DNA of 64,000 bases. It comes from Mycobacteriales bacterium. Its GTDB lineage: Bacteria > Actinomycetota > Actinomycetes > JAFAQI01. Below the pieces are notes generated by a model, which had not been told where the DNA came from, ran no database searches, and was given only the letters and a program-made list of their open reading frames with translations. Where the stretch lies: contig DATAVE010000160.1 in the NCBI GenBank assembly GCA_036267875.1, forward strand, positions 5,420 to 69,419. The letters run 5' to 3'. Both the position numbers and the translations under genes were made by a program. How positions within the stretch are numbered: position 1 is the first letter of the stretch; each line of letters begins with the position of its first letter. This document shows positions 1 to 64,000 of this stretch, one piece after another.

Positions 1-590
1 TTACAGAGACGGGCGTCGACCCGCGGCCGAACAGCGAGTCCACGAGGTTGACGACGGCCTTCGAGGCGGCGTTCGCCAGCTGGGACTGCTCGAAGCATCC
101 GAACCCGACCAACGGCAACGACATCCCGACCGACTACATCATCGCGTGTGACACCAGGGACGTCGCTTCGGCGAAGTACCTGCTCGCGCCAGCTGCCCTG
201 GAGGGAACCGACGTGAAGACGGCGTCGGCAGGTCTGAGTACGCAGGGCGCGACTTGGCAGGTCAACGTTGAGTTCACCGGAGGTGGCTCAGGCAAGTGGT
301 TGTCCCTGACCAAGGCCGCGTACAACGCGACTGGCAGTTCTGACAGCGGGTTTGCTGACGGCTGTTCGCCGCCGAAGGGCTGCAACGCAGTCGCCATCGT
401 GCTGGACGGCGACGTCATCTCCGCGCCCGCCGTTCAATCCCCAGGCGGCATTCCCGGCGGTCTCGTCGATATCACGGGCAACTTCACCCAGACCCAGGCG
501 ACGAACCTTGCCGACGCGCTGAAGTACGGATCGCTGCCGCTGAAGTTCACCCAGACCGACGTCGAGACCGAGTCGGTCAGGTCACCGTGA
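1..590 (+). CDS. SecD-like periplasmic-domain protein, 5' end truncated by the window edge; it ends without the expected C-terminal membrane domain
   Basis: The frame is open from the window start. The motifs AIVLDGDVISAPAVQ...ITGNFTQTQATNLADALKYGSLPLKF match the SecD periplasmic head domain. A stop at 590 comes before any TM segments. Confidence 0.45.
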   Translation, partial: TETGVDPRPNSESTRLTTAFEAAFASWDCSKHPNPTNGNDIPTDYIIACDTRDVASAKYLLAPAALEGTDVKTASAGLSTQGATWQVNVEFTGGGSGKWLSLTKAAYNATGSSDSGFADGCSPPKGCNAVAIVLDGDVISAPAVQSPGGIPGGLVDITGNFTQTQATNLADALKYGSLPLKFTQTDVETESVRSP

Positions 591-987
591 GGTGGGTGTT
601 CATACCTGCCATCTTGTGGTGAGAGATGGGGCAGTAGACGTCGTACTTGCCCTTGCGAAGGGTGATCGTCTTGGTCGCGCTGTGGCCGGGGTTGACGATC
701 CCGATCAGGGTGTCCTCCTGGCCGGGGCCGTCGACGATCAGGCCGTGCTTGATCTTGCCCTTGTTGACTGCGGTGATCGTGACGCGACCGGCGTGCACGG
801 TGGTACGGCTCAACGCGATATGGAACTCGGTTTCGATCGCGCGAACTGTCTGCGTCGAGCTTGCGGCGACAAGCTTCGGACTGGCGGCACTTGCTGTGCC
901 GGTCATCGCGGTCGCGCCGAATGACGTAACCAGCGCGAGAGCGCTTCCGGCGACGACGGCGTGGCGGGTGAGCTGACGGCTGGGCAT
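577..987 (-). CDS. secreted cupredoxin-like (blue copper) protein
   Basis: N-terminal signal peptide. C-terminal YDVYCPISHHKMAGM has Cys/His/Met copper-ligand spacing typical of plastocyanin/azurin-like folds. Confidence 0.5.
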   Translation of the reverse strand: MPSRQLTRHAVVAGSALALVTSFGATAMTGTASAASPKLVAASSTQTVRAIETEFHIALSRTTVHAGRVTITAVNKGKIKHGLIVDGPGQEDTLIGIVNPGHSATKTITLRKGKYDVYCPISHHKMAGMNTHLTVT

Positions 988-1104
988 TGCGTCTCCTCAG
1001 GAATGCGGGGTGGATCGGCTTGTCCTTCAACACACGACGTGCTGTCTCCGCGGGTTCAGTTACCCGTCCGCGGAGACAGCACGCGCGAGATGCCTACTTG
1101 GTGG

Positions 1105-1800
1105 TTACTTCGCCGCGAAGTAGAGGAAGAGGTTGGTGTCGATGGGGCCGACAGCCTTCTTCGCCTTGATCTGGTTCGCGAGGAACGAGTAGGACGCGTG
1201 CTTGTTGATGGCCTTCCACTCGGCGAGGCTCGTCACGGCGACGACCTTGACGTCCCACCACTCAGCCTGGCCACCGTTGGTGGTCGTAATGAAGTGCTCG
1301 TGACCCGGGGTCATGAAGTTCTTCAGCGCGGCGGTGAGGGCAGCGTTGGAGTCAGCGGAGTACGGCGCGATGGTGTGGATCGTCGACTCGAGCGCACTCA
1401 GGTCGATCGTTCCGGGGTGGTCCACGCAGATCAGACCGGCCGGACACTCCATGCTCATTCCCGGGAGCTTCGACGCAAAGTTGCCGAGCGGCACGGTGAT
1501 GTACAGCGGGTCGAAGTCTTTTGCCGGGGGCTTGTTGTAGTTGACGCCTGCTTCACAGCCGCTGGACGCCGCGGACTTCACGGACGTGTCGCAGTAGAAG
1601 CCCTTGGTGTAGGTGAAGTTGACGGTGTGACCGTCATAGAAGGACTTGGTCATGCCGAACTCGTCGACGCCCTTGCCGACGTGGATGCCGTTGCTGGGCG
1701 TACTCGAGGTGCTGGCCGACGCGATCCCGATCCCGGCCGCTGTGACGGCAGCGATACCAGCCGCGAGAACCCTCACGCGGTTGCTGGTGATGAAGCTCAT
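1105..1800 (-). CDS. secreted hypothetical protein
   Basis: 231-aa ORF with a signal peptide (AAGIAAVTAAGIGIASA) and coding-like composition. No recognisable catalytic motif. Confidence 0.45.
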   Translation of the reverse strand: MSFITSNRVRVLAAGIAAVTAAGIGIASASTSSTPSNGIHVGKGVDEFGMTKSFYDGHTVNFTYTKGFYCDTSVKSAASSGCEAGVNYNKPPAKDFDPLYITVPLGNFASKLPGMSMECPAGLICVDHPGTIDLSALESTIHTIAPYSADSNAALTAALKNFMTPGHEHFITTTNGGQAEWWDVKVVAVTSLAEWKAINKHASYSFLANQIKAKKAVGPIDTNLFLYFAAK

Positions 1801-2002
1801 TGATGGTCTCCCTTCGCCCGACCGTCATCGGTCGGTGCAAGGGAGGTTCGGGGGCCGGTCAGATCCGGACCACATTTCGGCCAGATTGATTCGCCGCGTC
1901 AGGTGCTGGTGACCCGAACGCGATTGCCTTCCTGCATCGCCAGTCCGGCAACCACCCGTGCGCGCGGCGTCATGGTCACGAGCCTGCCATCTGTGCCAGC
2001 GG

Positions 2003-2731
2003 TCAGGTCCCGCCGATCGAGGTCCGACCGCCGCGCAGGTTGTGGTCGCCCGTTGCGAGATTGGCGGTCGCACCCGATCGTCTGCCGGCCATCAGCCCGC
2101 CGCGGTCGGAGATCGAGATCCGCGACGTGCTGAGCCGGGGAAACCGCTCCCGCAGCACCGTGGCCACCTCGTCTTCCCGGTTGCGTAGCGCGAGTGCGGT
2201 TGACGCTCCGCCCGACTCGGCAACGGCATCCGATCGCGCCTGCTGGAGTCGCTCGCCGACCTCGGCGGCGAAGCCGATCAGGAATGCTCGACGAAAGGCG
2301 CGCCCGCTGGCTGGCTGCCGTCGCAGGCTCGTCGCTGCCTGCAACAGCAAGCTGGTGAACAGCAGATCGACGAGCTGAAGGTCGCTGTCGAAGCCGACCA
2401 TCGTCGCCTTCGCCGACTCGCCGCTGTGGGTAATCACGCGCACCCCGTGGGCGCGGGCTACCGCGCTCAGTAGAACAACCTTGGCTGAGGCGTACGGCGA
2501 GTCGATCGCGATGGTTCGTACCTCGGGCTTCGTGCGTACGTCGGATCGCGCGGCGAGCAGCGCCTCGTCGATCGCGTGCTTGACGATCAGCCGCTCGGCC
2601 GCCGTCGCCGCGGCCTCGGCCTCGGCGGGAGGCGTGCCGGGATGCTCGGCCATCGCGAGCAGCTTGCGAATCCGAGCAAGTACGGCGTCGTCGACAGGCA
2701 TGCCCGCGATCGTGTCAGTGCGCCCCGACAC
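2003..2731 (-). CDS. DUF2786-like protein
   Basis: N-terminal LARIRKLLAMAEHPGTPPAEAEAA motif typical of DUF2786 proteins. Confidence 0.5.
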   Translation of the reverse strand: MSGRTDTIAGMPVDDAVLARIRKLLAMAEHPGTPPAEAEAAATAAERLIVKHAIDEALLAARSDVRTKPEVRTIAIDSPYASAKVVLLSAVARAHGVRVITHSGESAKATMVGFDSDLQLVDLLFTSLLLQAATSLRRQPASGRAFRRAFLIGFAAEVGERLQQARSDAVAESGGASTALALRNREDEVATVLRERFPRLSTSRISISDRGGLMAGRRSGATANLATGDHNLRGGRTSIGGT

Positions 2732-2800
2732 GATCCGCCGAGCCCAACGTAAGTTACGAAAGTCGGCACAAGTTAGGCCACCTACGTAGGGCTCGACCCC

Positions 2801-4072
2801 TCACGAACGCAAGGTACCGAGGCACTTGTAGAACGTGTGGATGACCTCGTTGCCGTAGTCGGGCTTGTGCGCCATTGCGTTGCGAACGAAGCCGCCGCTG
2901 ACTCGGCGTACCGGATCCGCAAACGCGACCTGACCGCCGGCGCCTAGTCCGCCAATCGCGGTTGGCGTCGGGCCGAACCAGCGCGGGCCCTTGGCCGGCG
3001 CGTCGTTGTAGAGATAGCCGAGCGTTCGCGTCACCGCGGTTGTCTTCTCGAGCTTGCCGAGCTTGACCATCCACTTCGGCAACGACTCGGTGATGGTCAC
3101 GTCGCCCGCCGTGATGACCGGCTGGCTCCACTTGCGTACCGACGCCTCGGATACGAACCGGCGGCCATCGACCTCGCCGCCGAGCGCCAGGATGGAGAAG
3201 AAGCGCGCCAGCGCCGGAGCAGTCGCAAGCCCGCTGCTGGCCATCACCTCGGCACGCAAGATTCCGCCGTGCTCCATCATGTCGACGACTTGCATCACCA
3301 GCGACGAGTCGCCGTTGCCTGCCATCGCCATCCCGGCGAACGTCGTCGGGTCGGTCATCTTGGTCATCACTCGCGGAATTAGCTGCTTCTGCGGGAAGCC
3401 CAGCTCATCGGGATCGAAGGTGATGACCTTCGCTACTCGCGCTAGGTCAGCGTCGGTCGCCGCGATGTGAATGTCGAGTCCGAGTGGCTCGATGACCTCG
3501 GTACGAAGGAACGTCCCCGGGCTCACGCCGGTGATGCGACGTACGACCTCGCCGACCAGCCAGCCGAAAGTCAGCGCGTGATAGCCGTGACGGGTGCCCG
3601 GCGCCCAGGCAAGCGGCTCCGCCGCGATCGCCGCCGCGATCGCCTTGTAGTCGTCCCAGCCCTCGCCGTCGCCCTTCATCAGGCGCAGCTGAGGCGGCAC
3701 CCGGATCGCGCCTGCGGTGTGCGACATCAGCTGACGGACGGTGACCTCGTCCTTGCCCGCGGCCGCAAACTCCGGCCAGTACTTCGCGACCTTCGCGTCG
3801 AGGTCGATCTCGCCTCGGTCGTCGAGCAGCTGCACGTCGAAGGCAAGAAAGGACTTGGTGACCGACATCAGAACCGCGAGGGTGTCGGGCTGCCACGCCA
3901 CGCCGGGCGAGGCGAAGCCGGTGCGGAGGTCGACGGTCAGATCGCCGTCGACGTACGCCGCAAAAGCGGCACCGCCTGCCCCCGCATGGGCTGAGTTCAC
4001 GAGAGCATCGCGGACTGGCTCGAACCCAGCGGCGACATAGCCGTGCTCGGTGTCCGACGTCGTCGTCGTCAC
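2801..4072 (-). CDS. serine hydrolase, beta-lactamase/esterase (class C-like) family; paralog of 29143-30405
   Basis: 423 aa with an S-x-x-K motif (SVTKS) near the N-terminus, a GVAWQPDT region and ELGFP; GTG start. About 50% of the N-terminus is shared with the ORF at 29143. Confidence 0.8.
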   Translation of the reverse strand: MTTTTSDTEHGYVAAGFEPVRDALVNSAHAGAGGAAFAAYVDGDLTVDLRTGFASPGVAWQPDTLAVLMSVTKSFLAFDVQLLDDRGEIDLDAKVAKYWPEFAAAGKDEVTVRQLMSHTAGAIRVPPQLRLMKGDGEGWDDYKAIAAAIAAEPLAWAPGTRHGYHALTFGWLVGEVVRRITGVSPGTFLRTEVIEPLGLDIHIAATDADLARVAKVITFDPDELGFPQKQLIPRVMTKMTDPTTFAGMAMAGNGDSSLVMQVVDMMEHGGILRAEVMASSGLATAPALARFFSILALGGEVDGRRFVSEASVRKWSQPVITAGDVTITESLPKWMVKLGKLEKTTAVTRTLGYLYNDAPAKGPRWFGPTPTAIGGLGAGGQVAFADPVRRVSGGFVRNAMAHKPDYGNEVIHTFYKCLGTLRS

Positions 4073-4087
4073 GCAAGCCTCCCTTGT

Positions 4088-4117
4088 GCGGTACCGAAAG
4101 CGCCCCTACAGTACCGC
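4088..4117. promoter_or_regulatory. candidate TetR operator: inverted repeat GCGGTAC-N16-GTACCGC in the divergent hydrolase/tetR intergenic region
   Basis: Perfect 7-bp arms read directly from the sequence, lying between the GTG start of the hydrolase (about 4072, minus strand) and the ATG of the TetR gene (about 4120). Confidence 0.4.
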
Positions 4118-4119
4118 GC

Positions 4120-4758
4120 ATGACGACGGTGTCCAGGGCCTCTGCTGCGCCCGCGCCGCCTGATCTGATGGCCGACAACAACTACGGCCCCCGTCATCTC
4201 GAGATTCTCGACGGACTCGAGACGATCGTCCTGACAGAAGGCTTCCGCGACCTCACCGTGGGTGGCCTTGCCGAGCGGCTGAGGTGCTCGCGACGGACGC
4301 TCTACGAGATCGCTGACAGCAAAGAGGGCCTCGTCCTCATCGTCATCGACCGGGTGATGCGCCGCCTCGCTCGCGTGGCACGCGACGCTGCTGCCCGTGA
4401 GGAGACGCTGCTCGACCAGGTACGCGCGTATCTCACCAAGGGCCTCACCGAGCTGCACCGCGCGACACTCAGCTTCACCGAGGACGTCGCTGCCTCGCCG
4501 GACGCGCAGCTGCTCGTCTCTTCGCACTTCAAGTACGCCCGCAGCATGGTCGAGCGAATGCTCGTCCGGGGGATGGAGACGGGCGAGTTCCGCGAGATCC
4601 ACCCGCGCATCACCGCCGAGACCTTCGACGCCGCCCTGATGCGCCTGCTCGACCCCGAGCTCCTGCGTGACGCGGGCGTGAGCTTCGCCGAGGCGGTCGA
4701 GGAGTACCTCACGTTGTTCACCGATGGCATCCGAGCGCCAGTGAGAGGAACCGCATGA
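4120..4758 (+). CDS. TetR family transcriptional regulator (alternative TTG start at 4084)
   Basis: HTH region LTVGGLAERLRCSRRTLYEIADSKEGL. Leaderless ATG at about 4120 immediately after the palindrome. Its stop overlaps the next gene (ATGA). Confidence 0.75.
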   Translation: MTTVSRASAAPAPPDLMADNNYGPRHLEILDGLETIVLTEGFRDLTVGGLAERLRCSRRTLYEIADSKEGLVLIVIDRVMRRLARVARDAAAREETLLDQVRAYLTKGLTELHRATLSFTEDVAASPDAQLLVSSHFKYARSMVERMLVRGMETGEFREIHPRITAETFDAALMRLLDPELLRDAGVSFAEAVEEYLTLFTDGIRAPVRGTA

Positions 4759-6299
4759 CCCTGACTCGTGGTCTGCACCGCACGGTCCAGCAGGACCCGG
4801 ATTCGATCATGACGGTCTACCGCGACCGCAAGCACACGCACGGCGAGGTGTTCGACCGCGTCGCGCGTCTCGGCGGCGCGTTGCGCGGGCTCGGCGTCAA
4901 CGACGGCGACCGGCTCGCGATCCTGGCGCTCAACTCCGATCGCTACTCCGACTTCCTGCTCGGTACGGCGTGGGCCGGCGGTGTGGTCAACCCGCAGAAC
5001 ATCCGCTGGGCGGCACCTGAGATCGCGTTTGCGCTCACGGACTCCGAGACCGGGATCCTCTTTGTCGACGACATGTTCGCCGGCATGGCAGGGCAGTTGC
5101 TCAACGATGTCGAGGCGCTGCACACGCTCGTCTACATCGGCGAGGCTGAGACGCCCGAGGGCATGCTCTCGATGGAGGAGCTGATCGCTGGCAGCGAGCC
5201 GGCTCCGGACCGCGCTCCTCGCGACAACGAGATGGTCGGGCTCTTCTACACCGGTGGCACGACCGGTCAGCCGAAGGGCGTGATGCTTAGCGCGGCCAAC
5301 CTGCTGACGTCCGCACTCGGCTCGATGTCATCGGGTTCGTTCGTTGGACCGAACTCGCGGTTTCTGCATGCGGCGCCGATGTTCCACCTCGCCGATCTCG
5401 CAGCCTGGTACTCGCTGCTGCAGCTGGGCTGCGAGCACATCATCGTCTCCCACTTCGACGTCGGGCTCGTCCTGCAGGCCTTCCAGGACCACCAGGTCAC
5501 AGACGTGCTGTTGGTGCCGACGATGATCCAGATGGTCACCGATGCACCGACGCTTTGCGAGTACGACGTGACCAGCGTCGAGCGGATCATCTACGGCGCA
5601 TCACCGATCGACGGCGACCTGCTGGCCCGCGCGATGAAGGCGTTCCCGAACGTCAGCTTCAGCCAGGCGTACGGCATGACGGAGCTCTCGCCGGTCGCGA
5701 CGATGTTGTCTGCCGAGGACCACACCGACGACCTGCACCCCAAGCGCCGGCGGTCCGCCGGACGGGCGGCGCCGCACGCGATGGTGACGATCGTCCGTGC
5801 GGACGGCAGCCTCGCTGACACTGGCGAGGTCGGCGAGATCGTCGTCGCCGGTCCGCACGTGATGCTCGGCTACTGGCAACGTCCAGAGGAGACCGCAGCC
5901 GCGCTACGGCCAGACGGGATGCATACCGGCGACGCCGGCTACCTCGACGAGGACGGCTATCTGTTCGTCGTCGACCGCATCAAGGACATGATCATCTCGG
6001 GCGGCGAGAACATCTACTCCGCGGAGGTCGAGAACGCCCTGTGCGCCCATCCCGCCGTCGCGACCTGCGCCGTCATCGGCGTTGCGGACGACAAGTGGGG
6101 CGAGATCGTCCACGCGGTCGTGGTCTTGCAGCCGGGTGCCGCAGCGACGGCTGACGAGCTTGTCGCCTTCACTCGGGAGCAGATCGCCGGTTACAAGGTG
6201 CCGCGTCGCGTCACCTTCACCGAGGCTCTGCCCATTTCGGGTGCCGGCAAGATCCTCAAGCGCGTGCTCCGCGACGAGCTCGCCTCCACCGGCGCCTGA
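4755..6299 (+). CDS. AMP-dependent acyl-CoA synthetase/ligase (FadD-like)
   Basis: AMP-binding motif LFYTGGTTGQPKGVML and C-terminal GEIVVAGPHVMLGYW...KVPRRV...GKILKR. Confidence 0.85.
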   Translation: MTLTRGLHRTVQQDPDSIMTVYRDRKHTHGEVFDRVARLGGALRGLGVNDGDRLAILALNSDRYSDFLLGTAWAGGVVNPQNIRWAAPEIAFALTDSETGILFVDDMFAGMAGQLLNDVEALHTLVYIGEAETPEGMLSMEELIAGSEPAPDRAPRDNEMVGLFYTGGTTGQPKGVMLSAANLLTSALGSMSSGSFVGPNSRFLHAAPMFHLADLAAWYSLLQLGCEHIIVSHFDVGLVLQAFQDHQVTDVLLVPTMIQMVTDAPTLCEYDVTSVERIIYGASPIDGDLLARAMKAFPNVSFSQAYGMTELSPVATMLSAEDHTDDLHPKRRRSAGRAAPHAMVTIVRADGSLADTGEVGEIVVAGPHVMLGYWQRPEETAAALRPDGMHTGDAGYLDEDGYLFVVDRIKDMIISGGENIYSAEVENALCAHPAVATCAVIGVADDKWGEIVHAVVVLQPGAAATADELVAFTREQIAGYKVPRRVTFTEALPISGAGKILKRVLRDELASTGA

Positions 6300-6302
6300 C
6301 GG

Positions 6303-7298
6303 CTACGCAGACTCGCGGATGACCACCGAGTGGGTCGGCAACGGCAGGCTCGACGTGTCCGTGCTCCCGTCGGCGCGGGCTTTCACGGCCTGCGCGATCG
6401 ACTCGGCGAAGACGGTGAAGTCGACGGTGATCGTCGTCAGCGCCGGCGTGAACGTGCGGCCCAGCGGGATGTCGTCGAGGCCCATGAGTGCGACGTCGTC
6501 CGGTACGACGACGCCCTCCGCGCTCAGCGCCGAGATGACCGCAATGGCGTACTCGTCGTTGTATGCGGCGATCGCTTCGGGCATCTCGCCGTTGCGGATC
6601 CACTCCTGCACGGCCCGTCGTGGATATCCCGGCTCGAAGGCCATGCGCTGCACCCGCAGCTCGATTCCAGCATCCCGAGCGGTACGACGCATTGCGGCGA
6701 GCGACCGCCTTTCGACGCGGATGTCCACGCCGAGCCGCGGCGGCAGCAAAGCGAGCACGTGACGGTGACCGCGCGCGGCGAGGTACTCGAGCTGCGTCAC
6801 ACGTTCGCTTCGCGCGTAGACGTCGCCGGCCGACTCCCAGCCCAACTGTCCAGGCAGGTTTCCCGACAGCACGGGTACGCCGGCCCGCCGAAGCTCCTCG
6901 AGAGCTGGGTCGTCGCTGGGCAGCAGAAGGTCGAGCACCGCCGCCGGAGCAAGTCGGCGCCATGCTTTGACCTGTGCCGATGCGCCGTCTCGCGGGGTGA
7001 AGTCGGGGACGAGGAACAGGCCTTCCCGCTCGAGCGCGCCGGCACAGGTCTCGACCAGGTTGGCGAGGGTGGGGATGAGAGTCAGCCCGGGCAGCGGGCA
7101 CACCACCGCGTCGGTGCGCCCGCGACGCAGGCCACGAGCGGCGGAGTTCGGCTGATAGCCGAGGTCGTCCGCAGCTTTGCGAACTCGCGTCCTCGTTCGC
7201 TCGCTGATTGCCTGACCAGGCGTGGAGTTGAGCACGTAGCTGACAGTCGCCTGCGAGACGCCCGCTCGTCGCGCCACATCGGCGCTGGTGACGGCCAC
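6303..7298 (-). CDS. LacI family transcriptional regulator
   Basis: N-terminal HTH VTSADVARRAGVSQATVSYVLN followed by a periplasmic-binding-fold effector domain. Confidence 0.85.
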   Translation of the reverse strand: MAVTSADVARRAGVSQATVSYVLNSTPGQAISERTRTRVRKAADDLGYQPNSAARGLRRGRTDAVVCPLPGLTLIPTLANLVETCAGALEREGLFLVPDFTPRDGASAQVKAWRRLAPAAVLDLLLPSDDPALEELRRAGVPVLSGNLPGQLGWESAGDVYARSERVTQLEYLAARGHRHVLALLPPRLGVDIRVERRSLAAMRRTARDAGIELRVQRMAFEPGYPRRAVQEWIRNGEMPEAIAAYNDEYAIAVISALSAEGVVVPDDVALMGLDDIPLGRTFTPALTTITVDFTVFAESIAQAVKARADGSTDTSSLPLPTHSVVIRESA

Positions 7299-7299
7299 G

Positions 7300-7396
7300 T
7301 GCCTCCCTCGACAGTCCGGTCAACCAAATGTAACTTATTCGATTCAGGACTGATTCGTATAAGTGATCTTCGGGCAAGTGTCAGAAGGGTCAGGCC
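7300..7396. promoter_or_regulatory. AT-rich divergent promoter/operator region between lacI and the SBP operon
   Basis: Locally AT-rich tract in a 70% GC background. It holds direct repeats ATTCGAT/ATTCGTA and a TATAAG -10-like hexamer upstream of the GTG start at 7397. Confidence 0.35.
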
Positions 7397-8914
7397 GTGG
7401 AGCTGAGACAGCGCCCGTCCCGTCGCGGTGGCCTCGCGGTCGCGGCGCTGTCCATCGCGCTGCTTGCCGGCTGTGGCAGCACCGTCGAGCCGTCGGCTGA
7501 GCGGACGATCGGCCCGATCCACGTCGGCATGGGTGCGCCGCCACAGGCCTCGACCACTCCGGTCACCGCTCCGTCTTCCGGCACGGCAGGCGGTCACCCG
7601 ACGTTGCCGTCCGTGACGTCGCCGGCTACGACCGGGGTGAGCACGGCTCCGGGTGTGACGACCACGCCCACCGGCACCCAGTCCACCCACGCGCCGGTGC
7701 AGACCGGGCCGATCACCGTCGGCTTCCTGACGACTGCGACGACGAACGCATCGCAGTACGGCGGATCGCTCGGCAATACGGTCAACGAGACGACGGTCGA
7801 CCAGGCGCTGATCAACGCGATCGACAAGCAGGGCGGTCTCGACGGCCGCCAGCTCAAGGTCATCTTCGCCCACACCGACACCGGCTCGACCAACTGGGAC
7901 AACGACTTCGAAGCGGCCTGCCAGACCTTCACCCAGGACCACCACGTCGATGTGGTGCTCGGCTACGAGTTCAACTACGAGCCCGACTTCGAGTCGTGTC
8001 TGGCCCAGCAGGGCATCCCGCACCTCGATGACGGCTTCAACGTCCCGAGCAGCGGCGAGCTCGCGAAGTACCCGCTGTTCTGGTCGCTGGATGTCCCGAC
8101 TATCGGACAGCGCTCGATCGAGAAGTTTCAGGGTGCGATCAACACGGGCTTTCTGACGTCCAAGAACAAGCTGGGGATTTTGCTCGACAGCTGCCCAGGC
8201 ACTCAGGATGCCTGGAACGGACAGGTGCTGCCGTTCCTGAAGTCCCACCACATCGACGTCGCCACGACCTTCACCGCTAGTTGCAACACCGGCAACAACG
8301 CAGGTGCGACCTCCGCAATCGGAAGCCTGACCAGTGGACTGCTGAAGTTCCGTAGTGCCGGGGTCGATCGCATCAGCTTCGTGGCGGTTTCCGAGGCACC
8401 GGTCCTCTACCTCGCGTCGGTCGCTGCGAACGCTCAGGGCTATCGGCCGGGCTGGATCGTCTCTTCGCTTGGTCAGCTGGCGATCATCGGTGGCGAGTCC
8501 CCGATGCCGCAAATGCAGAACACTCGCGGCTTCGGCTGGTTACCCAGCCAGGACGTTCCGCCCGCATACGCACCGAAGAAGAACGCAGCCCAGAGTCGCT
8601 GCATCTCGCTGCTCGCCTCGCAGAAGGTCTACCCGCGCTCGGCCGCTGACTACGGCTACGCCTACAACGCCTGCGAAGCCGTCTTCGTGTACGAGAAGGC
8701 ACTGAAGCTCGACGGCGGCAACTCCGATGGTCAGGCGATCAGCAACGCGATCGGAAATATCGGCAGCTTCCAGAGCACGTTGAACCTTGAAGGGAAGTCG
8801 GTGTTCTCGAGCGCTCGGCGCAACGACGCCCCGCAGGTCTACAAGCCGATCAACTGGGATGGCGGCTGTCACTGCTTCCGGTACGGCTCACAGACCTACC
8901 CGATGCCGTCGTGA
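7397..8914 (+). CDS. lipoprotein, LivK-like (type I periplasmic binding fold, HAAT family) substrate-binding protein A1
   Basis: Lipobox LLAGCGS, then a Thr/Pro-rich linker, then a PBP type-I domain (ITVGFLTTATTNASQYG...GGLDGRQLKVIFAHTDTG). C-terminal CHCFRYGSQ motif. Confidence 0.8.
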   Translation: MELRQRPSRRGGLAVAALSIALLAGCGSTVEPSAERTIGPIHVGMGAPPQASTTPVTAPSSGTAGGHPTLPSVTSPATTGVSTAPGVTTTPTGTQSTHAPVQTGPITVGFLTTATTNASQYGGSLGNTVNETTVDQALINAIDKQGGLDGRQLKVIFAHTDTGSTNWDNDFEAACQTFTQDHHVDVVLGYEFNYEPDFESCLAQQGIPHLDDGFNVPSSGELAKYPLFWSLDVPTIGQRSIEKFQGAINTGFLTSKNKLGILLDSCPGTQDAWNGQVLPFLKSHHIDVATTFTASCNTGNNAGATSAIGSLTSGLLKFRSAGVDRISFVAVSEAPVLYLASVAANAQGYRPGWIVSSLGQLAIIGGESPMPQMQNTRGFGWLPSQDVPPAYAPKKNAAQSRCISLLASQKVYPRSAADYGYAYNACEAVFVYEKALKLDGGNSDGQAISNAIGNIGSFQSTLNLEGKSVFSSARRNDAPQVYKPINWDGGCHCFRYGSQTYPMPS

Positions 8915-10485
8915 TGCGCACACGGTTGGTGTCGGCGACCGCGCTGGCGGCTGTCGCAGTTTTGGCCGGCTGCGGCAGCAGCGTCTCGTCGTCGCAGGCG
9001 ACGATCGGTCCCCTCAACGAAAGCCTCGGCGTACCTGGGTTCACAGTCGCGCCCGGAACGCCTGGTGCACCCATTGCAACGAGCCCCGCCACCGGCACGA
9101 CGGGGCCAGCGACGCCGACACAGTCCGCGTCACGTGGTCACGGCGCGACGTCGATCCCCACGTCCGTCGCATCGACCACAGAGATCCAGCCCAGCCAGTC
9201 TCTAGGTGGCGGTGCCACCTCGACTGCGCCGACACCGACCGGCGGGAGGACAACCTCGACGCCGGTGAAGGCGACCGGCCCGATCACGGTTGGCTTCCTT
9301 ACGACGGCGACAACCAACGCTGCTCAGTACGGCGCGTCGAACGGGAACACGGTCTCCGAGACCGGCATCGATGACGCGCTCGTCAATGCGCTCAACAAGC
9401 AGGGCGGGATCGACGGCCGGCAGCTCAAGGTCGTCTTCGCGCACACCGACACAGGCGGCAGCGACTGGGCGGGTGAGTTCCAGGCGGCCTGTTCGACGTT
9501 CACCCAGGACAACCACGTGGACGCGGTGCTGGGCTACGCGTTCGACTACGCGCCTGCGTTCGAGTCCTGCCTGGCCCAGAAGGGCATCCCGCACATCTCC
9601 GACTCCTACGCCGTCACGAGCCAAGCGGAGATGGCGAAGTATCCGCTGTACTGGTCGCTCGACACGCCGCCGATCGAGCAGCGCGAGATGGCGAAGTACG
9701 AGGGTGCCATCAAGACGGGCGTCCTTACACCCGCGAACAAGCTCGGCGTGATTCTCGACACCTGCGCGGGCAACCAGGCGGCATGGCAAGGCACGGTCCT
9801 GCCGTTCCTGCAGGCGCACCACATCAACGTTGCTCCGCCGTTCACCATTGCGTGTGGCACCGGCCAGAACGCCGGCATCGTCGCAACCGTCGGCTCGCTG
9901 ACGAACGTGTTGCTGCGGTTTCGTAGCGAGGGCGTCAACCGGATCAGCTTCGAGACGGCGGAGGGCCCGGCGCTGTTGCTCAGCAGCATCGAGGCGCAGA
10001 CGCAGGGCTATCACCCCGACTGGATCGTTTCCTCGCTCGCGGGACTTGCAGTGATCGGCGGCGAGACGCCGATCCCGCAGATGCAGAAGACCTACGGCTT
10101 CGGCTGGATACCGAGTGAAGACGTACCTCCGCAGTACGCGCCAGCCAAAGACGCGGCGCAGCTCCGGTGCCTCTCGTTGCTGCACTCGCAGAAGGAGTAT
10201 CCGAAGGCTGCTGCCGACTTCGTCTACGCCTACGACGCGTGCGAGGCGGTCTTCGTCTACGCCGATGCCCTCACGCACGACGGCGGAGACACGACCGGCA
10301 CGGCGGTGAGCCAGGCGATCGCATCGCTGGGCACGTCCTTCCAGAGCACGCTTAACCTCGGCGGCAAGTCGGACTTCTCGGCAGCGAGGCACAACGACGC
10401 TCCGATGGTCTACAAGCCGATCAACTGGGACGGCGACTGCCACTGCTTCCGCTATGGCTCGCAGACCTTCAAGATGCCGAGCTAG
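8911..10485 (+). CDS. lipoprotein, LivK-like substrate-binding protein A2 (tandem paralog)
   Basis: ATGA overlap with the upstream gene. Lipobox LAGCGSS, Thr/Pro linker, same PBP domain. C-terminal INWDGDCHCFRYGSQTFKMPS. Confidence 0.8.
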   Translation: MMRTRLVSATALAAVAVLAGCGSSVSSSQATIGPLNESLGVPGFTVAPGTPGAPIATSPATGTTGPATPTQSASRGHGATSIPTSVASTTEIQPSQSLGGGATSTAPTPTGGRTTSTPVKATGPITVGFLTTATTNAAQYGASNGNTVSETGIDDALVNALNKQGGIDGRQLKVVFAHTDTGGSDWAGEFQAACSTFTQDNHVDAVLGYAFDYAPAFESCLAQKGIPHISDSYAVTSQAEMAKYPLYWSLDTPPIEQREMAKYEGAIKTGVLTPANKLGVILDTCAGNQAAWQGTVLPFLQAHHINVAPPFTIACGTGQNAGIVATVGSLTNVLLRFRSEGVNRISFETAEGPALLLSSIEAQTQGYHPDWIVSSLAGLAVIGGETPIPQMQKTYGFGWIPSEDVPPQYAPAKDAAQLRCLSLLHSQKEYPKAAADFVYAYDACEAVFVYADALTHDGGDTTGTAVSQAIASLGTSFQSTLNLGGKSDFSAARHNDAPMVYKPINWDGDCHCFRYGSQTFKMPS

Positions 10486-10497
10486 GGGGACCGATAC

Positions 10498-11475
10498 ATG
10501 CCACGCAGCTACGGGGACCCGGACAAGCGAGGCCTGCCGCGGCACATGCGTCTCCTGTTCGGCGCGACCGAGGTGGCCCAGCGGTTCCACCTGGCTCCGT
10601 CCATGGAAGACGTGATCACCAAGCAGTCGCATGCGCAACGCCAGGTCGGCCACCCGGGATGGTGGATGACCTACCGGATCAACCCATCGGTCTCGACGTA
10701 CGAGGTCGCGATCGACAGCCGTGGCGGGCCGCTCGAGCTGCGGATCTACCGGCCGAGCAACGCCGGGCCTGAAGCGCCGATCGTCCTTTACATCCACGGC
10801 GGTGGATTCATGCTCGGCGGGCTCGAGGCGTGCGCCTGGATCTGCGGCGAGATCGCCGCGCAGACCGGCGCGGTGCTCGCCGCGGTCGAGTACCGGCTGG
10901 CTCCGGAGCACCCCTTCCCGGCCGGCCTCGACGACTGCCGCGACGCACTCGACTGGCTGGCGAAGGGGTCGCTGAGCGGCACCGATGCGAACCGCATCGC
11001 GGTTGCCGGTGACAGCGCGGGAGGCAACCTCAGCGCCGCGTTGTGCTTGGAGGCCCGGGACAGCGGCGGTCCGGCGATCGTCCACCAGACGCTGATCTAC
11101 CCGACGCTCGACTCGTCGCTGCGTGGCCAGTCGTGGGTTGACTGCGCAGGCGCCGGCGTCGACCGATCGGCCGGCGAGCAGATGTTCGAGGCGTACGCCG
11201 GTGCGGATCGAGAGAACCCGCTGGTGAGTCCGCTGCACTCGACCGATCTGTCCAACCTGCCGCCGGCGTTCATCGTCAACTCCGACTACGACGTGCTGCG
11301 CGACGACGGTTTTATGTACGCCGAGGCATTGCGTGCAGCGGGCGTCGAGGTGAGGCGCACCAACTACATCCGGGCACCCCACGGACTGCTGTCGATGCCC
11401 CGGCTTTTGCCGGTCGCCCGCCAGATGATCGCCGAGATCACCGGCGAGATCTCCCGCTACCTGCCGGTCGCCTGA
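10498..11475 (+). CDS. alpha/beta hydrolase, HSL-family esterase/lipase
   Basis: HGGGF oxyanion motif (LYIHGGGFMLGG) and GDSAGG nucleophile elbow. Confidence 0.8.
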   Translation: MPRSYGDPDKRGLPRHMRLLFGATEVAQRFHLAPSMEDVITKQSHAQRQVGHPGWWMTYRINPSVSTYEVAIDSRGGPLELRIYRPSNAGPEAPIVLYIHGGGFMLGGLEACAWICGEIAAQTGAVLAAVEYRLAPEHPFPAGLDDCRDALDWLAKGSLSGTDANRIAVAGDSAGGNLSAALCLEARDSGGPAIVHQTLIYPTLDSSLRGQSWVDCAGAGVDRSAGEQMFEAYAGADRENPLVSPLHSTDLSNLPPAFIVNSDYDVLRDDGFMYAEALRAAGVEVRRTNYIRAPHGLLSMPRLLPVARQMIAEITGEISRYLPVA

Positions 11476-11479
11476 ACCT

Positions 11480-12019
11480 ATGCAGCAGCGACGCGCCTTG
11501 CTTGCCCTGGCAGCGGGAGTGTCGCTTGCCCTGGGCGCGACGGGCTGCGCCACGAGCCTGCACGGCCTGGAGTTCCACAACGACAACCGGATGAAGATCG
11601 CCTCGCCGCATCAGAACCAGCTGGTGAGCGACCCCGTCACCCTGAGCTGGACCATGAAGGACTTCGCGGTTGCAGGTCTGGGCGATGGCCCAGTGCAGAA
11701 CGACACCGGATACTTCGCGGTCTTCATCGACCGCGCGCCGGTCAAGCCTGGGCAGACCCTTGCTTCCGTGAGCGAGAACACCCCGTCCTGCCAGCACACG
11801 ACGCTGTGTACGACGAAGTCGTATCTCGCCGGTGAGCAGGTCTACACGACAACCAAGGACGAAATCCGCCTCCCGCCGATCGCCGATCTGCTGAACAACC
11901 ACGAGTCCACGCAGTACCACCAGGCGACGGTGATCTTGATCAACACAGCAGGAGAGCGGATTAGCGAGAGTGCCTGGACGGTGGAGTTCCGGATGCACTC
12001 TTCCGGAGTGAACGACTGA
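11480..12019 (+). CDS. conserved lipoprotein of unknown function (paralog of 23525-24058)
   Basis: Lipobox LGATGCATS. The shared motif LSWTMKDF and its position immediately upstream of the MFS-LivF gene hold in both locus copies. Confidence 0.6.
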   Translation: MQQRRALLALAAGVSLALGATGCATSLHGLEFHNDNRMKIASPHQNQLVSDPVTLSWTMKDFAVAGLGDGPVQNDTGYFAVFIDRAPVKPGQTLASVSENTPSCQHTTLCTTKSYLAGEQVYTTTKDEIRLPPIADLLNNHESTQYHQATVILINTAGERISESAWTVEFRMHSSGVND

Positions 12020-14235
12020 TGGCCGCACGCAAGCAAGCCCCAGCGTCGGCGGCTGCCGCCGCGGATCGGGCTGCGGCGGAGATCGAGCAGACGAAGTCGA
12101 CGCTTCGCGAGCAGGCGCGCAGGACGCTGGGTGTCACAGGCGAGGACAGCACCGAAGCATTCAGGTTGCTGTTGCGGCGCAACCGCTTGTCGGTCTATCC
12201 GATCTTCGCCCTCGGGATGCTCTTCATCTGCGACGGTTTCCAGGGAACCGCGCTGGTCATCCTGTCGCCCAACGTCGCGGCCGCGCTGGGACTCGGCATT
12301 ACCGGGATCGGCGCGGCGCGGTCGATTGGGGCGTTTGCTGCGCTGGCATCGCCGATGCCGATGGCCGCACTGACTCAGCACAAGGCCCGACGGGCGGTGC
12401 TCTGTGTGATCACCGGGATCGCGTGGAGCTTCACGACGCTGTTCACCGGCTTCATCGTCTCCTCGCTCGGCCTGTTCGTGATCCTGGTCCTCGACGGGCT
12501 GAGCACGGGCACGGTGCTGGCACTGCATCCGCCGCTGATCATGGACAGCTACCACCCCTCGATGCGGGCGCGCGCCCTGTCGGCGTACTACGCGCTCGGT
12601 CAGTTCGGTGGCTTGGTCTGTCCGTTGCTCGTCGCGCTGCTGGCGGGCCCACTCAACCTCACCTGGCGTGGCGTCTTCCTCGTCCTCGGCCTCACCTCGC
12701 TGGCGATGTCGCTGCTGGCGGTGTTCCTGCGCGACCCGGGCTTCGGCAAGTGGGACACCGAGAAGCTCCGCGACAGTGTTCATGCCTCACACGGCGAGGG
12801 TGATCAGCTCGCCAAGGACGAGGTCGCGCTCGGCTTCTGGGAGATCGTGCGACGGGTCATGATGATCCCGACGATCAAACGCATCATGGCCTGCGCGGTC
12901 GTCCTCGGGATGTTGCTCATCCCGTTCCAGACCTACATCTCGTTCTTTCTGCTGCAGCGGTGGAACATGGACGCGAGCCACCGTGCGCTGTTCTTCGCCT
13001 ATGCCTCCGGCCTGACCATCATCGCGCTGATGATCTACGGCAGGATCGGAGAGCGGCAGTTCCGACGTACGCCGGCTCAGGTGCTTCGCGTGACGGCTTA
13101 CCTGCAGCTTGCGGGAATCGCCCTGCTGTTGTTCGGTGGGCTGTCGCCTTGGTTCGGCGGGATGCTCGCCGGCTTCGGGCTTGGCTCAGCCGTCGTCTAC
13201 ATCCTGTTTCCGGCAGTCACCCTCACGATCCTGTCGGTCGTTCCGGCGCACATGCGGGCGCACACCCAGTCGGTGTTCACGATCTTCGTCGGCTTGGGCA
13301 GTCTGCTCGGCGCGCTGCTGCTCGGCAACGTCGACGACCAGTACGGACCGACGGTGGCGATCGTCGTGATCGCTGCGGTGGGCTTCTTCGGAGCGGGACT
13401 GCTGGTGAGCGCCGCGAAGTTCGTCGTCGGGGACCTAGATCGGATGATCGACGACATCCTGGAAGAAGAGGAGATCAAGCGGATCACCGCCGCCGGCACT
13501 CACCTGCCGATGCTCGCGTGCCGCGGCATCGACTTCTCCTACGGCCAGCTCCAGGTCCTCTTCGGCGTCGACTTCACCGTCGACGACGGCGAGATGGTCG
13601 CGCTGCTCGGCACCAACGGCGCCGGCAAGTCGACGCTGTTGAAGGTCGTCTCCGGCATCGGAATCCCGAGCAAGGGCAGCGTCCGGTATCGCGGCCAGGA
13701 GATCACCTATCTCGATGCCGAGCGCCGACTTCGCCTCGGCATCACGCAGATCCCGGGCGGCCGCGCGGTGTTCGGACCGATGACGGTCCTGGAGAACCTG
13801 CGCAGCTACGGCTACAGCCTCGATGTCTCCCGGCGCGAGCTCAACCAGGCGATCGACTCCTGCTTCGAGGCATTCCCTCGGCTCCATGAGCGGCGGACGT
13901 CGCTTGCCGCCACGCTGTCCGGCGGCGAGCAGCAGATGCTCGGCCTGTCCAAGGCGTTGATGGTCAAGCCGAAGCTACTGGTCATCGACGAGCTCAGTCT
14001 CGGCCTGGCGCCGGTCATCGTCGGGCAGCTGCTCGAGATGGTGAAGCAGATCAACGCGGCAGGCACCGCCGTCGTGCTGGTCGAGCAGTCCGTGAACATC
14101 GCACTGAATCTCGTCGAGCACGCCTACTTCATGGAGAAGGGCGAGATGCGCTTCGACGGCAAGGCCGCCGACCTGCTCGCCCGTGACGATCTGCTGCGCG
14201 CAGTCTTCCTGCAAGGTGCGTCGGTGGCCGGATGA
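12019..14235 (+). CDS. fusion protein: N-terminal 12-TM MFS-like membrane domain plus C-terminal LivF-type ABC ATPase
   Basis: The first 470 aa show a 6+6 TM pattern with a central cytoplasmic loop. The C-terminus has Walker A GTNGAGKST, signature LSGGEQQMLGLSKAL and Walker B LLVIDELSLGLAP as in LivF. TGATG overlap with the upstream gene. Confidence 0.8.
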   Translation: MAARKQAPASAAAAADRAAAEIEQTKSTLREQARRTLGVTGEDSTEAFRLLLRRNRLSVYPIFALGMLFICDGFQGTALVILSPNVAAALGLGITGIGAARSIGAFAALASPMPMAALTQHKARRAVLCVITGIAWSFTTLFTGFIVSSLGLFVILVLDGLSTGTVLALHPPLIMDSYHPSMRARALSAYYALGQFGGLVCPLLVALLAGPLNLTWRGVFLVLGLTSLAMSLLAVFLRDPGFGKWDTEKLRDSVHASHGEGDQLAKDEVALGFWEIVRRVMMIPTIKRIMACAVVLGMLLIPFQTYISFFLLQRWNMDASHRALFFAYASGLTIIALMIYGRIGERQFRRTPAQVLRVTAYLQLAGIALLLFGGLSPWFGGMLAGFGLGSAVVYILFPAVTLTILSVVPAHMRAHTQSVFTIFVGLGSLLGALLLGNVDDQYGPTVAIVVIAAVGFFGAGLLVSAAKFVVGDLDRMIDDILEEEEIKRITAAGTHLPMLACRGIDFSYGQLQVLFGVDFTVDDGEMVALLGTNGAGKSTLLKVVSGIGIPSKGSVRYRGQEITYLDAERRLRLGITQIPGGRAVFGPMTVLENLRSYGYSLDVSRRELNQAIDSCFEAFPRLHERRTSLAATLSGGEQQMLGLSKALMVKPKLLVIDELSLGLAPVIVGQLLEMVKQINAAGTAVVLVEQSVNIALNLVEHAYFMEKGEMRFDGKAADLLARDDLLRAVFLQGASVAG

Positions 14236-17132
14236 AGTGGGGCCGCTGGGCGATCCGGGTCGCTGCGTTCGCTGCTGCGATTGCGGTGGCGAAGCTCGTG
14301 TTGGTCGAGTTGCACAAGCACGGACACCTCCAGACGTCCGCGACTCCGATGCAGGTCATCGTGCTGGGCGCGATGACCGGCATGACGTACGGGTTGCTCG
14401 GTGTTGGCCTGGTGCTGGTCTACCGAAGCAGCCGTGTCATCAACTTTGCGCACGGGAACATCGGCGCGTTCGGCGCCGCGCTGTTCGGTGTGATCGCCGT
14501 GAAGTGGCATGTGCCGTACTGGATTGCGTTCGTCCTGGCGATGGCGGTCTCGGGACTGGTCGGCGTCGGCACCGAGGCAGCAGCGGTACGCCGGCTTCGC
14601 AACGCGCCGTTGCTGATGAGCGTCGTCGTGACGCTCGGCATCGGGCAGTTCCTGGTCTTCTTCTCCCTCGTCATCAACTCGACGGCGGGTGCCGGCGCGA
14701 CGTACCCGAGCCCGCCGTTCATGCCTACGTTCCACGTGCAGTCGCTCTTCGTGACGCAGGCGTACTCGGGGATGCTGATCCTGTCGCCGATCGTCGTGGT
14801 CGGGCTGGCGGTCTTCCTGCGGGTGAGCAAGTTCGGGCTCGGGCTGCGTGCGGCGGCGGCCAACCAGGAAGCCGCGCGGATGGCCGGCATCTTTGCCGGC
14901 CGGATGTCGTCCCTCGCGTGGGCGATCGCCGGCGCGCTGTCGGCGTTCACAGCGATCCTCATCGCTCCGGCAGAGGGTTTCGTCAGCGGTGACTCGTTCG
15001 GGCCCGACCTGATCCTGCGGGCGATGACCGCGGCCGCGATTGGTCGGATGGACAACCTTCCGATCACGTTCTTCGCGGGTATCGGGCTTGGCGTCGTCGA
15101 GAACGTCCTGCTCTGGGACACCAGCAACTCAGACCTCGTCCAGATGGTGCTGTTCGTCGTCGTCCTCGGCGTGCTGCTGCTGCAGCGGCGGCGTGGCGGC
15201 AGAGGCGAGGAGAAGAGCAACTGGGCCTCGGTCCAGGCGCTGCGGCCACTGCCGGAGCAGCTTCGACGCCTGCCGTCGGTGCGGCTGCTCGGCCCTTTGG
15301 TCATGGTTGTCTTCTTCGGTGTGCTGGCGCTGGCGCCGCTCGCGATCGACAACAGTGGCTCGGTCACCCTCATCTACTTCATCGCGGTTGCGGTCGTCGG
15401 CTTGTCGATCAGCCTGCTGACCGGGCTCGGCGGTCAGCTCACGCTGGGACAGTTCATGGTTGCGGCGGTAGGCGCCGTCGTGTCCTTCCAGGTGTCCAGC
15501 CGGATCGGCGACTTCCCGCTGGCGCTGTTGTACGCCGGACTCGCCGCGGGCGTCGTATCGGTGCTGATCGGATTGCCGGCACTTCGGCTCCGCGGGCTGA
15601 TGCTGACGATCACGACGCTCGCATTCGCGCTCGCCGGGCCGTGGCTGCTCAGCAGGTCGTTTGCCTTGGGTGACGGGGTCAACCCCGGTGCGCCCATTGT
15701 CGATGGCCATCCGCTCGACAACGGCCACAACTACTACTACTTCGCGCTGGCCGTGTTCTTCATCTGCTTTGTCATCGCCTCGAACGTACGTCGCAGTGGT
15801 TTCGGCCGACTACTGATCGCGGTTCGCGACAACGAAGACAATGCCCGTGCGTTCGCGATCCGCGCGACGACCGCGAAGATGCAGGGCTATCTCATTGCCG
15901 GCTTCATCGCCGGCGTCGGCGGCGCGATCTACGCGCATTCGCGTACCGAGATCGACGGCTCGATCTTCGCGAGCAGGACGTCGATCGACGTTGTCGTCAT
16001 GTCGGTGCTGGGCGGCATCTCTTCGCTGGCCGGCCCGATCATCGGGTGCGCCTGGATCATCGGCATCCCCAAGATCCCGAATCTCGGCAACCTCGGGCTC
16101 GCGGCGACGTACTTCGGTGCCACGGCGATGATCCTTTGGCGACCGAACGGCCTCATCAGCTTCGTCGAGGCGCCGCGGCGCATCGTTGTCACCGCGCTCG
16201 CGCGGCTTCACGGCATCGACGGCAAGGCTGCGTTCGCCGACCAACGATCGGTCGCGGTCGTGGCGTCGACCGCCGTCGCAGCTGCCGCGATTCCCGCTCG
16301 TCCGGCCGCACCCGTCCCGCCGCAACGGCTTGCGGTGCGCCCGACGATCCTCGAGGCCCGCAGTCTGATGAAGCGCTTCGGCGGGGTGACGGCGGTCAAC
16401 GACGTGTCGTTCTCGGTCCTTGCTGGTGAGACGCTCGGTCTGATCGGCCCGAATGGCGCCGGCAAGACCACAACCTTCGAGCTGCTCGGAGGCTTCACCA
16501 AGCCCGACCGCGGATCGGTCACCTTCGAGCGGCGCGACGTGTCACACCTCGGGCCCGAGGGACGGGCGCGGCTCGGACTGATCCGATCGTTCCAGGACGC
16601 CGCGCTGTTCCCGACGATGACCGTCGAGGAGACCGTGGTTCTGGCTCAGGAGCGGATCAGCGGTACGTCGTTCATCGGGTCCGTGCTCGCCATCTCAGGT
16701 CGTAGCGAGCGGGCCAAGAAGGCGCGTGCTCGCGAGCTGATCGCGATGCTCGGCCTCGACGCCTATCGGGATCGACAGATCCGCGAACTGTCGACCGGCA
16801 CCAGGCGGATCAGCGAGATCGCGTGTCTGGTCGCACTCGAGCCGACCTGCCTACTGCTCGACGAGCCGTCCTCCGGCATCGCCCAACGCGAGACCGAGGC
16901 CCTCGGCGTTCTGCTCGACGATCTCAAGCGTCAGCTCGACCTGACACTGGTCGTGATCGAGCACGACATTCCACTGATCATGGGAATCTCCGACCGGATC
17001 GTCGCGATGGCCGACGGTGCCGTCATCGCCGAGGGGACGCCGGACGTCGTGCGCAACAACGCGATGGTGATCGACGCATACCTCGGCGGCAGCATCACCG
17101 CGATCGAGCGATCGGGGGTAGGTCGTGCGTAG
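14232..17132 (+). CDS. triple fusion LivH-like permease, LivM-like permease, LivG-like ABC ATPase (HAAT family)
   Basis: 966 aa. The N-terminus has LivH motifs (INFAHGNIGAFGA). The middle is a LivM-like 8-10 TM block, followed by an Ala/Pro linker. The C-terminal ATPase has [16 protein letters not shown] and LLLDEP. ATGA overlap with the upstream gene. Confidence 0.8.
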   Translation: MKWGRWAIRVAAFAAAIAVAKLVLVELHKHGHLQTSATPMQVIVLGAMTGMTYGLLGVGLVLVYRSSRVINFAHGNIGAFGAALFGVIAVKWHVPYWIAFVLAMAVSGLVGVGTEAAAVRRLRNAPLLMSVVVTLGIGQFLVFFSLVINSTAGAGATYPSPPFMPTFHVQSLFVTQAYSGMLILSPIVVVGLAVFLRVSKFGLGLRAAAANQEAARMAGIFAGRMSSLAWAIAGALSAFTAILIAPAEGFVSGDSFGPDLILRAMTAAAIGRMDNLPITFFAGIGLGVVENVLLWDTSNSDLVQMVLFVVVLGVLLLQRRRGGRGEEKSNWASVQALRPLPEQLRRLPSVRLLGPLVMVVFFGVLALAPLAIDNSGSVTLIYFIAVAVVGLSISLLTGLGGQLTLGQFMVAAVGAVVSFQVSSRIGDFPLALLYAGLAAGVVSVLIGLPALRLRGLMLTITTLAFALAGPWLLSRSFALGDGVNPGAPIVDGHPLDNGHNYYYFALAVFFICFVIASNVRRSGFGRLLIAVRDNEDNARAFAIRATTAKMQGYLIAGFIAGVGGAIYAHSRTEIDGSIFASRTSIDVVVMSVLGGISSLAGPIIGCAWIIGIPKIPNLGNLGLAATYFGATAMILWRPNGLISFVEAPRRIVVTALARLHGIDGKAAFADQRSVAVVASTAVAAAAIPARPAAPVPPQRLAVRPTILEARSLMKRFGGVTAVNDVSFSVLAGETLGLIGPNGAGKTTTFELLGGFTKPDRGSVTFERRDVSHLGPEGRARLGLIRSFQDAALFPTMTVEETVVLAQERISGTSFIGSVLAISGRSERAKKARARELIAMLGLDAYRDRQIRELSTGTRRISEIACLVALEPTCLLLDEPSSGIAQRETEALGVLLDDLKRQLDLTLVVIEHDIPLIMGISDRIVAMADGAVIAEGTPDVVRNNAMVIDAYLGGSITAIERSGVGRA

Positions 17133-18147
17133 CCGCCGGCTGGCGATCGCCGCGTGGGTGATGGCGTTCGGGTTTGGCGGCGTAGGCGCCGCGTCGGCGC
17201 TGCCGATTGCCGGGCACGTCAGGGTCGGCGCCCATCTCATCCGCGACAGCCGGGTCGGCGACCGCGCTGAGGCTTGGTACTCGACGCCGTCCGGCTCGCT
17301 CTGTATCCCACTGGTCGGCTGCCTGCCGCTTCCACTGCCGGTAGCGCTGCCACCGCCGTTGAGCTTCCCGGCTGGGACCCTGCATGTCGGCGTGACGCTG
17401 GGCGCTGAGTCTGCGCGCGCCTACGTCGTACCCGACCTGCCTTCCGACGTAGCGTCGCTGCCGCCAACCGGGGTGCTGATCCTGCCGGTCGACAACAGTC
17501 CGCTCGCCGGGACGTTGGACCTCGGGTCGTCGCGGATCAAGGCGTGCCTGACCACCGGGCGAGCGCCGACGCAGCCGACCGCCAAAGCGGCCAGCGCCGG
17601 CTCACCGCCGTCCGTCGATTGCACAGTGTCGACGCCGGCGAGGTACGACGCGGCGATCAAGGCGTTCCGGGTCGACCTCACGCCGTTCCTCGCAAAGTGG
17701 CAACACGGCCGAGCCGACCATGGGATCGCGCTGCTGCCTGGCTTGGCAGGCGCCAGCCGGCTGGCCGAGTGGCAGGTCGCTTTCGACGGCAGGGGATCGA
17801 CCTCGCCGACGGTCTACTCGCTGCTCGCCAACGCCGGGTCGGGCCGGCCGCCGACAACGCCGACCCCGACTCCGAGCTCCCCGCCATCGATTGCGGCCAG
17901 TCCACCTACGATCACCGTCCCGCTACCTGGCGTGAGCGGCGTCGAGCCGCCAGTCGCGCCACCCGCGATCGCGCCGTCGGCGCAAGCTGAGGTCTACCTG
18001 GTCCGCCCTACGGGCTTCCGCTATCCGGCGATCTTCATCGCCCCGCTGGCGATCCTCGCCGGCGTCGTCTTCTTCGGCCGGTTGTTCACCGGCTCGAGTG
18101 TTCGACCACGCAGAACGAGAATGGGAGCTGAGAGCAGCGATGGCTGA
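17125..18147 (+). CDS. secreted Pro/Thr-rich protein with a C-terminal TM anchor (paralog of 19445-20464)
   Basis: Signal peptide, a conserved AEAWYSTP...C..L..C block, a Pro-rich linker and a C-terminal hydrophobic helix. GTG start overlaps the LivHMG stop by 8 nt. Confidence 0.55.
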   Translation: MRSRRLAIAAWVMAFGFGGVGAASALPIAGHVRVGAHLIRDSRVGDRAEAWYSTPSGSLCIPLVGCLPLPLPVALPPPLSFPAGTLHVGVTLGAESARAYVVPDLPSDVASLPPTGVLILPVDNSPLAGTLDLGSSRIKACLTTGRAPTQPTAKAASAGSPPSVDCTVSTPARYDAAIKAFRVDLTPFLAKWQHGRADHGIALLPGLAGASRLAEWQVAFDGRGSTSPTVYSLLANAGSGRPPTTPTPTPSSPPSIAASPPTITVPLPGVSGVEPPVAPPAIAPSAQAEVYLVRPTGFRYPAIFIAPLAILAGVVFFGRLFTGSSVRPRRTRMGAESSDG

Positions 18148-18469
18148 TCTAGGTACTGAGCGTCGGCAGCCGTGGCTGCGAGCGATCACCGATCCGGCAT
18201 CGACCCTGCCCGTCTACCTGGGCGTGGTGGTCGCGGCTGTCGGGTTCGTGCTGCTCGTCATCGGCTGGTCCGACGTCGCGGGGACGGTCGACGTCGGACG
18301 GCAGATGCCGTACCTGATGTCGACCGGACTGCCGGGCATCGCGCTGGTGATGGTCGGACTGGTTGTGGTGAACATCAGCATTCGGCGTCAGGACAGCGCC
18401 GAGCGCGCCCGGCAGATGAGCGCGCTGACCGAGACGCTCGACAAGCTGCGGGCGTCGGACTCGAAGTGA
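18140..18469 (+). CDS. small 2-TM membrane protein (GW-motif family), member 1
   Basis: 109 aa with two hydrophobic helices (VVAAVGFVLLVIGWS; LPGIALVMVGLVVV) followed by an RRQD charged tail. 8-nt overlap with the upstream gene. Paralogous to 19161-19448. Confidence 0.5.
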   Translation: MADLGTERRQPWLRAITDPASTLPVYLGVVVAAVGFVLLVIGWSDVAGTVDVGRQMPYLMSTGLPGIALVMVGLVVVNISIRRQDSAERARQMSALTETLDKLRASDSK

Positions 18470-18741
18470 GTCGGCTGCGCGCGGTTGCGGTGCTGGCGGC
18501 GATCTTCGTCGTCGGCTTCGTGGCGTTCGGCTGGGCTTGGCACGGCGCCCGCCACGCGACGTACGTTCCGCTGCAGGCGCCGTGGGTGATCTCGGGAGGA
18601 CTGGGCGCGATCGCGCTGGTCGGGCTCGCGATCGCCGCGTGGCACATCGACCTCGCGCGCCGCGACGACATCAAGCATCGCTCCGATTGGGATGACTTCA
18701 CCCAGGACCTCAGCGAGGCACTGGCCGAGCGCCAGACCTGA
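18466..18741 (+). CDS. small 2-TM membrane protein, member 2
   Basis: GTG start overlapping the upstream stop. Same architecture (TM-GW-loop-TM-RRDD tail). Paralogous to 18796-19164. Confidence 0.45.
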   Translation: MSRLRAVAVLAAIFVVGFVAFGWAWHGARHATYVPLQAPWVISGGLGAIALVGLAIAAWHIDLARRDDIKHRSDWDDFTQDLSEALAERQT

Positions 18742-18765
18742 TCGGCGGTGCTAGTAGGCGCCTTC

Positions 18766-18775
18766 CCAGATCTGG
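18766..18775. repeat. perfect 10-bp palindrome CCAGATCTGG on the symmetry axis between the convergent locus copies
   Basis: Read directly from the sequence. Lies in the 54-nt gap between the stops at 18741 (+) and 18796 (-). Confidence 0.5.
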
Positions 18776-18795
18776 CGTCCGCCGTTGGCGAGATG

Positions 18796-19164
18796 CTACT
18801 TCTTTCTGGTGCGCGCCGGCTTGGCCGGTATGGCGAGCTGCGCGACGGCCGATCGAAGCTCGCGGGCGAAGCCGGCAAGCTCGTGCACATGCCGCGCCTC
18901 TTCGCGGCGGCTCAGATGCGCCGACAGCGCCGCGGCCGAAAGCCCAGCAAGAGCCAGTCCGCCGATCCCGCCGGAGATCAGCCACGGCAGCTCGCTCGCG
19001 ACATCCCGGGTGTGGTCATCCCCGACGTAGCCGGCGATCATCAGGCCGAACCCGGCAAGGACCAGCAGGGTGAGGATCACCGTCGCACGAACGCCCGGGT
19101 CGAGCAGGCTGGCCACCCAACGGGGCAGCGTCAGCGTGACCTGCTCGCGTCCCTTGTCAGTCAT
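18796..19164 (-). CDS. small 2-TM membrane protein, member 2' (copy B)
   Basis: Start MTDKGREQVTL; helices ILTLLVLAGFGLMIAGY and ISGGIGGLALAGLSAAAL. ATGA overlap with the upstream gene. Confidence 0.45.
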   Translation of the reverse strand: MTDKGREQVTLTLPRWVASLLDPGVRATVILTLLVLAGFGLMIAGYVGDDHTRDVASELPWLISGGIGGLALAGLSAAALSAHLSRREEARHVHELAGFARELRSAVAQLAIPAKPARTRKK

Positions 19165-19448
19165 CGACTCTCGATCGAGGACCGGAGGTCGTGCAGCGCG
19201 TCGGTCAGGGCCGCCATCTCGCGCGAACGCTTGGCGCCGTCCTGTCGGCGGGCGGCGACGTTGATGACGACCAACCCGACCATGACCAGTCCGATGCCGG
19301 GAAGGCCCGCGGACAGGACGTAGGGAACCTGCTGCCAGGAGTTGGGCTTGCCCGCGGCTTCTGACCAGCCGATGAGGATCAGCGCGAACCCGGCGAGGGC
19401 CAGCACGATGCCGACGTACGTCGGGATCCGGGACTCTGGCTCCGTCAT
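19161..19448 (-). CDS. small 2-TM membrane protein, member 1' (copy B)
   Basis: Start MTEPESRIPTYVGIVLALAGFALILIGWSE; its ATG overlaps the stop of the upstream gene. About 60% identical to 18140-18469. Confidence 0.5.
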   Translation of the reverse strand: MTEPESRIPTYVGIVLALAGFALILIGWSEAAGKPNSWQQVPYVLSAGLPGIGLVMVGLVVINVAARRQDGAKRSREMAALTDALHDLRSSIESR

Positions 19449-20464
19449 GACTGGTGTCTCCTTGGTGTGGCATCGGATGTGAAGACTCGTACGAAGAAGA
19501 CCGCGCCGAGCAACATCAGCAGCGGCACGATGAACACGACGGGATAGCGGAAGCCGCGGCCGACCGTGGTCGGGTAGGCGACCTCGGTCTGCGGTGCGAT
19601 CTCGGGCGCACCGGCGGGCGGCACCTCGACTGTGGTGGTGCCCGGCAAGGTAACGCCCGGAATCGCTGGGGCCACCGTCGCGCCTGACGGCGTCGGCATC
19701 GGCACGATGGGCGTGCTGCCGCCCGGGCTCACCGATGCGCTGGTCGTGATCAGTGAGTGGATTCTCGTCGTCGGTGTTGCCGTCGTGTGGGCCGCGAAAG
19801 TGACCAGCCACGTCGAGGTCAGGGACTTGTCTGCAGTGCTTGGGCTGGGGATCAAGGCGATCCCGTCGCGCGGGCGACCGATCTCCCATCCCCGCAGGAA
19901 CGGCGTGAGATCGAGGGTGAAGGCGTTGTGCTTCGCGTCGTACTTCAGCGGTGCGTTGACGAAGCAGTCAGTCTTCGGAAGCGCGCCGGTGCCTCCAGAC
20001 GGTGCGTCCGGAAACTTCTGAGTCACCGCGCAAGCCTCGATCTTCGCTGTCGCCGGCGAGATGGTGCCCGCCGTGGGACTGGTGTCGATCGGCAGGACCA
20101 TCTGGCCGTGCGCGTCCGTGCCCTTGTGCACCGCGCTCAGGTCAGGCAGCACATAGGCGCGCTCGGATTCCTGGCCGAGGATGTTGCCGACCCGGATCGA
20201 GTTCAGCGGGGCGAGCGAGAGCAGCTTCGAGACGATCGCGCCGAGCTGCGGGCACAGCGGGATCGACGCGCACTTCGGGATCGGCAACGTGGTGTACCAG
20301 GTCTCGGCCACGTCGGGCACGCCGTTCGTCGAGGCGGGCGGCTGCGCGACGGAAGTGGCGTGGAAAGGGTTGGCACCGATCGACATCGCGGCGGCCGGGG
20401 TCAACGGCAATACGGCGACGCCGACCGCGACTGTGGCGACCGCGATACGTGCGAGGCGGGTCAT
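19445..20464 (-). CDS. secreted Pro/Thr-rich protein with a C-terminal TM anchor (copy B)
   Basis: Start MTRLARIAVATVAVGV overlaps the SBP stop (ATGA). Shares the AETWYTTLP...C..LC block and a C-terminal anchor FIVPLLMLLGAVFFV. Confidence 0.55.
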   Translation of the reverse strand: MTRLARIAVATVAVGVAVLPLTPAAAMSIGANPFHATSVAQPPASTNGVPDVAETWYTTLPIPKCASIPLCPQLGAIVSKLLSLAPLNSIRVGNILGQESERAYVLPDLSAVHKGTDAHGQMVLPIDTSPTAGTISPATAKIEACAVTQKFPDAPSGGTGALPKTDCFVNAPLKYDAKHNAFTLDLTPFLRGWEIGRPRDGIALIPSPSTADKSLTSTWLVTFAAHTTATPTTRIHSLITTSASVSPGGSTPIVPMPTPSGATVAPAIPGVTLPGTTTVEVPPAGAPEIAPQTEVAYPTTVGRGFRYPVVFIVPLLMLLGAVFFVRVFTSDATPRRHQS

Positions 20465-21972
20465 CCGATCGCCTGCTCGCCGGAGGTGTACTGGAAACAC
20501 TTGCAACCTGAGGAGTAGGCACCCATGCGGATGGCGTCGACCCCGTCTGAGCGGTTGGCGGTGTCGACCCCGAACGTCTGATCGGAGTGGTAGGACGAAC
20601 CGACTGAATGTGTCGCGGCGACGAAGGTGCTGCGGGTGAGCGCCTGGCCGGCCGGAATCGCCGCGACGACCGCGTCGAGATAGTCGAACTCATCGCAGAT
20701 CTGGATCGTTCCGGCCTTCTCGTTGGCGGTCGTGATCGGTTGGCCGTGGGTGTGCATGTAGGACAGGCAGGCATTGCCGCCGGGGCGGATGCTGCTCGTA
20801 TCTGCGACATCCTGCGCGGGGATCCAGCCGACGAACTCCGCTCCCGCCAGCTCCCGCGCGGAGATGTTCGAGGCGAGGTCACCCAAGGGCTCGTCACTGG
20901 AAAGGGCGTACTTCGGGTAGTAGCCCTGCGGACCTGCCTCGAGGCCGAAGCCGGCCGAAAGAAAGCCGTTGTTCTCGACGAACATCAGGTTGGTGATGCC
21001 CTCGGAGCGGAAGCGCAGGTCCGCGCCCTCCATCTGCGTGAGCAGCGCGGTGAGGTCACCGGTCGAGGCGACGTAGTGCAGCGCGATCTTGTCCTGAACA
21101 TCGATGTGGCGGGCCCGAAGCTCCGCTTCCAGGACCTTCTCGCCGGCGACGTACGGCGCCGTCTCGTAGTAGAGGATTCCGACCTTCGCGCCCGGTTGGA
21201 ACCAATGGGCTGCCACCAGTCGAGGAACCTCGATCTTCGCGAGCCGATCGAGGCTGATCGAGTTCGGGAAGACGGCTCCGGACAGCGACGCCAGGTCGCT
21301 GTCGGTGTATCCGGTGACGTTGGCGTTGACGATCCCGGCGACGCCACCGCTTAGTGCGCAGCGCAGGAAGTTGTCGGTCATCCCGAAGTCGAACACGACC
21401 TGTACCGGGTGGTCCTGCGTGAACTCGTCGCAGGCGCCCTGCTCGTACGTCGACTGCGAGGTGTTCGGGTTGATGTCGTAGAAGTAGGGCTTGATCGGGT
21501 GGCCGGACAGCCCGCCGGCCTTGTTGATCTTTGCGATCTCCAGGTCAGCGACCGCGCGCCCGTCCGCGGAAGCGAGGCCCTTGCCGATCCCGCTGAGGAC
21601 CGTCGAGCTGGCGGCGGCGTCGAGGTATGGGAACCCGATCGTGATCGGGGTGTGCGCGCTGACGGCCGGTCCGGTCGGCGTTGCCGAGCTAGCGCGCGTG
21701 GGTGAGCTGCCGGCCGCGATGGTCGTTGTGGCGCCTTGGGCGGGCAGCACATTGATCGAAGGGCCTGCACTGGAACCGGCGACGCTCGGAGTGCCCGTCG
21801 TGCTTGCACCGCTGGTTGGCACAGCGACCGTCGTGGGAGTTCCGCCGGCCGTGATCGTCTGGACCTGAGCGTCCTGGGTGCCGACAGCACGGGGCTCGAG
21901 GGTGGACCCGCAGGCGACCAGGGAGAGCATCACGATCGTGCCTACCGCGGCTCGGTGAAGCGAGTGACTCAT
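20461..21972 (-). CDS. lipoprotein, LivK-like substrate-binding protein B1
   Basis: Start MSHSLHR...LSLVACGS overlaps the upstream stop (ATGA). Thr-rich linker, PBP type-I domain with the FTQDH motif. C-terminal CKCFQYTSG. Confidence 0.8.
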   Translation of the reverse strand: MSHSLHRAAVGTIVMLSLVACGSTLEPRAVGTQDAQVQTITAGGTPTTVAVPTSGASTTGTPSVAGSSAGPSINVLPAQGATTTIAAGSSPTRASSATPTGPAVSAHTPITIGFPYLDAAASSTVLSGIGKGLASADGRAVADLEIAKINKAGGLSGHPIKPYFYDINPNTSQSTYEQGACDEFTQDHPVQVVFDFGMTDNFLRCALSGGVAGIVNANVTGYTDSDLASLSGAVFPNSISLDRLAKIEVPRLVAAHWFQPGAKVGILYYETAPYVAGEKVLEAELRARHIDVQDKIALHYVASTGDLTALLTQMEGADLRFRSEGITNLMFVENNGFLSAGFGLEAGPQGYYPKYALSSDEPLGDLASNISARELAGAEFVGWIPAQDVADTSSIRPGGNACLSYMHTHGQPITTANEKAGTIQICDEFDYLDAVVAAIPAGQALTRSTFVAATHSVGSSYHSDQTFGVDTANRSDGVDAIRMGAYSSGCKCFQYTSGEQAIG

Positions 21973-23462
21973 CCGATCGGCTGCGGACCGGAGGTGTACT
22001 TGAAGCACTTGCAGCCTTCGTCGTACGCACCCATCCGAATCGCATCGGCTCCGTCGGAGCGGCTCGAGGTGTTGACGCTCAGCGCGTTGTCCGACTTGAA
22101 CGACGACCCGACAGCGTGGGTCGCCGCGACGAAGGTGCTGCGGGTGAGCGCCTGACCGGCAGGGATCTTCGCGACGACGGCTGCCAGGTAGTCGAACTGC
22201 TCGCAGATCGCGATCGAGCCCGCAATCTCGTTCGGGGTCGACATCGGCTGCCCATGCTGGTGCATGTAGGTCATGCAGGCCTTGCCGCCAGCCGGGATGT
22301 CACTCGTGTCGGGGACATCCTCGGACGGCACCCATCCCACGAACTGGGCGCCCTCGAGCTCGCGGGCGGAGACGTTCGCGTCGACGTTGCCGAGCGGCTC
22401 GTCGCTGGTGAACGCGTACTTCGGGTAGTAGCCCTGAGGTCCCGCCTCCAGCCCGAAGAAGCCCGACAGGAAGGCGTTGGTCTCGACGAACATCATGTTG
22501 GTCACGCCCTCGGTGCGAAAGCGCAGATCTGCACCCTGTGCCTGGGTCAGCAGCGTGGTGAGGTCGCTCGTCGACGCGACCGGGTGCATCGCGATCCGGT
22601 CCTTCACTGCGATGTGGTTGGCGGCGAGGTCGGACTCCAGGTCCTTCTCCGCGGTGATGTACGGCGCGGACTCCTCGTAGAGGATGCCGATCTTGGCGCC
22701 GGGCTGGAACCAGTGCGTCGCGACGAGGCGCTGCACCTCGATCTTGGCGAGCCGGTCCAGGCTGATGCCATCCGGGTAGACCAACCCCGGCAGCGAGGCC
22801 AGGTCGGCCGAGGTGAGCCCAGGCACGCCTGTGTCGATGATTCCGGCGATGCCTCCTGACAACGCACACCGCTGGAAGTTGAGACTCATCCCCGGATCCA
22901 TGTCGATCTGGACCGGGTGGTCCTGGGTGAACTGGTCGCAGGTGCCCTGCTCGTAGGTCGCCTGAGGGGTGTTCGGGTTGATGTCGTAGAAGTACGGCTT
23001 GATCGGATGCCCGCTCAGGCCGCCAGCCTTGTTGATCCGCGTTATCTCGAGCTCGGTGACCTTCAAGGTGTCCGCTGAAGCCAGACCCTTGCCGATCCCG
23101 CTGAGGACGGATGAGCTCGTCGCCGCGTCGATGTAGGGAATGCCGACGGTGATCGGCGTGTGGTCACTCACTGTTGGGGCGCTCGATGTCGAGCCGCCGG
23201 TCGTCGGCTCGCCGCTGGTCGCGATCGTGGGCGTCGCGCCATCGGTAGGGAGTACGTCGACCGACGACGGGGTCGTGCCAGGCGCTGAGGTGGTCGTGAC
23301 GACCGATGGCCCAGTGGCGCTCGTCGGCGTGCCGGCGCCCTGGATCACCTGCACTTGCGAGCCGGATGTGGCGACACCACGAGGCTCGAGTGTGGAGCCG
23401 CAGGCCGCTAGCGAAAGGGCCGCGACCGCGACGAAGACCGGGCCCATTAACCGCCGCGACAT
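21969..23462 (-). CDS. lipoprotein, LivK-like substrate-binding protein B2
   Basis: Preferred start MSRRLMGPVFVAVAALSLAACGS; an alternative GTG lies 24 nt upstream. Same domain. C-terminal CKCFKYTSGPQPIG. Confidence 0.8.
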   Translation of the reverse strand: MSRRLMGPVFVAVAALSLAACGSTLEPRGVATSGSQVQVIQGAGTPTSATGPSVVTTTSAPGTTPSSVDVLPTDGATPTIATSGEPTTGGSTSSAPTVSDHTPITVGIPYIDAATSSSVLSGIGKGLASADTLKVTELEITRINKAGGLSGHPIKPYFYDINPNTPQATYEQGTCDQFTQDHPVQIDMDPGMSLNFQRCALSGGIAGIIDTGVPGLTSADLASLPGLVYPDGISLDRLAKIEVQRLVATHWFQPGAKIGILYEESAPYITAEKDLESDLAANHIAVKDRIAMHPVASTSDLTTLLTQAQGADLRFRTEGVTNMMFVETNAFLSGFFGLEAGPQGYYPKYAFTSDEPLGNVDANVSARELEGAQFVGWVPSEDVPDTSDIPAGGKACMTYMHQHGQPMSTPNEIAGSIAICEQFDYLAAVVAKIPAGQALTRSTFVAATHAVGSSFKSDNALSVNTSSRSDGADAIRMGAYDEGCKCFKYTSGPQPIG

Positions 23463-23477
23463 TGGTTGATAATCCCC

Positions 23478-23493
23478 CTGTAGCACTCTACAG
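23478..23493. promoter_or_regulatory. palindrome CTGTAG-N4-CTACAG in the divergent promoter region of copy B
   Basis: Perfect 6-bp arms in the 63-nt gap between divergent starts 23462 (-) and 23525 (+). Confidence 0.35.
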
Positions 23494-23524
23494 TCAAGGC
23501 TGACTGTAAGATGGGGAGCTGCGA

Positions 23525-24058
23525 ATGGTCCGGTTGCGGGGCGCTCTATGCGTCACGCTCGGGCTTGCGATCTTCGGACTGAGCGGCTGCGCAACCAGCC
23601 TTGCTGGCCTGGATTTCCGAACCGACAAACGGTTGTCGTTCATCGAGCCGCATAGTCGTGAGCAGGTCAAGCTGCCCGTGCACCTGGCATGGACCATGAA
23701 GGACTTCACCCCGGCCGCGCCCGGTTCCCAGCCACCGACCAAGACCGCGGGCTACTTCGCGATCTTCGTCGATCACACTGCGATCAAGCCGGGGCAGTCC
23801 ATGCGCGCGGTTGCTCACGGCGACTCGTTTTGCGAGTCCAATCCGAAGTGTCCGGATCGCGGCTATCTGGCGGAGCGACAGATCTATACGACGACCGCGA
23901 CGTCGTACGTGCTGCACAACGTGCTGCCGATCACGAACAACGACGAGCACGTCCAGCTGCACGCGGCGGTCATCGTGCTGATGGACACGGCGGGTAACCG
24001 CATCGGCGAGAGCTCATGGGAGATCGACTTCCGCACGGTCAACGAGAGTGACACGTGA
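23525..24058 (+). CDS. conserved lipoprotein of unknown function (copy B)
   Basis: Lipobox GLSGCATS and the shared motif LAWTMKDF. Paralog of 11480-12019. Confidence 0.6.
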   Translation: MVRLRGALCVTLGLAIFGLSGCATSLAGLDFRTDKRLSFIEPHSREQVKLPVHLAWTMKDFTPAAPGSQPPTKTAGYFAIFVDHTAIKPGQSMRAVAHGDSFCESNPKCPDRGYLAERQIYTTTATSYVLHNVLPITNNDEHVQLHAAVIVLMDTAGNRIGESSWEIDFRTVNESDT

Positions 24059-26229
24059 GCGAGCTCACCACCGACGCGATGCGCGAGCGGGCGCGGGCAA
24101 CACTGGGCGTCTCGGGTGACGGTCACAAGGAGCGGTTTCGTGACGTCGTACGTCGTGAGCACCTGTCCTACTACCCGATCCTTGCGCTCGGGCTGCTGAG
24201 CGTCGCGGACAACTTCCAGGGCTACGCGTTCACCGTCCTGACTCCGGACATCAGCCGCACCCTCGGCCTGACGATCGGCGCGATCCTGGTCGGCGTCGCA
24301 CTCAAGGGATTCGCCACTGCGATCGCGCCGCTCCCGGTCGCCGCGCTGTCGCAGAACCGCGCTCGTCGCGCCTTGCTCTGCATCATCACCGGTCTGGCGT
24401 GGAGCATCCTCACCCTGACCAGCGGCTTCGTCATCTCGCTGGCCGGGCTGATCACGGTCCTTGTCCTCGACGGGTTGAGCACCGGCAGTGTCACGTCGTT
24501 GCACGCGCCGCTCGTGATGGACAACTACCCGCCCCCGATCAGAGTGCGCGCGATGTCGTCCTACGCCGCTTTCCAGCTGCTGGGCAGCGTGGCGTCGCCA
24601 CTGCTGGTCGGCCTGCTCGGCGGCATCGCCGGATTCACCTGGCGTGGGGTCTTCTTGATCCTCGGCGGGATGTCGGTGCTGATGACGGTCGCCGCTCTCG
24701 GCTTGCGTGACCCGGGCTTCGGCAAGTGGGACACCGACCAGCTCAAGGCGAGTGTCCGGGAGGAGACCGGCGCAACGGTTCCTGCGGCGCAGGCCGACGC
24801 GCTGTCGGCGCAGGACGTCGCGCTCGGCTTCTGGGAGATCTGCCGGCGGATGCTGCTCATCCCGACCAACCGTCGGCTCTACGCAGGCGCTGCAACCTTC
24901 GGGATGTTGAGCATCCCGCTCACCGCGTTCCTGTCTTACTTCCTCTCGCAGCGTTGGAACCTGGGCGCCGGACAGCGCGGGCTGTTCTTCGCCTTCTACT
25001 CGTTCACCGGCGTAGTCGCGATCCTGCTGTACGGCGGTCGCGGCGAGCGGCAGTACCGCGAGTCGCCGTCGAAGGTGCTGCGAGCCGGCGGCATCGCGCT
25101 CGCGATCGGCGTCGTACTCGCCGCGGTCGGTGCGGAGATGCCGGTGTTCGGCGCGATGCTCGCGATGTTCGGCCTTGCGGGCGCCTCGATCGCGGTGCTG
25201 CTGCCGCTCCTCTATATAGCGCTGCTGTCGATCGTCCCGGCGAACATGCGACCGCACGCTCAGGCCCTGGTCGCGATCTTCGTCGCGATCGGTGGACTGC
25301 TGGGTGCGCTGCTGCTCAGCGGATTTCAGAGCCAGTTCGGGCTGAAGGGTTCGCTCGTCGCGCTTGCGATCCCGGGCGTCATCGGGGCACTCATCGTGGC
25401 CAGCGCGGGGTCGTTGATCGAGGCCGACCTGGACCGGATGATCGACGCGGTCCTCGAAGAGGAGGAGATCCGGCAGCTGCGGGCAGCGGGCAGCCACCTG
25501 CCGATGCTCGCCTGCAAGGGCGTCGACTTCTCCTACGGTCAGCTGCAGGTGCTGTTCGGCGTCGACTTCACCATCGACGACGGCGAGATGGTCGCGCTGC
25601 TCGGGACCAACGGCGCGGGCAAGTCGACGCTGCTCAAGGTCATCTCGGGAATCGGGCTGCCGTCGGCAGGCAGCGTGCGATACCGAGGCGAGGAGATCAC
25701 CTACCTCGATGCGGAACGGCGGCTGCGACTCGGTATCACCCAGGTGCCCGGCGGACACGCGGTCTTCGGACCGCTGACCGTGATCGAGAACCTTCGCACC
25801 TACGGCTACTCGCTCGGCGCTGACCGCAAGCGCGTCGAGGCCGGGATCGACACCTGCCTGAATACCTTCCCGCGACTCGAGGACCGTCGAAACTCACTCG
25901 CCAGCACGTTGTCCGGTGGCGAGCAGCAGATGCTCGGACTGTCCAAGGCGCTGATGATCAAGCCCAAGCTGCTGCTCATCGACGAGCTGTCGCTCGGCCT
26001 TGCGCCGGTGATCGTTGGACAGCTCTTGGAGCTGGTCCGGCAGATCAACGCCGAGGGCACCGCAGTGGTGCTCGTCGAGCAGTCGGTCAACATCGCACTC
26101 AACCTTGCCCACCACGCGTACTTCATGGAGAAGGGCGAGGTTCGCTTCGACGGACGCAGCGCCGACCTGCTTGCCCGCGACGACCTGCTCCGTGCGGTCT
26201 TCCTGCAGGGCGCAGGAGCTCAGAAATGA
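24055..26229 (+). CDS. fusion protein: MFS-like 12-TM domain plus LivF-type ABC ATPase (copy B)
   Basis: Collinear with 12019-14235. ATPase motifs GTNGAGKST and LSGGEQQMLGLSKAL. GTGA overlap with the upstream gene. Confidence 0.8.
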   Translation: MSELTTDAMRERARATLGVSGDGHKERFRDVVRREHLSYYPILALGLLSVADNFQGYAFTVLTPDISRTLGLTIGAILVGVALKGFATAIAPLPVAALSQNRARRALLCIITGLAWSILTLTSGFVISLAGLITVLVLDGLSTGSVTSLHAPLVMDNYPPPIRVRAMSSYAAFQLLGSVASPLLVGLLGGIAGFTWRGVFLILGGMSVLMTVAALGLRDPGFGKWDTDQLKASVREETGATVPAAQADALSAQDVALGFWEICRRMLLIPTNRRLYAGAATFGMLSIPLTAFLSYFLSQRWNLGAGQRGLFFAFYSFTGVVAILLYGGRGERQYRESPSKVLRAGGIALAIGVVLAAVGAEMPVFGAMLAMFGLAGASIAVLLPLLYIALLSIVPANMRPHAQALVAIFVAIGGLLGALLLSGFQSQFGLKGSLVALAIPGVIGALIVASAGSLIEADLDRMIDAVLEEEEIRQLRAAGSHLPMLACKGVDFSYGQLQVLFGVDFTIDDGEMVALLGTNGAGKSTLLKVISGIGLPSAGSVRYRGEEITYLDAERRLRLGITQVPGGHAVFGPLTVIENLRTYGYSLGADRKRVEAGIDTCLNTFPRLEDRRNSLASTLSGGEQQMLGLSKALMIKPKLLLIDELSLGLAPVIVGQLLELVRQINAEGTAVVLVEQSVNIALNLAHHAYFMEKGEVRFDGRSADLLARDDLLRAVFLQGAGAQK

Positions 26230-26233
26230 CACG

Positions 26234-29146
26234 GTGCTCCAAGTGACGAGAAAGAACCTGCTCAGCATCGCGGTCGGCGCGGTCGTCGTCGTGCTGTTGA
26301 AGCTGATCAGCGCCGAGCTCGCCAGGCACGGCGTCATCCACGCGTCGACTCCCGGCACCGTGATCCTGCTCGGCACGATCATCGGGATGACCTATGGGCT
26401 GCTGGCCGTCGGTCTGGTCCTGATCTATCGGACCAACCGGATCATCAACTTCGCGCACGGCCAGATCGGCGCGTTCGCGGCGGCGTTCTTCGCGCTGTGC
26501 GCCGTGAAGTGGCACTTCCCGTACTGGGCTGCGTTCCCTGTGGCGCTCGTTGTGGCGGGGATGACCGGCGCCGCGGCCGAGACCGCCGTCGTACGCCGGC
26601 TACGCACTGCGCCTCGGGTCGTCAGCGTGGTGGCCACGCTCGGCGTCGGCCAGTTCCTGGTGATCTTCGGGCTGCTCATCAACCCGTCCTCGAGCGCGGG
26701 ATCGCTGTTCCCGCAGCCGTCGTTCCTGCCGACCTTCAACGTCGGCGCACTTCGGGTGACCCCGGCGTACTCCGGGATGCTCATGCTCTCGCCGGTACTC
26801 GTGCTGGCGATCGCGGTATTCCTCAAGCGCAGCAGGTTCGGCCTCGCGGTCCGGGCGGCTGCTGCCAACCCGGACGCGGCCCGGATGGCGGGCATCTTCG
26901 CCAGCCGAACCTCCTCACTCGCCTGGGCGATCGCCGCGGTCTTGTCTGCGTTCACCGCGATTCTGACCGCGCCGACTCAGGTCGTCTCCGGCGCCAGCAG
27001 CTTCGGGCCGTCGCTGTTGCTTCGGGCGCTCGCGCCCGCCGTGCTCGCCCGGATGCAGAACATCCCGCAGGCGCTCATCGGCGGCATCGGGCTGGGGATC
27101 CTCGAGCAGATCCTGTTCTGGAACTACCACTCGTCCGGGGTGGTGGAGATCGTGCTGTTCTTCATCATCCTTGGCGCCTTGCTCCTGCAAAAGCAGCGCG
27201 GCGGGCGAGACGAGGAGAAGGGCAGCTGGGCATCGGTGCAGGCGCTGCGGCCGTTGCCGGAGGCCTACCGGAAGGTTTTCGCGATCCGCCGACTCGGGCT
27301 GATCACAGGCGTCGTATTCATCGGCCTGATCGCGCTGGTTCCGCTGGTCGCGAGTAACAGCCAGACGAACACCTTCACGGGGATCATGGCGGCCGCGATC
27401 GTCGGGTTGTCGATCGGTCTGCTGACCGGACTCGGTGGCCAGCTGACGCTCGGGCAGTTCGCGATTGCCGCGGTCGGCGCCATCGTGTCGTTCCAGGTCT
27501 CCAGGAGGATCGGCGACTTCCCGCTGGCGCTGCTCTACGCCGCGATCGTCTCTGGTGTCGTGTCGGTGCTCATCGGGCTGCCTTCCTTGCGGATTCGCGG
27601 GCTCATGCTGACCGTGACGACGCTGTCATTCGGGCTGGCTGCTACCGACTGGGCGCTGATGCAGCCGTGGGCCTTTGGCGGCACGAGCCGCCCACCCGGC
27701 GCCCCGATCGTCTTCGGCCACTCGCTGACGACCGGCCACTCCTATTACTACTTCGCGCTTGCGATCTTCGTCATCGCACTGGTGGTCTGTCGAAACGTAC
27801 GTACTGGAGGCTTCGGCCGGCTCCTTGTCGCGGTGCGGGACAACGAGGACAACGCCCGTGCCTTCGGCATCACGGCGAGCCTCGTGAAGATGCAGGGATA
27901 CTTCCTTGCCGGCGCGATCGCCGGCATCGGAGGTGCTGCGTTCGGTCACGCGCACAGCTACCTCAGTCCCGACGTCTTTCCGTCGAGCACCAGCATCGAT
28001 GTCGTGGTCATGACCGTGCTGGGCGGAGTGTCGGTGCTCGGCGGCCCGATCATCGGCGCGATCTGGGTGATGGGCCTGCCGTTGCTCAACCTCGGCAACA
28101 TCGGCCTGGCCGGCACCCAGCTCGGCGCGTTGGCGCTGATCCTGTGGAAGCCGTCCGGTCTCGTGGGCCTGTTCGAACCGATCCGCCAACTGGTCATCCG
28201 CGCGATCGCCAAGCGGGCCGGCGTCTTCCTCGGCGAGACCGCACCAGTTGCTGACGTGCCGCCGCAAGAGGCGACGGTCGCGCACGTACGCGAGTGGTCG
28301 GTCGCCGGCTCCAAGCTGCCTCCGGTTGCGGGCGCACGGCTACTCGAGGCGCGAGGTCTGCAGAAGCGCTTCGGCGGCGTCGTCGCCGTGAACGATGTGT
28401 CCTTCATGGTGCGGGCCGGCGAGACTCTGGGATTGATCGGCCCGAACGGTGCCGGCAAGACGACGACGTTCGAGATGCTCGGCGGCTTCACGAAGCCTGA
28501 CCGAGGTCACGTGTTCTTCGATCACCGCGACATCTCCTCGCTCGGTCCGGAGCGCCGCGCGGACCTCGGGCTGATCCGGTCGTTCCAGGACGCGTCGTTG
28601 TTCCAGACGATGACGGTCAAGGAGACGGTGATGCTCGCGCTCGAGCGCACCTCACCGACTCGGTTTGCCGCGGCGTTCCTCGGCGTGACTCCGGGTGAGC
28701 GTCGCAAGGAGCAGCGTGCCCGCGAGCTGCTTGGCATGCTCGGACTGGACCGCTACCGCGACTTCCAGATCGGCCAGCTATCGACCGGTACGCGACGGAT
28801 CACCGAGATCGCCTGCCTCGTCGCGCTGCAGCCGTCCTGTCTGCTGCTCGACGAGCCGTCGTCAGGTGTTGCGCAACGCGAGACCGAGGCGCTCGGCGTG
28901 CTGCTGCAGGACCTCAAGGCCCAGCTTGGCCTCACCCTCGTGATCATCGAGCACGACATCCCGCTGGTCAGCGCGCTCTCGGACCGGATGATCGCCATGG
29001 CCGATGGCGCGATCATCGCCGAAGGAACTCCCGAGCAAGTGCAGTCCAACTCCCTGGTGATCGACGCCTACCTCGGCGGCAGCCTGACCGCGATCGAGCG
29101 GTCCGGCCCAGCCCGGCCCTCGCGCAGAAAGGCAGTGACCGTATGA
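26234..29146 (+). CDS. LivH-LivM-LivG triple fusion (copy B); GTG start assigned by alignment to copy A (26243 is an alternative)
   Basis: Collinear with 14232-17132 ([13 protein letters not shown]; GPNGAGKTT; LSTGTRR). The ORF is open further upstream, but homology begins at [11 protein letters not shown]. Confidence 0.75.
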
Positions 29147-30405
29147 CCGCTCCAGCCCTCCTCGAGGTCGACGGCTTCGTCGCAGCTGGCTTCGAGCCGG
29201 TCGCTGACGCGTTACGCGAAGCATCGGATCTGGGCGCCGGCGGCGCGGCGTTCGCGGCGTACGTCGACGGTCGGCTCGCGGTCGACATCCGGGCCGGATG
29301 GGCGCGACCGGGGCAGCCATGGCAGGACGACACCGTGATGCTGATCGCGTCGGTGACCAAGGGTCTCGCCGCGTTGTGCATCGAGCTGTTGAACGACCGC
29401 GGCCTGATCGACATGGACGAGAAGGTCACGACGTACTGGCCGGAGTACGGGCAGAACGGCAAGCAGGACACGACCGTCCGGATGATCCAGATGCATACCT
29501 GCGGTGTGATCGGCTTCCCGACCGTGCACCAGCTTCTCGCGTGGGATGGCACCGGCTGGGACGACCTCGCTGGCATCGCCGCGGGACTCGCCGCCGCCAA
29601 GCCCGCGTGGGAGCCGGGGACGCAGCACGGATACCACGCGGTGACGTACGGCTGGCTGGTCGGCGAGCTCGTCCGCCGGGTCACCGGAGGGATGACACTC
29701 GGGCAGTTCTTCGCAACGGAGTACGCCACTCCGCTCGGCGCCGACGTGCACATCGGCGCGACGCCGGACGTTCTCGCGCGGATGGCTCAGGTCTATGTCA
29801 GCAGCCCGGATGAGCTCAAGGGCCCGGAGAAGTTCGTGATGAATCTCGTGAGCAAGCGGCTACGCGGCAACACTCTCGCCGGGCAGGCGTTTCTGAGCGA
29901 CGGCAAGGCCTCGATCATGGACTCGATCGACAAGCTGCTGGAGAACGACAAGTTCTTGACCGCAGAGGTCCCGGCGAGCAACGGGCTGGCGACCGCTCGA
30001 GGTCTAGCGCGTTCATTCCAGGTTCTCGCCCAGGGCGGCGAGGTTGACGGTCACCGCTATCTGTCGGCTGAGTCGGTGCAGGAGTGGATCAAGCCGGCCG
30101 CACGTCGCGGCGACTACATCCTGAAGAAGTCGATCCCGTTCGCCGGCGTACTCGGGCTGGAGAAGAAGACGCTGCTGACCCGGACGCTTGGCTACGGGGC
30201 GAACGAACCGGCGCCGGGCGCCAAACCTGCATACGGCCCGACGCCCCAGACGGTTGCGGCGGAGGGCGCCGGCGGCCACATCATGTTCGCCGACCCGGTA
30301 CGCCGCGTGAGTGTCGGTTTCGTGCGCAGCCAGATGAGCGGCAAGCACAACACTTCAGACCCGCTCTTCGCCGCGCTCTACTCCTGCCTCGATTCCCCGA
30401 AGTAG
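29143..30405 (+). CDS. serine hydrolase, beta-lactamase/esterase family (paralog of 2801-4072)
   Basis: S-x-x-K motif SVTKG. N-terminus GFVAAGFEPVADALREASDLGAGGAAFAAYVDG parallels 2801-4072. ATGA overlap with LivHMG. Confidence 0.8.
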   Translation: MTAPALLEVDGFVAAGFEPVADALREASDLGAGGAAFAAYVDGRLAVDIRAGWARPGQPWQDDTVMLIASVTKGLAALCIELLNDRGLIDMDEKVTTYWPEYGQNGKQDTTVRMIQMHTCGVIGFPTVHQLLAWDGTGWDDLAGIAAGLAAAKPAWEPGTQHGYHAVTYGWLVGELVRRVTGGMTLGQFFATEYATPLGADVHIGATPDVLARMAQVYVSSPDELKGPEKFVMNLVSKRLRGNTLAGQAFLSDGKASIMDSIDKLLENDKFLTAEVPASNGLATARGLARSFQVLAQGGEVDGHRYLSAESVQEWIKPAARRGDYILKKSIPFAGVLGLEKKTLLTRTLGYGANEPAPGAKPAYGPTPQTVAAEGAGGHIMFADPVRRVSVGFVRSQMSGKHNTSDPLFAALYSCLDSPK

Positions 30406-30482
30406 CACACGACCTGCCCGCCCGGCGGTCGGTATGCGGCGAATCGCCCGAATCGGGGCCCAGGTCGTGTGCTACTTCGGGG
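30395..30482. terminator. 22-bp perfect inverted repeat (CCCCGAAGTAGCACACGACCTG ... CAGGTCGTGTGCTACTTCGGGG) with a 44-nt spacer between convergent genes; putative bidirectional terminator or structured element
   Basis: Read directly from the sequence. The arms overlap the stop codons of the hydrolase (+) and the TetR gene (-). Confidence 0.5.
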
Positions 30483-30483
30483 A

Positions 30484-31083
30484 CTAGTCGTCGAGGAGGA
30501 GGTGCGCTACCCGCTTCCAGGCGGCGACTCGCATAGACGTCGCTCGCTCGCTGCGAACCACCTGGGCACGCATCGCGGCTCGCATCGCATCGACGACGAC
30601 CAGCAACACGGTCTCGTAGTTCGGGTGGTCGACATACTCCGGCCATTGGGCGGCGGCCATTGCGCGGATCTGCTCGCTGAGCATCCGGTTCTGCCGGGTC
30701 AGCGCCTCGCGCAGCTCAGGGTCGTTGCGGGCAGCCGCCCATAGCTCGTCCGCGGCGAGCGCGAGCGGGCTGTTGCCGACCCGCCACAGTGCATCGATGC
30801 CCTTGTCGATGCCGCGGTGCTCCGGTGAGGTGGTCGATTCGTAGAACACCTGCCGCTGTCCCGCGAACAGCTCGTCGACGGCGGCGACGAGCAGCTCGGC
30901 TCGGGACGGGAAGTGGTGGAGCAGTGCACCGCGCGATACGCCGGCACGTCGCTGAACCTCGAGCGTCGTCGTCTTCGAATGCCCCAGCTCGACAAGAGAG
31001 TCGATCGCCGCGGCGATGATGCGGCCACGGGTCTCTGCACTGCGCTCGGCCTGAGTACGCCGAGGCCCTGCGGTCGTCGTCAC
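30484..31083 (-). CDS. TetR family transcriptional regulator
   Basis: HTH TTTLEVQRRAGVSRGALLHHFPSRAEL. Last gene of the beta-oxidation operon. Confidence 0.8.
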   Translation of the reverse strand: MTTTAGPRRTQAERSAETRGRIIAAAIDSLVELGHSKTTTLEVQRRAGVSRGALLHHFPSRAELLVAAVDELFAGQRQVFYESTTSPEHRGIDKGIDALWRVGNSPLALAADELWAAARNDPELREALTRQNRMLSEQIRAMAAAQWPEYVDHPNYETVLLVVVDAMRAAMRAQVVRSERATSMRVAAWKRVAHLLLDD

Positions 31084-31090
31084 GAATCGC

Positions 31091-32335
31091 TCAGCTGAGC
31101 AGGCCGCGCGCGACGTGGGTGATCTGTACCTCGTTGCTCCCGGCGTAGATCATCAGTGACTTTGCGTCACGGGCGAGCTGCTCGACGCGGTACTCCGACA
31201 TGTAGCCGTTGCCGCCGAAAAGCTGCACTGCCTCCATGGCAACCTCGGTGGCTGCCTGCGAGGAGTAGTACTTCATCGCGGAGGCCTCGGCCAGCGTCGG
31301 CGTCTGGCCCGCGCGACGCAGCTCGATGGTGCGGAACACCATGTTCTGCACGTTCTGCCGAGCCACTTCCATGTTGGCGAGCTTGAGCTGGATGAGCTGG
31401 AACTCACCGATCTTCTGACCCCACAGCTCGCGGTTCTTCGAATAGTCGATGCACAGCGACAGGCACTCCTCGATGACGCCCAGGGACATCGCCGCAATGC
31501 CGATCCGCTCCGTCGTGAAGTTCGAGCGCGCGCTGTCCCGACCGTCCTGGCCACTACCGCCACCATTGAGCAGGCGGTCCTCGCCGACGTGGAGGTCAGA
31601 GAAGAACAGCTGACCGGTGGGCGAGGAGTGGATGCCCATCTTCTTGAACGGCTTGGACTGGGTGAGGCCTTCCATGCCGGCGTCCAGCACGAAGGTCAGC
31701 ACCGGACGGCGGCGCTTGTCGTCGTTGCTGCCGTCGTCGAGCTTGGCGTAGACGACCATCGTGTCGGCGTACGGACCGTTGGTGATGAAGGTCTTCTCGC
31801 CGTTGAGGACATAGCCGTCGGCGACCGGGCGGGCCGTCGTCGTCATTCCACCGAACGCGTCCGAGCCGGAGTTCGGCTCGGTGATCGCCCACGCGCCGAC
31901 CTTCTCGAAGCTCATCAGGTCGCGCGCCCAGCGCTCCTTCTGCTCGATGCTGCCGCGCGAGGAGATCGTGCCGCCCGCGAGGCCCATGCTGACGCCCATC
32001 GCGGCGGTCAGCCCCATCGCGACCTTGGTCAGCTCGATCGACAGGATGAGCTGCATGGCATCGTCGCCTCCGGCGACGCTATCTGCAGAGTCCGCGCCAC
32101 CCTCGCCGTCGGAGTCCGACGAGGCGGCCGTGCTGCCCTTCTCCTTGGCGATCCGCTTGTCGAACGCGTCGGCCATCATCGCGTCGATGCCGAACGTCGC
32201 GAACAGCTTGCGGATCAGCGGGTACGGCAGCATCTCACCGGACTCGAGTGCGTCCATGTGCGGCCGGATCTCGGCATTGGCGAAGTCCCGGATCGCGTCC
32301 CGGATTGCGAGCTCGGTGTCAGACCAGCCGATCAT
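31091..32335 (-). CDS. acyl-CoA dehydrogenase with a low-complexity Asp/Ser/Gly insertion
   Basis: ACAD N-, middle and C-terminal motifs (WITEPNSGSDA...; GGNGYMSEYRVEQLARDAK). Acidic insertion KEKGSTAASSDSDGEGGADSADS. Confidence 0.8.
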   Translation of the reverse strand: MIGWSDTELAIRDAIRDFANAEIRPHMDALESGEMLPYPLIRKLFATFGIDAMMADAFDKRIAKEKGSTAASSDSDGEGGADSADSVAGGDDAMQLILSIELTKVAMGLTAAMGVSMGLAGGTISSRGSIEQKERWARDLMSFEKVGAWAITEPNSGSDAFGGMTTTARPVADGYVLNGEKTFITNGPYADTMVVYAKLDDGSNDDKRRRPVLTFVLDAGMEGLTQSKPFKKMGIHSSPTGQLFFSDLHVGEDRLLNGGGSGQDGRDSARSNFTTERIGIAAMSLGVIEECLSLCIDYSKNRELWGQKIGEFQLIQLKLANMEVARQNVQNMVFRTIELRRAGQTPTLAEASAMKYYSSQAATEVAMEAVQLFGGNGYMSEYRVEQLARDAKSLMIYAGSNEVQITHVARGLLS

Positions 32336-32356
32336 CTATGTACCCCTCTTGAAGCG

Positions 32357-33237
32357 TCAGGACCAGTCGGTGAGGCGCTGCTCTACCTCGGTGATTGTCC
32401 ACGGCTTGTCGGTCTCCGCCTTGTTGGCGTAGCTCCACCCGGCGAGCTCGGAGATGTGACTGCCAGCGACCTCGTAGACCTTGCCGGTGATGCCGCAGTT
32501 GGCGGTCGACAGGTATGCGACGAGCGGTGAGATCCCGGCCGGGTCGAATGGGTCGAGTGCGCCTGGGTCCTCGGGCTTGGCCATCATCACGTCGATGCCC
32601 GGCGTCGCCAGGGTGAGGCGGGTCCGCGCAAGCGGCGTGATCGCGTTGGCGCGTACGCCGTAGCGGCCGAGCTCCTGAGCCGCGACGAGCGTCATCGCGG
32701 CGATGCCCGCCTTGGCGGCGCCGTAGTTGACCTGGCCCGGGTTCGGCAGTGTCGTACCGGAGCTGGACGAGGTGTTGACGATCGCCGCGTTGACCGTGGC
32801 GCCCGACTTGCTCTGGTCCTTCCAGTACTCCGCCGCGTGGCGCATCACGCAGAAGTGACCCTTGAGGTGAACCGCGATGACTGCGTCCCACTGCTCTTCG
32901 GACAGGCCCGCGAGGAAGCCGTCGCGCAGGATGCCCGCGTTGTTGATGACGACGTCGAGCTGACCGAACTCCTCGACTGCCTGAGCGACGAGGCTTTTGC
33001 CGCCGTCCCAGGTCGCGACGTTGTCGGTGTTGGCGACAGCGTGGCCACCGAACGCCTTGATCTCCTCGACTACCTCTTGCGCCGGGCCGGTGTCCGAGCC
33101 GGAGCCGTCGTTCGCGCCGCCGAGGTCGTTGATCACGACCGCCGCACCCTCACGGGCGAACAGCAGCGCGTGCTCACGACCGATTCCGCGACCAGCTCCG
33201 GTGATGACAGCCACGCGGCCGTCGAGTGCTCCCACTT
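32357..33237 (-). CDS. short-chain dehydrogenase/reductase (SDR), MFE-2 N-terminal-like 3-hydroxyacyl-CoA dehydrogenase
   Basis: Rossmann motif VITGAGRGIG and an S/YxxxK region. GTG start preceded by AGAGGGG. The long N-terminal extension in the ORF track is rejected. Confidence 0.7.
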
Positions 33238-33263
33238 CGTATGCCCCTCTATATATAGGTGTG

Positions 33264-34124
33264 TCAGTCCGCGATGACGGCGAGGCCGTCCTTGATGACG
33301 ACGTCGTCACCGACACGGGTCTCGAATGCGTAGTTGGTTGCGCCGGCCGAGGAGCCGGTGGCGAAGAACGTCGACTCGATGTCCTGGCCCGGGATGACCG
33401 GCTTGGAGAACCGGACGGCGAGCCGGCGAAGCCGCTCGGTGTGACCGTTGCCCAGCTCGGTGAGCGCAGCCCACGACGTGAAGGCCATCGAGCACAGCCC
33501 GTGGGCGATGATCCCCGGCAGGCCGACCGACTTTGCGAACTCCGCATCCAGGTGGATCGGCATCGGGTCACCCGAGGCGGGCGAATACCGGAACGTCTGG
33601 TCCTCGTCGACGTGCTGGACGGTCTTGGCCACCGGTGCCAGGCCGTGCGCAGCTGCGTCGAATGCGTGCGTCGGGGCGAGCTCCCCGACCGACTCGCCGG
33701 CGTCGATACCGCGGATGAAGGTCGACACGTACTGCTCGTTGACGAGGTCGCCGTTGGCGTCATGCGTCTCGATGTAGACCGCACCGACCGTGCCGCTGGC
33801 CTTGCCCGCGTAGCCGATCACCTTGCCGCGCGAGGTGAGCTGGTCGCCCGCCTTGATCGGACGGTGGAAGGTGAAGTCCTGCTCGCCGTGCAGCACGAAC
33901 GGCGCGATGGTGTCGGGTGCGACCGCGAACAGCTGGCTCAGCAGGATGTCGAAGATGGGTACGACGGCGAACACCGGCGGCGCGATCTCACCGGAGAGGT
34001 GAGCCGCGATCGGGTCGTTCGTCGCCGCGGCGTACGCCGCGATCCGCTCGGCGGTGACGTCGAAGAGCTTGTTGTCGCTCCAGAGGCCGACGCCAGCCGG
34101 GTTGAACTTCGTCGTCTCGCTCAT
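33264..34124 (-). CDS. MaoC-like (R)-specific enoyl-CoA hydratase, double hotdog
   Basis: Hotdog motifs; start MSETTKF overlaps the thiolase stop (ATGA). Confidence 0.75.
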
Positions 34125-35317
34125 CGGTTGGCCGGGCGGTACGCCGTTACGACAGCGGCGCCGCCGAGGCCGATGTTGTGCTGGAGCGCGACCTTCGCGC
34201 CGTCGACCTGACGGGCGTCGGCGGTGCCGCGCAGTTGCCAGGTGAGCTCCGCGCACTGCGCGAGGCCGGTGGCGCCGAGCGGGTGGCCCTTGGAGATCAG
34301 ACCGCCGGACGGGTTGACGACCCAGCGGCCGCCGTACGTCGTGTCGTCGTTGTCGACGAGCTTGCCGCCTTCGCCTTCCGCACACAGGCCGAGCGCTTCG
34401 TAGGTCAGCAGCTCGTTGGCGGAGAAGCAGTCGTGCAGCTCGATGACCTGGACATCGTCGGCGCTGATACCGGCCTGGTCGTAGACCTTGCGGGCGGCTT
34501 CCTTGCTCATGTCGTAGCCGACGAGAGTGGCCGCCGAGTTGTTCTCGAACGTGCTGCGCATGTCGGTGACCATGGCCTGTCCGACGATCTCGATCGCGCG
34601 GTCACCGAGACCGTGCTCCTCGACGAACTTCTCGCTGGCGATGACCGCCGCGCCGGAGCCGTCAGAGGTCGGCGAGCACTGCAGCTTGGTCAGCGGCAGC
34701 TTGTCGTAGATGACCTTCGACTCCTTGATCTCGTCGAGGGTGTAGACGTCCTGGAACTGCGCGTAGGGATTGTTCGCGGAGTGGCGGTGGTTCTTCTCGC
34801 CGATCTTCGCGAAGTGGTCCGGCGTGGTGCCGTACTTCTCCATGTGCTCGACGCCCGCGGCGCCGAACATCCATGGTGCGAGCGGAAGCGCCATCTCGCG
34901 CTTCTCGTTGAGCGCGAGGACGTGCTTCTGCATCGGGTTCTCGCGGTCCTCGAACGTCGCCTGGAGCGAGCCGCGCTGCATCTTCTCGAAGCCGAGGGCC
35001 AGGGCGCACTCGGCGACGCCGCTGCGGACTGCCTGGTTGGCGAGGTAGAGCGCCGTCGAGCCGGTCGAGCAGTTGTTGTTGACGTTGATGACCGGGATGC
35101 CGGTCAGGCCCAGCTCATAGACCGCGCGCTGGCCGCAGGTGGACTCGCCGTACACGTAGCCGACGTAGGCCTGCTCGATCGCCTCGTAGGAGACGCCGGC
35201 GTCTTCGAGCGCCTTCGTGCCGGACTCCCGTGCCATGTCGGGGTAGTCCCATTCGCGGCTTCCGGGCTTCTCGAACTTCGTCATCCCGACGCCGATGACG
35301 TAGGTCTTCGCGGGCAT
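34121..35317 (-). CDS. SCP2-type thiolase / lipid-transfer protein (Ltp-like)
   Basis: Thiolase fold with [11 protein letters not shown] and C-terminal GHPLGATG. Confidence 0.8.
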
Positions 35318-35446
35318 ATCTCACCTCGTTGTGAAGGGGTCGACTGCGCCGTCCGGTCGGTCGTGGAGGCCACTGGCCGCCGTAGGCGTCAGAGTTCGCA
35401 CTCTTACGGTCAATCATGACTGTTTGTCAGTTTTGCGTCAATGCGG

Positions 35447-35464
35447 ACGTGATGATCATCACGT
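35447..35464. promoter_or_regulatory. 18-bp perfect palindrome ACGTGATGATCATCACGT upstream of the beta-oxidation operon; candidate operator
   Basis: Read directly in the intergenic region between the thiolase start (35317, -) and the CHAP gene start (35520, +). Confidence 0.4.
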
Positions 35465-35519
35465 ACGGAAGCCGCGGGTCGTTAATGGAGCGGTAACCCC
35501 GCCCGAGTTGGATGGACTC

Positions 35520-36020
35520 ATGCGCAAGTTGGGGATCGCTGGGGCTGTCCTGGGCTGTTTGGCGGTCGTTGCTCCCGCGCAGGCAGCAGGCGGCTATCCG
35601 TGGGCAAATGTGGGCGTCGGCCAGATGGATTCGTGGGGTTTCAACGCCAGGCAGTGCACGTCGTACGTCGCCTGGCGGCTGCATCAGTCGGGTGACGCCG
35701 CGTTCCAGGACAACATGATTGCGCCGACGGGACGGTCGGTGCAGTGGGGCAACGCCGACCATTGGGCCATCGCAGCTCGGCAGCTCGGCTACGTCGTCAG
35801 CAAAACACCCGCGGTCGGAACCGTCGCCCAGTGGAACAGCTTCGAGAAGTCGAGCTATAAGGGCTGGACGATCACCGCATCGGCCTACGGTCACGTCGCC
35901 TACGTCGTTGCGGTCTACAGCGATGGCTCGGTCAAGGTCGACGAGTACGACGCGACGCGCTCGCATGGCTTCAGCACTGAGCGCCTTCGAGCACCGAGGT
36001 TCCTCTACATCCGCGGTTGA
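35520..36020 (+). CDS. secreted CHAP-domain protein (putative peptidoglycan amidase/peptidase)
   Basis: Signal peptide, then a CHAP-like Cys/His pair (QCTSYVAWR ... GHVAYVV). Confidence 0.65.
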   Translation: MRKLGIAGAVLGCLAVVAPAQAAGGYPWANVGVGQMDSWGFNARQCTSYVAWRLHQSGDAAFQDNMIAPTGRSVQWGNADHWAIAARQLGYVVSKTPAVGTVAQWNSFEKSSYKGWTITASAYGHVAYVVAVYSDGSVKVDEYDATRSHGFSTERLRAPRFLYIRG

Positions 36021-36937
36021 TACGTGCTGTACTCCTCGCCGTGTCATGGCAGAGCAAGGCCGTAGAGGGTGTGCTTCGAGTGCTCGGCGCGAAGCGCCGT
36101 GGCGACAGCGCAGAGAAGATGCAGCGGGTAGTCGCGAAGTCGCGGACCAAGGTGAAAGACCCGGCTCCGAAGGCCAAATGGTTGACCGACCTCAACCTCG
36201 CCGACACCACCGCATTCGGCATGCGGGTCTTCGAGCTGACGCCGCGGTCCGGCGCCTCCGATCAGCGGGTCGTCTACCTGCACGGTGGGTCGTACACCTT
36301 CGAAGTCGCGGGTCCGCACTGGACGTTCCTGACCCACCTCGCGCGGACGACGGGGGCGCAGGTCTCGGTGGCGATCTACCCGCTGGCACCCGAGACGACC
36401 GCCGCCAAGACGGTCCCGATCGCTACCGACTGGGCCGAGAGCATCATCGACGCGAGCGAGCCCGGCACGGTCACCGTCATGGGGGACAGCGCCGGCGGCG
36501 GCCTGTCGCTTGCCGTCGTGCAGCAGCTGCTGGCTCGTGGCAAGCAGCCGCGGCAGACCGTGCTGATCTCACCCTGGCTCGACGTCACGATGACCGACCC
36601 GGCGCTGGCTGCGATCGACCCGAACGACGCGATGCTGAGCATTGGCGGTCTGGCGCATTGCGGCAAGCTCTACGCCGGCGATCTCGATGTGACGGACCCG
36701 TTGGCGAGCCCGCTGTTCGGCGAGCTCGACGGCCTCGCGCCGATCGAGGTCTATACGGGGACGCACGACATCCTGAACGTCGATGCGCACAACCTGGTCA
36801 AGCGCGCTGCGGGGCACAACGTCGAGGTCCGGCTGCACGAAGAGGCGGACATGCCGCACGTCCACCCGCTGCTTGCGATCATTCCGGAGGGCAAGCGCGC
36901 TCGCGACCAGATCGTCGCCAACGTACGTAGCGCGTAG
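36017..36937 (+). CDS. alpha/beta hydrolase, esterase/lipase (HSL family); start uncertain
   Basis: VVYLHGGSY oxyanion region, GDSAGGG nucleophile elbow, C-terminal HVHP. Confidence 0.65.
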   Translation: MIRAVLLAVSWQSKAVEGVLRVLGAKRRGDSAEKMQRVVAKSRTKVKDPAPKAKWLTDLNLADTTAFGMRVFELTPRSGASDQRVVYLHGGSYTFEVAGPHWTFLTHLARTTGAQVSVAIYPLAPETTAAKTVPIATDWAESIIDASEPGTVTVMGDSAGGGLSLAVVQQLLARGKQPRQTVLISPWLDVTMTDPALAAIDPNDAMLSIGGLAHCGKLYAGDLDVTDPLASPLFGELDGLAPIEVYTGTHDILNVDAHNLVKRAAGHNVEVRLHEEADMPHVHPLLAIIPEGKRARDQIVANVRSA

Positions 36938-36964
36938 CCGCCAAACCTGGTGGAGTGAGCCACC

Positions 36965-38536
36965 GTGGACGAACACGATTTCCAAAGACGGTTCGACCGC
37001 GTCGGGACGTACGTCTCCTGGATCACCGCGGCCGCGCTTGCCGGAACGCTGACCTTCGACCAATACGGGTCGAACCACCCGCAGCGGCACTGGGTCTACC
37101 TGGTACTGATGGGCGTCTGCGCGCTCATCGCGATCGGCTACGGCTCGCAGCTGCTGATCGCCGGCCGGACCGGGAGCGCCGGCCGGCTGAGGTTGTCCAC
37201 GACCGGTTCGATCATCCAGCTGGTCCTGAGTACGGCGGGTCTCACCTGGCTGTGCGCGATCACCGACGGCATCGCTCGGCCGTTCTGGTTGTTCTTTCTC
37301 GTCGCGCAGATCCCGGCGGCGATCAGCCTGCCCGTGTTGGTGACGGTCTTCTTCGGCTTCATGGCTTCGGGCGGCGTGGTGCTGTCCTCCTTCATCGCCG
37401 GCACTGCCACCGACAACAACCGCGGCTCGATGCTCTTCGTCTGCACCTTGCTTCCTGCCGCGGCTTGGTACATCGCGGTGATCACCGACGGAATCCGCCG
37501 AGCGCAGGAGAGCGCGGTCGCCGACAAGCACCGGCTCGACGCCGGCGTCGACGAGTTGTCGACCGTCATGGCGAAAGCAGCGCAGGGCGATCTTGGTACG
37601 TCGGTCACTGCGGAGGCATTCGACGACGAGTCGCTGCAGAAGCTCAGCAGCTCACTGGACTACACACTCGGCTCGCTTCGGTCGCTGGTCGGTCAGATCC
37701 GCGGAGGTGGCGAGCAGATCAGCGCGTCCGCACAGGAGCTGCTTGCCTCGGCAGAGGACCACGCAGCTTCGGCGACTCAGCAGTCGTCCGCTGTCTCCGA
37801 GACGACGTCGACCATCGAGGAGCTCGCTGCTACGGCGGCGCAGATCGCGGACACCTCGGAGTCAGTCGCGCGCTACGCCGCCGAGACGTTGCGCCACGCC
37901 GAGGACGGCCGCGAGGCCGTGTCCGCTTCCGTCGAGGCGATGGACACGATCGCGATGCGCGTCGAGCAGATCGGCACCCGGGCGATCTCGCTCGGTCAGA
38001 AGGGCCACGAGATCGGCCGGATCCTCGAGGTGATCAACGACCTTGCCGACCAGACCAACCTGCTCGCGTTGAACGCCGCCATCGAGGCGGCTCGGGCGGG
38101 CGAGAACGGCCGCGGCTTCGCGGTTGTTGCCGCCGAGGTCCGCAAGCTCGCCGAGCGGGCGCAGCAGTCGACCGGTCAGATCTCGGCGATCGTGTCGGAG
38201 ATCCAGGCGGAGACCTCGGCGACGATCCTCGCGAGCGAGGAAGGCAGCAAGGACGTCCGCCACGGCTCCGAGCTCGCCCACGTTGTCGTCGATGCGCTCG
38301 AGCGGATCAGCGGCATGGTCGACGAGACCACCACTGCCGCGAAGGAGATCTCCGTCGCCACTCAGCAGCAGCGGTCCGCGTCCGACCAGGTCGTCGCTGC
38401 GATGACCCAGGTGTCCGATGTCTCGCGTCAGTACGCCGTCGGCTCCAAGCAGTCCGCGGCGGCGGCGGCCCAGCTCAACAACTTGGCGGCCGAACTCCGT
38501 GCAGCGATCTCCCAGTTCCGAGTCGAGCCGCGTTGA
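36965..38536 (+). CDS. methyl-accepting chemotaxis protein-like transducer with a multi-TM N-terminal domain
   Basis: C-terminal MCP signalling domain ([34 protein letters not shown]). N-terminal about 200 aa has 5-6 hydrophobic helices and no periplasmic ligand-binding domain. Confidence 0.75.
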
Positions 38537-38704
38537 TAGCGCTGGCGAGATGGGCGGCATCTGCGACGAGGATGAGCTTCGCTCCGCTGGGGAGTCGCCG
38601 ATCGAGAACCTCTGGAGCGACCCATCCATGGCCCGGCAGATCGTGAGAATCACCGCGTCGCATCCCAAGCCAAAGCTGCGCGGGCTTAGGTGCCACTCAG
38701 TTAG

Positions 38705-40291
38705 CTAGGCGACGAGTCCGGTTCGTCGTGCTTCGTCGTAGTGGCGGTTGCACCAGTCACGGAAGTTGTCGCCGAAGGCGTGGAGGTTGTCGACCGCGAA
38801 CGCCATTTCTTGATATTGCTCATCGGTGAGTGGCGGTGGTTCGGCAAGTGGCTCGTCGGGGTACGGCGGGTCGGGGTCGAAGTCGGGTAGCCGGTCGAGG
38901 ATCGCGGCGAGCGTGTCGCCCCGCTCATCTTCAGGTGACAAGGGTTCGGGTAACGGGAACCAAGCTGGCTTCTTGGTGTAGGTGTAGCCGAGGTAGCTGG
39001 TCCATTTCTCGGTGCCCTCGGGTCCGACGTCGAGCTTCCACAGCTTCTTGGTCTTCATCTGGTGGTGCATGAGGCAGAGCGGTCCGAGGTTGTCCTCATC
39101 GGTGCGTCCGCTGTCGTGTCGCTCCTTTCGGTGGTCGATCTGGCAGGTGTCGGCAGATCGGCCACAGCCGGGCATTCCGCAGGTGGGGTGCTCGGCTTCG
39201 ACGAGCCGCGCCAGTGCCGCGGAGGGCCGGTAGGCCTTGAGTCCGAGGTCGAGAGCCTTGCCGGTGAGCGGGTCGGTGATGAGTCGGCGCAGGGTGGAGT
39301 CGGCGGCGATGCGCCGGGCGGCCTCAGCGGTGATGGGTCCGTAGCCGACAAGCTCGCCAGGCTGGTCGTTGAGGCCGAGGTAGGTGGCGAGGTCCAGGTT
39401 GAGCCGGGTTTCGACGCGCCTGGCGATTCCAGTCCCGTTGGCCATGGCCGCGCCGCCGTACACGAGGTCATAGAGCGCGTCGAAGCGGCGGACCCCGGCC
39501 GGACGGGCATCGCCGCTGCGGGCCATCGCATCGGCGTGCTGGTTGATGGCGGTCATGATCTGCTGGGCCTTGTCGGCCGGCCCATGCGCGACGAGGCTCG
39601 CCATCCCGTCGTTGTCCGGGTAGAACTGCACGTCTGCTTCGTTCTTCGCCGCGGCTGCCCGTCGCTTGGCGCCCTCCGGGTCGAGCGCAAGAATGAGTTT
39701 GCGGGCGGCTTTCGCGATCTCTGACGGGGTCCACTCCCGGTCGATGGCAAGCGGAATCACCTGGGCGTCGACCGCCACGGTGACGCGGGCGGTGCAGTTG
39801 TGTGTGGCTCGCTCTACCGACTTCAGGTGCGACAGGGTGATGTCGCCGCGGTCGAGGGCTTCCCACGACTTCGGCAGGCAGTCGGCGACCCGCTCGACCA
39901 GCGCGACGTCGGTGATCGCGGTCGAATAAGGGATGTGGGTGGCGCATGCGATCTCCTGCGCGGCGAGCATCCGGGCGTTGCCGAGGGAGAGATCGAGCCT
40001 GCCGTGCAGGCGATGCACCGTGTCCGACGTCGCGATCATCCGGCGGGCGGCCAGGTGGGATTCGAGCTTGCCCCACAGTGCCTGTACTTGCACGGCGAGG
40101 TACGCGTCCATCGGCAGGGCTGTGATCGCTTCGAGCTCGACCATCAGGCCGGCGCCGACCGGCATCTCCTCAGCGACCGCGATCCGCGCAGCGGTGCGAC
40201 CGAAAGCCGACTGCAGCTCGGATCGCATGACTCGAACATACGTTCGAGTCATGCGATCAGTCAAGAGGTGAGACCCGTTTGTTTGCAACAA
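38705..40291 (-). CDS. HNH endonuclease-domain protein of the DUF222 / 13E12-repeat family (mobile-element-like)
   Basis: C-terminal HNH motif CGMPGCGRSADTCQIDHRKERHDSGRTDEDNLGPLCLMHHQMK; DUF222-like N-terminal region. Confidence 0.8.
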   Translation of the reverse strand: MLQTNGSHLLTDRMTRTYVRVMRSELQSAFGRTAARIAVAEEMPVGAGLMVELEAITALPMDAYLAVQVQALWGKLESHLAARRMIATSDTVHRLHGRLDLSLGNARMLAAQEIACATHIPYSTAITDVALVERVADCLPKSWEALDRGDITLSHLKSVERATHNCTARVTVAVDAQVIPLAIDREWTPSEIAKAARKLILALDPEGAKRRAAAAKNEADVQFYPDNDGMASLVAHGPADKAQQIMTAINQHADAMARSGDARPAGVRRFDALYDLVYGGAAMANGTGIARRVETRLNLDLATYLGLNDQPGELVGYGPITAEAARRIAADSTLRRLITDPLTGKALDLGLKAYRPSAALARLVEAEHPTCGMPGCGRSADTCQIDHRKERHDSGRTDEDNLGPLCLMHHQMKTKKLWKLDVGPEGTEKWTSYLGYTYTKKPAWFPLPEPLSPEDERGDTLAAILDRLPDFDPDPPYPDEPLAEPPPLTDEQYQEMAFAVDNLHAFGDNFRDWCNRHYDEARRTGLVA

Positions 40292-40314
40292 AAGCCAGGC
40301 ACTCGGGACGAACG

Positions 40315-41274
40315 CTATGCGGCCGATTGCGATCCTTGCGGCGCGTGGCCGCCCGAACCCGCAGGAGGCCCCTGGTGTCCGCCTCCCGAGCCAGTGCCTT
40401 GTGGCGGGAGCGGGCGGGTTGGTGGAGTGCTGGGCGGCGTGTCGGTGCCGGTTCCCGCGCCGCTGCCGAGGCCACCCTGGCCGGTGAGAGTCGGTGGCGG
40501 TGAGGGGCGCAGACCCCCGTCGGTCGGTTCGGGACTCGCTACGACCGTTGCGGTGCCCGTCCCGTCGCCGTTGCCGGAGCCGTAGCGGATCGGCGTGCCT
40601 GGGCTGGAACCCGATGCGTTCGCCCCAGCGCCACCGGAGCTCGACGAGCTGTTGCCCGAGTTGGCACGTGGTGGCGGCGGAGCTACTCGTCGTTCGAGGG
40701 AGAACAGCTGTGCCCGCAGTGCAGGTCGCTGCTCGGGAGGCGCGAGTGGCAATAGACGGGTGACGTGGACGAGGTCGGCACGCGCCTCGGACACCAGCCG
40801 CTTGCGCGCCGTCGGCGCCGCCTTCTTTGCGTCAGCGATCAGCGCAGTCGCGTGTTGCAGCAGCTGGTGCGACTCGGTAGTAGCGGTCGCGGAGGGCGAG
40901 ACGATCACCGGGTGGGCGCGACTGATCAACACCGTCGCCGCGACGACGACCGCAGCAAGGGCGGTGCCCATTGCCGGAACCAGCACCCGCCACGTCACCC
41001 GCCGGGCTGGCGCGGGCGCCGGCGTAAGGCGAAGCTGCTCGACCGGAATCGGCTGGGTGTCGAGGTCGGCCACGCCGACCGTGAGGTCTACGTCGTACGC
41101 GAAGTCCAGCAATGCGTTGGCGAACGCATCGCCACCGATAGATGTTGCGTCACGCGCGCCCACGGCGGTCAGCAGCGCGTCGGTGTGCGCGAGCTGGCCG
41201 TCGCCTGGCTTCATCGCGCCGAGGCCAAGCCGGCGATGGGTCCATTCGCGGCGGATATTGCCTCCCCTGCTCAT
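40315..41274 (-). CDS. putative membrane anti-sigma factor
   Basis: Directly downstream of the ECF sigma gene and overlapping it (ATGA-type). Single TM segment (LVPAMGTALAAVVVAATVLI). Pro/Gly-rich C-terminus. Confidence 0.5.
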   Translation of the reverse strand: MSRGGNIRREWTHRRLGLGAMKPGDGQLAHTDALLTAVGARDATSIGGDAFANALLDFAYDVDLTVGVADLDTQPIPVEQLRLTPAPAPARRVTWRVLVPAMGTALAAVVVAATVLISRAHPVIVSPSATATTESHQLLQHATALIADAKKAAPTARKRLVSEARADLVHVTRLLPLAPPEQRPALRAQLFSLERRVAPPPPRANSGNSSSSSGGAGANASGSSPGTPIRYGSGNGDGTGTATVVASPEPTDGGLRPSPPPTLTGQGGLGSGAGTGTDTPPSTPPTRPLPPQGTGSGGGHQGPPAGSGGHAPQGSQSAA

Positions 41275-41903
41275 CGCTGCACCTCCTCGGCGTCGGCCTG
41301 CTGGGTATAGAGGCTGCGCAGCTTGGTCACCGCGCGGTGTTGCAGGACATGGACGCTCCCCGGCGAGAGTCCCAGTGCCTGAGCCGTCTCCTTGCCAGAA
41401 AGGCCGACGACGGTACGAAGCAACAGCACCTCACGCTGCGTGCCAGGCAGCTGTCGGAGCAGCCGTTCCATGCGCTTGGTGGAGTCACTCGTCACGGCGC
41501 GCTCTTCCGGCCCGAGGTCGGCGTCGGCAACCGCGAGTACGCCGCGGGTGTCGTCGTCCAGCTCAACTGGCCGGGCGATCGCGCCCTGTCTGACCTGTCG
41601 GCGTACGCCGTCGGTGAGCTTGTTGCGAGCGACCGTGAAGACGAAGCCCCACATCGAGCGGCCGGTCTCGCGCCACTCGGGGACGATCTTCACGACTGCG
41701 AGGCAGACCTCCTGAGCGAGGTCCTCGGCGTCGTCGCGAGACATCCGTTGCGCGCCGGCGTAGCGAACCACCGCCCGGCGTACCTCGCGGAGCAGCTCGT
41801 CGAGCGCTCCGATGTCGCCGATCTTGGCTCGGCCGACCAGCACGTTGAGGCCGTCATCGGCAGCATCGGCTGCCTCGACCCCCTTGCGCGCCACTGGCCC
41901 CAC
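41271..41903 (-). CDS. ECF-type RNA polymerase sigma-70 factor
   Basis: Region 2 (AEDLAQEVCLAVVKIV..., FTVARNKLTD) and region 4 HTH (LSGKETAQALGLSPGSVHVLQHRAVTKLR). Confidence 0.8.
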   Translation of the reverse strand: MGPVARKGVEAADAADDGLNVLVGRAKIGDIGALDELLREVRRAVVRYAGAQRMSRDDAEDLAQEVCLAVVKIVPEWRETGRSMWGFVFTVARNKLTDGVRRQVRQGAIARPVELDDDTRGVLAVADADLGPEERAVTSDSTKRMERLLRQLPGTQREVLLLRTVVGLSGKETAQALGLSPGSVHVLQHRAVTKLRSLYTQQADAEEVQR

Positions 41904-42070
41904 TTCCGGATATCGCTCGAGACTGGCGAAACCGTAACGAGTCCGCCAGCGCGTTGGCTGAACGGAACCTGTGCGATTCCTGGGAATCGCACAGTCCTGT
42001 TACGAGGTCGCTCGCCAGGTCGTTCTGCTCTGCGAACGGCCCTCACTCCCGAACGATGGAAGGACCCCAG

Positions 42071-42688
42071 ATGAAGGCACGACTCTCGACCGGACTGCGC
42101 GTCGCCGCGTGGTCGGCGAGCTCGCTGCTCGTGGTCGGCGCGGCCGCGGGAACCGCGTCCGCTGCTACCCACCACGCGAAGCACGTGAAGAAGCACTCGA
42201 CAGCCAAGGACACGACGACCGGCACTACGCCCACCACCGGGACCGGCACGACCGGTACCGGTACCGCGCGGCCGACTCCGCCGCAGATGCTGCACGGCAC
42301 CGAGACGGTCGAGACCACGGACGGCACGTTCGAGGTCTACGCGAATCAGGTCGGCACGGTTTCTGCGGTCACCGCGACGTCGATCACCGTCGTGAGCGCG
42401 GACAAGTTCTCTGCGACGTACGTCATCGACTCCTCGACCAAGATCGTCAAGAACGGCGCCACCGCGGACGCCACCGGCGTCGCGACCGGCGACACCGTCA
42501 TGGTTCAGGCCGAGCAGGACGACGCGGCGCTCACCGCGATTGGCATCTTCGACGGCAAGCCCACTGCGGGCCAGGGCGGTCAGGGCGGTCCTGGTCAAGG
42601 TGGTCCGGGTGGACCCGGCGGGCACGCCGGTCCGCCGCCCGCGGGTCAGGGCCCGCAAGGCGCGTCCGAGAGCGGCAGCGACAGCTGA
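42071..42688 (+). CDS. secreted Thr/Gly-rich protein of unknown function
   Basis: Start MKARLSTG with a signal peptide. Thr-rich linker and C-terminal GQGGQGGPGQGGPGGPGG low-complexity tail. Confidence 0.45.
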   Translation: MKARLSTGLRVAAWSASSLLVVGAAAGTASAATHHAKHVKKHSTAKDTTTGTTPTTGTGTTGTGTARPTPPQMLHGTETVETTDGTFEVYANQVGTVSAVTATSITVVSADKFSATYVIDSSTKIVKNGATADATGVATGDTVMVQAEQDDAALTAIGIFDGKPTAGQGGQGGPGQGGPGGPGGHAGPPPAGQGPQGASESGSDS

Positions 42689-42704
42689 CGTAGTCCGCTT
42701 GCAA

Positions 42705-42750
42705 GTACGACGAGCCCGTGACCGAGTGGTCGCGGGCTCGTCGTACTTTC
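42705..42750 (+). terminator. rho-independent terminator: 14-bp perfect stem GTACGACGAGCCCG/CGGGCTCGTCGTAC followed by TTTCGG
   Basis: Read directly; lies 17 nt after the stop at 42688. Confidence 0.6.
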
Positions 42751-43092
42751 GGTGGGCCGCATGTCTCGCCTGGTACGACGCTGCTCGGCAATGGCCTTGG
42801 TCGCAACGGTGGTCCTGCCGGTGGCCAATGTGTCGGCCTCGCCTCAGGTCCGGCAGCGCGACGTGCGTCGCGCCAATCTCATCCAGGCATCGACTCGCTG
42901 CCGGACTATTACCCGGGGTTCGTGCGCTGGCAGCTGACGACCGACATCAGATGAACCGACACTTCGGTGGTCCGGGCCGATCCGGGTCACGCGGCGTGGA
43001 GTTCTCCGCCGACTGCATGGCGATCTTGCAGGGCGCGACCTGGACGCACTACACGCACTGCGACAACCCGACCTGGCGTCCCGGCCGGATAG

Positions 43093-44058
43093 CTACGAAC
43101 CGCTCGAGCTGGTGCCTGCCTCCTCCAAAGCCGACAGCGTCGCCGGGTGGATCGGCGGGTGACGAAGCATCTCGCGCCACCGGGCTGCGTCGTACGTGCT
43201 CGCCGGTGTCGAGGTCAGGAACTGCTTGACCACGTTGGCGAACCGATCGGGCTCGTCGTGATGCGGGAAGTGCCCTGAGTTGGCGAAGATCTCCAGGCGG
43301 CTGCCCGGCAAGGCGCGGTGCGCCGCGTGGGCGTGGCGTACCGGAATGATCCGGTCGCGCTCGCCCCACATGATCATCGTCGGCAGCCCGCTCGCGAGGT
43401 AGCAGCGATCGAGCATCGTCACGACCTGGCCGCGCGCGTCGACGCCGGCGCGCAATGTCCGCAAGAAGGCGCTGCGGGCGCGTCCGGACGACAGTCCGTC
43501 GAATCGGCGTACGACGTAGTCGGTGTCCGGGCCCAGCCCGACGCCTGGTGCGTGCCGTACGACCGGGGTCGCGTTACGGATCAGCCAGCGCATCGCCGGC
43601 TGCGTGACGAGTGGCAGTACGAGCTCCGCGCCAGGTGCAGCAGCGGCTCGCAGCAACGGATGGACCGAGCGACCGAGTCCGCCGCTGCCGACGATCACCA
43701 ACCGCTCGCATCGTTCGGGGAACTGGTACGCGAACTGCATCGCGATGCCGCCACCAAGCGAGTGACCGAGGACGCTGACCCGCTCGATGTCGAGCGAAGA
43801 GATGAGGTCGCGCATCCCGCAGGCATAGGCGCCGATCGCGTAGTCGGCGCGCGGCCGATCGGACTCGCCGTGGCCGAGCAGGTCGGGTGCGATGACCGTG
43901 AAGCGGCGGGCCAGCGGCTCGATGACGTCGGCCCAAGTCTCTGAGCTGTCACCAATTCCGTGGAGCAACAGCAGTGGCGGGCCCGAACCGCCGATCCGAT
44001 AGGCGCGGCGGTAGCCATGGATCACGCGCCGCTGCAGCGTGACCTTCTCGGTTGTCAC
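43093..44058 (-). CDS. alpha/beta hydrolase fold protein
   Basis: LLLLHGIGDSSETW and the GHSLGGGIA nucleophile elbow. Confidence 0.75.
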   Translation of the reverse strand: MTTEKVTLQRRVIHGYRRAYRIGGSGPPLLLLHGIGDSSETWADVIEPLARRFTVIAPDLLGHGESDRPRADYAIGAYACGMRDLISSLDIERVSVLGHSLGGGIAMQFAYQFPERCERLVIVGSGGLGRSVHPLLRAAAAPGAELVLPLVTQPAMRWLIRNATPVVRHAPGVGLGPDTDYVVRRFDGLSSGRARSAFLRTLRAGVDARGQVVTMLDRCYLASGLPTMIMWGERDRIIPVRHAHAAHRALPGSRLEIFANSGHFPHHDEPDRFANVVKQFLTSTPASTYDAARWREMLRHPPIHPATLSALEEAGTSSSGS

Positions 44059-44121
44059 AGGTGCAGACCATCGCGCCGTCGTCTCGGCCGTGCGTCCGCG
44101 GTGTGTCGGGCGCGTTTCGGT

Positions 44122-45519
44122 CTAGGTGATCGGCGTCTTGGTGAAGACCCGGCGACCATCCGCCGTGATGACCGAGGCGACGGTGTGGGTCGGACCGTTG
44201 CGGTCGTACACCACTGTGCTGGCCTCTTCCATGCCTGCGGTTGGGTCCTCCGGCGAGCCGACCGGGCGCGCGTCGTGGTCGACCTGGTTGTTGCAGTCGA
44301 TGTAGCGGAACCGCTCCGGCGGCTGCGAGCCGTAGATGCCGAAGGCGTGCTTCGTCGCGCATCCGCCGTTGGCGTGGATCAACCCGTTGCCGCCCTCGCG
44401 AACCAGCGGAACCATCGCCGCGATCGCATGCCCGGAGGAGTTGGCAATCGCCGCGCCGGCGAAGCCAAGGCCGCCCGTCACGGTCAGCGGCCGGTCGAGA
44501 TCGATGCCGAGCTCGGCGGCCGACATCTGCACGATCGACGGGAAGCAGGCGTACAGGTCTATGTGCTCGATCTGCGCGATGTCCAGGCCGGACTCCTCGA
44601 GTGCGGTCTTGCCCGCGGCCGCGAGGGCGGGCACCCCGTGCAGCAGCCGTCGTTGCGCAACCGTCCAGGTCTCGTGGCTCGTCGTACACACCTGGGGGAA
44701 CACCATGCGATCAGCAGCGATGCCCGCGGCTCGTGCGGCGGAGACGCTGCACAGCAGCAGCGCCGAGGCCATGTCGACCTGGTTGTTGGCGACCATGCAC
44801 TTCGTGTACGGAAAGGAGATCATCCGGTTGTCGGGCGTGGCCTCACGAATGGTCGCGGCGTCGTACGGCCGTCGGTCCCATGCGTACGGGTTTGCGACGG
44901 CGATGTCGTTGAAGCGTGACCACAGCGCCGAGATCCGGTCGCGATGCTCGCCGACCGTCGTCGCCATCGCACGTCGCATGCTGTCCTCGAACAACGCGTA
45001 GAACGTGACCGGGCCACCAAGCTCGAGGGTCTCGACCACCACCTCGTCGGGGATGTCGCCGACTCGCTCGGGGATGCCCGTGCCGGGATCGCGGCACCAC
45101 TGCGCCTCTTGGCCGGCGCGCTCCAGTCGCTGCCGGGATGATCGCGCTTCACCGCCGACGATGAGTGCGACGTCGAGCTCGCCGTTGGCGATCCGTTGTG
45201 AGGCGAGTGAGACGAGCTCCTGCGGTGAGGTGCCGCTCAAGAACGTCAGGCAGGTCACGGCATCGGGCGAGCCGATCTGCTGGCCGATCACCTGTCCGGG
45301 GTTCGCGTAGCCCCAGAAGCCGCCGACCACGCCGATCCAGTCGACCTTGGCGAGCAGCGCAGGAACGCCGGTGTCGTCAGCTGCTGCGCGCGCCGCATCG
45401 ACCATGAGCTCGATCGGACCGCGCAGATCCGCAGCGTCCATCGAGGCATCTGGTCGTTGGATCGTCTGGGCGGCGCCAACTATTGCCGGCGTCGCTGCGT
45501 CGACGGGACCCCCGTTCAC
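44122..45519 (-). CDS. thiolase-like family protein
   Basis: Thiolase-fold signatures (CATKHAFGIYG..., GLGFAGAAI) without a clear canonical active-site context. Confidence 0.6.
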   Translation of the reverse strand: MNGGPVDAATPAIVGAAQTIQRPDASMDAADLRGPIELMVDAARAAADDTGVPALLAKVDWIGVVGGFWGYANPGQVIGQQIGSPDAVTCLTFLSGTSPQELVSLASQRIANGELDVALIVGGEARSSRQRLERAGQEAQWCRDPGTGIPERVGDIPDEVVVETLELGGPVTFYALFEDSMRRAMATTVGEHRDRISALWSRFNDIAVANPYAWDRRPYDAATIREATPDNRMISFPYTKCMVANNQVDMASALLLCSVSAARAAGIAADRMVFPQVCTTSHETWTVAQRRLLHGVPALAAAGKTALEESGLDIAQIEHIDLYACFPSIVQMSAAELGIDLDRPLTVTGGLGFAGAAIANSSGHAIAAMVPLVREGGNGLIHANGGCATKHAFGIYGSQPPERFRYIDCNNQVDHDARPVGSPEDPTAGMEEASTVVYDRNGPTHTVASVITADGRRVFTKTPIT

Positions 45520-45719
45520 CTGACAACAGTCTCATTTCGCGTGCCTGCGACTTGATTGCGGTAGGTATGGCCCGAAATGCCCACGTGGAAATGAGACGTA
45601 AGGCTGATGAACCGCGCTGGCTCCTGCACGTCTAATGAGACGTAGGGATCGCTGCGACTCACAGGTAGCTCACAGCGACGGTTAAGGCCAGAATCAGTGG
45701 CCGCGATCAGAGTGGAGAC

Positions 45720-46229
45720 ATGGACGCGACGAGCCGGGCGATTGCCGCCGCGCAACGTGACCGAGTGCGTCGCCGGGTGCGGCGAATCACCGCTGTCACC
45801 GGCGTCGGTGCTGCGCTCGGCACCGGCGCGATCGTGGTTGCGTTGGACGTCCCGGCCGCTAGCTCGGCCGCGGCCGACACCGGTACGACGGTGTCGTCCA
45901 CGACTCCGACGACGACCTCGACGACCTCGACGACACCCCCGCAGTCGCTGACGAGCACCAAGAGCGCCGGCCACGTGCGCCACAAGAAGACGACGCAGAA
46001 GGCGGTCGGGTCCTCGTCGACGCCATCGAGCGCCGGCACGTCGACGACAACGACAGTCACGAGTCCGACGGCGAAGCCGACTCACAAGACGACGACGAGC
46101 ACCCCGACGACTGCCCCGGCGGTTGTTTCCACGCCGACGCCTGTGACGACTACGACGGTCACGACGCCGACCCAGCCGACGTACACCTATCCGCAGCAGC
46201 CGACCGGTGGCACGAGCGGCGGCAGCTGA
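45720..46229 (+). CDS. secreted/membrane Thr-Pro-rich low-complexity protein
   Basis: One hydrophobic segment, then a long TTPTTTSTTSTTPP tract. ATGA-type overlap with the downstream ApbE gene. Confidence 0.4.
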   Translation: MDATSRAIAAAQRDRVRRRVRRITAVTGVGAALGTGAIVVALDVPAASSAAADTGTTVSSTTPTTTSTTSTTPPQSLTSTKSAGHVRHKKTTQKAVGSSSTPSSAGTSTTTTVTSPTAKPTHKTTTSTPTTAPAVVSTPTPVTTTTVTTPTQPTYTYPQQPTGGTSGGS

Positions 46230-47203
46230 TGACCGCTCTGACTCCGACGCGGCGCGACCTGCATCGCGCCTACGCCGCGCAGCACGCCTACGGCATCGCG
46301 GACTGGCCAGCGCTGGGTACGACGGCACAGCTCGTCGTCACCGACGCATCCGCGTTGCACGACGCATGCGCCGCCGTCGAACAGGTGCTGCTCGACATCG
46401 ACCTAGCGGCGAGCAGGTTCCGGCCCGACTCCGAGCTGGCGTTGCTCAACGCTGCGAGCGGTGACTGGGTGCCGGTCAGCCCGCTGCTCGCGTGCGCGCT
46501 GCGGATTGCGATCGACGCTGCCGACTGGACCGACGGATTGGTCGATCCGACGGTCGGCGGCGTCCTCGTCGACCACGGCTATGACAGAACCTTCACGGCG
46601 GTCGCGCCCGATGGTCCGCTGGTGATCGGCATCCGGGACGTGCCAGGCCGGGCTGCGATCGAGCTCGACGAAGACACGGGTCGGGCACGCGTCCGAGACG
46701 GTGCGATGGTCGACCTCGGCGCGACAGCCAAGGCACTGGCCGCCGACCTCGCGTCGACAGCGGCACTCGAGGTCGCCGGTGGTGGCGTGCTGGTCAGCCT
46801 TGGCGGGGACATCGGCGTCGGCGGTGACGCGCCGGACGGTGGTTGGCCGATCACGGTGACCGACCGCAGCGACTTGTCGCTGCCGGCGGACGACGGCACG
46901 ACCGAGTACGTCGCGATCAGCGAGGGCGCGCTCGCCACGTCGAGCACCCGCGCCCGCAGGTGGCGTCGCGGCGGTCACGAGCTGCACCACCTCATCGACC
47001 CGCGTTCCGGTGGCCCGGCCAACGGCCCGTGGCGGACGGTCAGTGTCACGGCGAAGACGTGCACCCTCGCCAACACCGCGTCGACGGCGGCGATCATTGC
47101 TGGGCACGAGGCCGAGGGCTGGCTCAGTGCCCGCGGATTGGCCGCGCGCCTGGTCGCCCATGACGGCGCGGTTGTTCACGTCGGCGACTGGCCCGAATCA
47201 TGA
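46229..47203 (+). CDS. apbE: FAD:protein FMN transferase (ApbE family)
   Basis: ApbE-like layout (GTTAQLVV...; DPTVGG; SLGGDIGV). Overlapping start/stop with its neighbours. Confidence 0.75.
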   Translation: MTALTPTRRDLHRAYAAQHAYGIADWPALGTTAQLVVTDASALHDACAAVEQVLLDIDLAASRFRPDSELALLNAASGDWVPVSPLLACALRIAIDAADWTDGLVDPTVGGVLVDHGYDRTFTAVAPDGPLVIGIRDVPGRAAIELDEDTGRARVRDGAMVDLGATAKALAADLASTAALEVAGGGVLVSLGGDIGVGGDAPDGGWPITVTDRSDLSLPADDGTTEYVAISEGALATSSTRARRWRRGGHELHHLIDPRSGGPANGPWRTVSVTAKTCTLANTASTAAIIAGHEAEGWLSARGLAARLVAHDGAVVHVGDWPES

Positions 47204-47799
47204 CGACCCTGGCCGCATCGTTCACCTCCTCATCGCAGCTCTGGTATCTGACCCGCGCCACCGCGATCGTCGCGTTCGTCCTGATGACGGTTTCGTTCGG
47301 ACTGGGGCTCGCATCTACGCAGCGGCTCCGGGAGATGCGCTACTGGCCGCGGTTCGCGACGCAGCACCTGCACCGAAACGTCGCGCTGCTCGCCCTTGGC
47401 TTCACGCTGCTGCACATCGTGACGACCATGATCGACACCTTCGTCCACGTCGGCTGGTGGTCGGTGGCGGTGCCGTTCGTGTCGCACTACCGAACCCTCG
47501 GGATGGCGATGGGCACGTTGTCCTTCGACGCCGTCGTACTCGTCATCGTGACCAGCCTGCTTCGCGATCGGCTCTCGCTGCGCACCTGGCGGGTCATCCA
47601 CTGGACGACGTACGCGCTCTGGCCGCTTGCGTTCGGGCATTTCCTGCTCACCGGTACCGATGCGGCTCACGGCCGGTGGGGTCTCTACCTCGCGCTCGGC
47701 TCGCTCGGCGTGCTCTCGGTCGCGACTGCCGCGCGCTGGCTGACCAGTGAGCGACGCAACTCACTCACCGCCGTACCTCGCGTGGCAGGCGCTCGATGA
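47200..47799 (+). CDS. ferric-reductase-like transmembrane (heme b-binding, FRD/MsrQ-like) domain protein
   Basis: 199 aa, 5-6 TM segments, with conserved His pairs in the helices (HLHRNVALL...LLHIV; HWTTY...GHFLL). Confidence 0.65.
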   Translation: MTTLAASFTSSSQLWYLTRATAIVAFVLMTVSFGLGLASTQRLREMRYWPRFATQHLHRNVALLALGFTLLHIVTTMIDTFVHVGWWSVAVPFVSHYRTLGMAMGTLSFDAVVLVIVTSLLRDRLSLRTWRVIHWTTYALWPLAFGHFLLTGTDAAHGRWGLYLALGSLGVLSVATAARWLTSERRNSLTAVPRVAGAR

Positions 47800-49076
47800 C
47801 CGTGGCGATCGAAGAGCCTCGGACGACGTCGGGCTCGTCTGGTCGGCTGCTGTCCGGGTTGACGACAGACAGCTCGGTCGGCCTCGCGCGCCACCACGAA
47901 GTCTGGGGTCCGCTGCCTGGGCTTCGTGCTACTGCGCTGATCGATGAGATCGAATCGGCCGGGCTGCTCGGCCGTGGTGGTGCCGGCTTCCCGGTCGCGC
48001 GCAAGCTGTCGGCCGTTGCGGCGGGGAAGGGTCCGGCGGTCGTTGTCGCCAACGGCTGCGAGGGCGAGCCGGCCAGCGCGAAGGACACCATGTTGCTGGC
48101 GCGGGTCCCGCACCTGGTGCTCGACGGCATTCAGCTCGCCGCTCGCGCGGTCGGCGCGGATCGCGCCTACCTGGCCGTGCACTCCGGCTCGTCGGCCATT
48201 CCCTATCTGCGTGCCGCTCTTGCCGAGCGTGGCCGCGAGGCGGTTGGCGTGACGCTCGGGCCCCTTCCGCGGCGGTACGTCGCAAGTGAGGAGTCAGCGA
48301 TCGTCAGCTGGCTCAATGGTGGCGATGCCCTGCCGGCGTATACGCCGCCGCGACCGTTCGAGCGCGGGGTCAATCGTCGCCCGACGCTGATCAGCAACGT
48401 CGAGTCGCTCGCCCAGCTCGCGACGATCGCGCGGTACGGCGCCGAGTGGTACCGCGGCATCGGCGACCGCTGGGAGCCGGGCACGATGCTGGTCACCGTC
48501 AGCGGACACCGTGTAGATGGACGCAGCGTCGAGCGGCGCGTTGCGGAGGTGGCGACCGGTACGACGATCGGCCGCATCTTCACCGCCGCAGGTCTGTCGC
48601 TTCGCGGCTCGGACGCGGTGCTGGTCGGCGGCTACTTCGGCAGCTGGCTGCCGGCGGCGCAGGCCGCGCGACTGCCGCTGACTCATGCCGCGCTCCGCGG
48701 TGCAGGCGCAGCGCTTGGCGCCGGGGTGCTCGTAGCGCTGCCCCCGGGTAGCTGCGGGATCGCCGAGACCGCGCGAGTCGCGTCATACCTTGCCGCCAAC
48801 AGCGCACGGCAGTGCGGGCCATGCCTCAACGGGCTGCCTGCGATCGCGGGTGCGATGAACGCGCTCGCCGCCGGTGCGTGGGACGACCGGACCTGGCCGG
48901 CACTGAGTCGATGGCTCGACGTCGTACCTGGGCGGGGAGCATGCCGGCATCCCGACGGTGCGGTGCGGCTCGTCGCAAGCGCGTTGTCGACCTTCGCCGC
49001 CGACGTCGAACGGCATCGGGACGGCCAGCCGTGTGACGGCATCACGGCGGTGCCGTTCCTACCGGTGCCGCGATGA
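47796..49076 (+). CDS. NuoF-like (complex I 51-kDa family) NAD(H)/FMN/4Fe-4S oxidoreductase
   Basis: GRGGAGFP FMN/NADH motif, VVANGCEGEPASAKD, and a C-terminal Cys cluster ARQCGPCLNGLP. Confidence 0.75.
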   Translation: MTVAIEEPRTTSGSSGRLLSGLTTDSSVGLARHHEVWGPLPGLRATALIDEIESAGLLGRGGAGFPVARKLSAVAAGKGPAVVVANGCEGEPASAKDTMLLARVPHLVLDGIQLAARAVGADRAYLAVHSGSSAIPYLRAALAERGREAVGVTLGPLPRRYVASEESAIVSWLNGGDALPAYTPPRPFERGVNRRPTLISNVESLAQLATIARYGAEWYRGIGDRWEPGTMLVTVSGHRVDGRSVERRVAEVATGTTIGRIFTAAGLSLRGSDAVLVGGYFGSWLPAAQAARLPLTHAALRGAGAALGAGVLVALPPGSCGIAETARVASYLAANSARQCGPCLNGLPAIAGAMNALAAGAWDDRTWPALSRWLDVVPGRGACRHPDGAVRLVASALSTFAADVERHRDGQPCDGITAVPFLPVPR

Positions 49077-49106
49077 ACCCGGTGTCGAAGTGAACACGGT
49101 GTCGAA

Positions 49107-49301
49107 GTGAAGGTGGAGCTGAATCCCATCCTGTGCACTGCGCATGGGCTCTGCGCGGATCTGTTGCCCGAGCGGATCGCGCTCGATGAGTGGGGCTACC
49201 CGATTCTCGAGCCGGGCGAGCTGCCCGACGATGTCGTTGCGCACGCCCGCCGCGCGGCCCGCGCCTGCCCCACTCGCGCGTTGGTCCTGTCCCGCGGATA
49301 G
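49107..49301 (+). CDS. small ferredoxin
   Basis: 64 aa with C-x-x-x-C...CP motifs (ILCTAHGLCADLLP ... ACPTRAL). GTG start. Confidence 0.55.
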   Translation: MKVELNPILCTAHGLCADLLPERIALDEWGYPILEPGELPDDVVAHARRAARACPTRALVLSRG

Positions 49302-49350
49302 GGGTCGATTTCGGCGTTTCGGCTGGGTCGCCGCGGGCTACCCTTCTCGC

Positions 49351-50178
49351 ATGCGTAGATGCTCCCTTCTTGCCTCAACTGTCGCCTCGGTTGGTGTTTG
49401 TGTGGCTCTCGCCGCAACCAGCGCACCGATTGCGGTGGCCAGCGGTGTGACGCAAGGAAGGCTCGTCAAGACCAGCGCCCATGAGCTGCTGCCTACCCGC
49501 GGCGGGAGCGCGACCAGCCTCAACTGGGGCGGCTACGCCGTCACTCCGGCAAGCCACGACGTGACGGCGGTGACATCGACGTTCGTCGTACCGAAGGCAG
49601 GTCTGATCCTGCCGGGCTTTGCCGCGAGCTGGGCCGGCATCGGCGGCTACAACTCCTCAGACCTGATCCAGGCGGGGGTCACCGAGAACTCGCTGCCGAC
49701 GAACCCGATCAGCGGCCCGCAGTACGGCGCTTGGTACGAGATCCTTCCAGCCTCCGAGACGCCCGTCAGCAACTGCGCCGGCAACAGCGCGTGCACCGTC
49801 AAGCCGGGCGACTCGGTGACGGTCAACATCCACCAGACCTCGCCGGGTCAGTGGAACATCTCGATCGCCGACCCGACAGAAGGCTGGACGTTCGACAAGG
49901 CGCAGGCGTACGCGTCGACCGAGTCCTCCGCCGAATGGATCCTCGAGGCGCCGACGGTCATCGCGCAGACGATCCTCGCCGGCGTCGGCACGGCGCACTT
50001 CGGCCCGACCTCGACGTTTACCACGGCCAGTGGCGGCACCCAGACGATCGCGCAGGGCGACCCGACCTCGATCGCGCTGTCGCCCGGCCTGATCAACGAG
50101 GCGACCCCGTCCGCGCTCGCCGCAGACGGCCAGTCCTTCAACGTCTGCGCCTACGCCCAAAGCTGCGCCACCCCCTAA
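49351..50178 (+). CDS. secreted peptidase of the G1 (eqolisin / scytalidoglutamic peptidase) family
   Basis: Signal peptide, then G1 hallmarks NWGGYA, SWAGIGG and QAGV...WYE. Confidence 0.65.
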   Translation: MRRCSLLASTVASVGVCVALAATSAPIAVASGVTQGRLVKTSAHELLPTRGGSATSLNWGGYAVTPASHDVTAVTSTFVVPKAGLILPGFAASWAGIGGYNSSDLIQAGVTENSLPTNPISGPQYGAWYEILPASETPVSNCAGNSACTVKPGDSVTVNIHQTSPGQWNISIADPTEGWTFDKAQAYASTESSAEWILEAPTVIAQTILAGVGTAHFGPTSTFTTASGGTQTIAQGDPTSIALSPGLINEATPSALAADGQSFNVCAYAQSCATP

Positions 50179-50221
50179 CCGGCCACCCATCGTGACCAAG
50201 CAATGTCACATTGCCTGGGCG

Positions 50222-51946
50222 TCAGCCTTCGGAGGCTGTGCCGGCGAGATGGCGAGCCATCCTCAGCACTACCGCCATGATCGTCAGAGTTGGGTTATTC
50301 GCTCCGGCGGTGGCGAAGACGCCGCCGTCGTGCACGTAGACGTTTTCGGTGGTGTGCACCCGGCCCCATTCATCGACTACTGAGGTCCTCTCGTCGGTGC
50401 CCATCTGCATCCCGCCGAGGACGTGCCGGGTCAGCGGCAGCGAGGCGGTGGCGCCCATGAGCGGCGTGTTCGCCGGGACGGCGGCGGACACCGTCGCTCC
50501 GGCCGCCTTCAGGACTGCGGTGATGAACGGGATGTAGAACTCCTGCGCCACCGTTTCGTGCTTGCCGGGCGCGTAGGTGATTCGCGGTACGGGGAAGCCG
50601 TGCCGGTCCTTCACCTTCGGGTCGAGGGTGACGTTGTTCGACAGGTACGGCAGGTCGTGGCCGAGCATCTGGATGCCGGCGATCCGGTCGCGCAGCAGGG
50701 AGGTGCGCATCAGCTCCTTGAAGGTCCGGCCGAAGGGCTGTTCGGGCAAGACCGCGCTGAGGATGTACTGGTAGAACTGCGCCTCCGCAAGCACCTCCTC
50801 GCTGCCGCCGAGCTCGCACAGCCCGCCGCGGATGTAGGGCAGACCCTGCAGCTTCGCGAACGCCTTCGCGCCGATGAAGTCCGGGTCGGCGAAGTCCTCG
50901 AGGCAGTGCGTCTCGGCGCCCCAGCTCTTGTAGGCGTGCAGCCGCTCGTCGAGGAACAACCCGAAGCCCGACGTGAAGTAGTGGAACATCAGGCGCTTGC
51001 CGATCCGGTCATGCGGGTCGGGTAGCCCAGACATCAGCGCGAGCCGCGCGCTCTCGATGCCAGACGCCGCAAGGATCACGACGTCTCCGCGCTCGACCCC
51101 GCGTCGGCCGTGCTGGTCGATCCACGCCAACCCCGTCGCGCGCCGACCCTTCATCTCGACCTTGTGCACCATCGTCTCCGAGCGCAGCTCGACGCGACCG
51201 GTCAGCAGAGCGCGGTGCAACAGGTCGAGGGCGCTGCCTCGCGCCGACGTCGGGCAGCCGTACGCGTCGCAGAACCCGCAGTTGTTGCAGATCGGTCGAC
51301 CGTTGTACGGCTGCGAGTTGATCGCGTGCGGGAATGGATATGGGTGCATGCCCAGGGCCTTGGCGCCATCGGAAACGAGCTTGGACGCGCGTTGCGGCGG
51401 ACCAGGCGGCATCGGGTAGCCCTTGTTCCGCGGCGCATGCTTGAGCACCGGGTCCTTCGGCATCGCGGCCATGTCGCCCTGGATGCCGATCGTCTCTTCG
51501 AGCTCGTCGTAGAGATGCGAGAGAGCGGAGTACTCGAACGGCCAGTCCGCGACGTCCGCACCTGGTTGCGGACCCAGCATCGACAGCTGCTTGAAGTCGA
51601 TGTCCCAGAAGCGCGGCATGGCCGCGCCGTAGTGGATGGTGCCGCCGCCGACCGTGACCGGAAGCTCGTTGACCGGTCCGACGTAGTAGCCGCTCTTCTG
51701 GCTGGCGCTGGTGCGGAAGGTGCGCGGGTACGCCGTCGGGTCCGGCTGCTCGAAGTTGCGGGTCAGCTTGAGGTTGTCGTTGGAGAAGACCGTCTTCGGC
51801 GGCCACTCCTTGCCGAGACCGGTGAAGTAGTTCGGGCCCTTCTCCAGCATGACGACGTGCCACCCGGCCTCGGCCAGAGTCATCGCGGTCACGCTCGCGC
51901 CGGCACCTGAGCCGGCGATGACGGCTTTACGCATCGACTCAGCCAC
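50222..51946 (-). CDS. GMC-family FAD-dependent oxidoreductase
   Basis: N-terminal FAD motif AVIAGSGAGASVTAM..LAEAGWHVVMLEKG and a C-terminal GMC region. Confidence 0.85.
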   Translation of the reverse strand: MAESMRKAVIAGSGAGASVTAMTLAEAGWHVVMLEKGPNYFTGLGKEWPPKTVFSNDNLKLTRNFEQPDPTAYPRTFRTSASQKSGYYVGPVNELPVTVGGGTIHYGAAMPRFWDIDFKQLSMLGPQPGADVADWPFEYSALSHLYDELEETIGIQGDMAAMPKDPVLKHAPRNKGYPMPPGPPQRASKLVSDGAKALGMHPYPFPHAINSQPYNGRPICNNCGFCDAYGCPTSARGSALDLLHRALLTGRVELRSETMVHKVEMKGRRATGLAWIDQHGRRGVERGDVVILAASGIESARLALMSGLPDPHDRIGKRLMFHYFTSGFGLFLDERLHAYKSWGAETHCLEDFADPDFIGAKAFAKLQGLPYIRGGLCELGGSEEVLAEAQFYQYILSAVLPEQPFGRTFKELMRTSLLRDRIAGIQMLGHDLPYLSNNVTLDPKVKDRHGFPVPRITYAPGKHETVAQEFYIPFITAVLKAAGATVSAAVPANTPLMGATASLPLTRHVLGGMQMGTDERTSVVDEWGRVHTTENVYVHDGGVFATAGANNPTLTIMAVVLRMARHLAGTASEG

Positions 51947-52721
51947 GACGCCAGACTCCGCTCGCGTAGGTCTGCGCGATCTTCTCGAAGTCGCCCAGCA
52001 GCATGGACACGATCCCCGTCGGATCGACGATGTCGACGTCGATCTGTGCCATCTCCTTGGCGGTGTAGCCGCGAGGCTGGCTATCGCCCGGGTAGCCGAT
52101 CTCCTTCCAACCGGCCAAGCCCTTGTTCCCGCCGTACTCGGGATTGGAGTACATCCCCTCGATCGTGTGGCCGAACATCACGGTCGTGAACGGCGCGACG
52201 CCGGACTTGGCGAGGATCAGGTCCTGCTGGATCGTCGACACCTTCGTGAAGTCGCCGTTCGCGTGCGCGTCGAGCGACTTCACCCCGGCGCGATAGGTCT
52301 TCTGCAGCTCCTTGACCCGCGCTCGCCACGCCCCTGCCTGCGCCCGGTCGGGCTTCACGAAGGTCTTCATGTGGTCGGGGCCGCCCTTGGTGTGACGGTT
52401 GCTCCATGGCCCGCCCGCGAACAGCTTCGGCGTCGAGAACGAGAACATCGCCAGCAGTGTGTCGATGTAGCGCACCACATCGCACTCATGCGCGCCCGGA
52501 TGGCCGATCTCGAGGAGGTCGTCCTCCGGCCCGGGCGCGATCCGCCGAGTGGCGGCGTCGACGACCGCCGCCTCGTGCGCCGAGAAGAACTTGTACGCCG
52601 ATCCCCCTGCTTTTTGAGAAGCCGCCGCCGCGGCCTGTGACTCGGCGAGCAGATCGGGGACGAGTGCGGCGAGCGGCAGCAGAGCCGTCGTACCGAGGAC
52701 GCGTCGGCGGGTGATGTTCAT
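51939..52721 (-). CDS. gluconate 2-dehydrogenase subunit 3-family protein with a Tat signal
   Basis: Start MNITRRRVLGTTALLPLAAL (twin-Arg). 8-nt overlap with the downstream GMC gene. The upstream extension in the ORF track is rejected. Confidence 0.65.
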   Translation of the reverse strand: MNITRRRVLGTTALLPLAALVPDLLAESQAAAAASQKAGGSAYKFFSAHEAAVVDAATRRIAPGPEDDLLEIGHPGAHECDVVRYIDTLLAMFSFSTPKLFAGGPWSNRHTKGGPDHMKTFVKPDRAQAGAWRARVKELQKTYRAGVKSLDAHANGDFTKVSTIQQDLILAKSGVAPFTTVMFGHTIEGMYSNPEYGGNKGLAGWKEIGYPGDSQPRGYTAKEMAQIDVDIVDPTGIVSMLLGDFEKIAQTYASGVWRRG

Positions 52722-52743
52722 GGGCCTCAGCCTGACACGCGTG

Positions 52744-53733
52744 TCAGCCTTTGAAGGTGCTGGCGCCCCGATCGCCGTACGGGTCGTCGCGCTCGGCAAC
52801 CGCCTGGCGGAAGCCGACCGAAGCGGCGCGTTGCTGGAACGCGTAGCCCTCGCGGGTGTGCCGGGCGATCCCGTCAAAGACGGTCGACACCATTGTGGAG
52901 TTCGCGACTCCCGACGCGAGCAATGAGCTGTTGAGTGCGAGCTTCGCCATGATCAGCTGGTTGATCGGCATCCGGGCGATCCGCTCGAGCAGGTTCTCGG
53001 TGCGCGCGTCCAGGTCCGCAGCCGTTGGCGCCTCGATCGCGAGCCCCCATTCCAACGCCTCGGCACCGGAGATCGTGTCGCCGGTGAACAGCAGACGTTT
53101 GGCGCGCTGGTCGCCGATCCGGTGCGCCCACATCCCGGCGGCGGGGATGCCCCAGACCCGGGTCGGCGGGTAGCCGATCTTGGTGTCGTCCGCGGCGATG
53201 ATCTGGTCGGCGTAGAGCGCGATGTCCGTGCCACCCGCGACACAGAAGCCGTGCAGCTTCGCGACCGTCGGCTTGTTGGAATGAAGCAGCGAGGAGAAGC
53301 CGCGGTTGAAGCGGCTCATCATCGCGTAGTCGACCATCGGGTCCCAGGTCGCGTTGGGGTCGTGGTTGGCCACCTGTACGCCGGAGGCCAGCACGGTCCC
53401 TGACCGCCGCGCAGACGGCGACCGACCGCTCTCGTCCAGCCGCTCCGCGAATGCCGCGAGGTCGTAGCCGCCACAGAATCCCTTGCCGCGACCCGACACA
53501 CAGATCACGTGCACCGCCGGATCGAGGTCCGCGCGCTCGACCGCGTCGGCGAGCTCGATCGGGGTGTCGTAGGTGATCGCGTTGCCCTGATCGGGCCGGT
53601 TGAAGGTGATTCGCGCGATCCGTCCGGTGACCTCGTAGGTCATCGTGCGATAGCCGGGATGCTCGGCGGGCTCGCCCGCGAGATCGGCAGTCGGAGAGTC
53701 GTCGTACCACTCGGCAGGTCGGTCTTCAGTCAC
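52744..53733 (-). CDS. crotonase-superfamily protein, MenB / DHNA-CoA-synthase-like, with an internal insertion; start uncertain (alternative ATG at 53643)
   Basis: ITFNRPDQGNA ... GKGFCGGYDL motifs. The N-terminal extension (AEWYDD...TMTYEV) resembles that of MenB. Confidence 0.6.
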   Translation of the reverse strand: MTEDRPAEWYDDSPTADLAGEPAEHPGYRTMTYEVTGRIARITFNRPDQGNAITYDTPIELADAVERADLDPAVHVICVSGRGKGFCGGYDLAAFAERLDESGRSPSARRSGTVLASGVQVANHDPNATWDPMVDYAMMSRFNRGFSSLLHSNKPTVAKLHGFCVAGGTDIALYADQIIAADDTKIGYPPTRVWGIPAAGMWAHRIGDQRAKRLLFTGDTISGAEALEWGLAIEAPTAADLDARTENLLERIARMPINQLIMAKLALNSSLLASGVANSTMVSTVFDGIARHTREGYAFQQRAASVGFRQAVAERDDPYGDRGASTFKG

Positions 53734-53772
53734 GGCGGCAGCGTACGACCGAGGGCCGGTAGGGTCCGCCTC

Positions 53773-55719
53773 ATGGTGGGGGAACCGGCACGACGCCGAA
53801 GGCGATCGAACGCAAAACAGGCTGGGGCTGGCACGACGCCGATCGCCGAGGGCGACGTGCGGGTGCGTCCTCCCGATCCCAGCGCTCGCGACAAGCTGCG
53901 CTACCGCTTCGATGCACTGCTCGCACGTGGACCGTTGGGCGTCATCGCGCTGCTGTTCGCGATCACGATGGCATTCGTCCTCGTTTCGGCAGCGATCATC
54001 GCGCTCGCTGGCTCCCACTACGGGCAGAACGGAAGCACCTACCACGGCTTCGGCGAGGACTTCTGGCAGAGCCTGCTGCGGGTACTCGACACCGGCACCA
54101 TCGCGAATGACCCGCATTGGGGCGAACGGATCGTCGCCTTGGTGGTCACACTCGCCGGCATCATCATCGCCAGTGCCCTGATCGGCATCATCGCCACCGG
54201 TTTCGAGCAGCGCATCGAAGCCTTGCAGCGCGGCCGCGGCGCCGTGATCGAGAGCGGCCACACCCTGATCCTGGGCGTCTCGCCGCGGCTCTACTCCATC
54301 CTCTCCGAGCTGATCACCGCCAACGAAAGCCAACGCCGGCCGGCCATTGTCGTGCTCTCGACGATGGAGAAGTCAGAGATCGAGGACGAGGTTGCTTCCC
54401 GCGTCGACGACCTCGAGAACACCCGGCTCGTATTCCGCACTGGAGATCCCGCGAACCCCGCCAACCTCGAGCGGGTGGCGATCGGTACTGCGCGATCCGT
54501 CGTCGTGCTGGCCGACGAGGAGTCCGACGGCGACGCGGGCGCGGTCAAGGCGACGCTCGCGGCGTACTCGATGATGCCGGCCGGGGAAGCCTCGATCGTC
54601 GTCGAGCTCGGGTCGGAGAGCACCGCGGAGGCGCTGGTCGCGGCGTGTGGCGACCGGGTGCTACCGGTGCACGCGGCCGACATCATCTCGAAGGTCGTCG
54701 CACAGGCGTGCCGGCAGGCCGGCCTTGGTGCCGTCTATCGCGAGCTCCTCGACTTCGACGGCGACGAGATCTACGAGACTGATACCGCCGAGGTCGTCGG
54801 CCGCCGCTTCGGCGACATCCTGCTTGCCTACAACGGATGCACGGTGATGGGCGTCAAGCACGCGGACGGGACGTTGAACCTCGGTCCGTCGATGGATCTG
54901 GTGATTGCCGAGGGCGACCGGCTCTTCGTCGTCGCGGAGGACGACAGCGTCGTGCACTTCAGCGGCGACTCGTCCATCACTGCGGCCCCGGCGGCAGACG
55001 GCGCTGCGGCACCCGGAGCCGCAGAGCGTTTGCTGATCATCGGCTGGTCCGACCTGGGTGGGCGGATCGTCAGCGCGCTTGACGGCATGCTGTCCGCGGG
55101 CACAACGCTGCGAATCGCGGTCGATCCGGAGATCCTCGCTCCGGCCGACATCGCTGTTCCGCCGATCGCCCATCAGGTCGAGGTCATCGCCAACACCGGG
55201 ATCGCCGACCTGGGCGTCGAGCAGTTCGACCAGATCTTCGTGTTGGGCTACCGCGGTCACATGTCGATGTCGGATGCCGACGCCCGCACGCTGCTTACGA
55301 TCATCACGCTCAACCGCAGACTTGCCGACGCCGGGCATCGGCCGCGGGTGGTGGCCGAGGTCCTGGAGTCGCGCACCGTGCCGATCGCGGCGACGGCAGG
55401 CATCGACGACTTCGTCGTGAGTGACGACCTCGCCAGCCTGCTGATCGCGCAACTGTCCGAGAACGCTCAGCTCGCGAAGGTCTTCGGTGAGCTGTTCGGG
55501 TCGACCGGCCCGACGATCGCGATGCAGCCAGCTTCGCGATACGTCGCGCTCGGCGAACACTCATGGGGCTCGGTCGTGCTCGCCGTCGCCAAGCGCGGCG
55601 ACGTGGCCCTCGGGTTCCGAAGTGCCGATATGGCGGTGGTGGTAAACCCGAAGGAGTCAGGCCCGCTCGGATTCGGCGAGCACGAGCAGATCGTCGTACT
55701 CACCCGCTCTGCGCCGTGA
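53773..55719 (+). CDS. CASTOR/POLLUX-like putative ion channel with tandem RCK (TrkA-N-like) domains
   Basis: N-terminal 2-TM pore-like module (LRVLDTGTIANDPHW) lacking GYG. Two Rossmann-like RCK repeats (HTLILGVSPRL...; RLLIIGWSDLGGRI...). The upstream part of ORF 53509 is rejected. Confidence 0.6.
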   Translation: MVGEPARRRRRSNAKQAGAGTTPIAEGDVRVRPPDPSARDKLRYRFDALLARGPLGVIALLFAITMAFVLVSAAIIALAGSHYGQNGSTYHGFGEDFWQSLLRVLDTGTIANDPHWGERIVALVVTLAGIIIASALIGIIATGFEQRIEALQRGRGAVIESGHTLILGVSPRLYSILSELITANESQRRPAIVVLSTMEKSEIEDEVASRVDDLENTRLVFRTGDPANPANLERVAIGTARSVVVLADEESDGDAGAVKATLAAYSMMPAGEASIVVELGSESTAEALVAACGDRVLPVHAADIISKVVAQACRQAGLGAVYRELLDFDGDEIYETDTAEVVGRRFGDILLAYNGCTVMGVKHADGTLNLGPSMDLVIAEGDRLFVVAEDDSVVHFSGDSSITAAPAADGAAAPGAAERLLIIGWSDLGGRIVSALDGMLSAGTTLRIAVDPEILAPADIAVPPIAHQVEVIANTGIADLGVEQFDQIFVLGYRGHMSMSDADARTLLTIITLNRRLADAGHRPRVVAEVLESRTVPIAATAGIDDFVVSDDLASLLIAQLSENAQLAKVFGELFGSTGPTIAMQPASRYVALGEHSWGSVVLAVAKRGDVALGFRSADMAVVVNPKESGPLGFGEHEQIVVLTRSAP

Positions 55720-57802
55720 GGTCGTAGACCGTCGTGCCACCGATCGTCGTCGAGGTGTACGTCGACTCGACCCACGAGGTGATCGCGGAGCCGGTGTCGG
55801 TGCCGCCCTGGCCCTGACCCGCACCCATCCCGGTGCCGCCGGGGATGAAGTAGTGAATCTTGCCTTCGGCGACCCAGGCCTTGAACTGCGCCAGCGTGGG
55901 TGACGGGTCGGTGCCGTTGAAGCCACCGATCGCCATCACCGGCTCGTCGCTGCCGAGCTGGTAGCCGGCGGCGTTCTGCGATCCGACCGTTGCGGCTGCC
56001 CAGCGGTAGCTCGACGCGTCAGCCTCGAGTGCGGCCACCAGAGCCGACGACGGGGTCGGCGCGTCGAGCAGCCCGCCAGCGCCACCCGTGAGGCCCCGGC
56101 CGAGCGATCCGCCGCTTCCGAACTGACCACCGATTCCGGGAAGTCCGCCCGTCGCCGACTGACCGCCCGGCCCGAAACCGCCGCCGGGAAAGCCACCAAA
56201 GTTTGGAATGCCTCCACCGGTCTGCCCGCCTGTCCCGCCGGCAAACCCGGGGAATCTGCCGGCTCCGCCGGGCGCGCCGCCTCGGCCTGGCCCGAAGCCG
56301 CCAGCGACCGACGGCCCGGCCGTCGGCAGCGAGCCGGTGTGTGGCGTCGCAGCAGTGGCAATGGAGTACGCCGCAGGACTTGCGAGCGATGCGACGAGTG
56401 CGACGCCTGCGATTGCTGGTGCGAGCCGTCGGTTGAGATACGGCGCGGCGAGGATTGCGAGTGCTACCGCCGTACCGATTGCCGGGACGACGAATCGCAG
56501 CCACGGGTGCCAGTCCGGAGTGCGGTCGAGCAGCGCCCAGGCCCACCAGGAGCTGAGCAGAACTGCTGCCGAGAGCGCGACGCGGGCGAACAACTCACCG
56601 CGGTGCTCCCACATCGTGACGGCGCCGATGCCGACGAGCGCGCCGGTCGCCGGGGCGAGGGCGACTGTGTAGTACGGGTGGATGATCCCGGACATGTAGC
56701 TGAAGGTCAGCCCGGTCACGAGCAGCGAGCCGCCCCAGAGGATCAGCTGCGCGCGGCGGCCATCGGTGCGCGGCGCGCGGCGGAGCTGCCAGAACATCGC
56801 GACGAGCAGGAGCAGCGCGGTCGGGATGAGCCACGCGGCCTGGCTGCCGAACTCGTTGCTGAACATCCGCAGCAGGCCGGTCTTGCCCCACATGCTGACG
56901 TTGGTGCCACCACCACCGCCTCCGACACTGCCGGTCTCGCTTCCGGTGATCCGGCCGAGGCCGTTGTAGCCAAAGATCAGATTGAGCAGGCTGTTGTTCT
57001 GCGAGCCGCCGATGTAGGGCCGCGAGGAAGCCGGCCACAGTTCGACGATCGCGACCCACCAACCGGACGCGACGACCATCGCGACGCCGGCGGCGAGCAG
57101 GGAAAGGATCCGCCGCTTGAGTGTGGTGTCCGCTGCGATCAGATATGCAAGACCGAAGGCGGGTACGACGAGGAACGCCTGCATCATCTTGGTGATGAAG
57201 CCGGTGCCGACGAGTAGCCCGGCGAACAGCAGCCACCTCGTAGCGCCTCGGGTTGGCGCGGCGTCGACGGCACGAGTGACGGCGTATGACGCGGCGACCA
57301 GCAGCAGGACCAGCATCGCGTCGGGGTTGTTGAACCGGAACATCAGCGTGGCGATCGGTGTGAGCGCCAGCGTCGCGCCGGCGATGAGGCCGGCGGTAGC
57401 GCTGAAGTGCCGTCGTACCGTCACGTAGAGCAGCCCCACTGCCGCGACTCCCATCAGGGCTTCGGGCACCAGGATCGACCAGCTGTTGACGCCGAAGATC
57501 CGGGCGGAGATGTCCATCACCCAGAGAAACGCGGGCGGCTTGTCGACCGTGATCGAGTTCCCAGAGTCGAGCGAGCCGAAGAAGAACGCCTTCCACGAGT
57601 GCGTGCTCGCCTGGACGGCGGCGCTGTAGAAGCTGTTCGCCCAACCCGATGCCCCGAGCCCCCAGATGTAGAGGAATCCCGTACTCGTCAGCAGCGTGAG
57701 CAGCGCAGGTCGTACCCACCTCGGGTCGCCAGGACGCTCGGCGGGGGGCTCGGATACGAGCTCCGGCGGGGCCTCGGGCAGCGGCTCGAGGAACGTGGTC
57801 AT
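55700..57802 (-). CDS. GT-C membrane glycosyltransferase (GT39/ArnT-like) with an internal Gly-rich low-complexity region
   Basis: N-terminal motifs WANSFYSAAVQAS...SITVDKPP...LWVM; 12+ TM segments. A roughly 90-aa Gly/Pro repeat-like tract is encoded near 56050-56320. Confidence 0.7.
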   Translation of the reverse strand: MTTFLEPLPEAPPELVSEPPAERPGDPRWVRPALLTLLTSTGFLYIWGLGASGWANSFYSAAVQASTHSWKAFFFGSLDSGNSITVDKPPAFLWVMDISARIFGVNSWSILVPEALMGVAAVGLLYVTVRRHFSATAGLIAGATLALTPIATLMFRFNNPDAMLVLLLVAASYAVTRAVDAAPTRGATRWLLFAGLLVGTGFITKMMQAFLVVPAFGLAYLIAADTTLKRRILSLLAAGVAMVVASGWWVAIVELWPASSRPYIGGSQNNSLLNLIFGYNGLGRITGSETGSVGGGGGGTNVSMWGKTGLLRMFSNEFGSQAAWLIPTALLLLVAMFWQLRRAPRTDGRRAQLILWGGSLLVTGLTFSYMSGIIHPYYTVALAPATGALVGIGAVTMWEHRGELFARVALSAAVLLSSWWAWALLDRTPDWHPWLRFVVPAIGTAVALAILAAPYLNRRLAPAIAGVALVASLASPAAYSIATAATPHTGSLPTAGPSVAGGFGPGRGGAPGGAGRFPGFAGGTGGQTGGGIPNFGGFPGGGFGPGGQSATGGLPGIGGQFGSGGSLGRGLTGGAGGLLDAPTPSSALVAALEADASSYRWAAATVGSQNAAGYQLGSDEPVMAIGGFNGTDPSPTLAQFKAWVAEGKIHYFIPGGTGMGAGQGQGGTDTGSAITSWVESTYTSTTIGGTTVYDLTAQSG

Positions 57803-58941
57803 GGCATGCTCCGGAAGACTCGACGTAGGCCGACGAACCGCAGCACGGTCGCCGAGAGGTTGGCGATGACAAGAACTACGAGCTCAGTGGAACGGGTTGG
57901 GGACGCAGTCACGACGTGCAGTACCGCGATCGACCCTGAGGTGACCACGAGTGCGACGGCGAAGATGCCGAGACCTTGCAGCTGATGACGAACTGCGTCC
58001 GTCTTGCCTCGGATGTCGAAGGTGAGCCGGCGGTTGGCGGAGGTGTTGGCGATTGCCGTCACCAGCAGGGCGAGGGCGTTGGCGAGCTGAGCGGCCATCG
58101 TCGTACGTAGAGCGGCGTAGAGCGCGACGTAGGCAAGAGTGCTCGCGACGCCGATCCCGGCGAAACGAATCACCTGGCCAGCGGACCGCCCGCGCAGCAC
58201 TAGTCGGACGACACCCTTGAGGTCGGCGATGACGGTCGGCACGATGTCGACCCGGCTGTCCGGGTCGTCGGTCCAGTCGACTGGGACCTCGTGGATGCGC
58301 AAGCCTTCGCGCTCGGCGAGGACGAGCAGCTCGGTATCGAAGAACCATGCCTCGTCGTCGACGAGCGGGAGAAGGCGCTTTGCGACATCGGCGCGGATCG
58401 CCTTGAAGCCGCACTGCGCATCGCTGAACCGGGTAGCGAGGACCGAGTGCAGGATCGTGTTGTAGCTGCGCGAGATCAGCTCGCGCTTCGGTCCGCGAAG
58501 GACCCGCGCGTTGCCAGCGAGTCGGGTGCCGATCGAGATGTCGGAGTGGCCGGACAGCAGCGGCGCGACGAGGGGCAGCAGCGCTTTGAGGTCGGTCGAG
58601 AGGTCGACGTCCATGTAGGCGAGGACGGCCGCGTCACTGGCCGACCAGGCGCGGCGCAGCGCGCGGCCGCGACCCTTTTCGGGGAGCCGGATCAGCCGTA
58701 CGTCGGAGAGCTCTCGGGTGAGGTCCTGTGCGATGACGTAGGTCGCGTCGGTGCTTGCGTTGTCGACGATCGTGATTCGCGCGGATAGCGGGAAGGACGT
58801 TGCGAGGTAGGTGCGGAGCCGGCGTACCGAGGCTTCGAGGCTTGCCTGCTCGTTGTAGACCGGGATGACGATGTCGACCGCGGGTGCGGTCTCGGCGTTG
58901 CCGATTGCCGCTGCGGGGCGGAGGTCGAGTGCGGTGCTCAT
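57799..58941 (-). CDS. GT2 polyprenol-phosphate glycosyltransferase (DPM1/GtrB-like) fused to a C-terminal GtrA-like domain
   Basis: VDIVIPVYNE...DNASTD...DVDLS GT2 motifs; C-terminal 4-TM GtrA-like region. ATGA overlap with the downstream GT-C gene. Confidence 0.8.
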   Translation of the reverse strand: MSTALDLRPAAAIGNAETAPAVDIVIPVYNEQASLEASVRRLRTYLATSFPLSARITIVDNASTDATYVIAQDLTRELSDVRLIRLPEKGRGRALRRAWSASDAAVLAYMDVDLSTDLKALLPLVAPLLSGHSDISIGTRLAGNARVLRGPKRELISRSYNTILHSVLATRFSDAQCGFKAIRADVAKRLLPLVDDEAWFFDTELLVLAEREGLRIHEVPVDWTDDPDSRVDIVPTVIADLKGVVRLVLRGRSAGQVIRFAGIGVASTLAYVALYAALRTTMAAQLANALALLVTAIANTSANRRLTFDIRGKTDAVRHQLQGLGIFAVALVVTSGSIAVLHVVTASPTRSTELVVLVIANLSATVLRFVGLRRVFRSMP

Positions 58942-59018
58942 GACGATCAGAGTCGCGGCCGGAGATCAACGAAACGTGAGTCCCACCTGCAAGTTCCCTG
59001 TGAATGCCAGAGCGATAC

Positions 59019-60911
59019 CTACGTGCCATCCGCTCCAAGGTCGTAGAGCGTGGTGCCGTCAACCGTGACAGCCGTGAAGTTGGCTTCGACCCACGAGGTG
59101 ATCTCCGACGCAGTGAGCCTCCCGACGCCGGCCCGATTGGCCGAGATGCCGGTGCCACCGACGATGAAGAAGTGGATCTTGCCCTGCGCGACCCAGGTCT
59201 CGAACTGCGCCAGCGTGGGTGTGGGATCTGTGCCGTTGTAGCCGCCGATCGCCATTATCGCCTTGTCGGTAGCGAGCTCGTAGCCTGCGGCGTTCTCCGA
59301 ACCGACCGTCGCAGCGACCCAGCGGGAACGCGAGGCATCAGTCTCGAGCGCCTGGGCCACCGCACCAGGAACCGTTGGAGCGTCGAGCAGACTGCTGTAG
59401 TTGTGGCTGGTCGTGCTCGCGGGACCGGCGGTCGGCAGCGAGCCGGAGTGCAATGCGCCGGCCGTCGCGATCGAGTACGCCGCGGGCCCGGCGATGGAGG
59501 CAAACAGCGCGGCCACAGCGATCACTGGGCCAAACCGTCGCCCGAGGAACGGCGTGGCAGCGATCCCGACGATCGCAGCTCCACCGGCGAAAACCACGAG
59601 GACCCGAAGCTCGACATGCCAGGTCGGGTCCCGGTCCAGGAGCTGCACGGCCCACCAGGTCGTCAAGCCGACCGCAGCAGCCAGGACGATCCTCGAGGAC
59701 CGCTCGTTTCGGCGCGCCCACAACGACGTCGCGCCGATGCCGACGAGAGCGCCGATCGCCGGCGTGAGAGCGACCGTGTAGTACGGGTGGGTGATGCCGG
59801 ACATCAGGCTGAACGTCAGCCCGGTCCCGAGCAGCCATCCGCCCCAGATCACGAGCTGCGCGCGTCGCGGATCGGTACGAGGCGTGCGCCGGCTCAGCCA
59901 GAGCATCGTTACGAGCAGCAACAGCGCGGCCGGGATCAACCAGGAAGCCTGTGCCCCGAACTTGATGCTGAACAGTCGCAGGAGGCTGGGATTGCCGACT
60001 CCGCTGATCCCGACTGAGCCGGTCTCATGTCCGGTCAGGCGGCCCAGGCCGTTGTAGCCGAACACCAGGCTCAGAATGCTGTTGTTCTGCGAGCCGCCGA
60101 TGTAAGGCCGCGACGACGCCGGCCACAGCGTCACGATCGCGATCCACCAGCCGGAGCCGACGAGCATCGCCGCACCCGCCGCGAGCAGCTGCCGCACGCG
60201 TCGCTTCAGCGAGGTGTCCGCGGCGATCAGATAGGCAAGACCGAAGGCAGGTACGACCAGGAAGGCCTGCATCATCTTCGTGATGAAGCCGGTGCCGACA
60301 AGCAGCCCGGCGAAGAGCAGCCACCGTGTCGATGAAGCTCGTGTTGATGCACCCCCTGTCGAGGAGGCCGATTCGATCGCGCGGTTGACGGCGTACGCCG
60401 CAGCCACGAGCAACAGCACGAGGAACGCGTCAGGGTTGTTGAAGCGGAACATCACCGTCGCGACTGGCGTCAGGGCCATCACCGCACCGGCCAGCAGACC
60501 GGCGGCCGGCGAGAAGATCCGGCGCACCGTCAGGTAGAGCAGGCCGACTGCCGCGACGCCCATCAGTGCCTCGGGCACGAGGATCGAGGCGCTGTTCACG
60601 CCGAAGATCCGCGCCGAGAGGTCCATCACCCACAACGCGGCGGGTGGCTTGTCGACGGTGATCGAGTTCGCGGAGTCGAGCGAGCCGAAGAAGAACGCCT
60701 TCCACGAGTGCGTGCTCGCCTGCACAGCGGCGCTGTAGAAGCTGTTCGCCCAGCCGGCTTGGCCGAGGCCCCAGATGTAGAGGAGTCCGGTCCCGACGAG
60801 CAGTGACACGACGCTCGGCCGGACCCATTTGGGATCTTGCGTCGGGCTGCGCACGACGACTGCCGGGACGACCGGTGCGCGCCGCGACGGTGCTTCGAGG
60901 AGGGTCGTCAC
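59019..60911 (-). CDS. GT-C membrane glycosyltransferase (paralog of 55700-57802, no Gly-rich insert)
   Basis: Near-identical N-terminal motifs (WANSFYSAAVQASTHSWKAFFFGSLDS). Confidence 0.7.
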   Translation of the reverse strand: MTTLLEAPSRRAPVVPAVVVRSPTQDPKWVRPSVVSLLVGTGLLYIWGLGQAGWANSFYSAAVQASTHSWKAFFFGSLDSANSITVDKPPAALWVMDLSARIFGVNSASILVPEALMGVAAVGLLYLTVRRIFSPAAGLLAGAVMALTPVATVMFRFNNPDAFLVLLLVAAAYAVNRAIESASSTGGASTRASSTRWLLFAGLLVGTGFITKMMQAFLVVPAFGLAYLIAADTSLKRRVRQLLAAGAAMLVGSGWWIAIVTLWPASSRPYIGGSQNNSILSLVFGYNGLGRLTGHETGSVGISGVGNPSLLRLFSIKFGAQASWLIPAALLLLVTMLWLSRRTPRTDPRRAQLVIWGGWLLGTGLTFSLMSGITHPYYTVALTPAIGALVGIGATSLWARRNERSSRIVLAAAVGLTTWWAVQLLDRDPTWHVELRVLVVFAGGAAIVGIAATPFLGRRFGPVIAVAALFASIAGPAAYSIATAGALHSGSLPTAGPASTTSHNYSSLLDAPTVPGAVAQALETDASRSRWVAATVGSENAAGYELATDKAIMAIGGYNGTDPTPTLAQFETWVAQGKIHFFIVGGTGISANRAGVGRLTASEITSWVEANFTAVTVDGTTLYDLGADGT

Positions 60912-61360
60912 GGCGAGGTCCGGGCCACGCGGAAAACCCGGCGCAGCAGCACGAACCGGAGCGCAGTCGCAGCAAGGTTCGCAACGACGAGTACGGCGAT
61001 CTCAGTGATGCGTGCGGGATCTGGCGACGAGAGGTGAAGCGCGGCGAGCGAGCCGGAGGTGATCGTCAGTGCCACCGCGAAGACGCCGAGGCCCTGCAGC
61101 TGGTGGCGCATGACGTCGCGGCGACCCTGCACCGCGAACGTCACTCGGCGGTTGGCTGCGGTGTTGGCGATCGCGGTGGCGAAGAGCGCGAGGGCATTGG
61201 CGAGCAGCGACGGCATCGCCGTACGGAGGCCGGCGTACAGCCCGATGTAGGCAGCCGTGCTGACGATGCCGATCGCCGCGAACCGCACGAGCTGCCTCGA
61301 CGGCCGCATCGGCGCCATTGAGATTCGCAGCCGCGGAGTGGCCTCGATCACCGTGCTCAT
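60908..61360 (-). CDS. GtrA-family membrane protein (putative lipid-linked sugar flippase)
   Basis: 150 aa, 4 TM segments, FAAIGIVSTAAYIGLYAGL...ANRRVTF. ATGA overlap with the downstream GT-C gene. Confidence 0.7.
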   Translation of the reverse strand: MSTVIEATPRLRISMAPMRPSRQLVRFAAIGIVSTAAYIGLYAGLRTAMPSLLANALALFATAIANTAANRRVTFAVQGRRDVMRHQLQGLGVFAVALTITSGSLAALHLSSPDPARITEIAVLVVANLAATALRFVLLRRVFRVARTSP

Positions 61361-61469
61361 GGGCCCAGTGTCTGGGCAAAGTCCCCGCCAAAGAAGAGGC
61401 GCGAATGGGGCAAATGCCCGTGGGGCCGAATTCAGTCATTTGTGACTATGCGCGGGTGGTTCTGACGTA

Positions 61470-62233
61470 CTACGAGCGGGGCTCCCAGCTGAAGTAACGG
61501 ACCGAGATGACTATCCCGCCGACTCCCCATGCGGCGACGACGAGGACGTCGCTCCACCGGAACGGCGTACCGAGAAAGCCCGCAAGCATGCCGTCGGCAA
61601 AGTGCCGGACCGGGAAGATTCGGCCGACCCACTTCACCCAACTCGCTGAGTCATCGCCGATCGGGATGAAGACACCGGACAGAAACAGCAGCGGCAGGAT
61701 CGATGCCTGTACGACGGGTGCGGCCGCATCGACGTTGGGGATCGCAGCGGTGATCGCGAAGCCGAGAGCGCTGAACGACATGGCACCGACCGCGAGCATC
61801 ACGAGGAACCTGACGAGCGTCATCCCGCTGGGGATCTCGGCGCTATAGGCCGCACGGCCGAAGCCAGCGGTGAGGACGACGAGCAGCAGCGCGATCAGCA
61901 TCGCGTGGAGGACGCGGGCAGCGAAGAACGCGAGTGGCGGCATGGGAGTGCCGTTGACGCGTTTGAGTACGCCGAAGTCGCGTTGCGAGGCGAGCGAGAT
62001 CGACACGTAGGTGTAGCAGGCCGAGATCACCCCGAAGGCGGCCATCTGCGCGACGTAGTACGTCGACTGATGCAGCCGCCGCCCGAACAGGAAGACGCTG
62101 CCGTCGCCGAGTAGCGACGTGAAGATCACCAACAGCATCAGTGGGAACAGGAAGGTGAAGAACGCTGCCGTCGGGTTGCGCCAGTAGGTCTTGTTCACGA
62201 ACCGCAGCTGCAGCGCGGTGAGCCGCAGCGTCC

Positions 62234-62237
<4 letters not shown>
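61470..62237 (-). CDS. ABC-2 type transporter permease
   Basis: 255 aa with 6 TM segments. Overlaps the upstream ATPase gene. Confidence 0.75.
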
Positions 62238-63135
<898 letters not shown>

Positions 63136-63139
<4 letters not shown>

Positions 63140-64000
63140 CCCACACCCTTAGGGGCCTGCTGCTTCATGAAGCCGAACATATAGCCGGCAATGCGCCGCA
63201 TCTGGATCTCATCTGACCCCTCGGTGATTCGGTACCGGCGGTGGTGACGGTAGATGTGCTCGAACGGCTTGTGTCGGGAGTAGCCCAGCCCACCGTGCAC
63301 CTGCATTGCTTGGTCGGCTGCGTCGCAGCACAGCCGGTTCGCCCAGTAGTTGCACATCGACACTTCGCGCGACGCCGTGAAGACTCCTTCGGTGTCCATT
63401 CGCCATGCCGTCTTGTGGATCAGCGCGCGCACCATCTCCGCCCGCGTCTCGAGCTCGACCAGCGGAAACTGGATCGCCTGGTTCGTCGCAAGCGGCTTGC
63501 CGAACGGCGCGCGGCTCTTCGCGTACTCGACCGATTCGTTGATGCAGAACTGCGCGGCGCCGAGACTCGATGCGGCTTGGCGGATCCGGTTCTCGTTGAA
63601 GAAGTGCTGCACGACGGCGAGCCCGCGACCTTCGCCGCCGAAGATCGCGGAGTCAGGGACCCGTACGTCGGTCAACGTGATGTGCGCGTGGTCGGTCGGC
63701 ATGTTGAAGGTCCAGAGGTACTCCTCGACCTTGAAGCCCGGGGCGTCAGTCGGGACGAGGAACGCCGTGATGCCGCGACCGTCGCCGGCTTCACCTGACG
63801 TGCGGGCCATGATCATGTCGGCGGTTGCGGCGTGGATGCCGGTGTTCCAGGTCTTCTCGCCGTTGATGACCCACTCGTCGCCGTCGCGTACGGCGGTGGT
63901 CTCCATGTGCGTTGCGTCCGAGCCGTGATCGGGCTCGGTGATCCCGAACGCGAAGAACTTCTTGCCCCGCAGCAGCCCGTCGATCCAGTCGGCCTTCTGC
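63136..64000 (-). CDS. acyl-CoA dehydrogenase, N-terminus beyond the window edge (partial)
   Basis: ACAD middle and C-terminal motifs (WITEPDHGSDA..., GGLGYSRHKPFEHIYR). The frame stays open to position 64000. Confidence 0.8.

Follow-up and report, generated by a model that had tools for sequence, protein, structure and literature searches.

Few nutrient transporters of soil bacteria are commoner than Liv-type (HAAT) importers, which are regarded as having a fixed five-part design. To our knowledge, classical HAAT systems, such as those of E. coli and rhizobia, have no small hairpin protein of the type reported here (mini), no TM-anchored protein resembling a carbohydrate-binding module (CBM) and no counterpart of the lipoprotein p180, and their LivF lacks a fused MFS domain. 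A full-text literature search returned no paper describing such accessories of HAAT importers or an MFS–LivF fusion. Small membrane components are known from other transport systems. KdpF, AcrZ, CydX, DctQ of TRAP and TctB of TTT systems are short hydrophobic subunits, encoded in the operon and often translationally coupled, that are thought or have been shown to stabilise or tune the large subunits. In Mycobacteriales, the Mce accessory proteins (Mam/Mas and LucA) are small membrane proteins, encoded after an ABC importer operon, which the transporter requires or which are associated with it. Mce systems (MlaE/YrbE permeases and Mce proteins) belong to another superfamily with other accessory topologies, and Pfam and NCBIfam scans showed no similarity between them and the proteins described below.

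We analysed a 64,000-nucleotide stretch of DNA from a Mycobacteriales bacterium (the window), in which six genes form two convergent trios, each ordered Pro–mini1–mini2. The forward-strand trio consists of ProA (340 aa; 17125-18147) and two paralogous 2-TM hairpins, mini1A (109 aa; 18140-18469) and mini2A (91 aa, with a GTG start; 18466-18741), which belong to the orthologous groups mini1 and mini2, respectively. The reverse-strand trio consists of ProB (339 aa; 19445-20464), with the same architecture as ProA, to which it is similar, mini1B (95 aa; 19161-19448; ATG at 19448, with AAGGAGA just before the start) and the 2-TM hairpin mini2B (122 aa; 18796-19164), recognised by its similarity to mini2A. 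The original prediction had the same three genes in the same order in both copies, following LivHMG in copy A and a pair of genes for substrate-binding protein (SBP)-like lipoproteins in copy B, with all junctions 4- or 8-nt overlaps. We found all six open reading frames and their positions to be as described, and the overlaps hold at six of six junctions: 8 nt for LivHMG/ProA and ProA/mini1A, and 4 nt for mini1A/mini2A, SBPb2/ProB (ATGA), ProB/mini1B (ATGA at the ProB stop) and mini1B/mini2B. The 54-nt spacer that separates the trios (18742-18795) has stem-loop potential (predicted RNA fold of -35.2 kcal/mol, z = -2.6 relative to shuffles), which weakly suggests that it may be a bidirectional terminator. 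Scanning the region for promoters and terminators yielded no promoter-like site and two terminator-like sites, both within the Pro genes and about as many as expected by chance.

Consistent with a HAAT system (TC 3.A.1.4), the genes next to the trios specify a pair of BPD_transp_2 permease domains and ATPases matching LivG (NCBIfam, 1.4e-63) and LivF (3.3e-57). Others encode lipoproteins that may be distant relatives of Peripla_BP_6 and UrtA. On the forward strand, copy A has two SBP-like lipoprotein genes (7397-8914 and 8911-10485, together spanning 7397-10485), p180A (11480-12019; a 179-aa lipoprotein with a GC lipobox and no Pfam match), the MFS–LivF fusion (12019-14235; Pfam MFS_1 and ABC_tran, NCBIfam LivF) and a LivH–LivM–LivG fusion, LivHMG (14232-17132; Pfam BPD_transp_2 in two stretches, ABC_tran and BCA_ABC_TP_C, NCBIfam LivG). 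The copy B core (23525-29146, forward strand), comprising p180B (23525-24058, after a check of its start), MFS–LivF (24055-26229) and LivHMG (about 26234-29146), the last two identified with Pfam, is divergent from an operon with its SBP-like pair at the head (21969-23486 and 20461-21972, spanning 20461-23486, reverse strand) and trio B at the end. All four SBP-like proteins have lipoboxes, lack a Pfam match and show faint similarity to UrtA (E about 0.004-0.007), and their homologs at other loci carry Peripla_BP_6. The MFS part is a full 12-TM-type domain nearest the ACS/DgoT family (TIGR00893, E = 1.6e-16). Among PDB sequences, the best 60 matches to LivHMG all fell on its ATPase part, and a p180 profile gave noise only. 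p180 always lies directly upstream of MFS–LivF and belongs to the transporter core rather than to the trio; a profile comparison (hhalign) showed no relationship between p180 and Pro.

High-GC DNA is rich in spurious frames, and 102 open reading frames of 80 aa or longer lie at least partly within the 22 kb scanned, so the small genes might be chance frames in a genome of 67% G+C. The coding signal that the original prediction depended on argues strongly against this: in-frame GC3 of the six trio genes was 0.82-0.89 against a GC2 of 0.47-0.62, and dN/dS was 0.19-0.52 for three ortholog pairs. In addition, the minis have a confident helical model and fall into two orthologous groups, which are conserved between classes of Actinomycetota at identities as low as about 25-35%. 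A chance origin is thus almost certainly wrong, and for the minis it is ruled out by the conservation data; the six genes are genuine and evolve under purifying selection. Between copies, identity was 39% for ProA and ProB (E = 1e-50), 55% for mini1A and mini1B (E = 8e-39) and 34% for mini2A and mini2B (E = 2e-7). Within copy A, mini1A and mini2A share 29% identity (E = 7e-9), which bears out their description as paralogs. None of the six proteins had a usable family match in Pfam or NCBIfam, at E <= 0.01 or at E <= 10.

Pro has the topology of a type I membrane protein, its C-terminal TM anchor being preceded by a Pro-rich, disordered stalk some 60 residues long. In ProA, a signal peptide precedes an all-beta ectodomain (about residues 44-235), the stalk (236-300), a TM helix (303-321) and a basic tail. 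The previously noted N-terminal block (AE[AT]WY[ST]T), conserved Cys residues and C-terminal TM are present across 29 homologs, in which the Cys residues form two pairs, C60/C66 and C141/C166. Pro is not a lipoprotein; the signal peptides of ProA and ProB end in AASA or AAAA without a Cys, unlike p180 and the SBP-like proteins, which have G-C or A-C lipoboxes. An exhaustive HMM search found 790 representatives of the family at 50% identity, nearly all full length at 300-390 aa, whereas a word-indexed search had returned only 31 relatives and suggested a tiny family. The extensions of two longer homologs (P0152 and P0171) look like mis-called starts rather than extra domains.

A fold search related the Pro ectodomain to the beta-sandwich of carbohydrate-binding modules of the DNRLRE/CBM96 type, including a chondroitin-sulfate-binding CBM (PDB 8wab) and an alginate-binding CBM96 (PDB 7vbo; PMC9971899). 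The identity is 11-12%, and a motif of Pro (TLHVG...ESARxY..PDL......G.L.LPV) is reminiscent of these modules. Sequence models for DNRLRE (NCBIfam) and CBM96 (Pfam) did not match ProA or ProB even at E <= 10, and a Pro profile had no match among PDB sequences. Known DNRLRE/CBM96 domains are modules of secreted enzymes, whereas Pro is a stand-alone, stalked and TM-anchored ectodomain encoded with a transporter, and its two conserved disulfide pairs and Pro-rich stalk set it apart from them. The same fold is also seen in non-carbohydrate settings, for instance in TGF-beta prodomains and BamH. Judging from the fold, Pro may bind carbohydrate or another ligand, which improves on the earlier statement that no function could be assigned.

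The C terminus of Pro, in which G-F-[RQ]-Y-P, the TM helix and R-L-F-T-x-D are conserved, scored higher in conservation (0.65-0.68 for the pre-TM motif and TM helix) than the ectodomain (0.56). A motif, a TM helix and a basic tail at the extreme C terminus resemble the layout of sortase- or exosortase-type signals, and this region might be a sorting signal for a dedicated processing enzyme, with Pro being cleaved and then attached to the wall or released instead of remaining in the membrane as a partner of the minis. We consider this highly improbable: no LPXTG-like motif precedes the TM in the 29 aligned homologs, the examined loci contain no conserved sortase-like or rhomboid-like gene, and the tail of 12-20 residues with its LFTxD is longer and more specific than typical sorting tails.

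To place the trio in other genomes, we collected 80 genome loci with a mini1 alignment and 25 metagenome loci with an alignment of eight Pro sequences. A Liv-type permease or ATPase was present at 76 of the 80 mini1 loci, the remaining four lying at contig ends. Type I loci (n = 27) resemble the window, with p180 (kept in 26 of 27), MFS–LivF, LivHMG and two minis (27/27), and Pro in 25/27. Type II loci (n = 49) have an ordinary unfused Liv system and usually a single mini with a Cys/His tail, whose stop lies 8-60 nt ahead of the LivHM alignment start at most loci; Pro is present in only nine of them. The search from the Pro side found minis, the transporter or both at 19 of 25 metagenome loci, and the other six were contigs of at most 3.3 kb. 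Wherever the contig allows, Pro and the minis adjoin Liv-type genes, often with translational coupling, and this linkage is kept through at least five gene orders and more than 100 loci. Its persistence despite rearrangement is the signature of dedicated accessory components. Such loci occur in many uncultured Actinomycetota.

The proposal that the trio supplies transporter components is thus supported as far as conservation and co-location are concerned, but the strict co-conservation it invoked runs one way only. The trio comes with the transporter, yet in two Kribbella genomes and a soil contig the core of p180, MFS–LivF and LivHMG has no trio within 10 kb of it, and an Acidimicrobiales contig combines this core with minis but lacks Pro. 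Nor are the minis tied to the MFS–LivF fusion, as the single-mini form accompanies an unfused Liv system in 49 of 80 loci. Since the core is found alone, the trio is not needed for basic transporter function. The neighbouring catabolic genes vary with lineage (esterases and beta-oxidation in the window, D-amino-acid peptidases elsewhere), which makes an architectural or regulatory module more likely than a substrate-specific one. At one locus (L059), an in-frame MFS–mini open reading frame links the two modules; it is a stop-to-stop frame with a weak mini match (E = 2e-5).

The occurrence of the core without the trio would also fit a separate surface module that has a functional link with the transporter without being part of it, the two being co-regulated because they serve one scavenging pathway. 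Pro would then bind or tether a polymer outside the cell, or fasten the membrane to the wall, with the minis as its partners in the membrane. The CBM-like fold on a wall-spanning stalk is in keeping with this, as is the position of the trio at some loci, where as much as 4-5 kb separates it from the transporter and peptidase genes are interleaved with it (Pro–M20–mini–mini). We nevertheless regard it as unlikely, because most type II loci have minis abutting the permease gene in the absence of Pro, the window has start/stop overlaps directly with LivHMG or SBP genes, and the trio persists through very different catabolic contexts.

The minis are predicted to be helical hairpins of two paralogous kinds, both N-in/C-in, with TM2 prolonged into the cytoplasm by a helix of about 28 residues. 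The AF2 model of mini1A (pLDDT 80.8) has helices at 23-47 and 56-108, and the topology follows the distribution of Lys and Arg. Shared signatures are an invariant G-F in TM1, an inter-TM loop of about 8-15 residues that ends in Q-x-P-[YW], and a small-residue S-x-G face in TM2. The original prediction was right in part about these proteins. Its upper length of 122 aa stands, but its lower length of 95 aa does not (mini2A has 91); GW is found in three of the four minis of the window, with GY in mini2B; and the RRQD/RRDD motif after TM2 holds for three (RRQD, RRQD and RRDD) but not for the fourth (RREE).

Searches for the mini family gave 60 clusters and at least 126 relatives among species-representative genomes. 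A fold search returned generic hairpins only. The sole PDB match of the profile was a weak one to KcsA (E = 0.012) covering TM2 and the C-terminal helix, and the inter-TM loop lacks a TVGYG-type filter motif, so the minis are not KcsA-type 2-TM channels. Neither are they DUF202/YidH proteins, as some homologs are labelled by JGI: the four window minis have no PF02656 match, and one type II mini reached E = 0.69 (10.8 bits against a gathering cut-off of 23.4). We found no sequence relationship to the small subunits of other transporters (best, TctB with a type II mini at E = 0.031, well below the cut-off). Unlike KdpF- or AcrZ-type subunits, the minis combine two TMs with a long cytoplasmic helix and form a pair of paralogs, and the transporter family can do without them. 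In type II, the mini ends in a Cys/His tail, YH(R/L)PxC...PCxxC, that is absent from the window minis. It resembles Ada_Zn_binding at the motif level only (Ada motif, YCRPSC...PCKRC); with no Pfam or NCBIfam match at E <= 10, an Ada-type zinc-binding domain was rejected.

These features raise the question of regulation. The cytoplasmic helices, and in type II the metal-binding-like tail, might gate transport through contacts with the ATPase domains or with a cytoplasmic factor, in the manner of trans-inhibition or inducer exclusion, with Pro as the extracellular input. The helix is long, conserved, highly charged and modelled at pLDDT > 90, the type II tail motif points the same way, and being optional is more to be expected of a regulator than of a core subunit. 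The absence of a recognisable signalling domain (neither core nor tail matches Pfam or NCBIfam) and of a conserved kinase or transcription-factor partner specific to mini loci, PucR-type regulators occurring in loci of either kind, makes this quite unlikely.

We favour a reading in which an actinobacterial clade of Liv-type importers has the trio as an optional accessory module at the membrane and cell surface, probably in physical association with the transporter and with a ligand suggested by fold, and give it a probability of roughly 55%. In such a module, mini1 and mini2 would together make a bundle of four membrane helices that continues as a coiled coil in the cytoplasm (a single mini would homodimerise in type II), and the TM helix of Pro would join the bundle to form a five-helix unit that docks on LivH/LivM, the MFS domain or both. 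The mini tails would lie beside the ATPase domains and might stabilise or tune them, and the Pro ectodomain would extend into the cell wall, either to bind a ligand that is polymeric or associated with the wall, and possibly anionic, or to position the lipoprotein binding proteins. More tentatively, and on balance doubtfully, Mini and Pro could be true structural subunits that form, with p180 and MFS–LivF, an unrecognised envelope-engaging uptake machine of at least eight polypeptide modules, with a CBM-like receptor reaching the wall, a hairpin pair bridging membrane and ATPase domains, and the mini as hallmark of a clade uniting types I and II. If they are subunits, this would be a new ABC-importer architecture for the thick-walled Actinomycetota and a first handle on how an importer is coupled to the cell wall or controlled from the cytoplasmic side.

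Two populous families without a Pfam or NCBIfam model, Pro (at least 790 clusters at 50% identity) and Mini (at least 126 relatives), thus recur beside this Liv clade, and family models and names for them would let several hundred entries in soil metagenome annotation lose the label 'hypothetical protein'. Among cultured organisms, Pseudofrankia asymbiotica and Frankia sp. AiPa1 carry type II and Kribbella carries the trio-less core, which makes comparative work feasible.

We built the gene map of the window from a GC3 filter and translations, assigned domains by Pfam and NCBIfam scans and checked start codons. Copy A lies on the forward strand, where genes for two SBP-like lipoproteins (7397–8914 and 8911–10485) are followed by those for an Abhydrolase_3 esterase (10498–11475), p180A, a 179-aa lipoprotein (11480–12019), an MFS-LivF fusion (12019–14235), a LivH-LivM-LivG fusion (LivHMG; 14232–17132) and the trio: ProA, an anchored secreted protein with a Pro-rich stalk (17125–18147), and the 2-TM mini-proteins mini1A (18140–18469) and mini2A (18466–18741). 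Copy B comprises two divergent operons. The forward operon encodes p180B (23525–24058), MFS-LivF (24055–26229), LivHMG (about 26234–29146) and a beta-lactamase-fold protein (29143–30405); the reverse-strand operon is headed by two SBP-like genes (21969–23486 and 20461–21972) and continues through ProB (19445–20464), mini1B (19161–19448) and mini2B (18796–19164). The original prediction of two trios with the same gene order was borne out, and every named junction is indeed a 4- or 8-nt start/stop overlap. The trios are convergent, tail to tail. The 54-nt spacer between them (18742–18795) is predicted to form paired stem-loops (−35.2 kcal/mol, z = −2.6 against shuffles) lacking a T-run, and may be a bidirectional terminator.

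Because the window is about 67% G+C, open frames are by themselves weak evidence of genes, with 102 ORFs of 80 aa or more overlapping the scanned 22 kb. The trio frames nevertheless carried the coding signal whose lack would have counted against them. In-frame GC3 of the six genes was 0.82–0.89, and dN/dS across three ortholog pairs was 0.19–0.52 for Pro, mini1 and mini2, compared with 0.18 for LivHMG. The copies also resemble each other: ProA and ProB share 39% identity (E = 1e-50), mini1A and mini1B 55% (E = 8e-39), mini2A and mini2B 34% (E = 2e-7), and mini1A and mini2A 29% (E = 7e-9). Copy similarity, GC3 and dN/dS thus identify the trio ORFs as genes, and the chance that they are spurious frames is negligible. 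Some details of the earlier description needed correction: the minis span 91–122 aa rather than 95–122 aa, GW occurs in three of the four, and the motifs after TM2 are RRQD, RRQD, RRDD and RREE rather than RRQD or RRDD throughout.

An alignment of 29 homologs revealed the anatomy of Pro. A signal peptide without a lipobox precedes an AE-x-WY block that is invariant; then come two pairs of conserved Cys residues and the motifs TLHVG, ESARxY, GxLxLPV, DLTPFL and GIALLP, in that order. A stretch rich in Pro, Ala and Thr leads on to G-F-[RQ]-Y-P and the TM helix, after which stands R-L-F-T-x-D. AlphaFold2 predicted an all-beta domain at residues ~40–238 (pLDDT ~90), disorder at 239–300 and a helix at 301–322. 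The domain has a DNRLRE/CBM96 fold, although Pro did not qualify as a member of that family by sequence model. An exhaustive profile search recovered 790 representatives at 50% identity (317 at E ≤ 1e-30), nearly all full length at 300–390 aa, and the longer homologs contained no extra domains. Ten sampled representatives were all unnamed metagenome proteins, and each of the 31 Pro clusters and 60 mini clusters in a word-indexed search was labelled 'hypothetical'. Sources of these clusters were soil and other metagenomes and 'Mycobacteriales bacterium' MAGs, one of which contains the window (locus tags VHW74_15610–15620). Conservation in Pro was highest in the pre-TM motif and TM helix (0.65–0.68, compared with 0.56 in the ectodomain and 0.42 in the stalk), which is unusual for a passive anchor. 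This pattern suggests a specific membrane partner; a C-terminal sorting signal, compatible with the other readings discussed below, would also fit it, but we consider that improbable.

Twelve minis from five loci fell into two orthologous groups. Positions without variation are the TM1 G-F, the P in the Q-x-P-[YW] that closes the short outer loop, and the S-x-G of TM2; an R following TM2 is nearly invariant. Lys and Arg number 7–10 after TM2 and one in the loop, indicating an N-in/C-in topology. An AlphaFold2 model (pLDDT 80.8) placed TM1 at 23–47, the loop at 48–55 and a single continuous helix at 56–108, with TM2 extending as a cytoplasmic helix of ~28 residues (pLDDT above 90). Fold searches with this model returned generic hairpins only, and sequence searches (Pfam and NCBIfam to E ≤ 10, and a PDB profile search) gave no meaningful match. 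Membership in DUF202 and in the KcsA-type channels was considered and rejected.

The partner system has the hallmarks of a HAAT/Liv importer, except for its very divergent binding proteins. The window's paired SBP-like lipoproteins are ~500–525 aa, with long Ser/Thr/Ala/Pro-rich linkers after the lipobox; a Pfam scan of all four was empty and similarity to UrtA was faint, and homologs at other loci score as Peripla_BP_6. In MFS-LivF, a full-length MFS domain forms the N-terminal part of the fusion, ahead of a LivF-type ATPase. This domain matched the anion:cation symporter (DgoT) type over its full length, with the DgoT and OPA families nearest. It has at least 278 relatives, including proteins of cultured Kribbella species, nearly all with MFS_1 plus ABC_tran, and PGAP names such fusions simply 'MFS transporter'. 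The best PDB sequence matches to LivHMG all fell on its ATPase part. Some longer LivHMG proteins (1036–1069 aa; loci L004, L005, L088, L090 and L117) carry precomputed helix-hairpin-helix matches (HHH_5, HHH_2); copy A (966 aa) has none of these, and Pfam gave none for copy B. Directly upstream of MFS-LivF there was always a p180 gene, mostly with start and stop codons that overlap or abut (also L086 9464–10000 and L119 9475–9999). The p180 proteins (~175–180 aa) carry a lipobox and a pair of conserved Cys residues. They share the motifs GYFAVFVD and HxxTVVLMDTxGHRIGESAW and have no Pfam match or PDB sequence relative.

We then scanned one genome per GTDB species with a mini1 alignment, found 126 relatives, fetched the best 80 loci and annotated their six-frame ORFs by phmmer and hmmsearch with the window proteins as queries. 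All 80 were from Actinomycetota; hosts included Mycobacteriales/Frankiales, Acidimicrobiia and Nitriliruptorales MAGs and, among cultured bacteria, Pseudofrankia asymbiotica and Frankia sp. AiPa1. A Liv permease or Liv ATPase was encoded in the flank at 76 of these best 80 loci, and the other four were at contig ends. Twenty-seven loci were type I, with MFS-LivF and LivHMG, two minis in every case, p180 in 26 and Pro in 25. The other 49 were type II, with ordinary unfused Liv genes and neither MFS nor p180; one mini was present in 43 and Pro in 9. A restriction to the MFS-LivF fusion is not supported.

For most type II loci, either the distance from the mini stop to the start of the permease alignment is 8–60 nt or the mini alignment begins 11–44 nt past the ATPase stop. 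Single minis in such operons (L036–L085) occur in Frankiales, Acidimicrobiia and other Actinomycetota, for example at L067 9941–10471, L077 9902–10480 (P. asymbiotica) and L038 9887–10438. They share the hairpin core and cytoplasmic helix, from which a linker leads to the motif YH(R/L)PxC...PCxxC at the C terminus, with ~20–25 aa between its halves. Pfam and NCBIfam scans of this tail gave no match; at the motif level it resembles the Ada N-terminal zinc site. One contig (L059) contains a stop-free frame (17963–20224, reverse strand) that encodes a homolog of the MFS-LivF MFS domain (E = 6e-11), a divergent mini-like hairpin with a weak match and a YHRPEC...PCVLC tail, with high GC3 through the linker. 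A type II Liv operon ~8 kb away has a mini of its own. This ORF may be a natural MFS–mini fusion and hints at MFS–mini contact.

Searches from the Pro side gave the same association. All four Pro homologs on long contigs were beside p180, MFS-LivF, LivHMG and two minis, and a metagenome scan with Pro motifs found 25 loci, 19 of which had minis and/or the transporter; the other six were on contigs of ≤3.3 kb. Gene order varied: LivHMG-Pro-mini-mini, LivHMG-mini-mini-Pro, Pro-p180-MFS-LivF-LivHMG-mini-mini, LivHMG and a reverse-strand MR_MLE epimerase followed by Pro-M20-mini-mini and, in the window, SBP-SBP-Pro-mini-mini. Linkage kept across so many rearrangements has been selected rather than inherited as synteny. 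We regard a separate surface module that is only co-regulated with the transporter as unlikely.

From the transporter side, we looked up the loci of eight MFS-LivF relatives. Three (L089, L090 and L091) had the full trio nearby; L118, a locus of the L091 type, was cut by a contig edge and is uninformative. An Acidimicrobiales contig (L088) had minis and no Pro; a called 36-aa gene at Pro's usual place before an M20 peptidase gene (16613–16723) may be the relic of a Pro gene since lost. In Kribbella sp. NBC_01484 and K. capetownensis, no Pro or mini was found within 10 kb of the core, and both loci hold p180, MFS-LivF, LivHMG, an SBP and peptidases. The trio was also not found on the examined downstream side in soil contig L117. 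The dependence thus runs in one direction: the trio requires an adjacent Liv-type transporter, but the transporter core can do without a trio in cis. It is p180, present even in trio-less Kribbella, that is the invariant companion of MFS-LivF. The suggestion that the trio encodes transporter components is partly supported: the evidence for an accessory role is good, whereas the strict co-conservation originally claimed is not supported.

We favor a model, with a probability of roughly 0.55 as a whole, in which mini1 and mini2 would heterodimerize through the small-residue faces of TM2 and their cytoplasmic helices, the single type II mini homodimerizing instead. The conserved TM helix of Pro would pack against the pair, and this five-helix unit would dock on the membrane domains of the transporter. 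The Pro stalk could place its CBM-like domain within the wall. There the domain might bind a polymeric or wall-bound ligand or organize the lipoprotein binding proteins, and the mini tails would lie next to the ATPases. That the minis or the whole trio form a regulatory or sensor module seems doubtful, more so than mere co-regulation. Much more secure than the model is the weaker claim that the trio genes serve this clade of transporters as dedicated accessories. A literature search found no paper on Liv-type accessory subunits or the MFS-LivF fusion; we regard the accessory proteins as two new families, covered by no existing model, in a clade of ABC importers.

Esterase and beta-oxidation genes surround the window's own copies. 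In the window and in its nearest relative, L001, the products of the flanking genes are esterases (beta-lactamase-fold and Abhydrolase_3), an acyl-CoA ligase, regulators of the TetR and LacI types, an acyl-CoA dehydrogenase, a MaoC hydratase and a thiolase. Most other type I flanks contain a PucR-type regulator, an MR_MLE epimerase, M20/M19/M55 peptidases, beta-lactamase-fold proteins and Amidohydro_3, a set that we take to indicate catabolism of D-amino-acid-containing peptides, and which suggests uptake of such peptides, perhaps derived from the cell wall. At L004, L005 and L088–L091, the PucR proteins combine GGDEF_2 and HTH_30, MR_MLE occurs with DUF8230_C, and some beta-lactamase-fold proteins carry DUF3471. 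One locus lies amid rhamnosidases. Because the trio persists across differing catabolic contexts, it is probably not a substrate-specificity element. Genes with methyl-accepting chemotaxis protein signalling domains also lie near the locus in the window (36965–38536, forward strand) and in L001 (16590–19749), which is unusual for Mycobacteriales as classically defined.

Follow-up and report, generated by a model that had tools for sequence, protein, structure and literature searches.

The + strand of a 64,000-nucleotide stretch of Mycobacteriales bacterium DNA (GCA_036267875.1 DATAVE010000160.1:5420-69419; hereafter the window) carries five co-directional, mostly overlapping genes at 45720-49301, in which a flavin transferase of the ApbE type is encoded together with a membrane cytochrome, a flavoprotein, a ferredoxin and a small Thr-rich protein. 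This raises the question of what the ApbE modifies, and of where electrons entering such a system would go. A first-pass annotation had proposed that electrons are moved across the membrane to a flavinylated extracellular acceptor, and every gene that it named is found here. The features to which we refer below are as follows.

45720-46229, + strand: Thr-rich tail protein, 169 aa, no Pfam or NCBIfam match
45795..45845, + strand: hydrophobic helix of the tail protein, residues 26-42 (VTGVGAALGTGAIVVAL), a signal-anchor or signal-peptide h-region
46212..46226, + strand: T-S-G-G-S C-terminal motif, candidate ApbE flavinylation site, with Ser169 the proposed FMN acceptor
46229-47203, + strand: ApbE, 324 aa, PF02424 (152 bits against a cut-off of 25.6, E=2.5e-44)
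47200-47799, + strand: MsrQ-like/Ferric_reduct membrane cytochrome, 199 aa, PF01794 (34.3 bits against a cut-off of 28)
47371-47373, 47413-47415, 47599-47601 and 47638-47640, + strand: proposed heme ligands H58, H72, H134 and H147 of the MsrQ-like protein
47796-49076, + strand: NuoF-like flavoprotein, 426 aa, PF01512 (108.8 bits) and PF10589 (51.9 bits)
49107-49301, + strand: Fer4_15 ferredoxin, 64 aa, PF13459 (E=3.7e-13, 50.4 bits against a cut-off of 22.4)
49351-50178: G1 (Peptidase_A4) peptidase gene, 3′ of the ferredoxin gene

The start and stop codons of the first four genes overlap in turn as TGATG, ATGA and ATGA, which indicates that these genes are translationally coupled, and the first overlap places the apbE start codon on the stop codon of the tail gene. 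Relatives were recovered through the NuoF-like protein and comprise 83 loci, 76 of them with sufficient upstream DNA. The gene order is kept in about 60-70 of the 83, from Actinomycetota, Chloroflexota and others, and in 81 a ferredoxin homologue comes immediately after the NuoF-like gene. Among the 76, the MsrQ-like gene is upstream of the NuoF-like gene in at least 62 (an undercount), an ApbE gene is upstream of the MsrQ-like gene in 57, and tail orthologues occupy the same operon position in about 67; in most loci apbE is also translationally coupled to the tail gene. The co-occurrence of the operon genes is far beyond chance, and the assignment of these genes to a single operon is upheld by their overlaps and by an order retained across phyla. 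The tail and MsrQ-like genes co-occur nearly one-to-one, the tail gene being missing from all seven loci that lack an MsrQ-like gene, and reciprocally, tail proteins found with an N-terminal profile alone adjoin Ferric_reduct genes. About eight operons have the tail and MsrQ-like genes and no adjacent apbE, and among these an apbE elsewhere in the genome is demonstrated only for Acidothermaceae B102 (L030 versus L001); one locus (L086) lacks the genes for the NuoF-like protein and ferredoxin but keeps those for the tail and MsrQ-like proteins. Outside the window, the G1 peptidase gene recurs just in L002, the closest relative, and in the vicinity of one further locus, in keeping with the first-pass opinion that it is not an obvious partner.

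At the input end, the NuoF-like protein has an FMN loop (GRGGAGFP, 47970-47993), and its C340, C343 and C383 align with the N3 cysteines of Nqo1 (2fug), with Ala337 at the position of the first N3 Cys; C320 and C413 are further invariant cysteines. As judged from these residues and from profile scores it is a NuoF-like paralogue. Identity with the NuoF of complex I was rejected on three counts: a score of 180 bits against a cut-off of 559 for the NuoF equivalog TIGR01959, the substitution by Ala337, and the absence of a NuoE gene from the operon. The ferredoxin has the ligand pattern C-x2-H-x2-C…C-P (CTAHGLC…CP), that of a single cluster.

The membrane component is modelled by AF2 with five long helices (pLDDT 82.5), so that the 199-residue protein of the window is one short of the six transmembrane helices by which FRD proteins are defined; its long-form relatives carry the sixth. 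Across 42 homologues H58/H72 and H134/H147 do not vary, the spacings being H-x13-H and H-x12-H, and the top Foldseek matches of the model are SpNOX, STEAP1/2 and DUOX1 (probability 1.0). These four invariant histidines and the NOX/STEAP fold agree with the di-heme FRD domain originally proposed, heme binding being predicted. The outer loop TGTDAAHGRWG includes a further histidine, H157. Homologues of this protein are annotated in their sources as 'sulfoxide reductase heme-binding subunit YedZ'.

The tail protein begins with an Arg-rich N-terminus (RDRVRRRVRRIT), followed by the single Gly/Ala-rich hydrophobic helix, a Thr/Ser/Pro-rich linker of ~120 aa, and a C-terminal TSGGS that directly precedes the stop codon. 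Signal-peptide and topology calls were made by manual inspection of hydrophobicity and charge, and the positive charges ahead of the helix predict an orientation with the N-terminus inside and the C-terminus outside. No match was found in a Pfam and NCBIfam search, its homologues have no precomputed Pfam domain, and it lies outside the known families of ApbE substrates (FMN_bind, NqrB/RnfD, DUF2271, DUF3570, Flavodoxin_4 and FMN_red). An exhaustive HMM search yielded 192 representative tail clusters, with a common plan of an Arg-rich N-terminus (consensus RDxGxRRxRxxT), a Gly/Ala-rich helix of small residues, a linker of Ser, Thr, Pro and Ala, and an end that hardly varies, P-P-V-[VA]-x-S-G-[GA]-S-stop. 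The conserved C-terminal segment of ~22 aa (L-x-P-P-x-Q-x-P…P-P-V-V) reaches well past the four-residue motif. In one locus (L084) a PMT_2 glycosyltransferase gene adjoins the tail gene.

It is this C-terminus that bears on the flavin acceptor. The tail of the window ends in G-G-T-S-G-G-S, which compared with the canonical flavinylation motif D-x-x-[ST]-G-A-[ST] has Gly in place of Ala and lacks the Asp. An exact [ST]G[GA]S ending is present in 44 of 69 operon-linked tail orthologues, and the codons at the four positions vary widely, which points to selection at the protein level. Among 133 non-redundant tails the endings are SGGS (106), SGAS (14), TGAS (7), TGGS (4) and SGGT (2); the full canonical D-x-x-S-G-A-S ends the tails of loci L023 and L032, and it is the ending of Streptomyces members, the conserved Asp at −6 being missing from most tails. 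SGGS is the commonest C-terminal 4-mer of the 7,596 ORFs in these loci, tied with RRRR at 28 each, and the operon-linked tail gene accounts for 44 of the 48 ORFs that end in [ST]G[GA][ST]. The motif is retained where it is internal (L045 and L047) and where the tail gene lies elsewhere in the operon (L030, L041, L044, L065, L084 and L085), and in L022 it is fused onto the extracytoplasmic C-tail of the MsrQ-like protein. Some tail subfamilies have degenerate ends, including ISRGS (in mycobacteria), TTSSGSHSGG, SSGS and TGSS. As reviewed in PMC12052999, 7-residue tags are flavinylated by ApbE most effectively when placed at protein termini, the enzyme tolerates Ser in the tag, and changing the Asp to Ala has little effect. 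In FMN_red proteins, C-terminal extensions that lack structure have been confirmed as substrates of ApbE (PMC11334425). Neither an FMN_bind-type substrate nor any other that bears the motif was found in the loci or the window. The earlier view that the operon encodes no obvious acceptor is thus probably wrong, and the missing acceptor is most likely the Thr-rich tail protein itself.

The product of 46229-47203 is, by its sequence, an ApbE-family FAD:protein FMN transferase. Its alignment to 1vrm and 4xdt extends over some 275 residues, in which DLGATAK, GGD, ATS and HHLIDP (46985-47002) are conserved; its structural-database matches are TM1553 and the T. pallidum flavin transferase. Inspection revealed no signal peptide or lipobox in the window protein or in about 60 relatives. 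In all of these the start lies 10–25 residues ahead of the ApbE domain without a hydrophobic segment; the ORF in the window cannot be extended upstream. The enzyme is therefore predicted to be cytoplasmic and not extracytoplasmic as first supposed, an outcome that the first-pass annotation had itself named as refuting. This creates a conflict of topology, with the ApbE predicted inside and the candidate site on the tail outside. Cytosolic ApbEs do exist and modify soluble reductases, for example in K. pneumoniae (reviewed in PMC12052999). The lack of an export signal together with the overlap of the apbE start with the tail stop makes flavinylation in the cytoplasm, where FAD is available, most likely; for the export of an already flavinylated tail we found no experimental precedent in the literature.

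We give an even chance to the reading that the operon encodes a trans-membrane conduit of the NOX/MsrQ type that ends in a tail-tethered flavin. This reading builds on which genes are present, on the conservation of the operon and of the C-terminal motif, on the cofactor-binding motifs and the fold, and on the lack of a signal sequence in ApbE; from these we infer the direction of electron flow, the flavinylation of the tail and its timing, and the terminal acceptor. The NuoF-like flavoprotein would oxidise NAD(P)H in the cytoplasm through its FMN and an Fe-S cluster and pass electrons to the small ferredoxin, from which they would reach the inner heme (H58/H134) of the five-helix cytochrome, move through the membrane to the outer heme (H72/H147), and arrive outside at an FMN linked by a phosphoester to the last Ser of the tail protein. 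The latter would be single-pass or secreted and intrinsically disordered, with its conserved end acting as a natural 'flavin-tag' to which the co-encoded ApbE attaches the flavin; its C-terminus, the last part to emerge, would be flavinylated in the cytoplasm before its translocation. From the outer heme, the tethered flavin could pass electrons on to acceptors located within the cell wall or outside it, for instance Fe(III), quinones, humics or O2. The idea of electrons crossing to a flavinylated acceptor thus survives as a whole, with the NuoF-like and ferredoxin input, the four-His cytochrome and ApbE in one operon, although not in the side of the membrane on which flavinylation was thought to occur.

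It is possible, if rather unlikely, that the same conduit operates with the tail unflavinylated. The tail would then be a structural or regulatory subunit of the cytochrome, an anchor and wall-spanning, probably O-glycosylated stalk whose C-terminal peptide docks on the outer face of the cytochrome or on a wall component, leaving the ApbE to act on an unlinked substrate or at a non-canonical site. The tail gene does track the MsrQ-like gene and not apbE, as seen from the operons without apbE and from L086, but apbE and the tail gene are translationally coupled in most loci. Similarly, the majority of tails depart from D-x-x-[ST]-G-A-[ST], yet several lineages have exact TGAS, SGAS and DxxSGAS endings in that position; and the conserved ~22 aa segment exceeds the motif, as a docking peptide would, whereas the invariant residue is the Ser/Thr that would bear the flavin. 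An unflavinylated stalk would also fit the PMT_2 glycosyltransferase of L084 and the predicted separation of a cytoplasmic ApbE from an external tail, but none of the loci examined encodes another candidate substrate.

We consider it improbable that the ApbE acts on a cytoplasmic component, or serves as an FAD pyrophosphatase or as a supplier of FMN for the NuoF-like protein, with flavinylation then intracellular and the tail motif unrelated. A signal-less ApbE throughout the family would suit such a role, as would the cytosolic K. pneumoniae enzymes that modify soluble reductases and the T. pallidum homologue matched in the PDB search, which was reportedly first described as an FAD pyrophosphatase. 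However, a conserved [ST]G[AG][ST] is absent from the NuoF-like protein, from the ferredoxin and from the MsrQ-like protein's cytoplasmic loops. The strings TGTT and TGTD, although conserved, do not match the motif, genuine NuoF has a GTT string as well, and FMN is non-covalent at the NuoF site in all solved homologues. That the MsrQ-like protein acts as in E. coli, feeding an unlinked extracytoplasmic reductase (an MsrP-type molybdoenzyme) or exchanging with the quinone pool beside loosely related neighbours, is very improbable, since the YedZ annotations and the lack of NuoF-like and ferredoxin genes in L086 that favour it are set against the absence of an MsrP or molybdoenzyme gene from every annotated locus, and against tight 4-nt overlaps and a cross-phylum gene order that favour one functional unit.

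Returning to a conduit with a flavinylated tail, we speculate, with considerable doubt, that the tail proteins form a new class of ApbE substrate that has no domain, a 'flavin on a string'. The C-terminal Ser would receive its flavin in the cytoplasm, and after export of the chain this flavin would ferry electrons from the outer heme through the thick envelope of actinobacterial or chloroflexal cells; we found no description of a domain-less tail protein as an ApbE substrate in the literature on flavinylation systems. If this is true, an FAD exporter would not be needed, the flavin leaving on an already modified chain, and some of the genomes with an 'orphan apbE' to which Méheust 2021 (PMC8238504) drew attention could be explained in this way.

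The cytochrome shares its fold with NOX, DUOX, STEAP and SpNOX, including bis-His pairs on two helices with x13/x12 spacing, but lacks the fused FAD/NADPH dehydrogenase domain, its input being split over two proteins. E. coli MsrQ (YedZ) reportedly forms a two-component NOX-like system with the cytosolic flavin reductase Fre (Juillan-Binard 2017, as cited in PMC8238504). The present operon is similar in that a stand-alone FRD heme membrane protein would receive its electrons from a distinct NAD(P)H-dependent flavoprotein that is soluble and cytoplasmic. It differs in that the donor is a NuoF-like Fe-S flavoprotein with a ferredoxin, the MsrP partner is absent, five rather than six transmembrane helices are predicted, and ApbE and the tail protein are additional.

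The cluster type itself is already known among the MsrQ-like flavinylation clusters (PMC8238504). Méheust et al. 2021 (eLife, PMC8238504), who defined these operationally by a PF01794 gene within five genes of apbE, FMN_bind, DUF2271 or DUF3570, reported 31 with a NuoF-like gene, predominantly in Actinobacteria; an FMN-binding-domain protein is typical of their clusters, which were chosen by the presence of a signal peptide on either ApbE or its substrate. Shared with these are the apbE directly 5′ of the PF01794 gene, well within that distance, and, with the NuoF-like subtype, a PF10589 protein as the inferred point of NAD(P)H entry and a proposed flow from the cytosol to an extracytosolic flavin. 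In contrast, FMN_bind, DUF2271 and DUF3570 genes are absent here, and the ApbE is signal-less on inspection. The Listeria EET system (Ndh2-EetA/B-PplA-FmnB, PMC9973259) is likewise a Gram-positive-type route from cytosolic NADH to a surface-tethered, ApbE-flavinylated carrier, but its transfer is mediated by quinones, its carrier is a lipoprotein with folded FMN_bind domains, its ApbE (FmnB) is exported, and it has a dedicated FAD exporter (FmnA/EetB); none of these is present here. The proposed site most resembles the FMN_red extensions (Huang et al. 2024, PMC11334425) and the flavin-tag (Tong et al. 2021, via PMC12052999), each a short motif on a disordered terminus that ApbE recognises without a dedicated FMN-binding fold. 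In FMN_red, however, the tail folds back onto its own flavin-binding domain, whereas here the whole mature tail protein is predicted to be disordered and membrane-tethered; and the 7-residue flavin-tag is engineered, whereas the candidate tag described here is natural and has SGGS, not SGA[ST], as its commonest form.

Five genes arranged head to tail on the + strand occupy positions 45720-49301 of the window, and gene and domain annotation bears out the content and coordinates that the first-pass annotation had given for this operon.

Genes of the operon and the adjoining peptidase gene (window positions, strand, product)
45720-46229, +, Thr-rich tail protein of 169 aa, no match in Pfam or NCBIfam
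46229-47203, +, ApbE (PF02424, 152 bits)
47200-47799, +, Ferric_reduct protein of 199 aa, the MsrQ-like protein (PF01794, 34 bits, which exceeds the cut-off)
47796-49076, +, NuoF-like protein of 426 aa (PF01512 and PF10589)
49107-49301, +, ferredoxin of 64 aa (Fer4_15)
49351-50178, Peptidase_A4 (G1) gene with a signal peptide, downstream of the ferredoxin gene

Overlaps of 1, 4 and 4 nt (TGATG, ATGA and ATGA) link the first four genes. Upstream of the tail gene is a divergent thiolase-like gene, and the 200-bp intergenic region between the two (45520-45719) carries a Shine-Dalgarno-like GGAG 6-7 nt 5′ of the ATG at 45720. No riboswitch or other known RNA (Rfam) was detected upstream of the operon, including this region, and no sigma-70-type promoter was detected within 45520-45719, the scan for sigma-70 promoters and terminators being uninformative in such high-GC DNA (64-70% G+C across the window). 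The nearest homologues are in MAGs of uncultured Mycobacteriales and Frankiales. Just 3′ of the G1 gene are two convergent genes coding for a GMC-family FAD oxidoreductase (50222-51946, −) and a gluconate 2-dehydrogenase subunit-3-like protein (51939-52877, −), a redox enzyme pair unrelated to the operon. On the other side, 41954-42688 (+) encodes a secreted protein with a Gly/Pro-rich C-terminus, whose match to DUF5666 is weak, at the Pfam cut-off or just under it; its syntenic counterpart in the closest relative, locus L002 (2261-2827), ends in ...PDAPSGGSGESS.

The operon very probably encodes a module of the MsrQ-like flavinylation class that transfers electrons across the membrane, and its components carry cofactor motifs. 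Mapping of the heme-ligand histidines of the MsrQ-like protein, a check proposed in the first-pass annotation, shows H58, H72, H134 and H147 to be invariant in an alignment of 42 homologues, with the H-x13-H and H-x12-H spacings of the NOX/FRE bis-heme signature; H157, in the loop TGTDAAHGRWG, is nearly invariant in the same alignment. Because a sequence-only search of the PDB gave no match, a fold search was needed, and the AlphaFold2 model (five long helices, pLDDT 82.5, pTM 0.77) places SpNOX, STEAP2, STEAP1 and DUOX1 first in a Foldseek search of the PDB, with a probability of 1.0. The charge distribution, read by inspection, predicts that the N-terminus is external and that loops 1 and 3, like the C-terminus, face inward, such that H58 and H134 would bind the inner heme and H72 and H147 the outer one. 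The protein in the window belongs to the short type with 5 TM helices. Many homologues are instead 350-390 aa long and add a sixth TM helix, the conserved motif GPLxxGWAxRAGTP and about 130-170 aa of extracytoplasmic domain without a Pfam match (L011 4895-5956, L025 4838-5965, L061 4845-6014, and L066, L078, L080, L020, L031 and L056).

Residues 47-400 of the soluble NuoF-like protein align to Thermus Nqo1, and the GRGGAGFP FMN loop and the E-x-E-P and Y...EE[ST]A elements are retained. Three of the four N3 cysteines are present (C340, C343 and C383), the first being replaced by Ala337, and the family has two more invariant cysteines, C320 and C413. The protein scores far under the NuoF equivalog cut-off and has no NuoE partner; it is a paralogue and not a complex I subunit. 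The ferredoxin has the pattern C-x2-H-x2-C...C-P.

An alignment of NuoF-like homologues yielded 80 loci from species-representative genomes, or 83 with the earlier loci L001-L003, and the window proteins were compared by phmmer with all ORFs of these 13-kb loci. They include Actinomycetota (Streptomyces, Nocardia, Kitasatospora, Actinoplanes, Mycolicibacterium, Klenkia, Acidothermaceae, Acidimicrobiia, Gaiellales and Solirubrobacterales), with Chloroflexota also represented, and the operon conservation that the first-pass annotation had proposed to examine is evident. Among cultured carriers are Nocardia seriolae NBRC 15557, Streptomyces spp., Phytohabitans suffuscus, Klenkia taihuensis and Mycolicibacterium sp. 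120266. A ferredoxin gene lies directly 3′ of the NuoF-like gene in 81 of the 83 loci; among the 76 with sufficient upstream DNA, the MsrQ-like gene lies directly 5′ of the NuoF-like gene in at least 62 (an undercount, as some start estimates failed) and apbE directly 5′ of the MsrQ-like gene in 57. The order is the same where neighbourhoods were annotated with Pfam. In about 50 of the 83 loci an OmpR-type response regulator and a HisKA/HATPase_c histidine kinase are directly beside the operon (e.g. L001 3785-5670, L013 2422-4559, L044 7336-9299 and L074 7433-9417), which suggests dedicated regulation by the adjoining two-component system; neither gene adjoins the operon in the window. About eight operons are missing an adjacent apbE (L009, L011, L013, L019, L020 and L031 are examples), and the one complete genome among these, that of Acidothermaceae B102, has a second operon copy with apbE (L001 versus L030). 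An apbE-less subfamily has a membrane protein of about 200 aa after the ferredoxin gene (L009 7449-8105, L013 7464-8072 and L087 3142-3765), with several His in its helices and no Pfam match, which might be a second cytochrome. L086 (4975-6803) pairs a tail gene with the gene for a 177-aa Ferric_reduct protein, beside a divergent apbE and a two-component system and without a NuoF-like or ferredoxin gene. The G1 peptidase had not seemed an obvious partner at first pass and is rejected as one here: among L001-L083 it has homologues only in L002, with another 4 kb away from the L086 genes, and it is therefore outside the system.

The first-pass annotation had seen no obvious acceptor with a [ST]GA[ST] flavinylation motif in the operon. 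The tail protein itself, however, ends in a conserved S-G-[GA]-S and is a candidate acceptor, with Ser169 the proposed site. At the same operon position the window protein ends ...TGGTSGGS, that of L002 ...GGTSGGS and that of the Acidothermaceae locus L001 ...VVTSGGS, and the low-complexity bodies of the three are completely different. Among the 7,596 ORFs of the loci, SGGS is the joint commonest C-terminal tetrapeptide with RRRR (28 each), and the operon-linked tail gene accounts for 44 of the 48 ORFs ending [ST]G[GA][ST]. Including those from the rest of the loci, which were inspected by hand, we collected 69 tail proteins. They share an N-terminal Arg-rich motif, RDxGxRRxRxxT, after which come a single hydrophobic helix rich in Gly and Ala, 33-176 residues of linker (66% Ala/Thr/Ser/Pro) and the conserved end. 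A profile search of 1.84 billion representative proteins, run exhaustively, gave 192 tail-family matches at E<=1e-3; the family comprises at least 192 clusters at 50% identity, from Actinomycetota, Chloroflexota and relatives from soil and peat. Pooled with the collected tails, these matches give the consensus L-x-P-P-x-Q-x-P-x6-P-P-V-[VA]-x-S-G-[GA]-S-COOH, with Ser at position 0 in 98%, Gly at −2 in 100%, and Gly (84%) or Ala (16%) at −1. The exact [S/T]GA[S/T] (SGAS or TGAS) is present in 21 of 133 pooled tails ending [ST]G[GA][ST], and two Streptomyces tails end in D-S-T-S-G-A-S, the full canonical seven-residue ApbE motif.

The motif persists in several other arrangements. It is kept before 1-3 extra residues (L064, L067, L080, L061 and L085), internally ahead of a 25-residue extension (L045 and L047), and where the gene follows the ferredoxin gene or is doubled (L030, L041, L044, L065, L084, L085 and L003). 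In L022 (2551-3345) it is fused to the cytochrome, in a Ser/Thr-rich C-terminal extension ending DDSGGSG that follows a sixth TM helix and is therefore extracytoplasmic. Degenerate subfamilies end TTSSGSHSGG, ...GGG, ISRGS (in mycobacteria), SSGS or TGSS. At the four positions every Gly codon and both classes of Ser codon are used, so that selection is on the protein and conservation at the nucleotide level is ruled out; a ribosome-binding site for apbE is thus rejected as the cause, the motif also being kept where apbE is missing or the gene is elsewhere. Some operons have two tail genes, one 5′ of apbE and one 3′ of the ferredoxin gene (L084 5893-6324 and 9579-9938; L085 6051-6311 and 9578-9997; also L003 2607-3044 and L030 8468-9259), and both members end in SGGS-type sequences (VAGSGGS, VASSGGS, VTHSGGS and VSSSGGSGH). 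Tat export is not supported as a rule, as the RR pair is common, not invariant, and the consensus RDxGxRRxRxxT departs from S-R-R-x-F-L-K; a lipobox is present in one member (L075), and the helix is followed by A-x-A in several. A PMT_2/YkcB_C-type glycosyltransferase gene directly 5′ of the tail gene in L084 (3832-5787), and another about 5 kb from the operon in L002 (13468-15287), are compatible with O-glycosylation of the Ser/Thr-rich linker and could be coincidence.

The tail and MsrQ-like genes co-occur almost one-to-one, the tail gene being absent from the seven loci with only the NuoF-like and ferredoxin genes. Reciprocally, a profile of the N-terminal 50 tail residues alone recovers proteins whose full-length matches again end SGGS, encoded beside Ferric_reduct with ApbE, a two-component system or NuoF-like/ferredoxin genes nearby. 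No canonical ApbE substrate was found in the window or the loci, and no FMN_bind domain was seen in the Pfam-annotated neighbourhoods. The flavinylation motif was not found in the NuoF-like and MsrQ-like proteins, whose conserved TGTT and TGTD strings do not match it. Only five ORFs of all loci contain D-x-x-[ST]-G-A-[ST], two of them tail proteins, and the [ST]GA[ST] matches in the window are in ABC transporters, SDRs or low-complexity linkers. Two adjacent window genes (19445-20506 and 20461-22008, both −) encode exported proteins without a Pfam match, one with a lipobox and the other with a C-terminal TM helix; the SGAT, SGAS and D-A-P-S-G-G-T strings in their Ser/Thr-rich linkers are probably chance occurrences in low-complexity sequence.

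ApbE can be aligned across about 275 residues to TM1553 and to the flavin transferase of T. pallidum, and it retains HHLIDP and further motifs. An in-frame stop lies 5′ of its ORF, which uses the earliest start codon available after that stop, and residues 1-28 (MTALTPTRRDLHRAYAAQHAYGIADWPA) are free of hydrophobic stretches. Likewise, about 60 related loci have 10-25 residues between the ApbE domain and a start codon that adjoins or lies within the end of the upstream gene, and the in-frame sequence 5′ of that start is an Arg-rich, out-of-frame read-through of the upstream gene; distant copies in L014 and L069 are also without a signal. Signal-peptide and topology calls for this, the tail and the MsrQ-like proteins were by inspection, and on that footing ApbE is predicted to be cytoplasmic and not exported. 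The first-pass annotation had placed it outside the membrane and had itself named a cytoplasmic enzyme as a result that would refute its reading.

We propose that electrons would pass from NAD(P)H through the FMN and Fe-S centers of the NuoF-like protein to ferredoxin, then to the inner and outer hemes, from there to an FMN ester on the tail protein's C-terminal Ser, and finally to an external acceptor. Iron, quinones or humics, or O2 could serve as the latter, a guess drawn from the habitats of the MAGs and the behaviour of FRD proteins elsewhere. Because the enzyme is predicted to be cytoplasmic and the site extracytoplasmic, we speculate that ApbE modifies the tail before translocation; the C-terminus is the last part to leave the ribosome, and the tail gene overlaps the start of apbE.

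For flavinylation of the tail protein by ApbE we put the chances at roughly even. It is supported by the lack of any other substrate encoded nearby, by the finding that seven-residue tags are modified best by ApbE when they sit at protein termini, with Ser accepted and loss of the Asp tolerated (PMC12052999), and by the unstructured C-terminal extensions of FMN_red proteins, which are experimentally confirmed ApbE substrates (PMC11334425). The tail protein may instead be a non-flavinylated docking or stalk subunit, as its linkage is tighter to the cytochrome than to apbE, its motif has Gly for Ala, and the conserved peptide is longer than the motif. Alternatively ApbE could have a cytoplasmic role, cytosolic members being known, for example in K. 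pneumoniae (PMC12052999), although a motif-bearing cytoplasmic target was not found. An MsrQ/MsrP-like or quinone-linked system is disfavoured, as no reductase partner was seen.

A flavinylated tail family would be a minimal natural ApbE substrate, disordered and membrane-tethered, in which the terminal S-G-[GA]-S is the sole conserved extracytoplasmic feature and whose gene adjoins apbE. Flavinylation by ApbE is considered to require a substrate with a folded flavin-binding domain, and an enzyme that is exported and provided with exported FAD. A domain-less substrate with a terminal tag, together with the paradox of topology, would surprise a specialist; it would pose the question of whether a cofactor-modified tail is exportable, and the family would be a source of natural sequences for flavin-tagging technology. 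'MsrQ-like' flavinylation-associated clusters, mostly actinobacterial, were defined by Méheust et al. in 2021 (PMC8238504), 31 of them with a NuoF-like (PF10589) protein through which electrons from NAD(P)H probably enter, and the general idea of the first-pass annotation was thus already published as a bioinformatic class. The literature searched contained no characterised member of this class and no described ApbE substrate of the tail type, and both the tail family as likely acceptor and the consistent lack of an export signal on the operon's ApbE appear undescribed there. The Listeria system includes an FAD exporter (PMC9973259), whereas the operon in the window has none of this type. If the proposal is correct, the tail family would illustrate how flavin-based electron transfer could extend across a thick wall with no need of multi-heme or multi-domain carriers.
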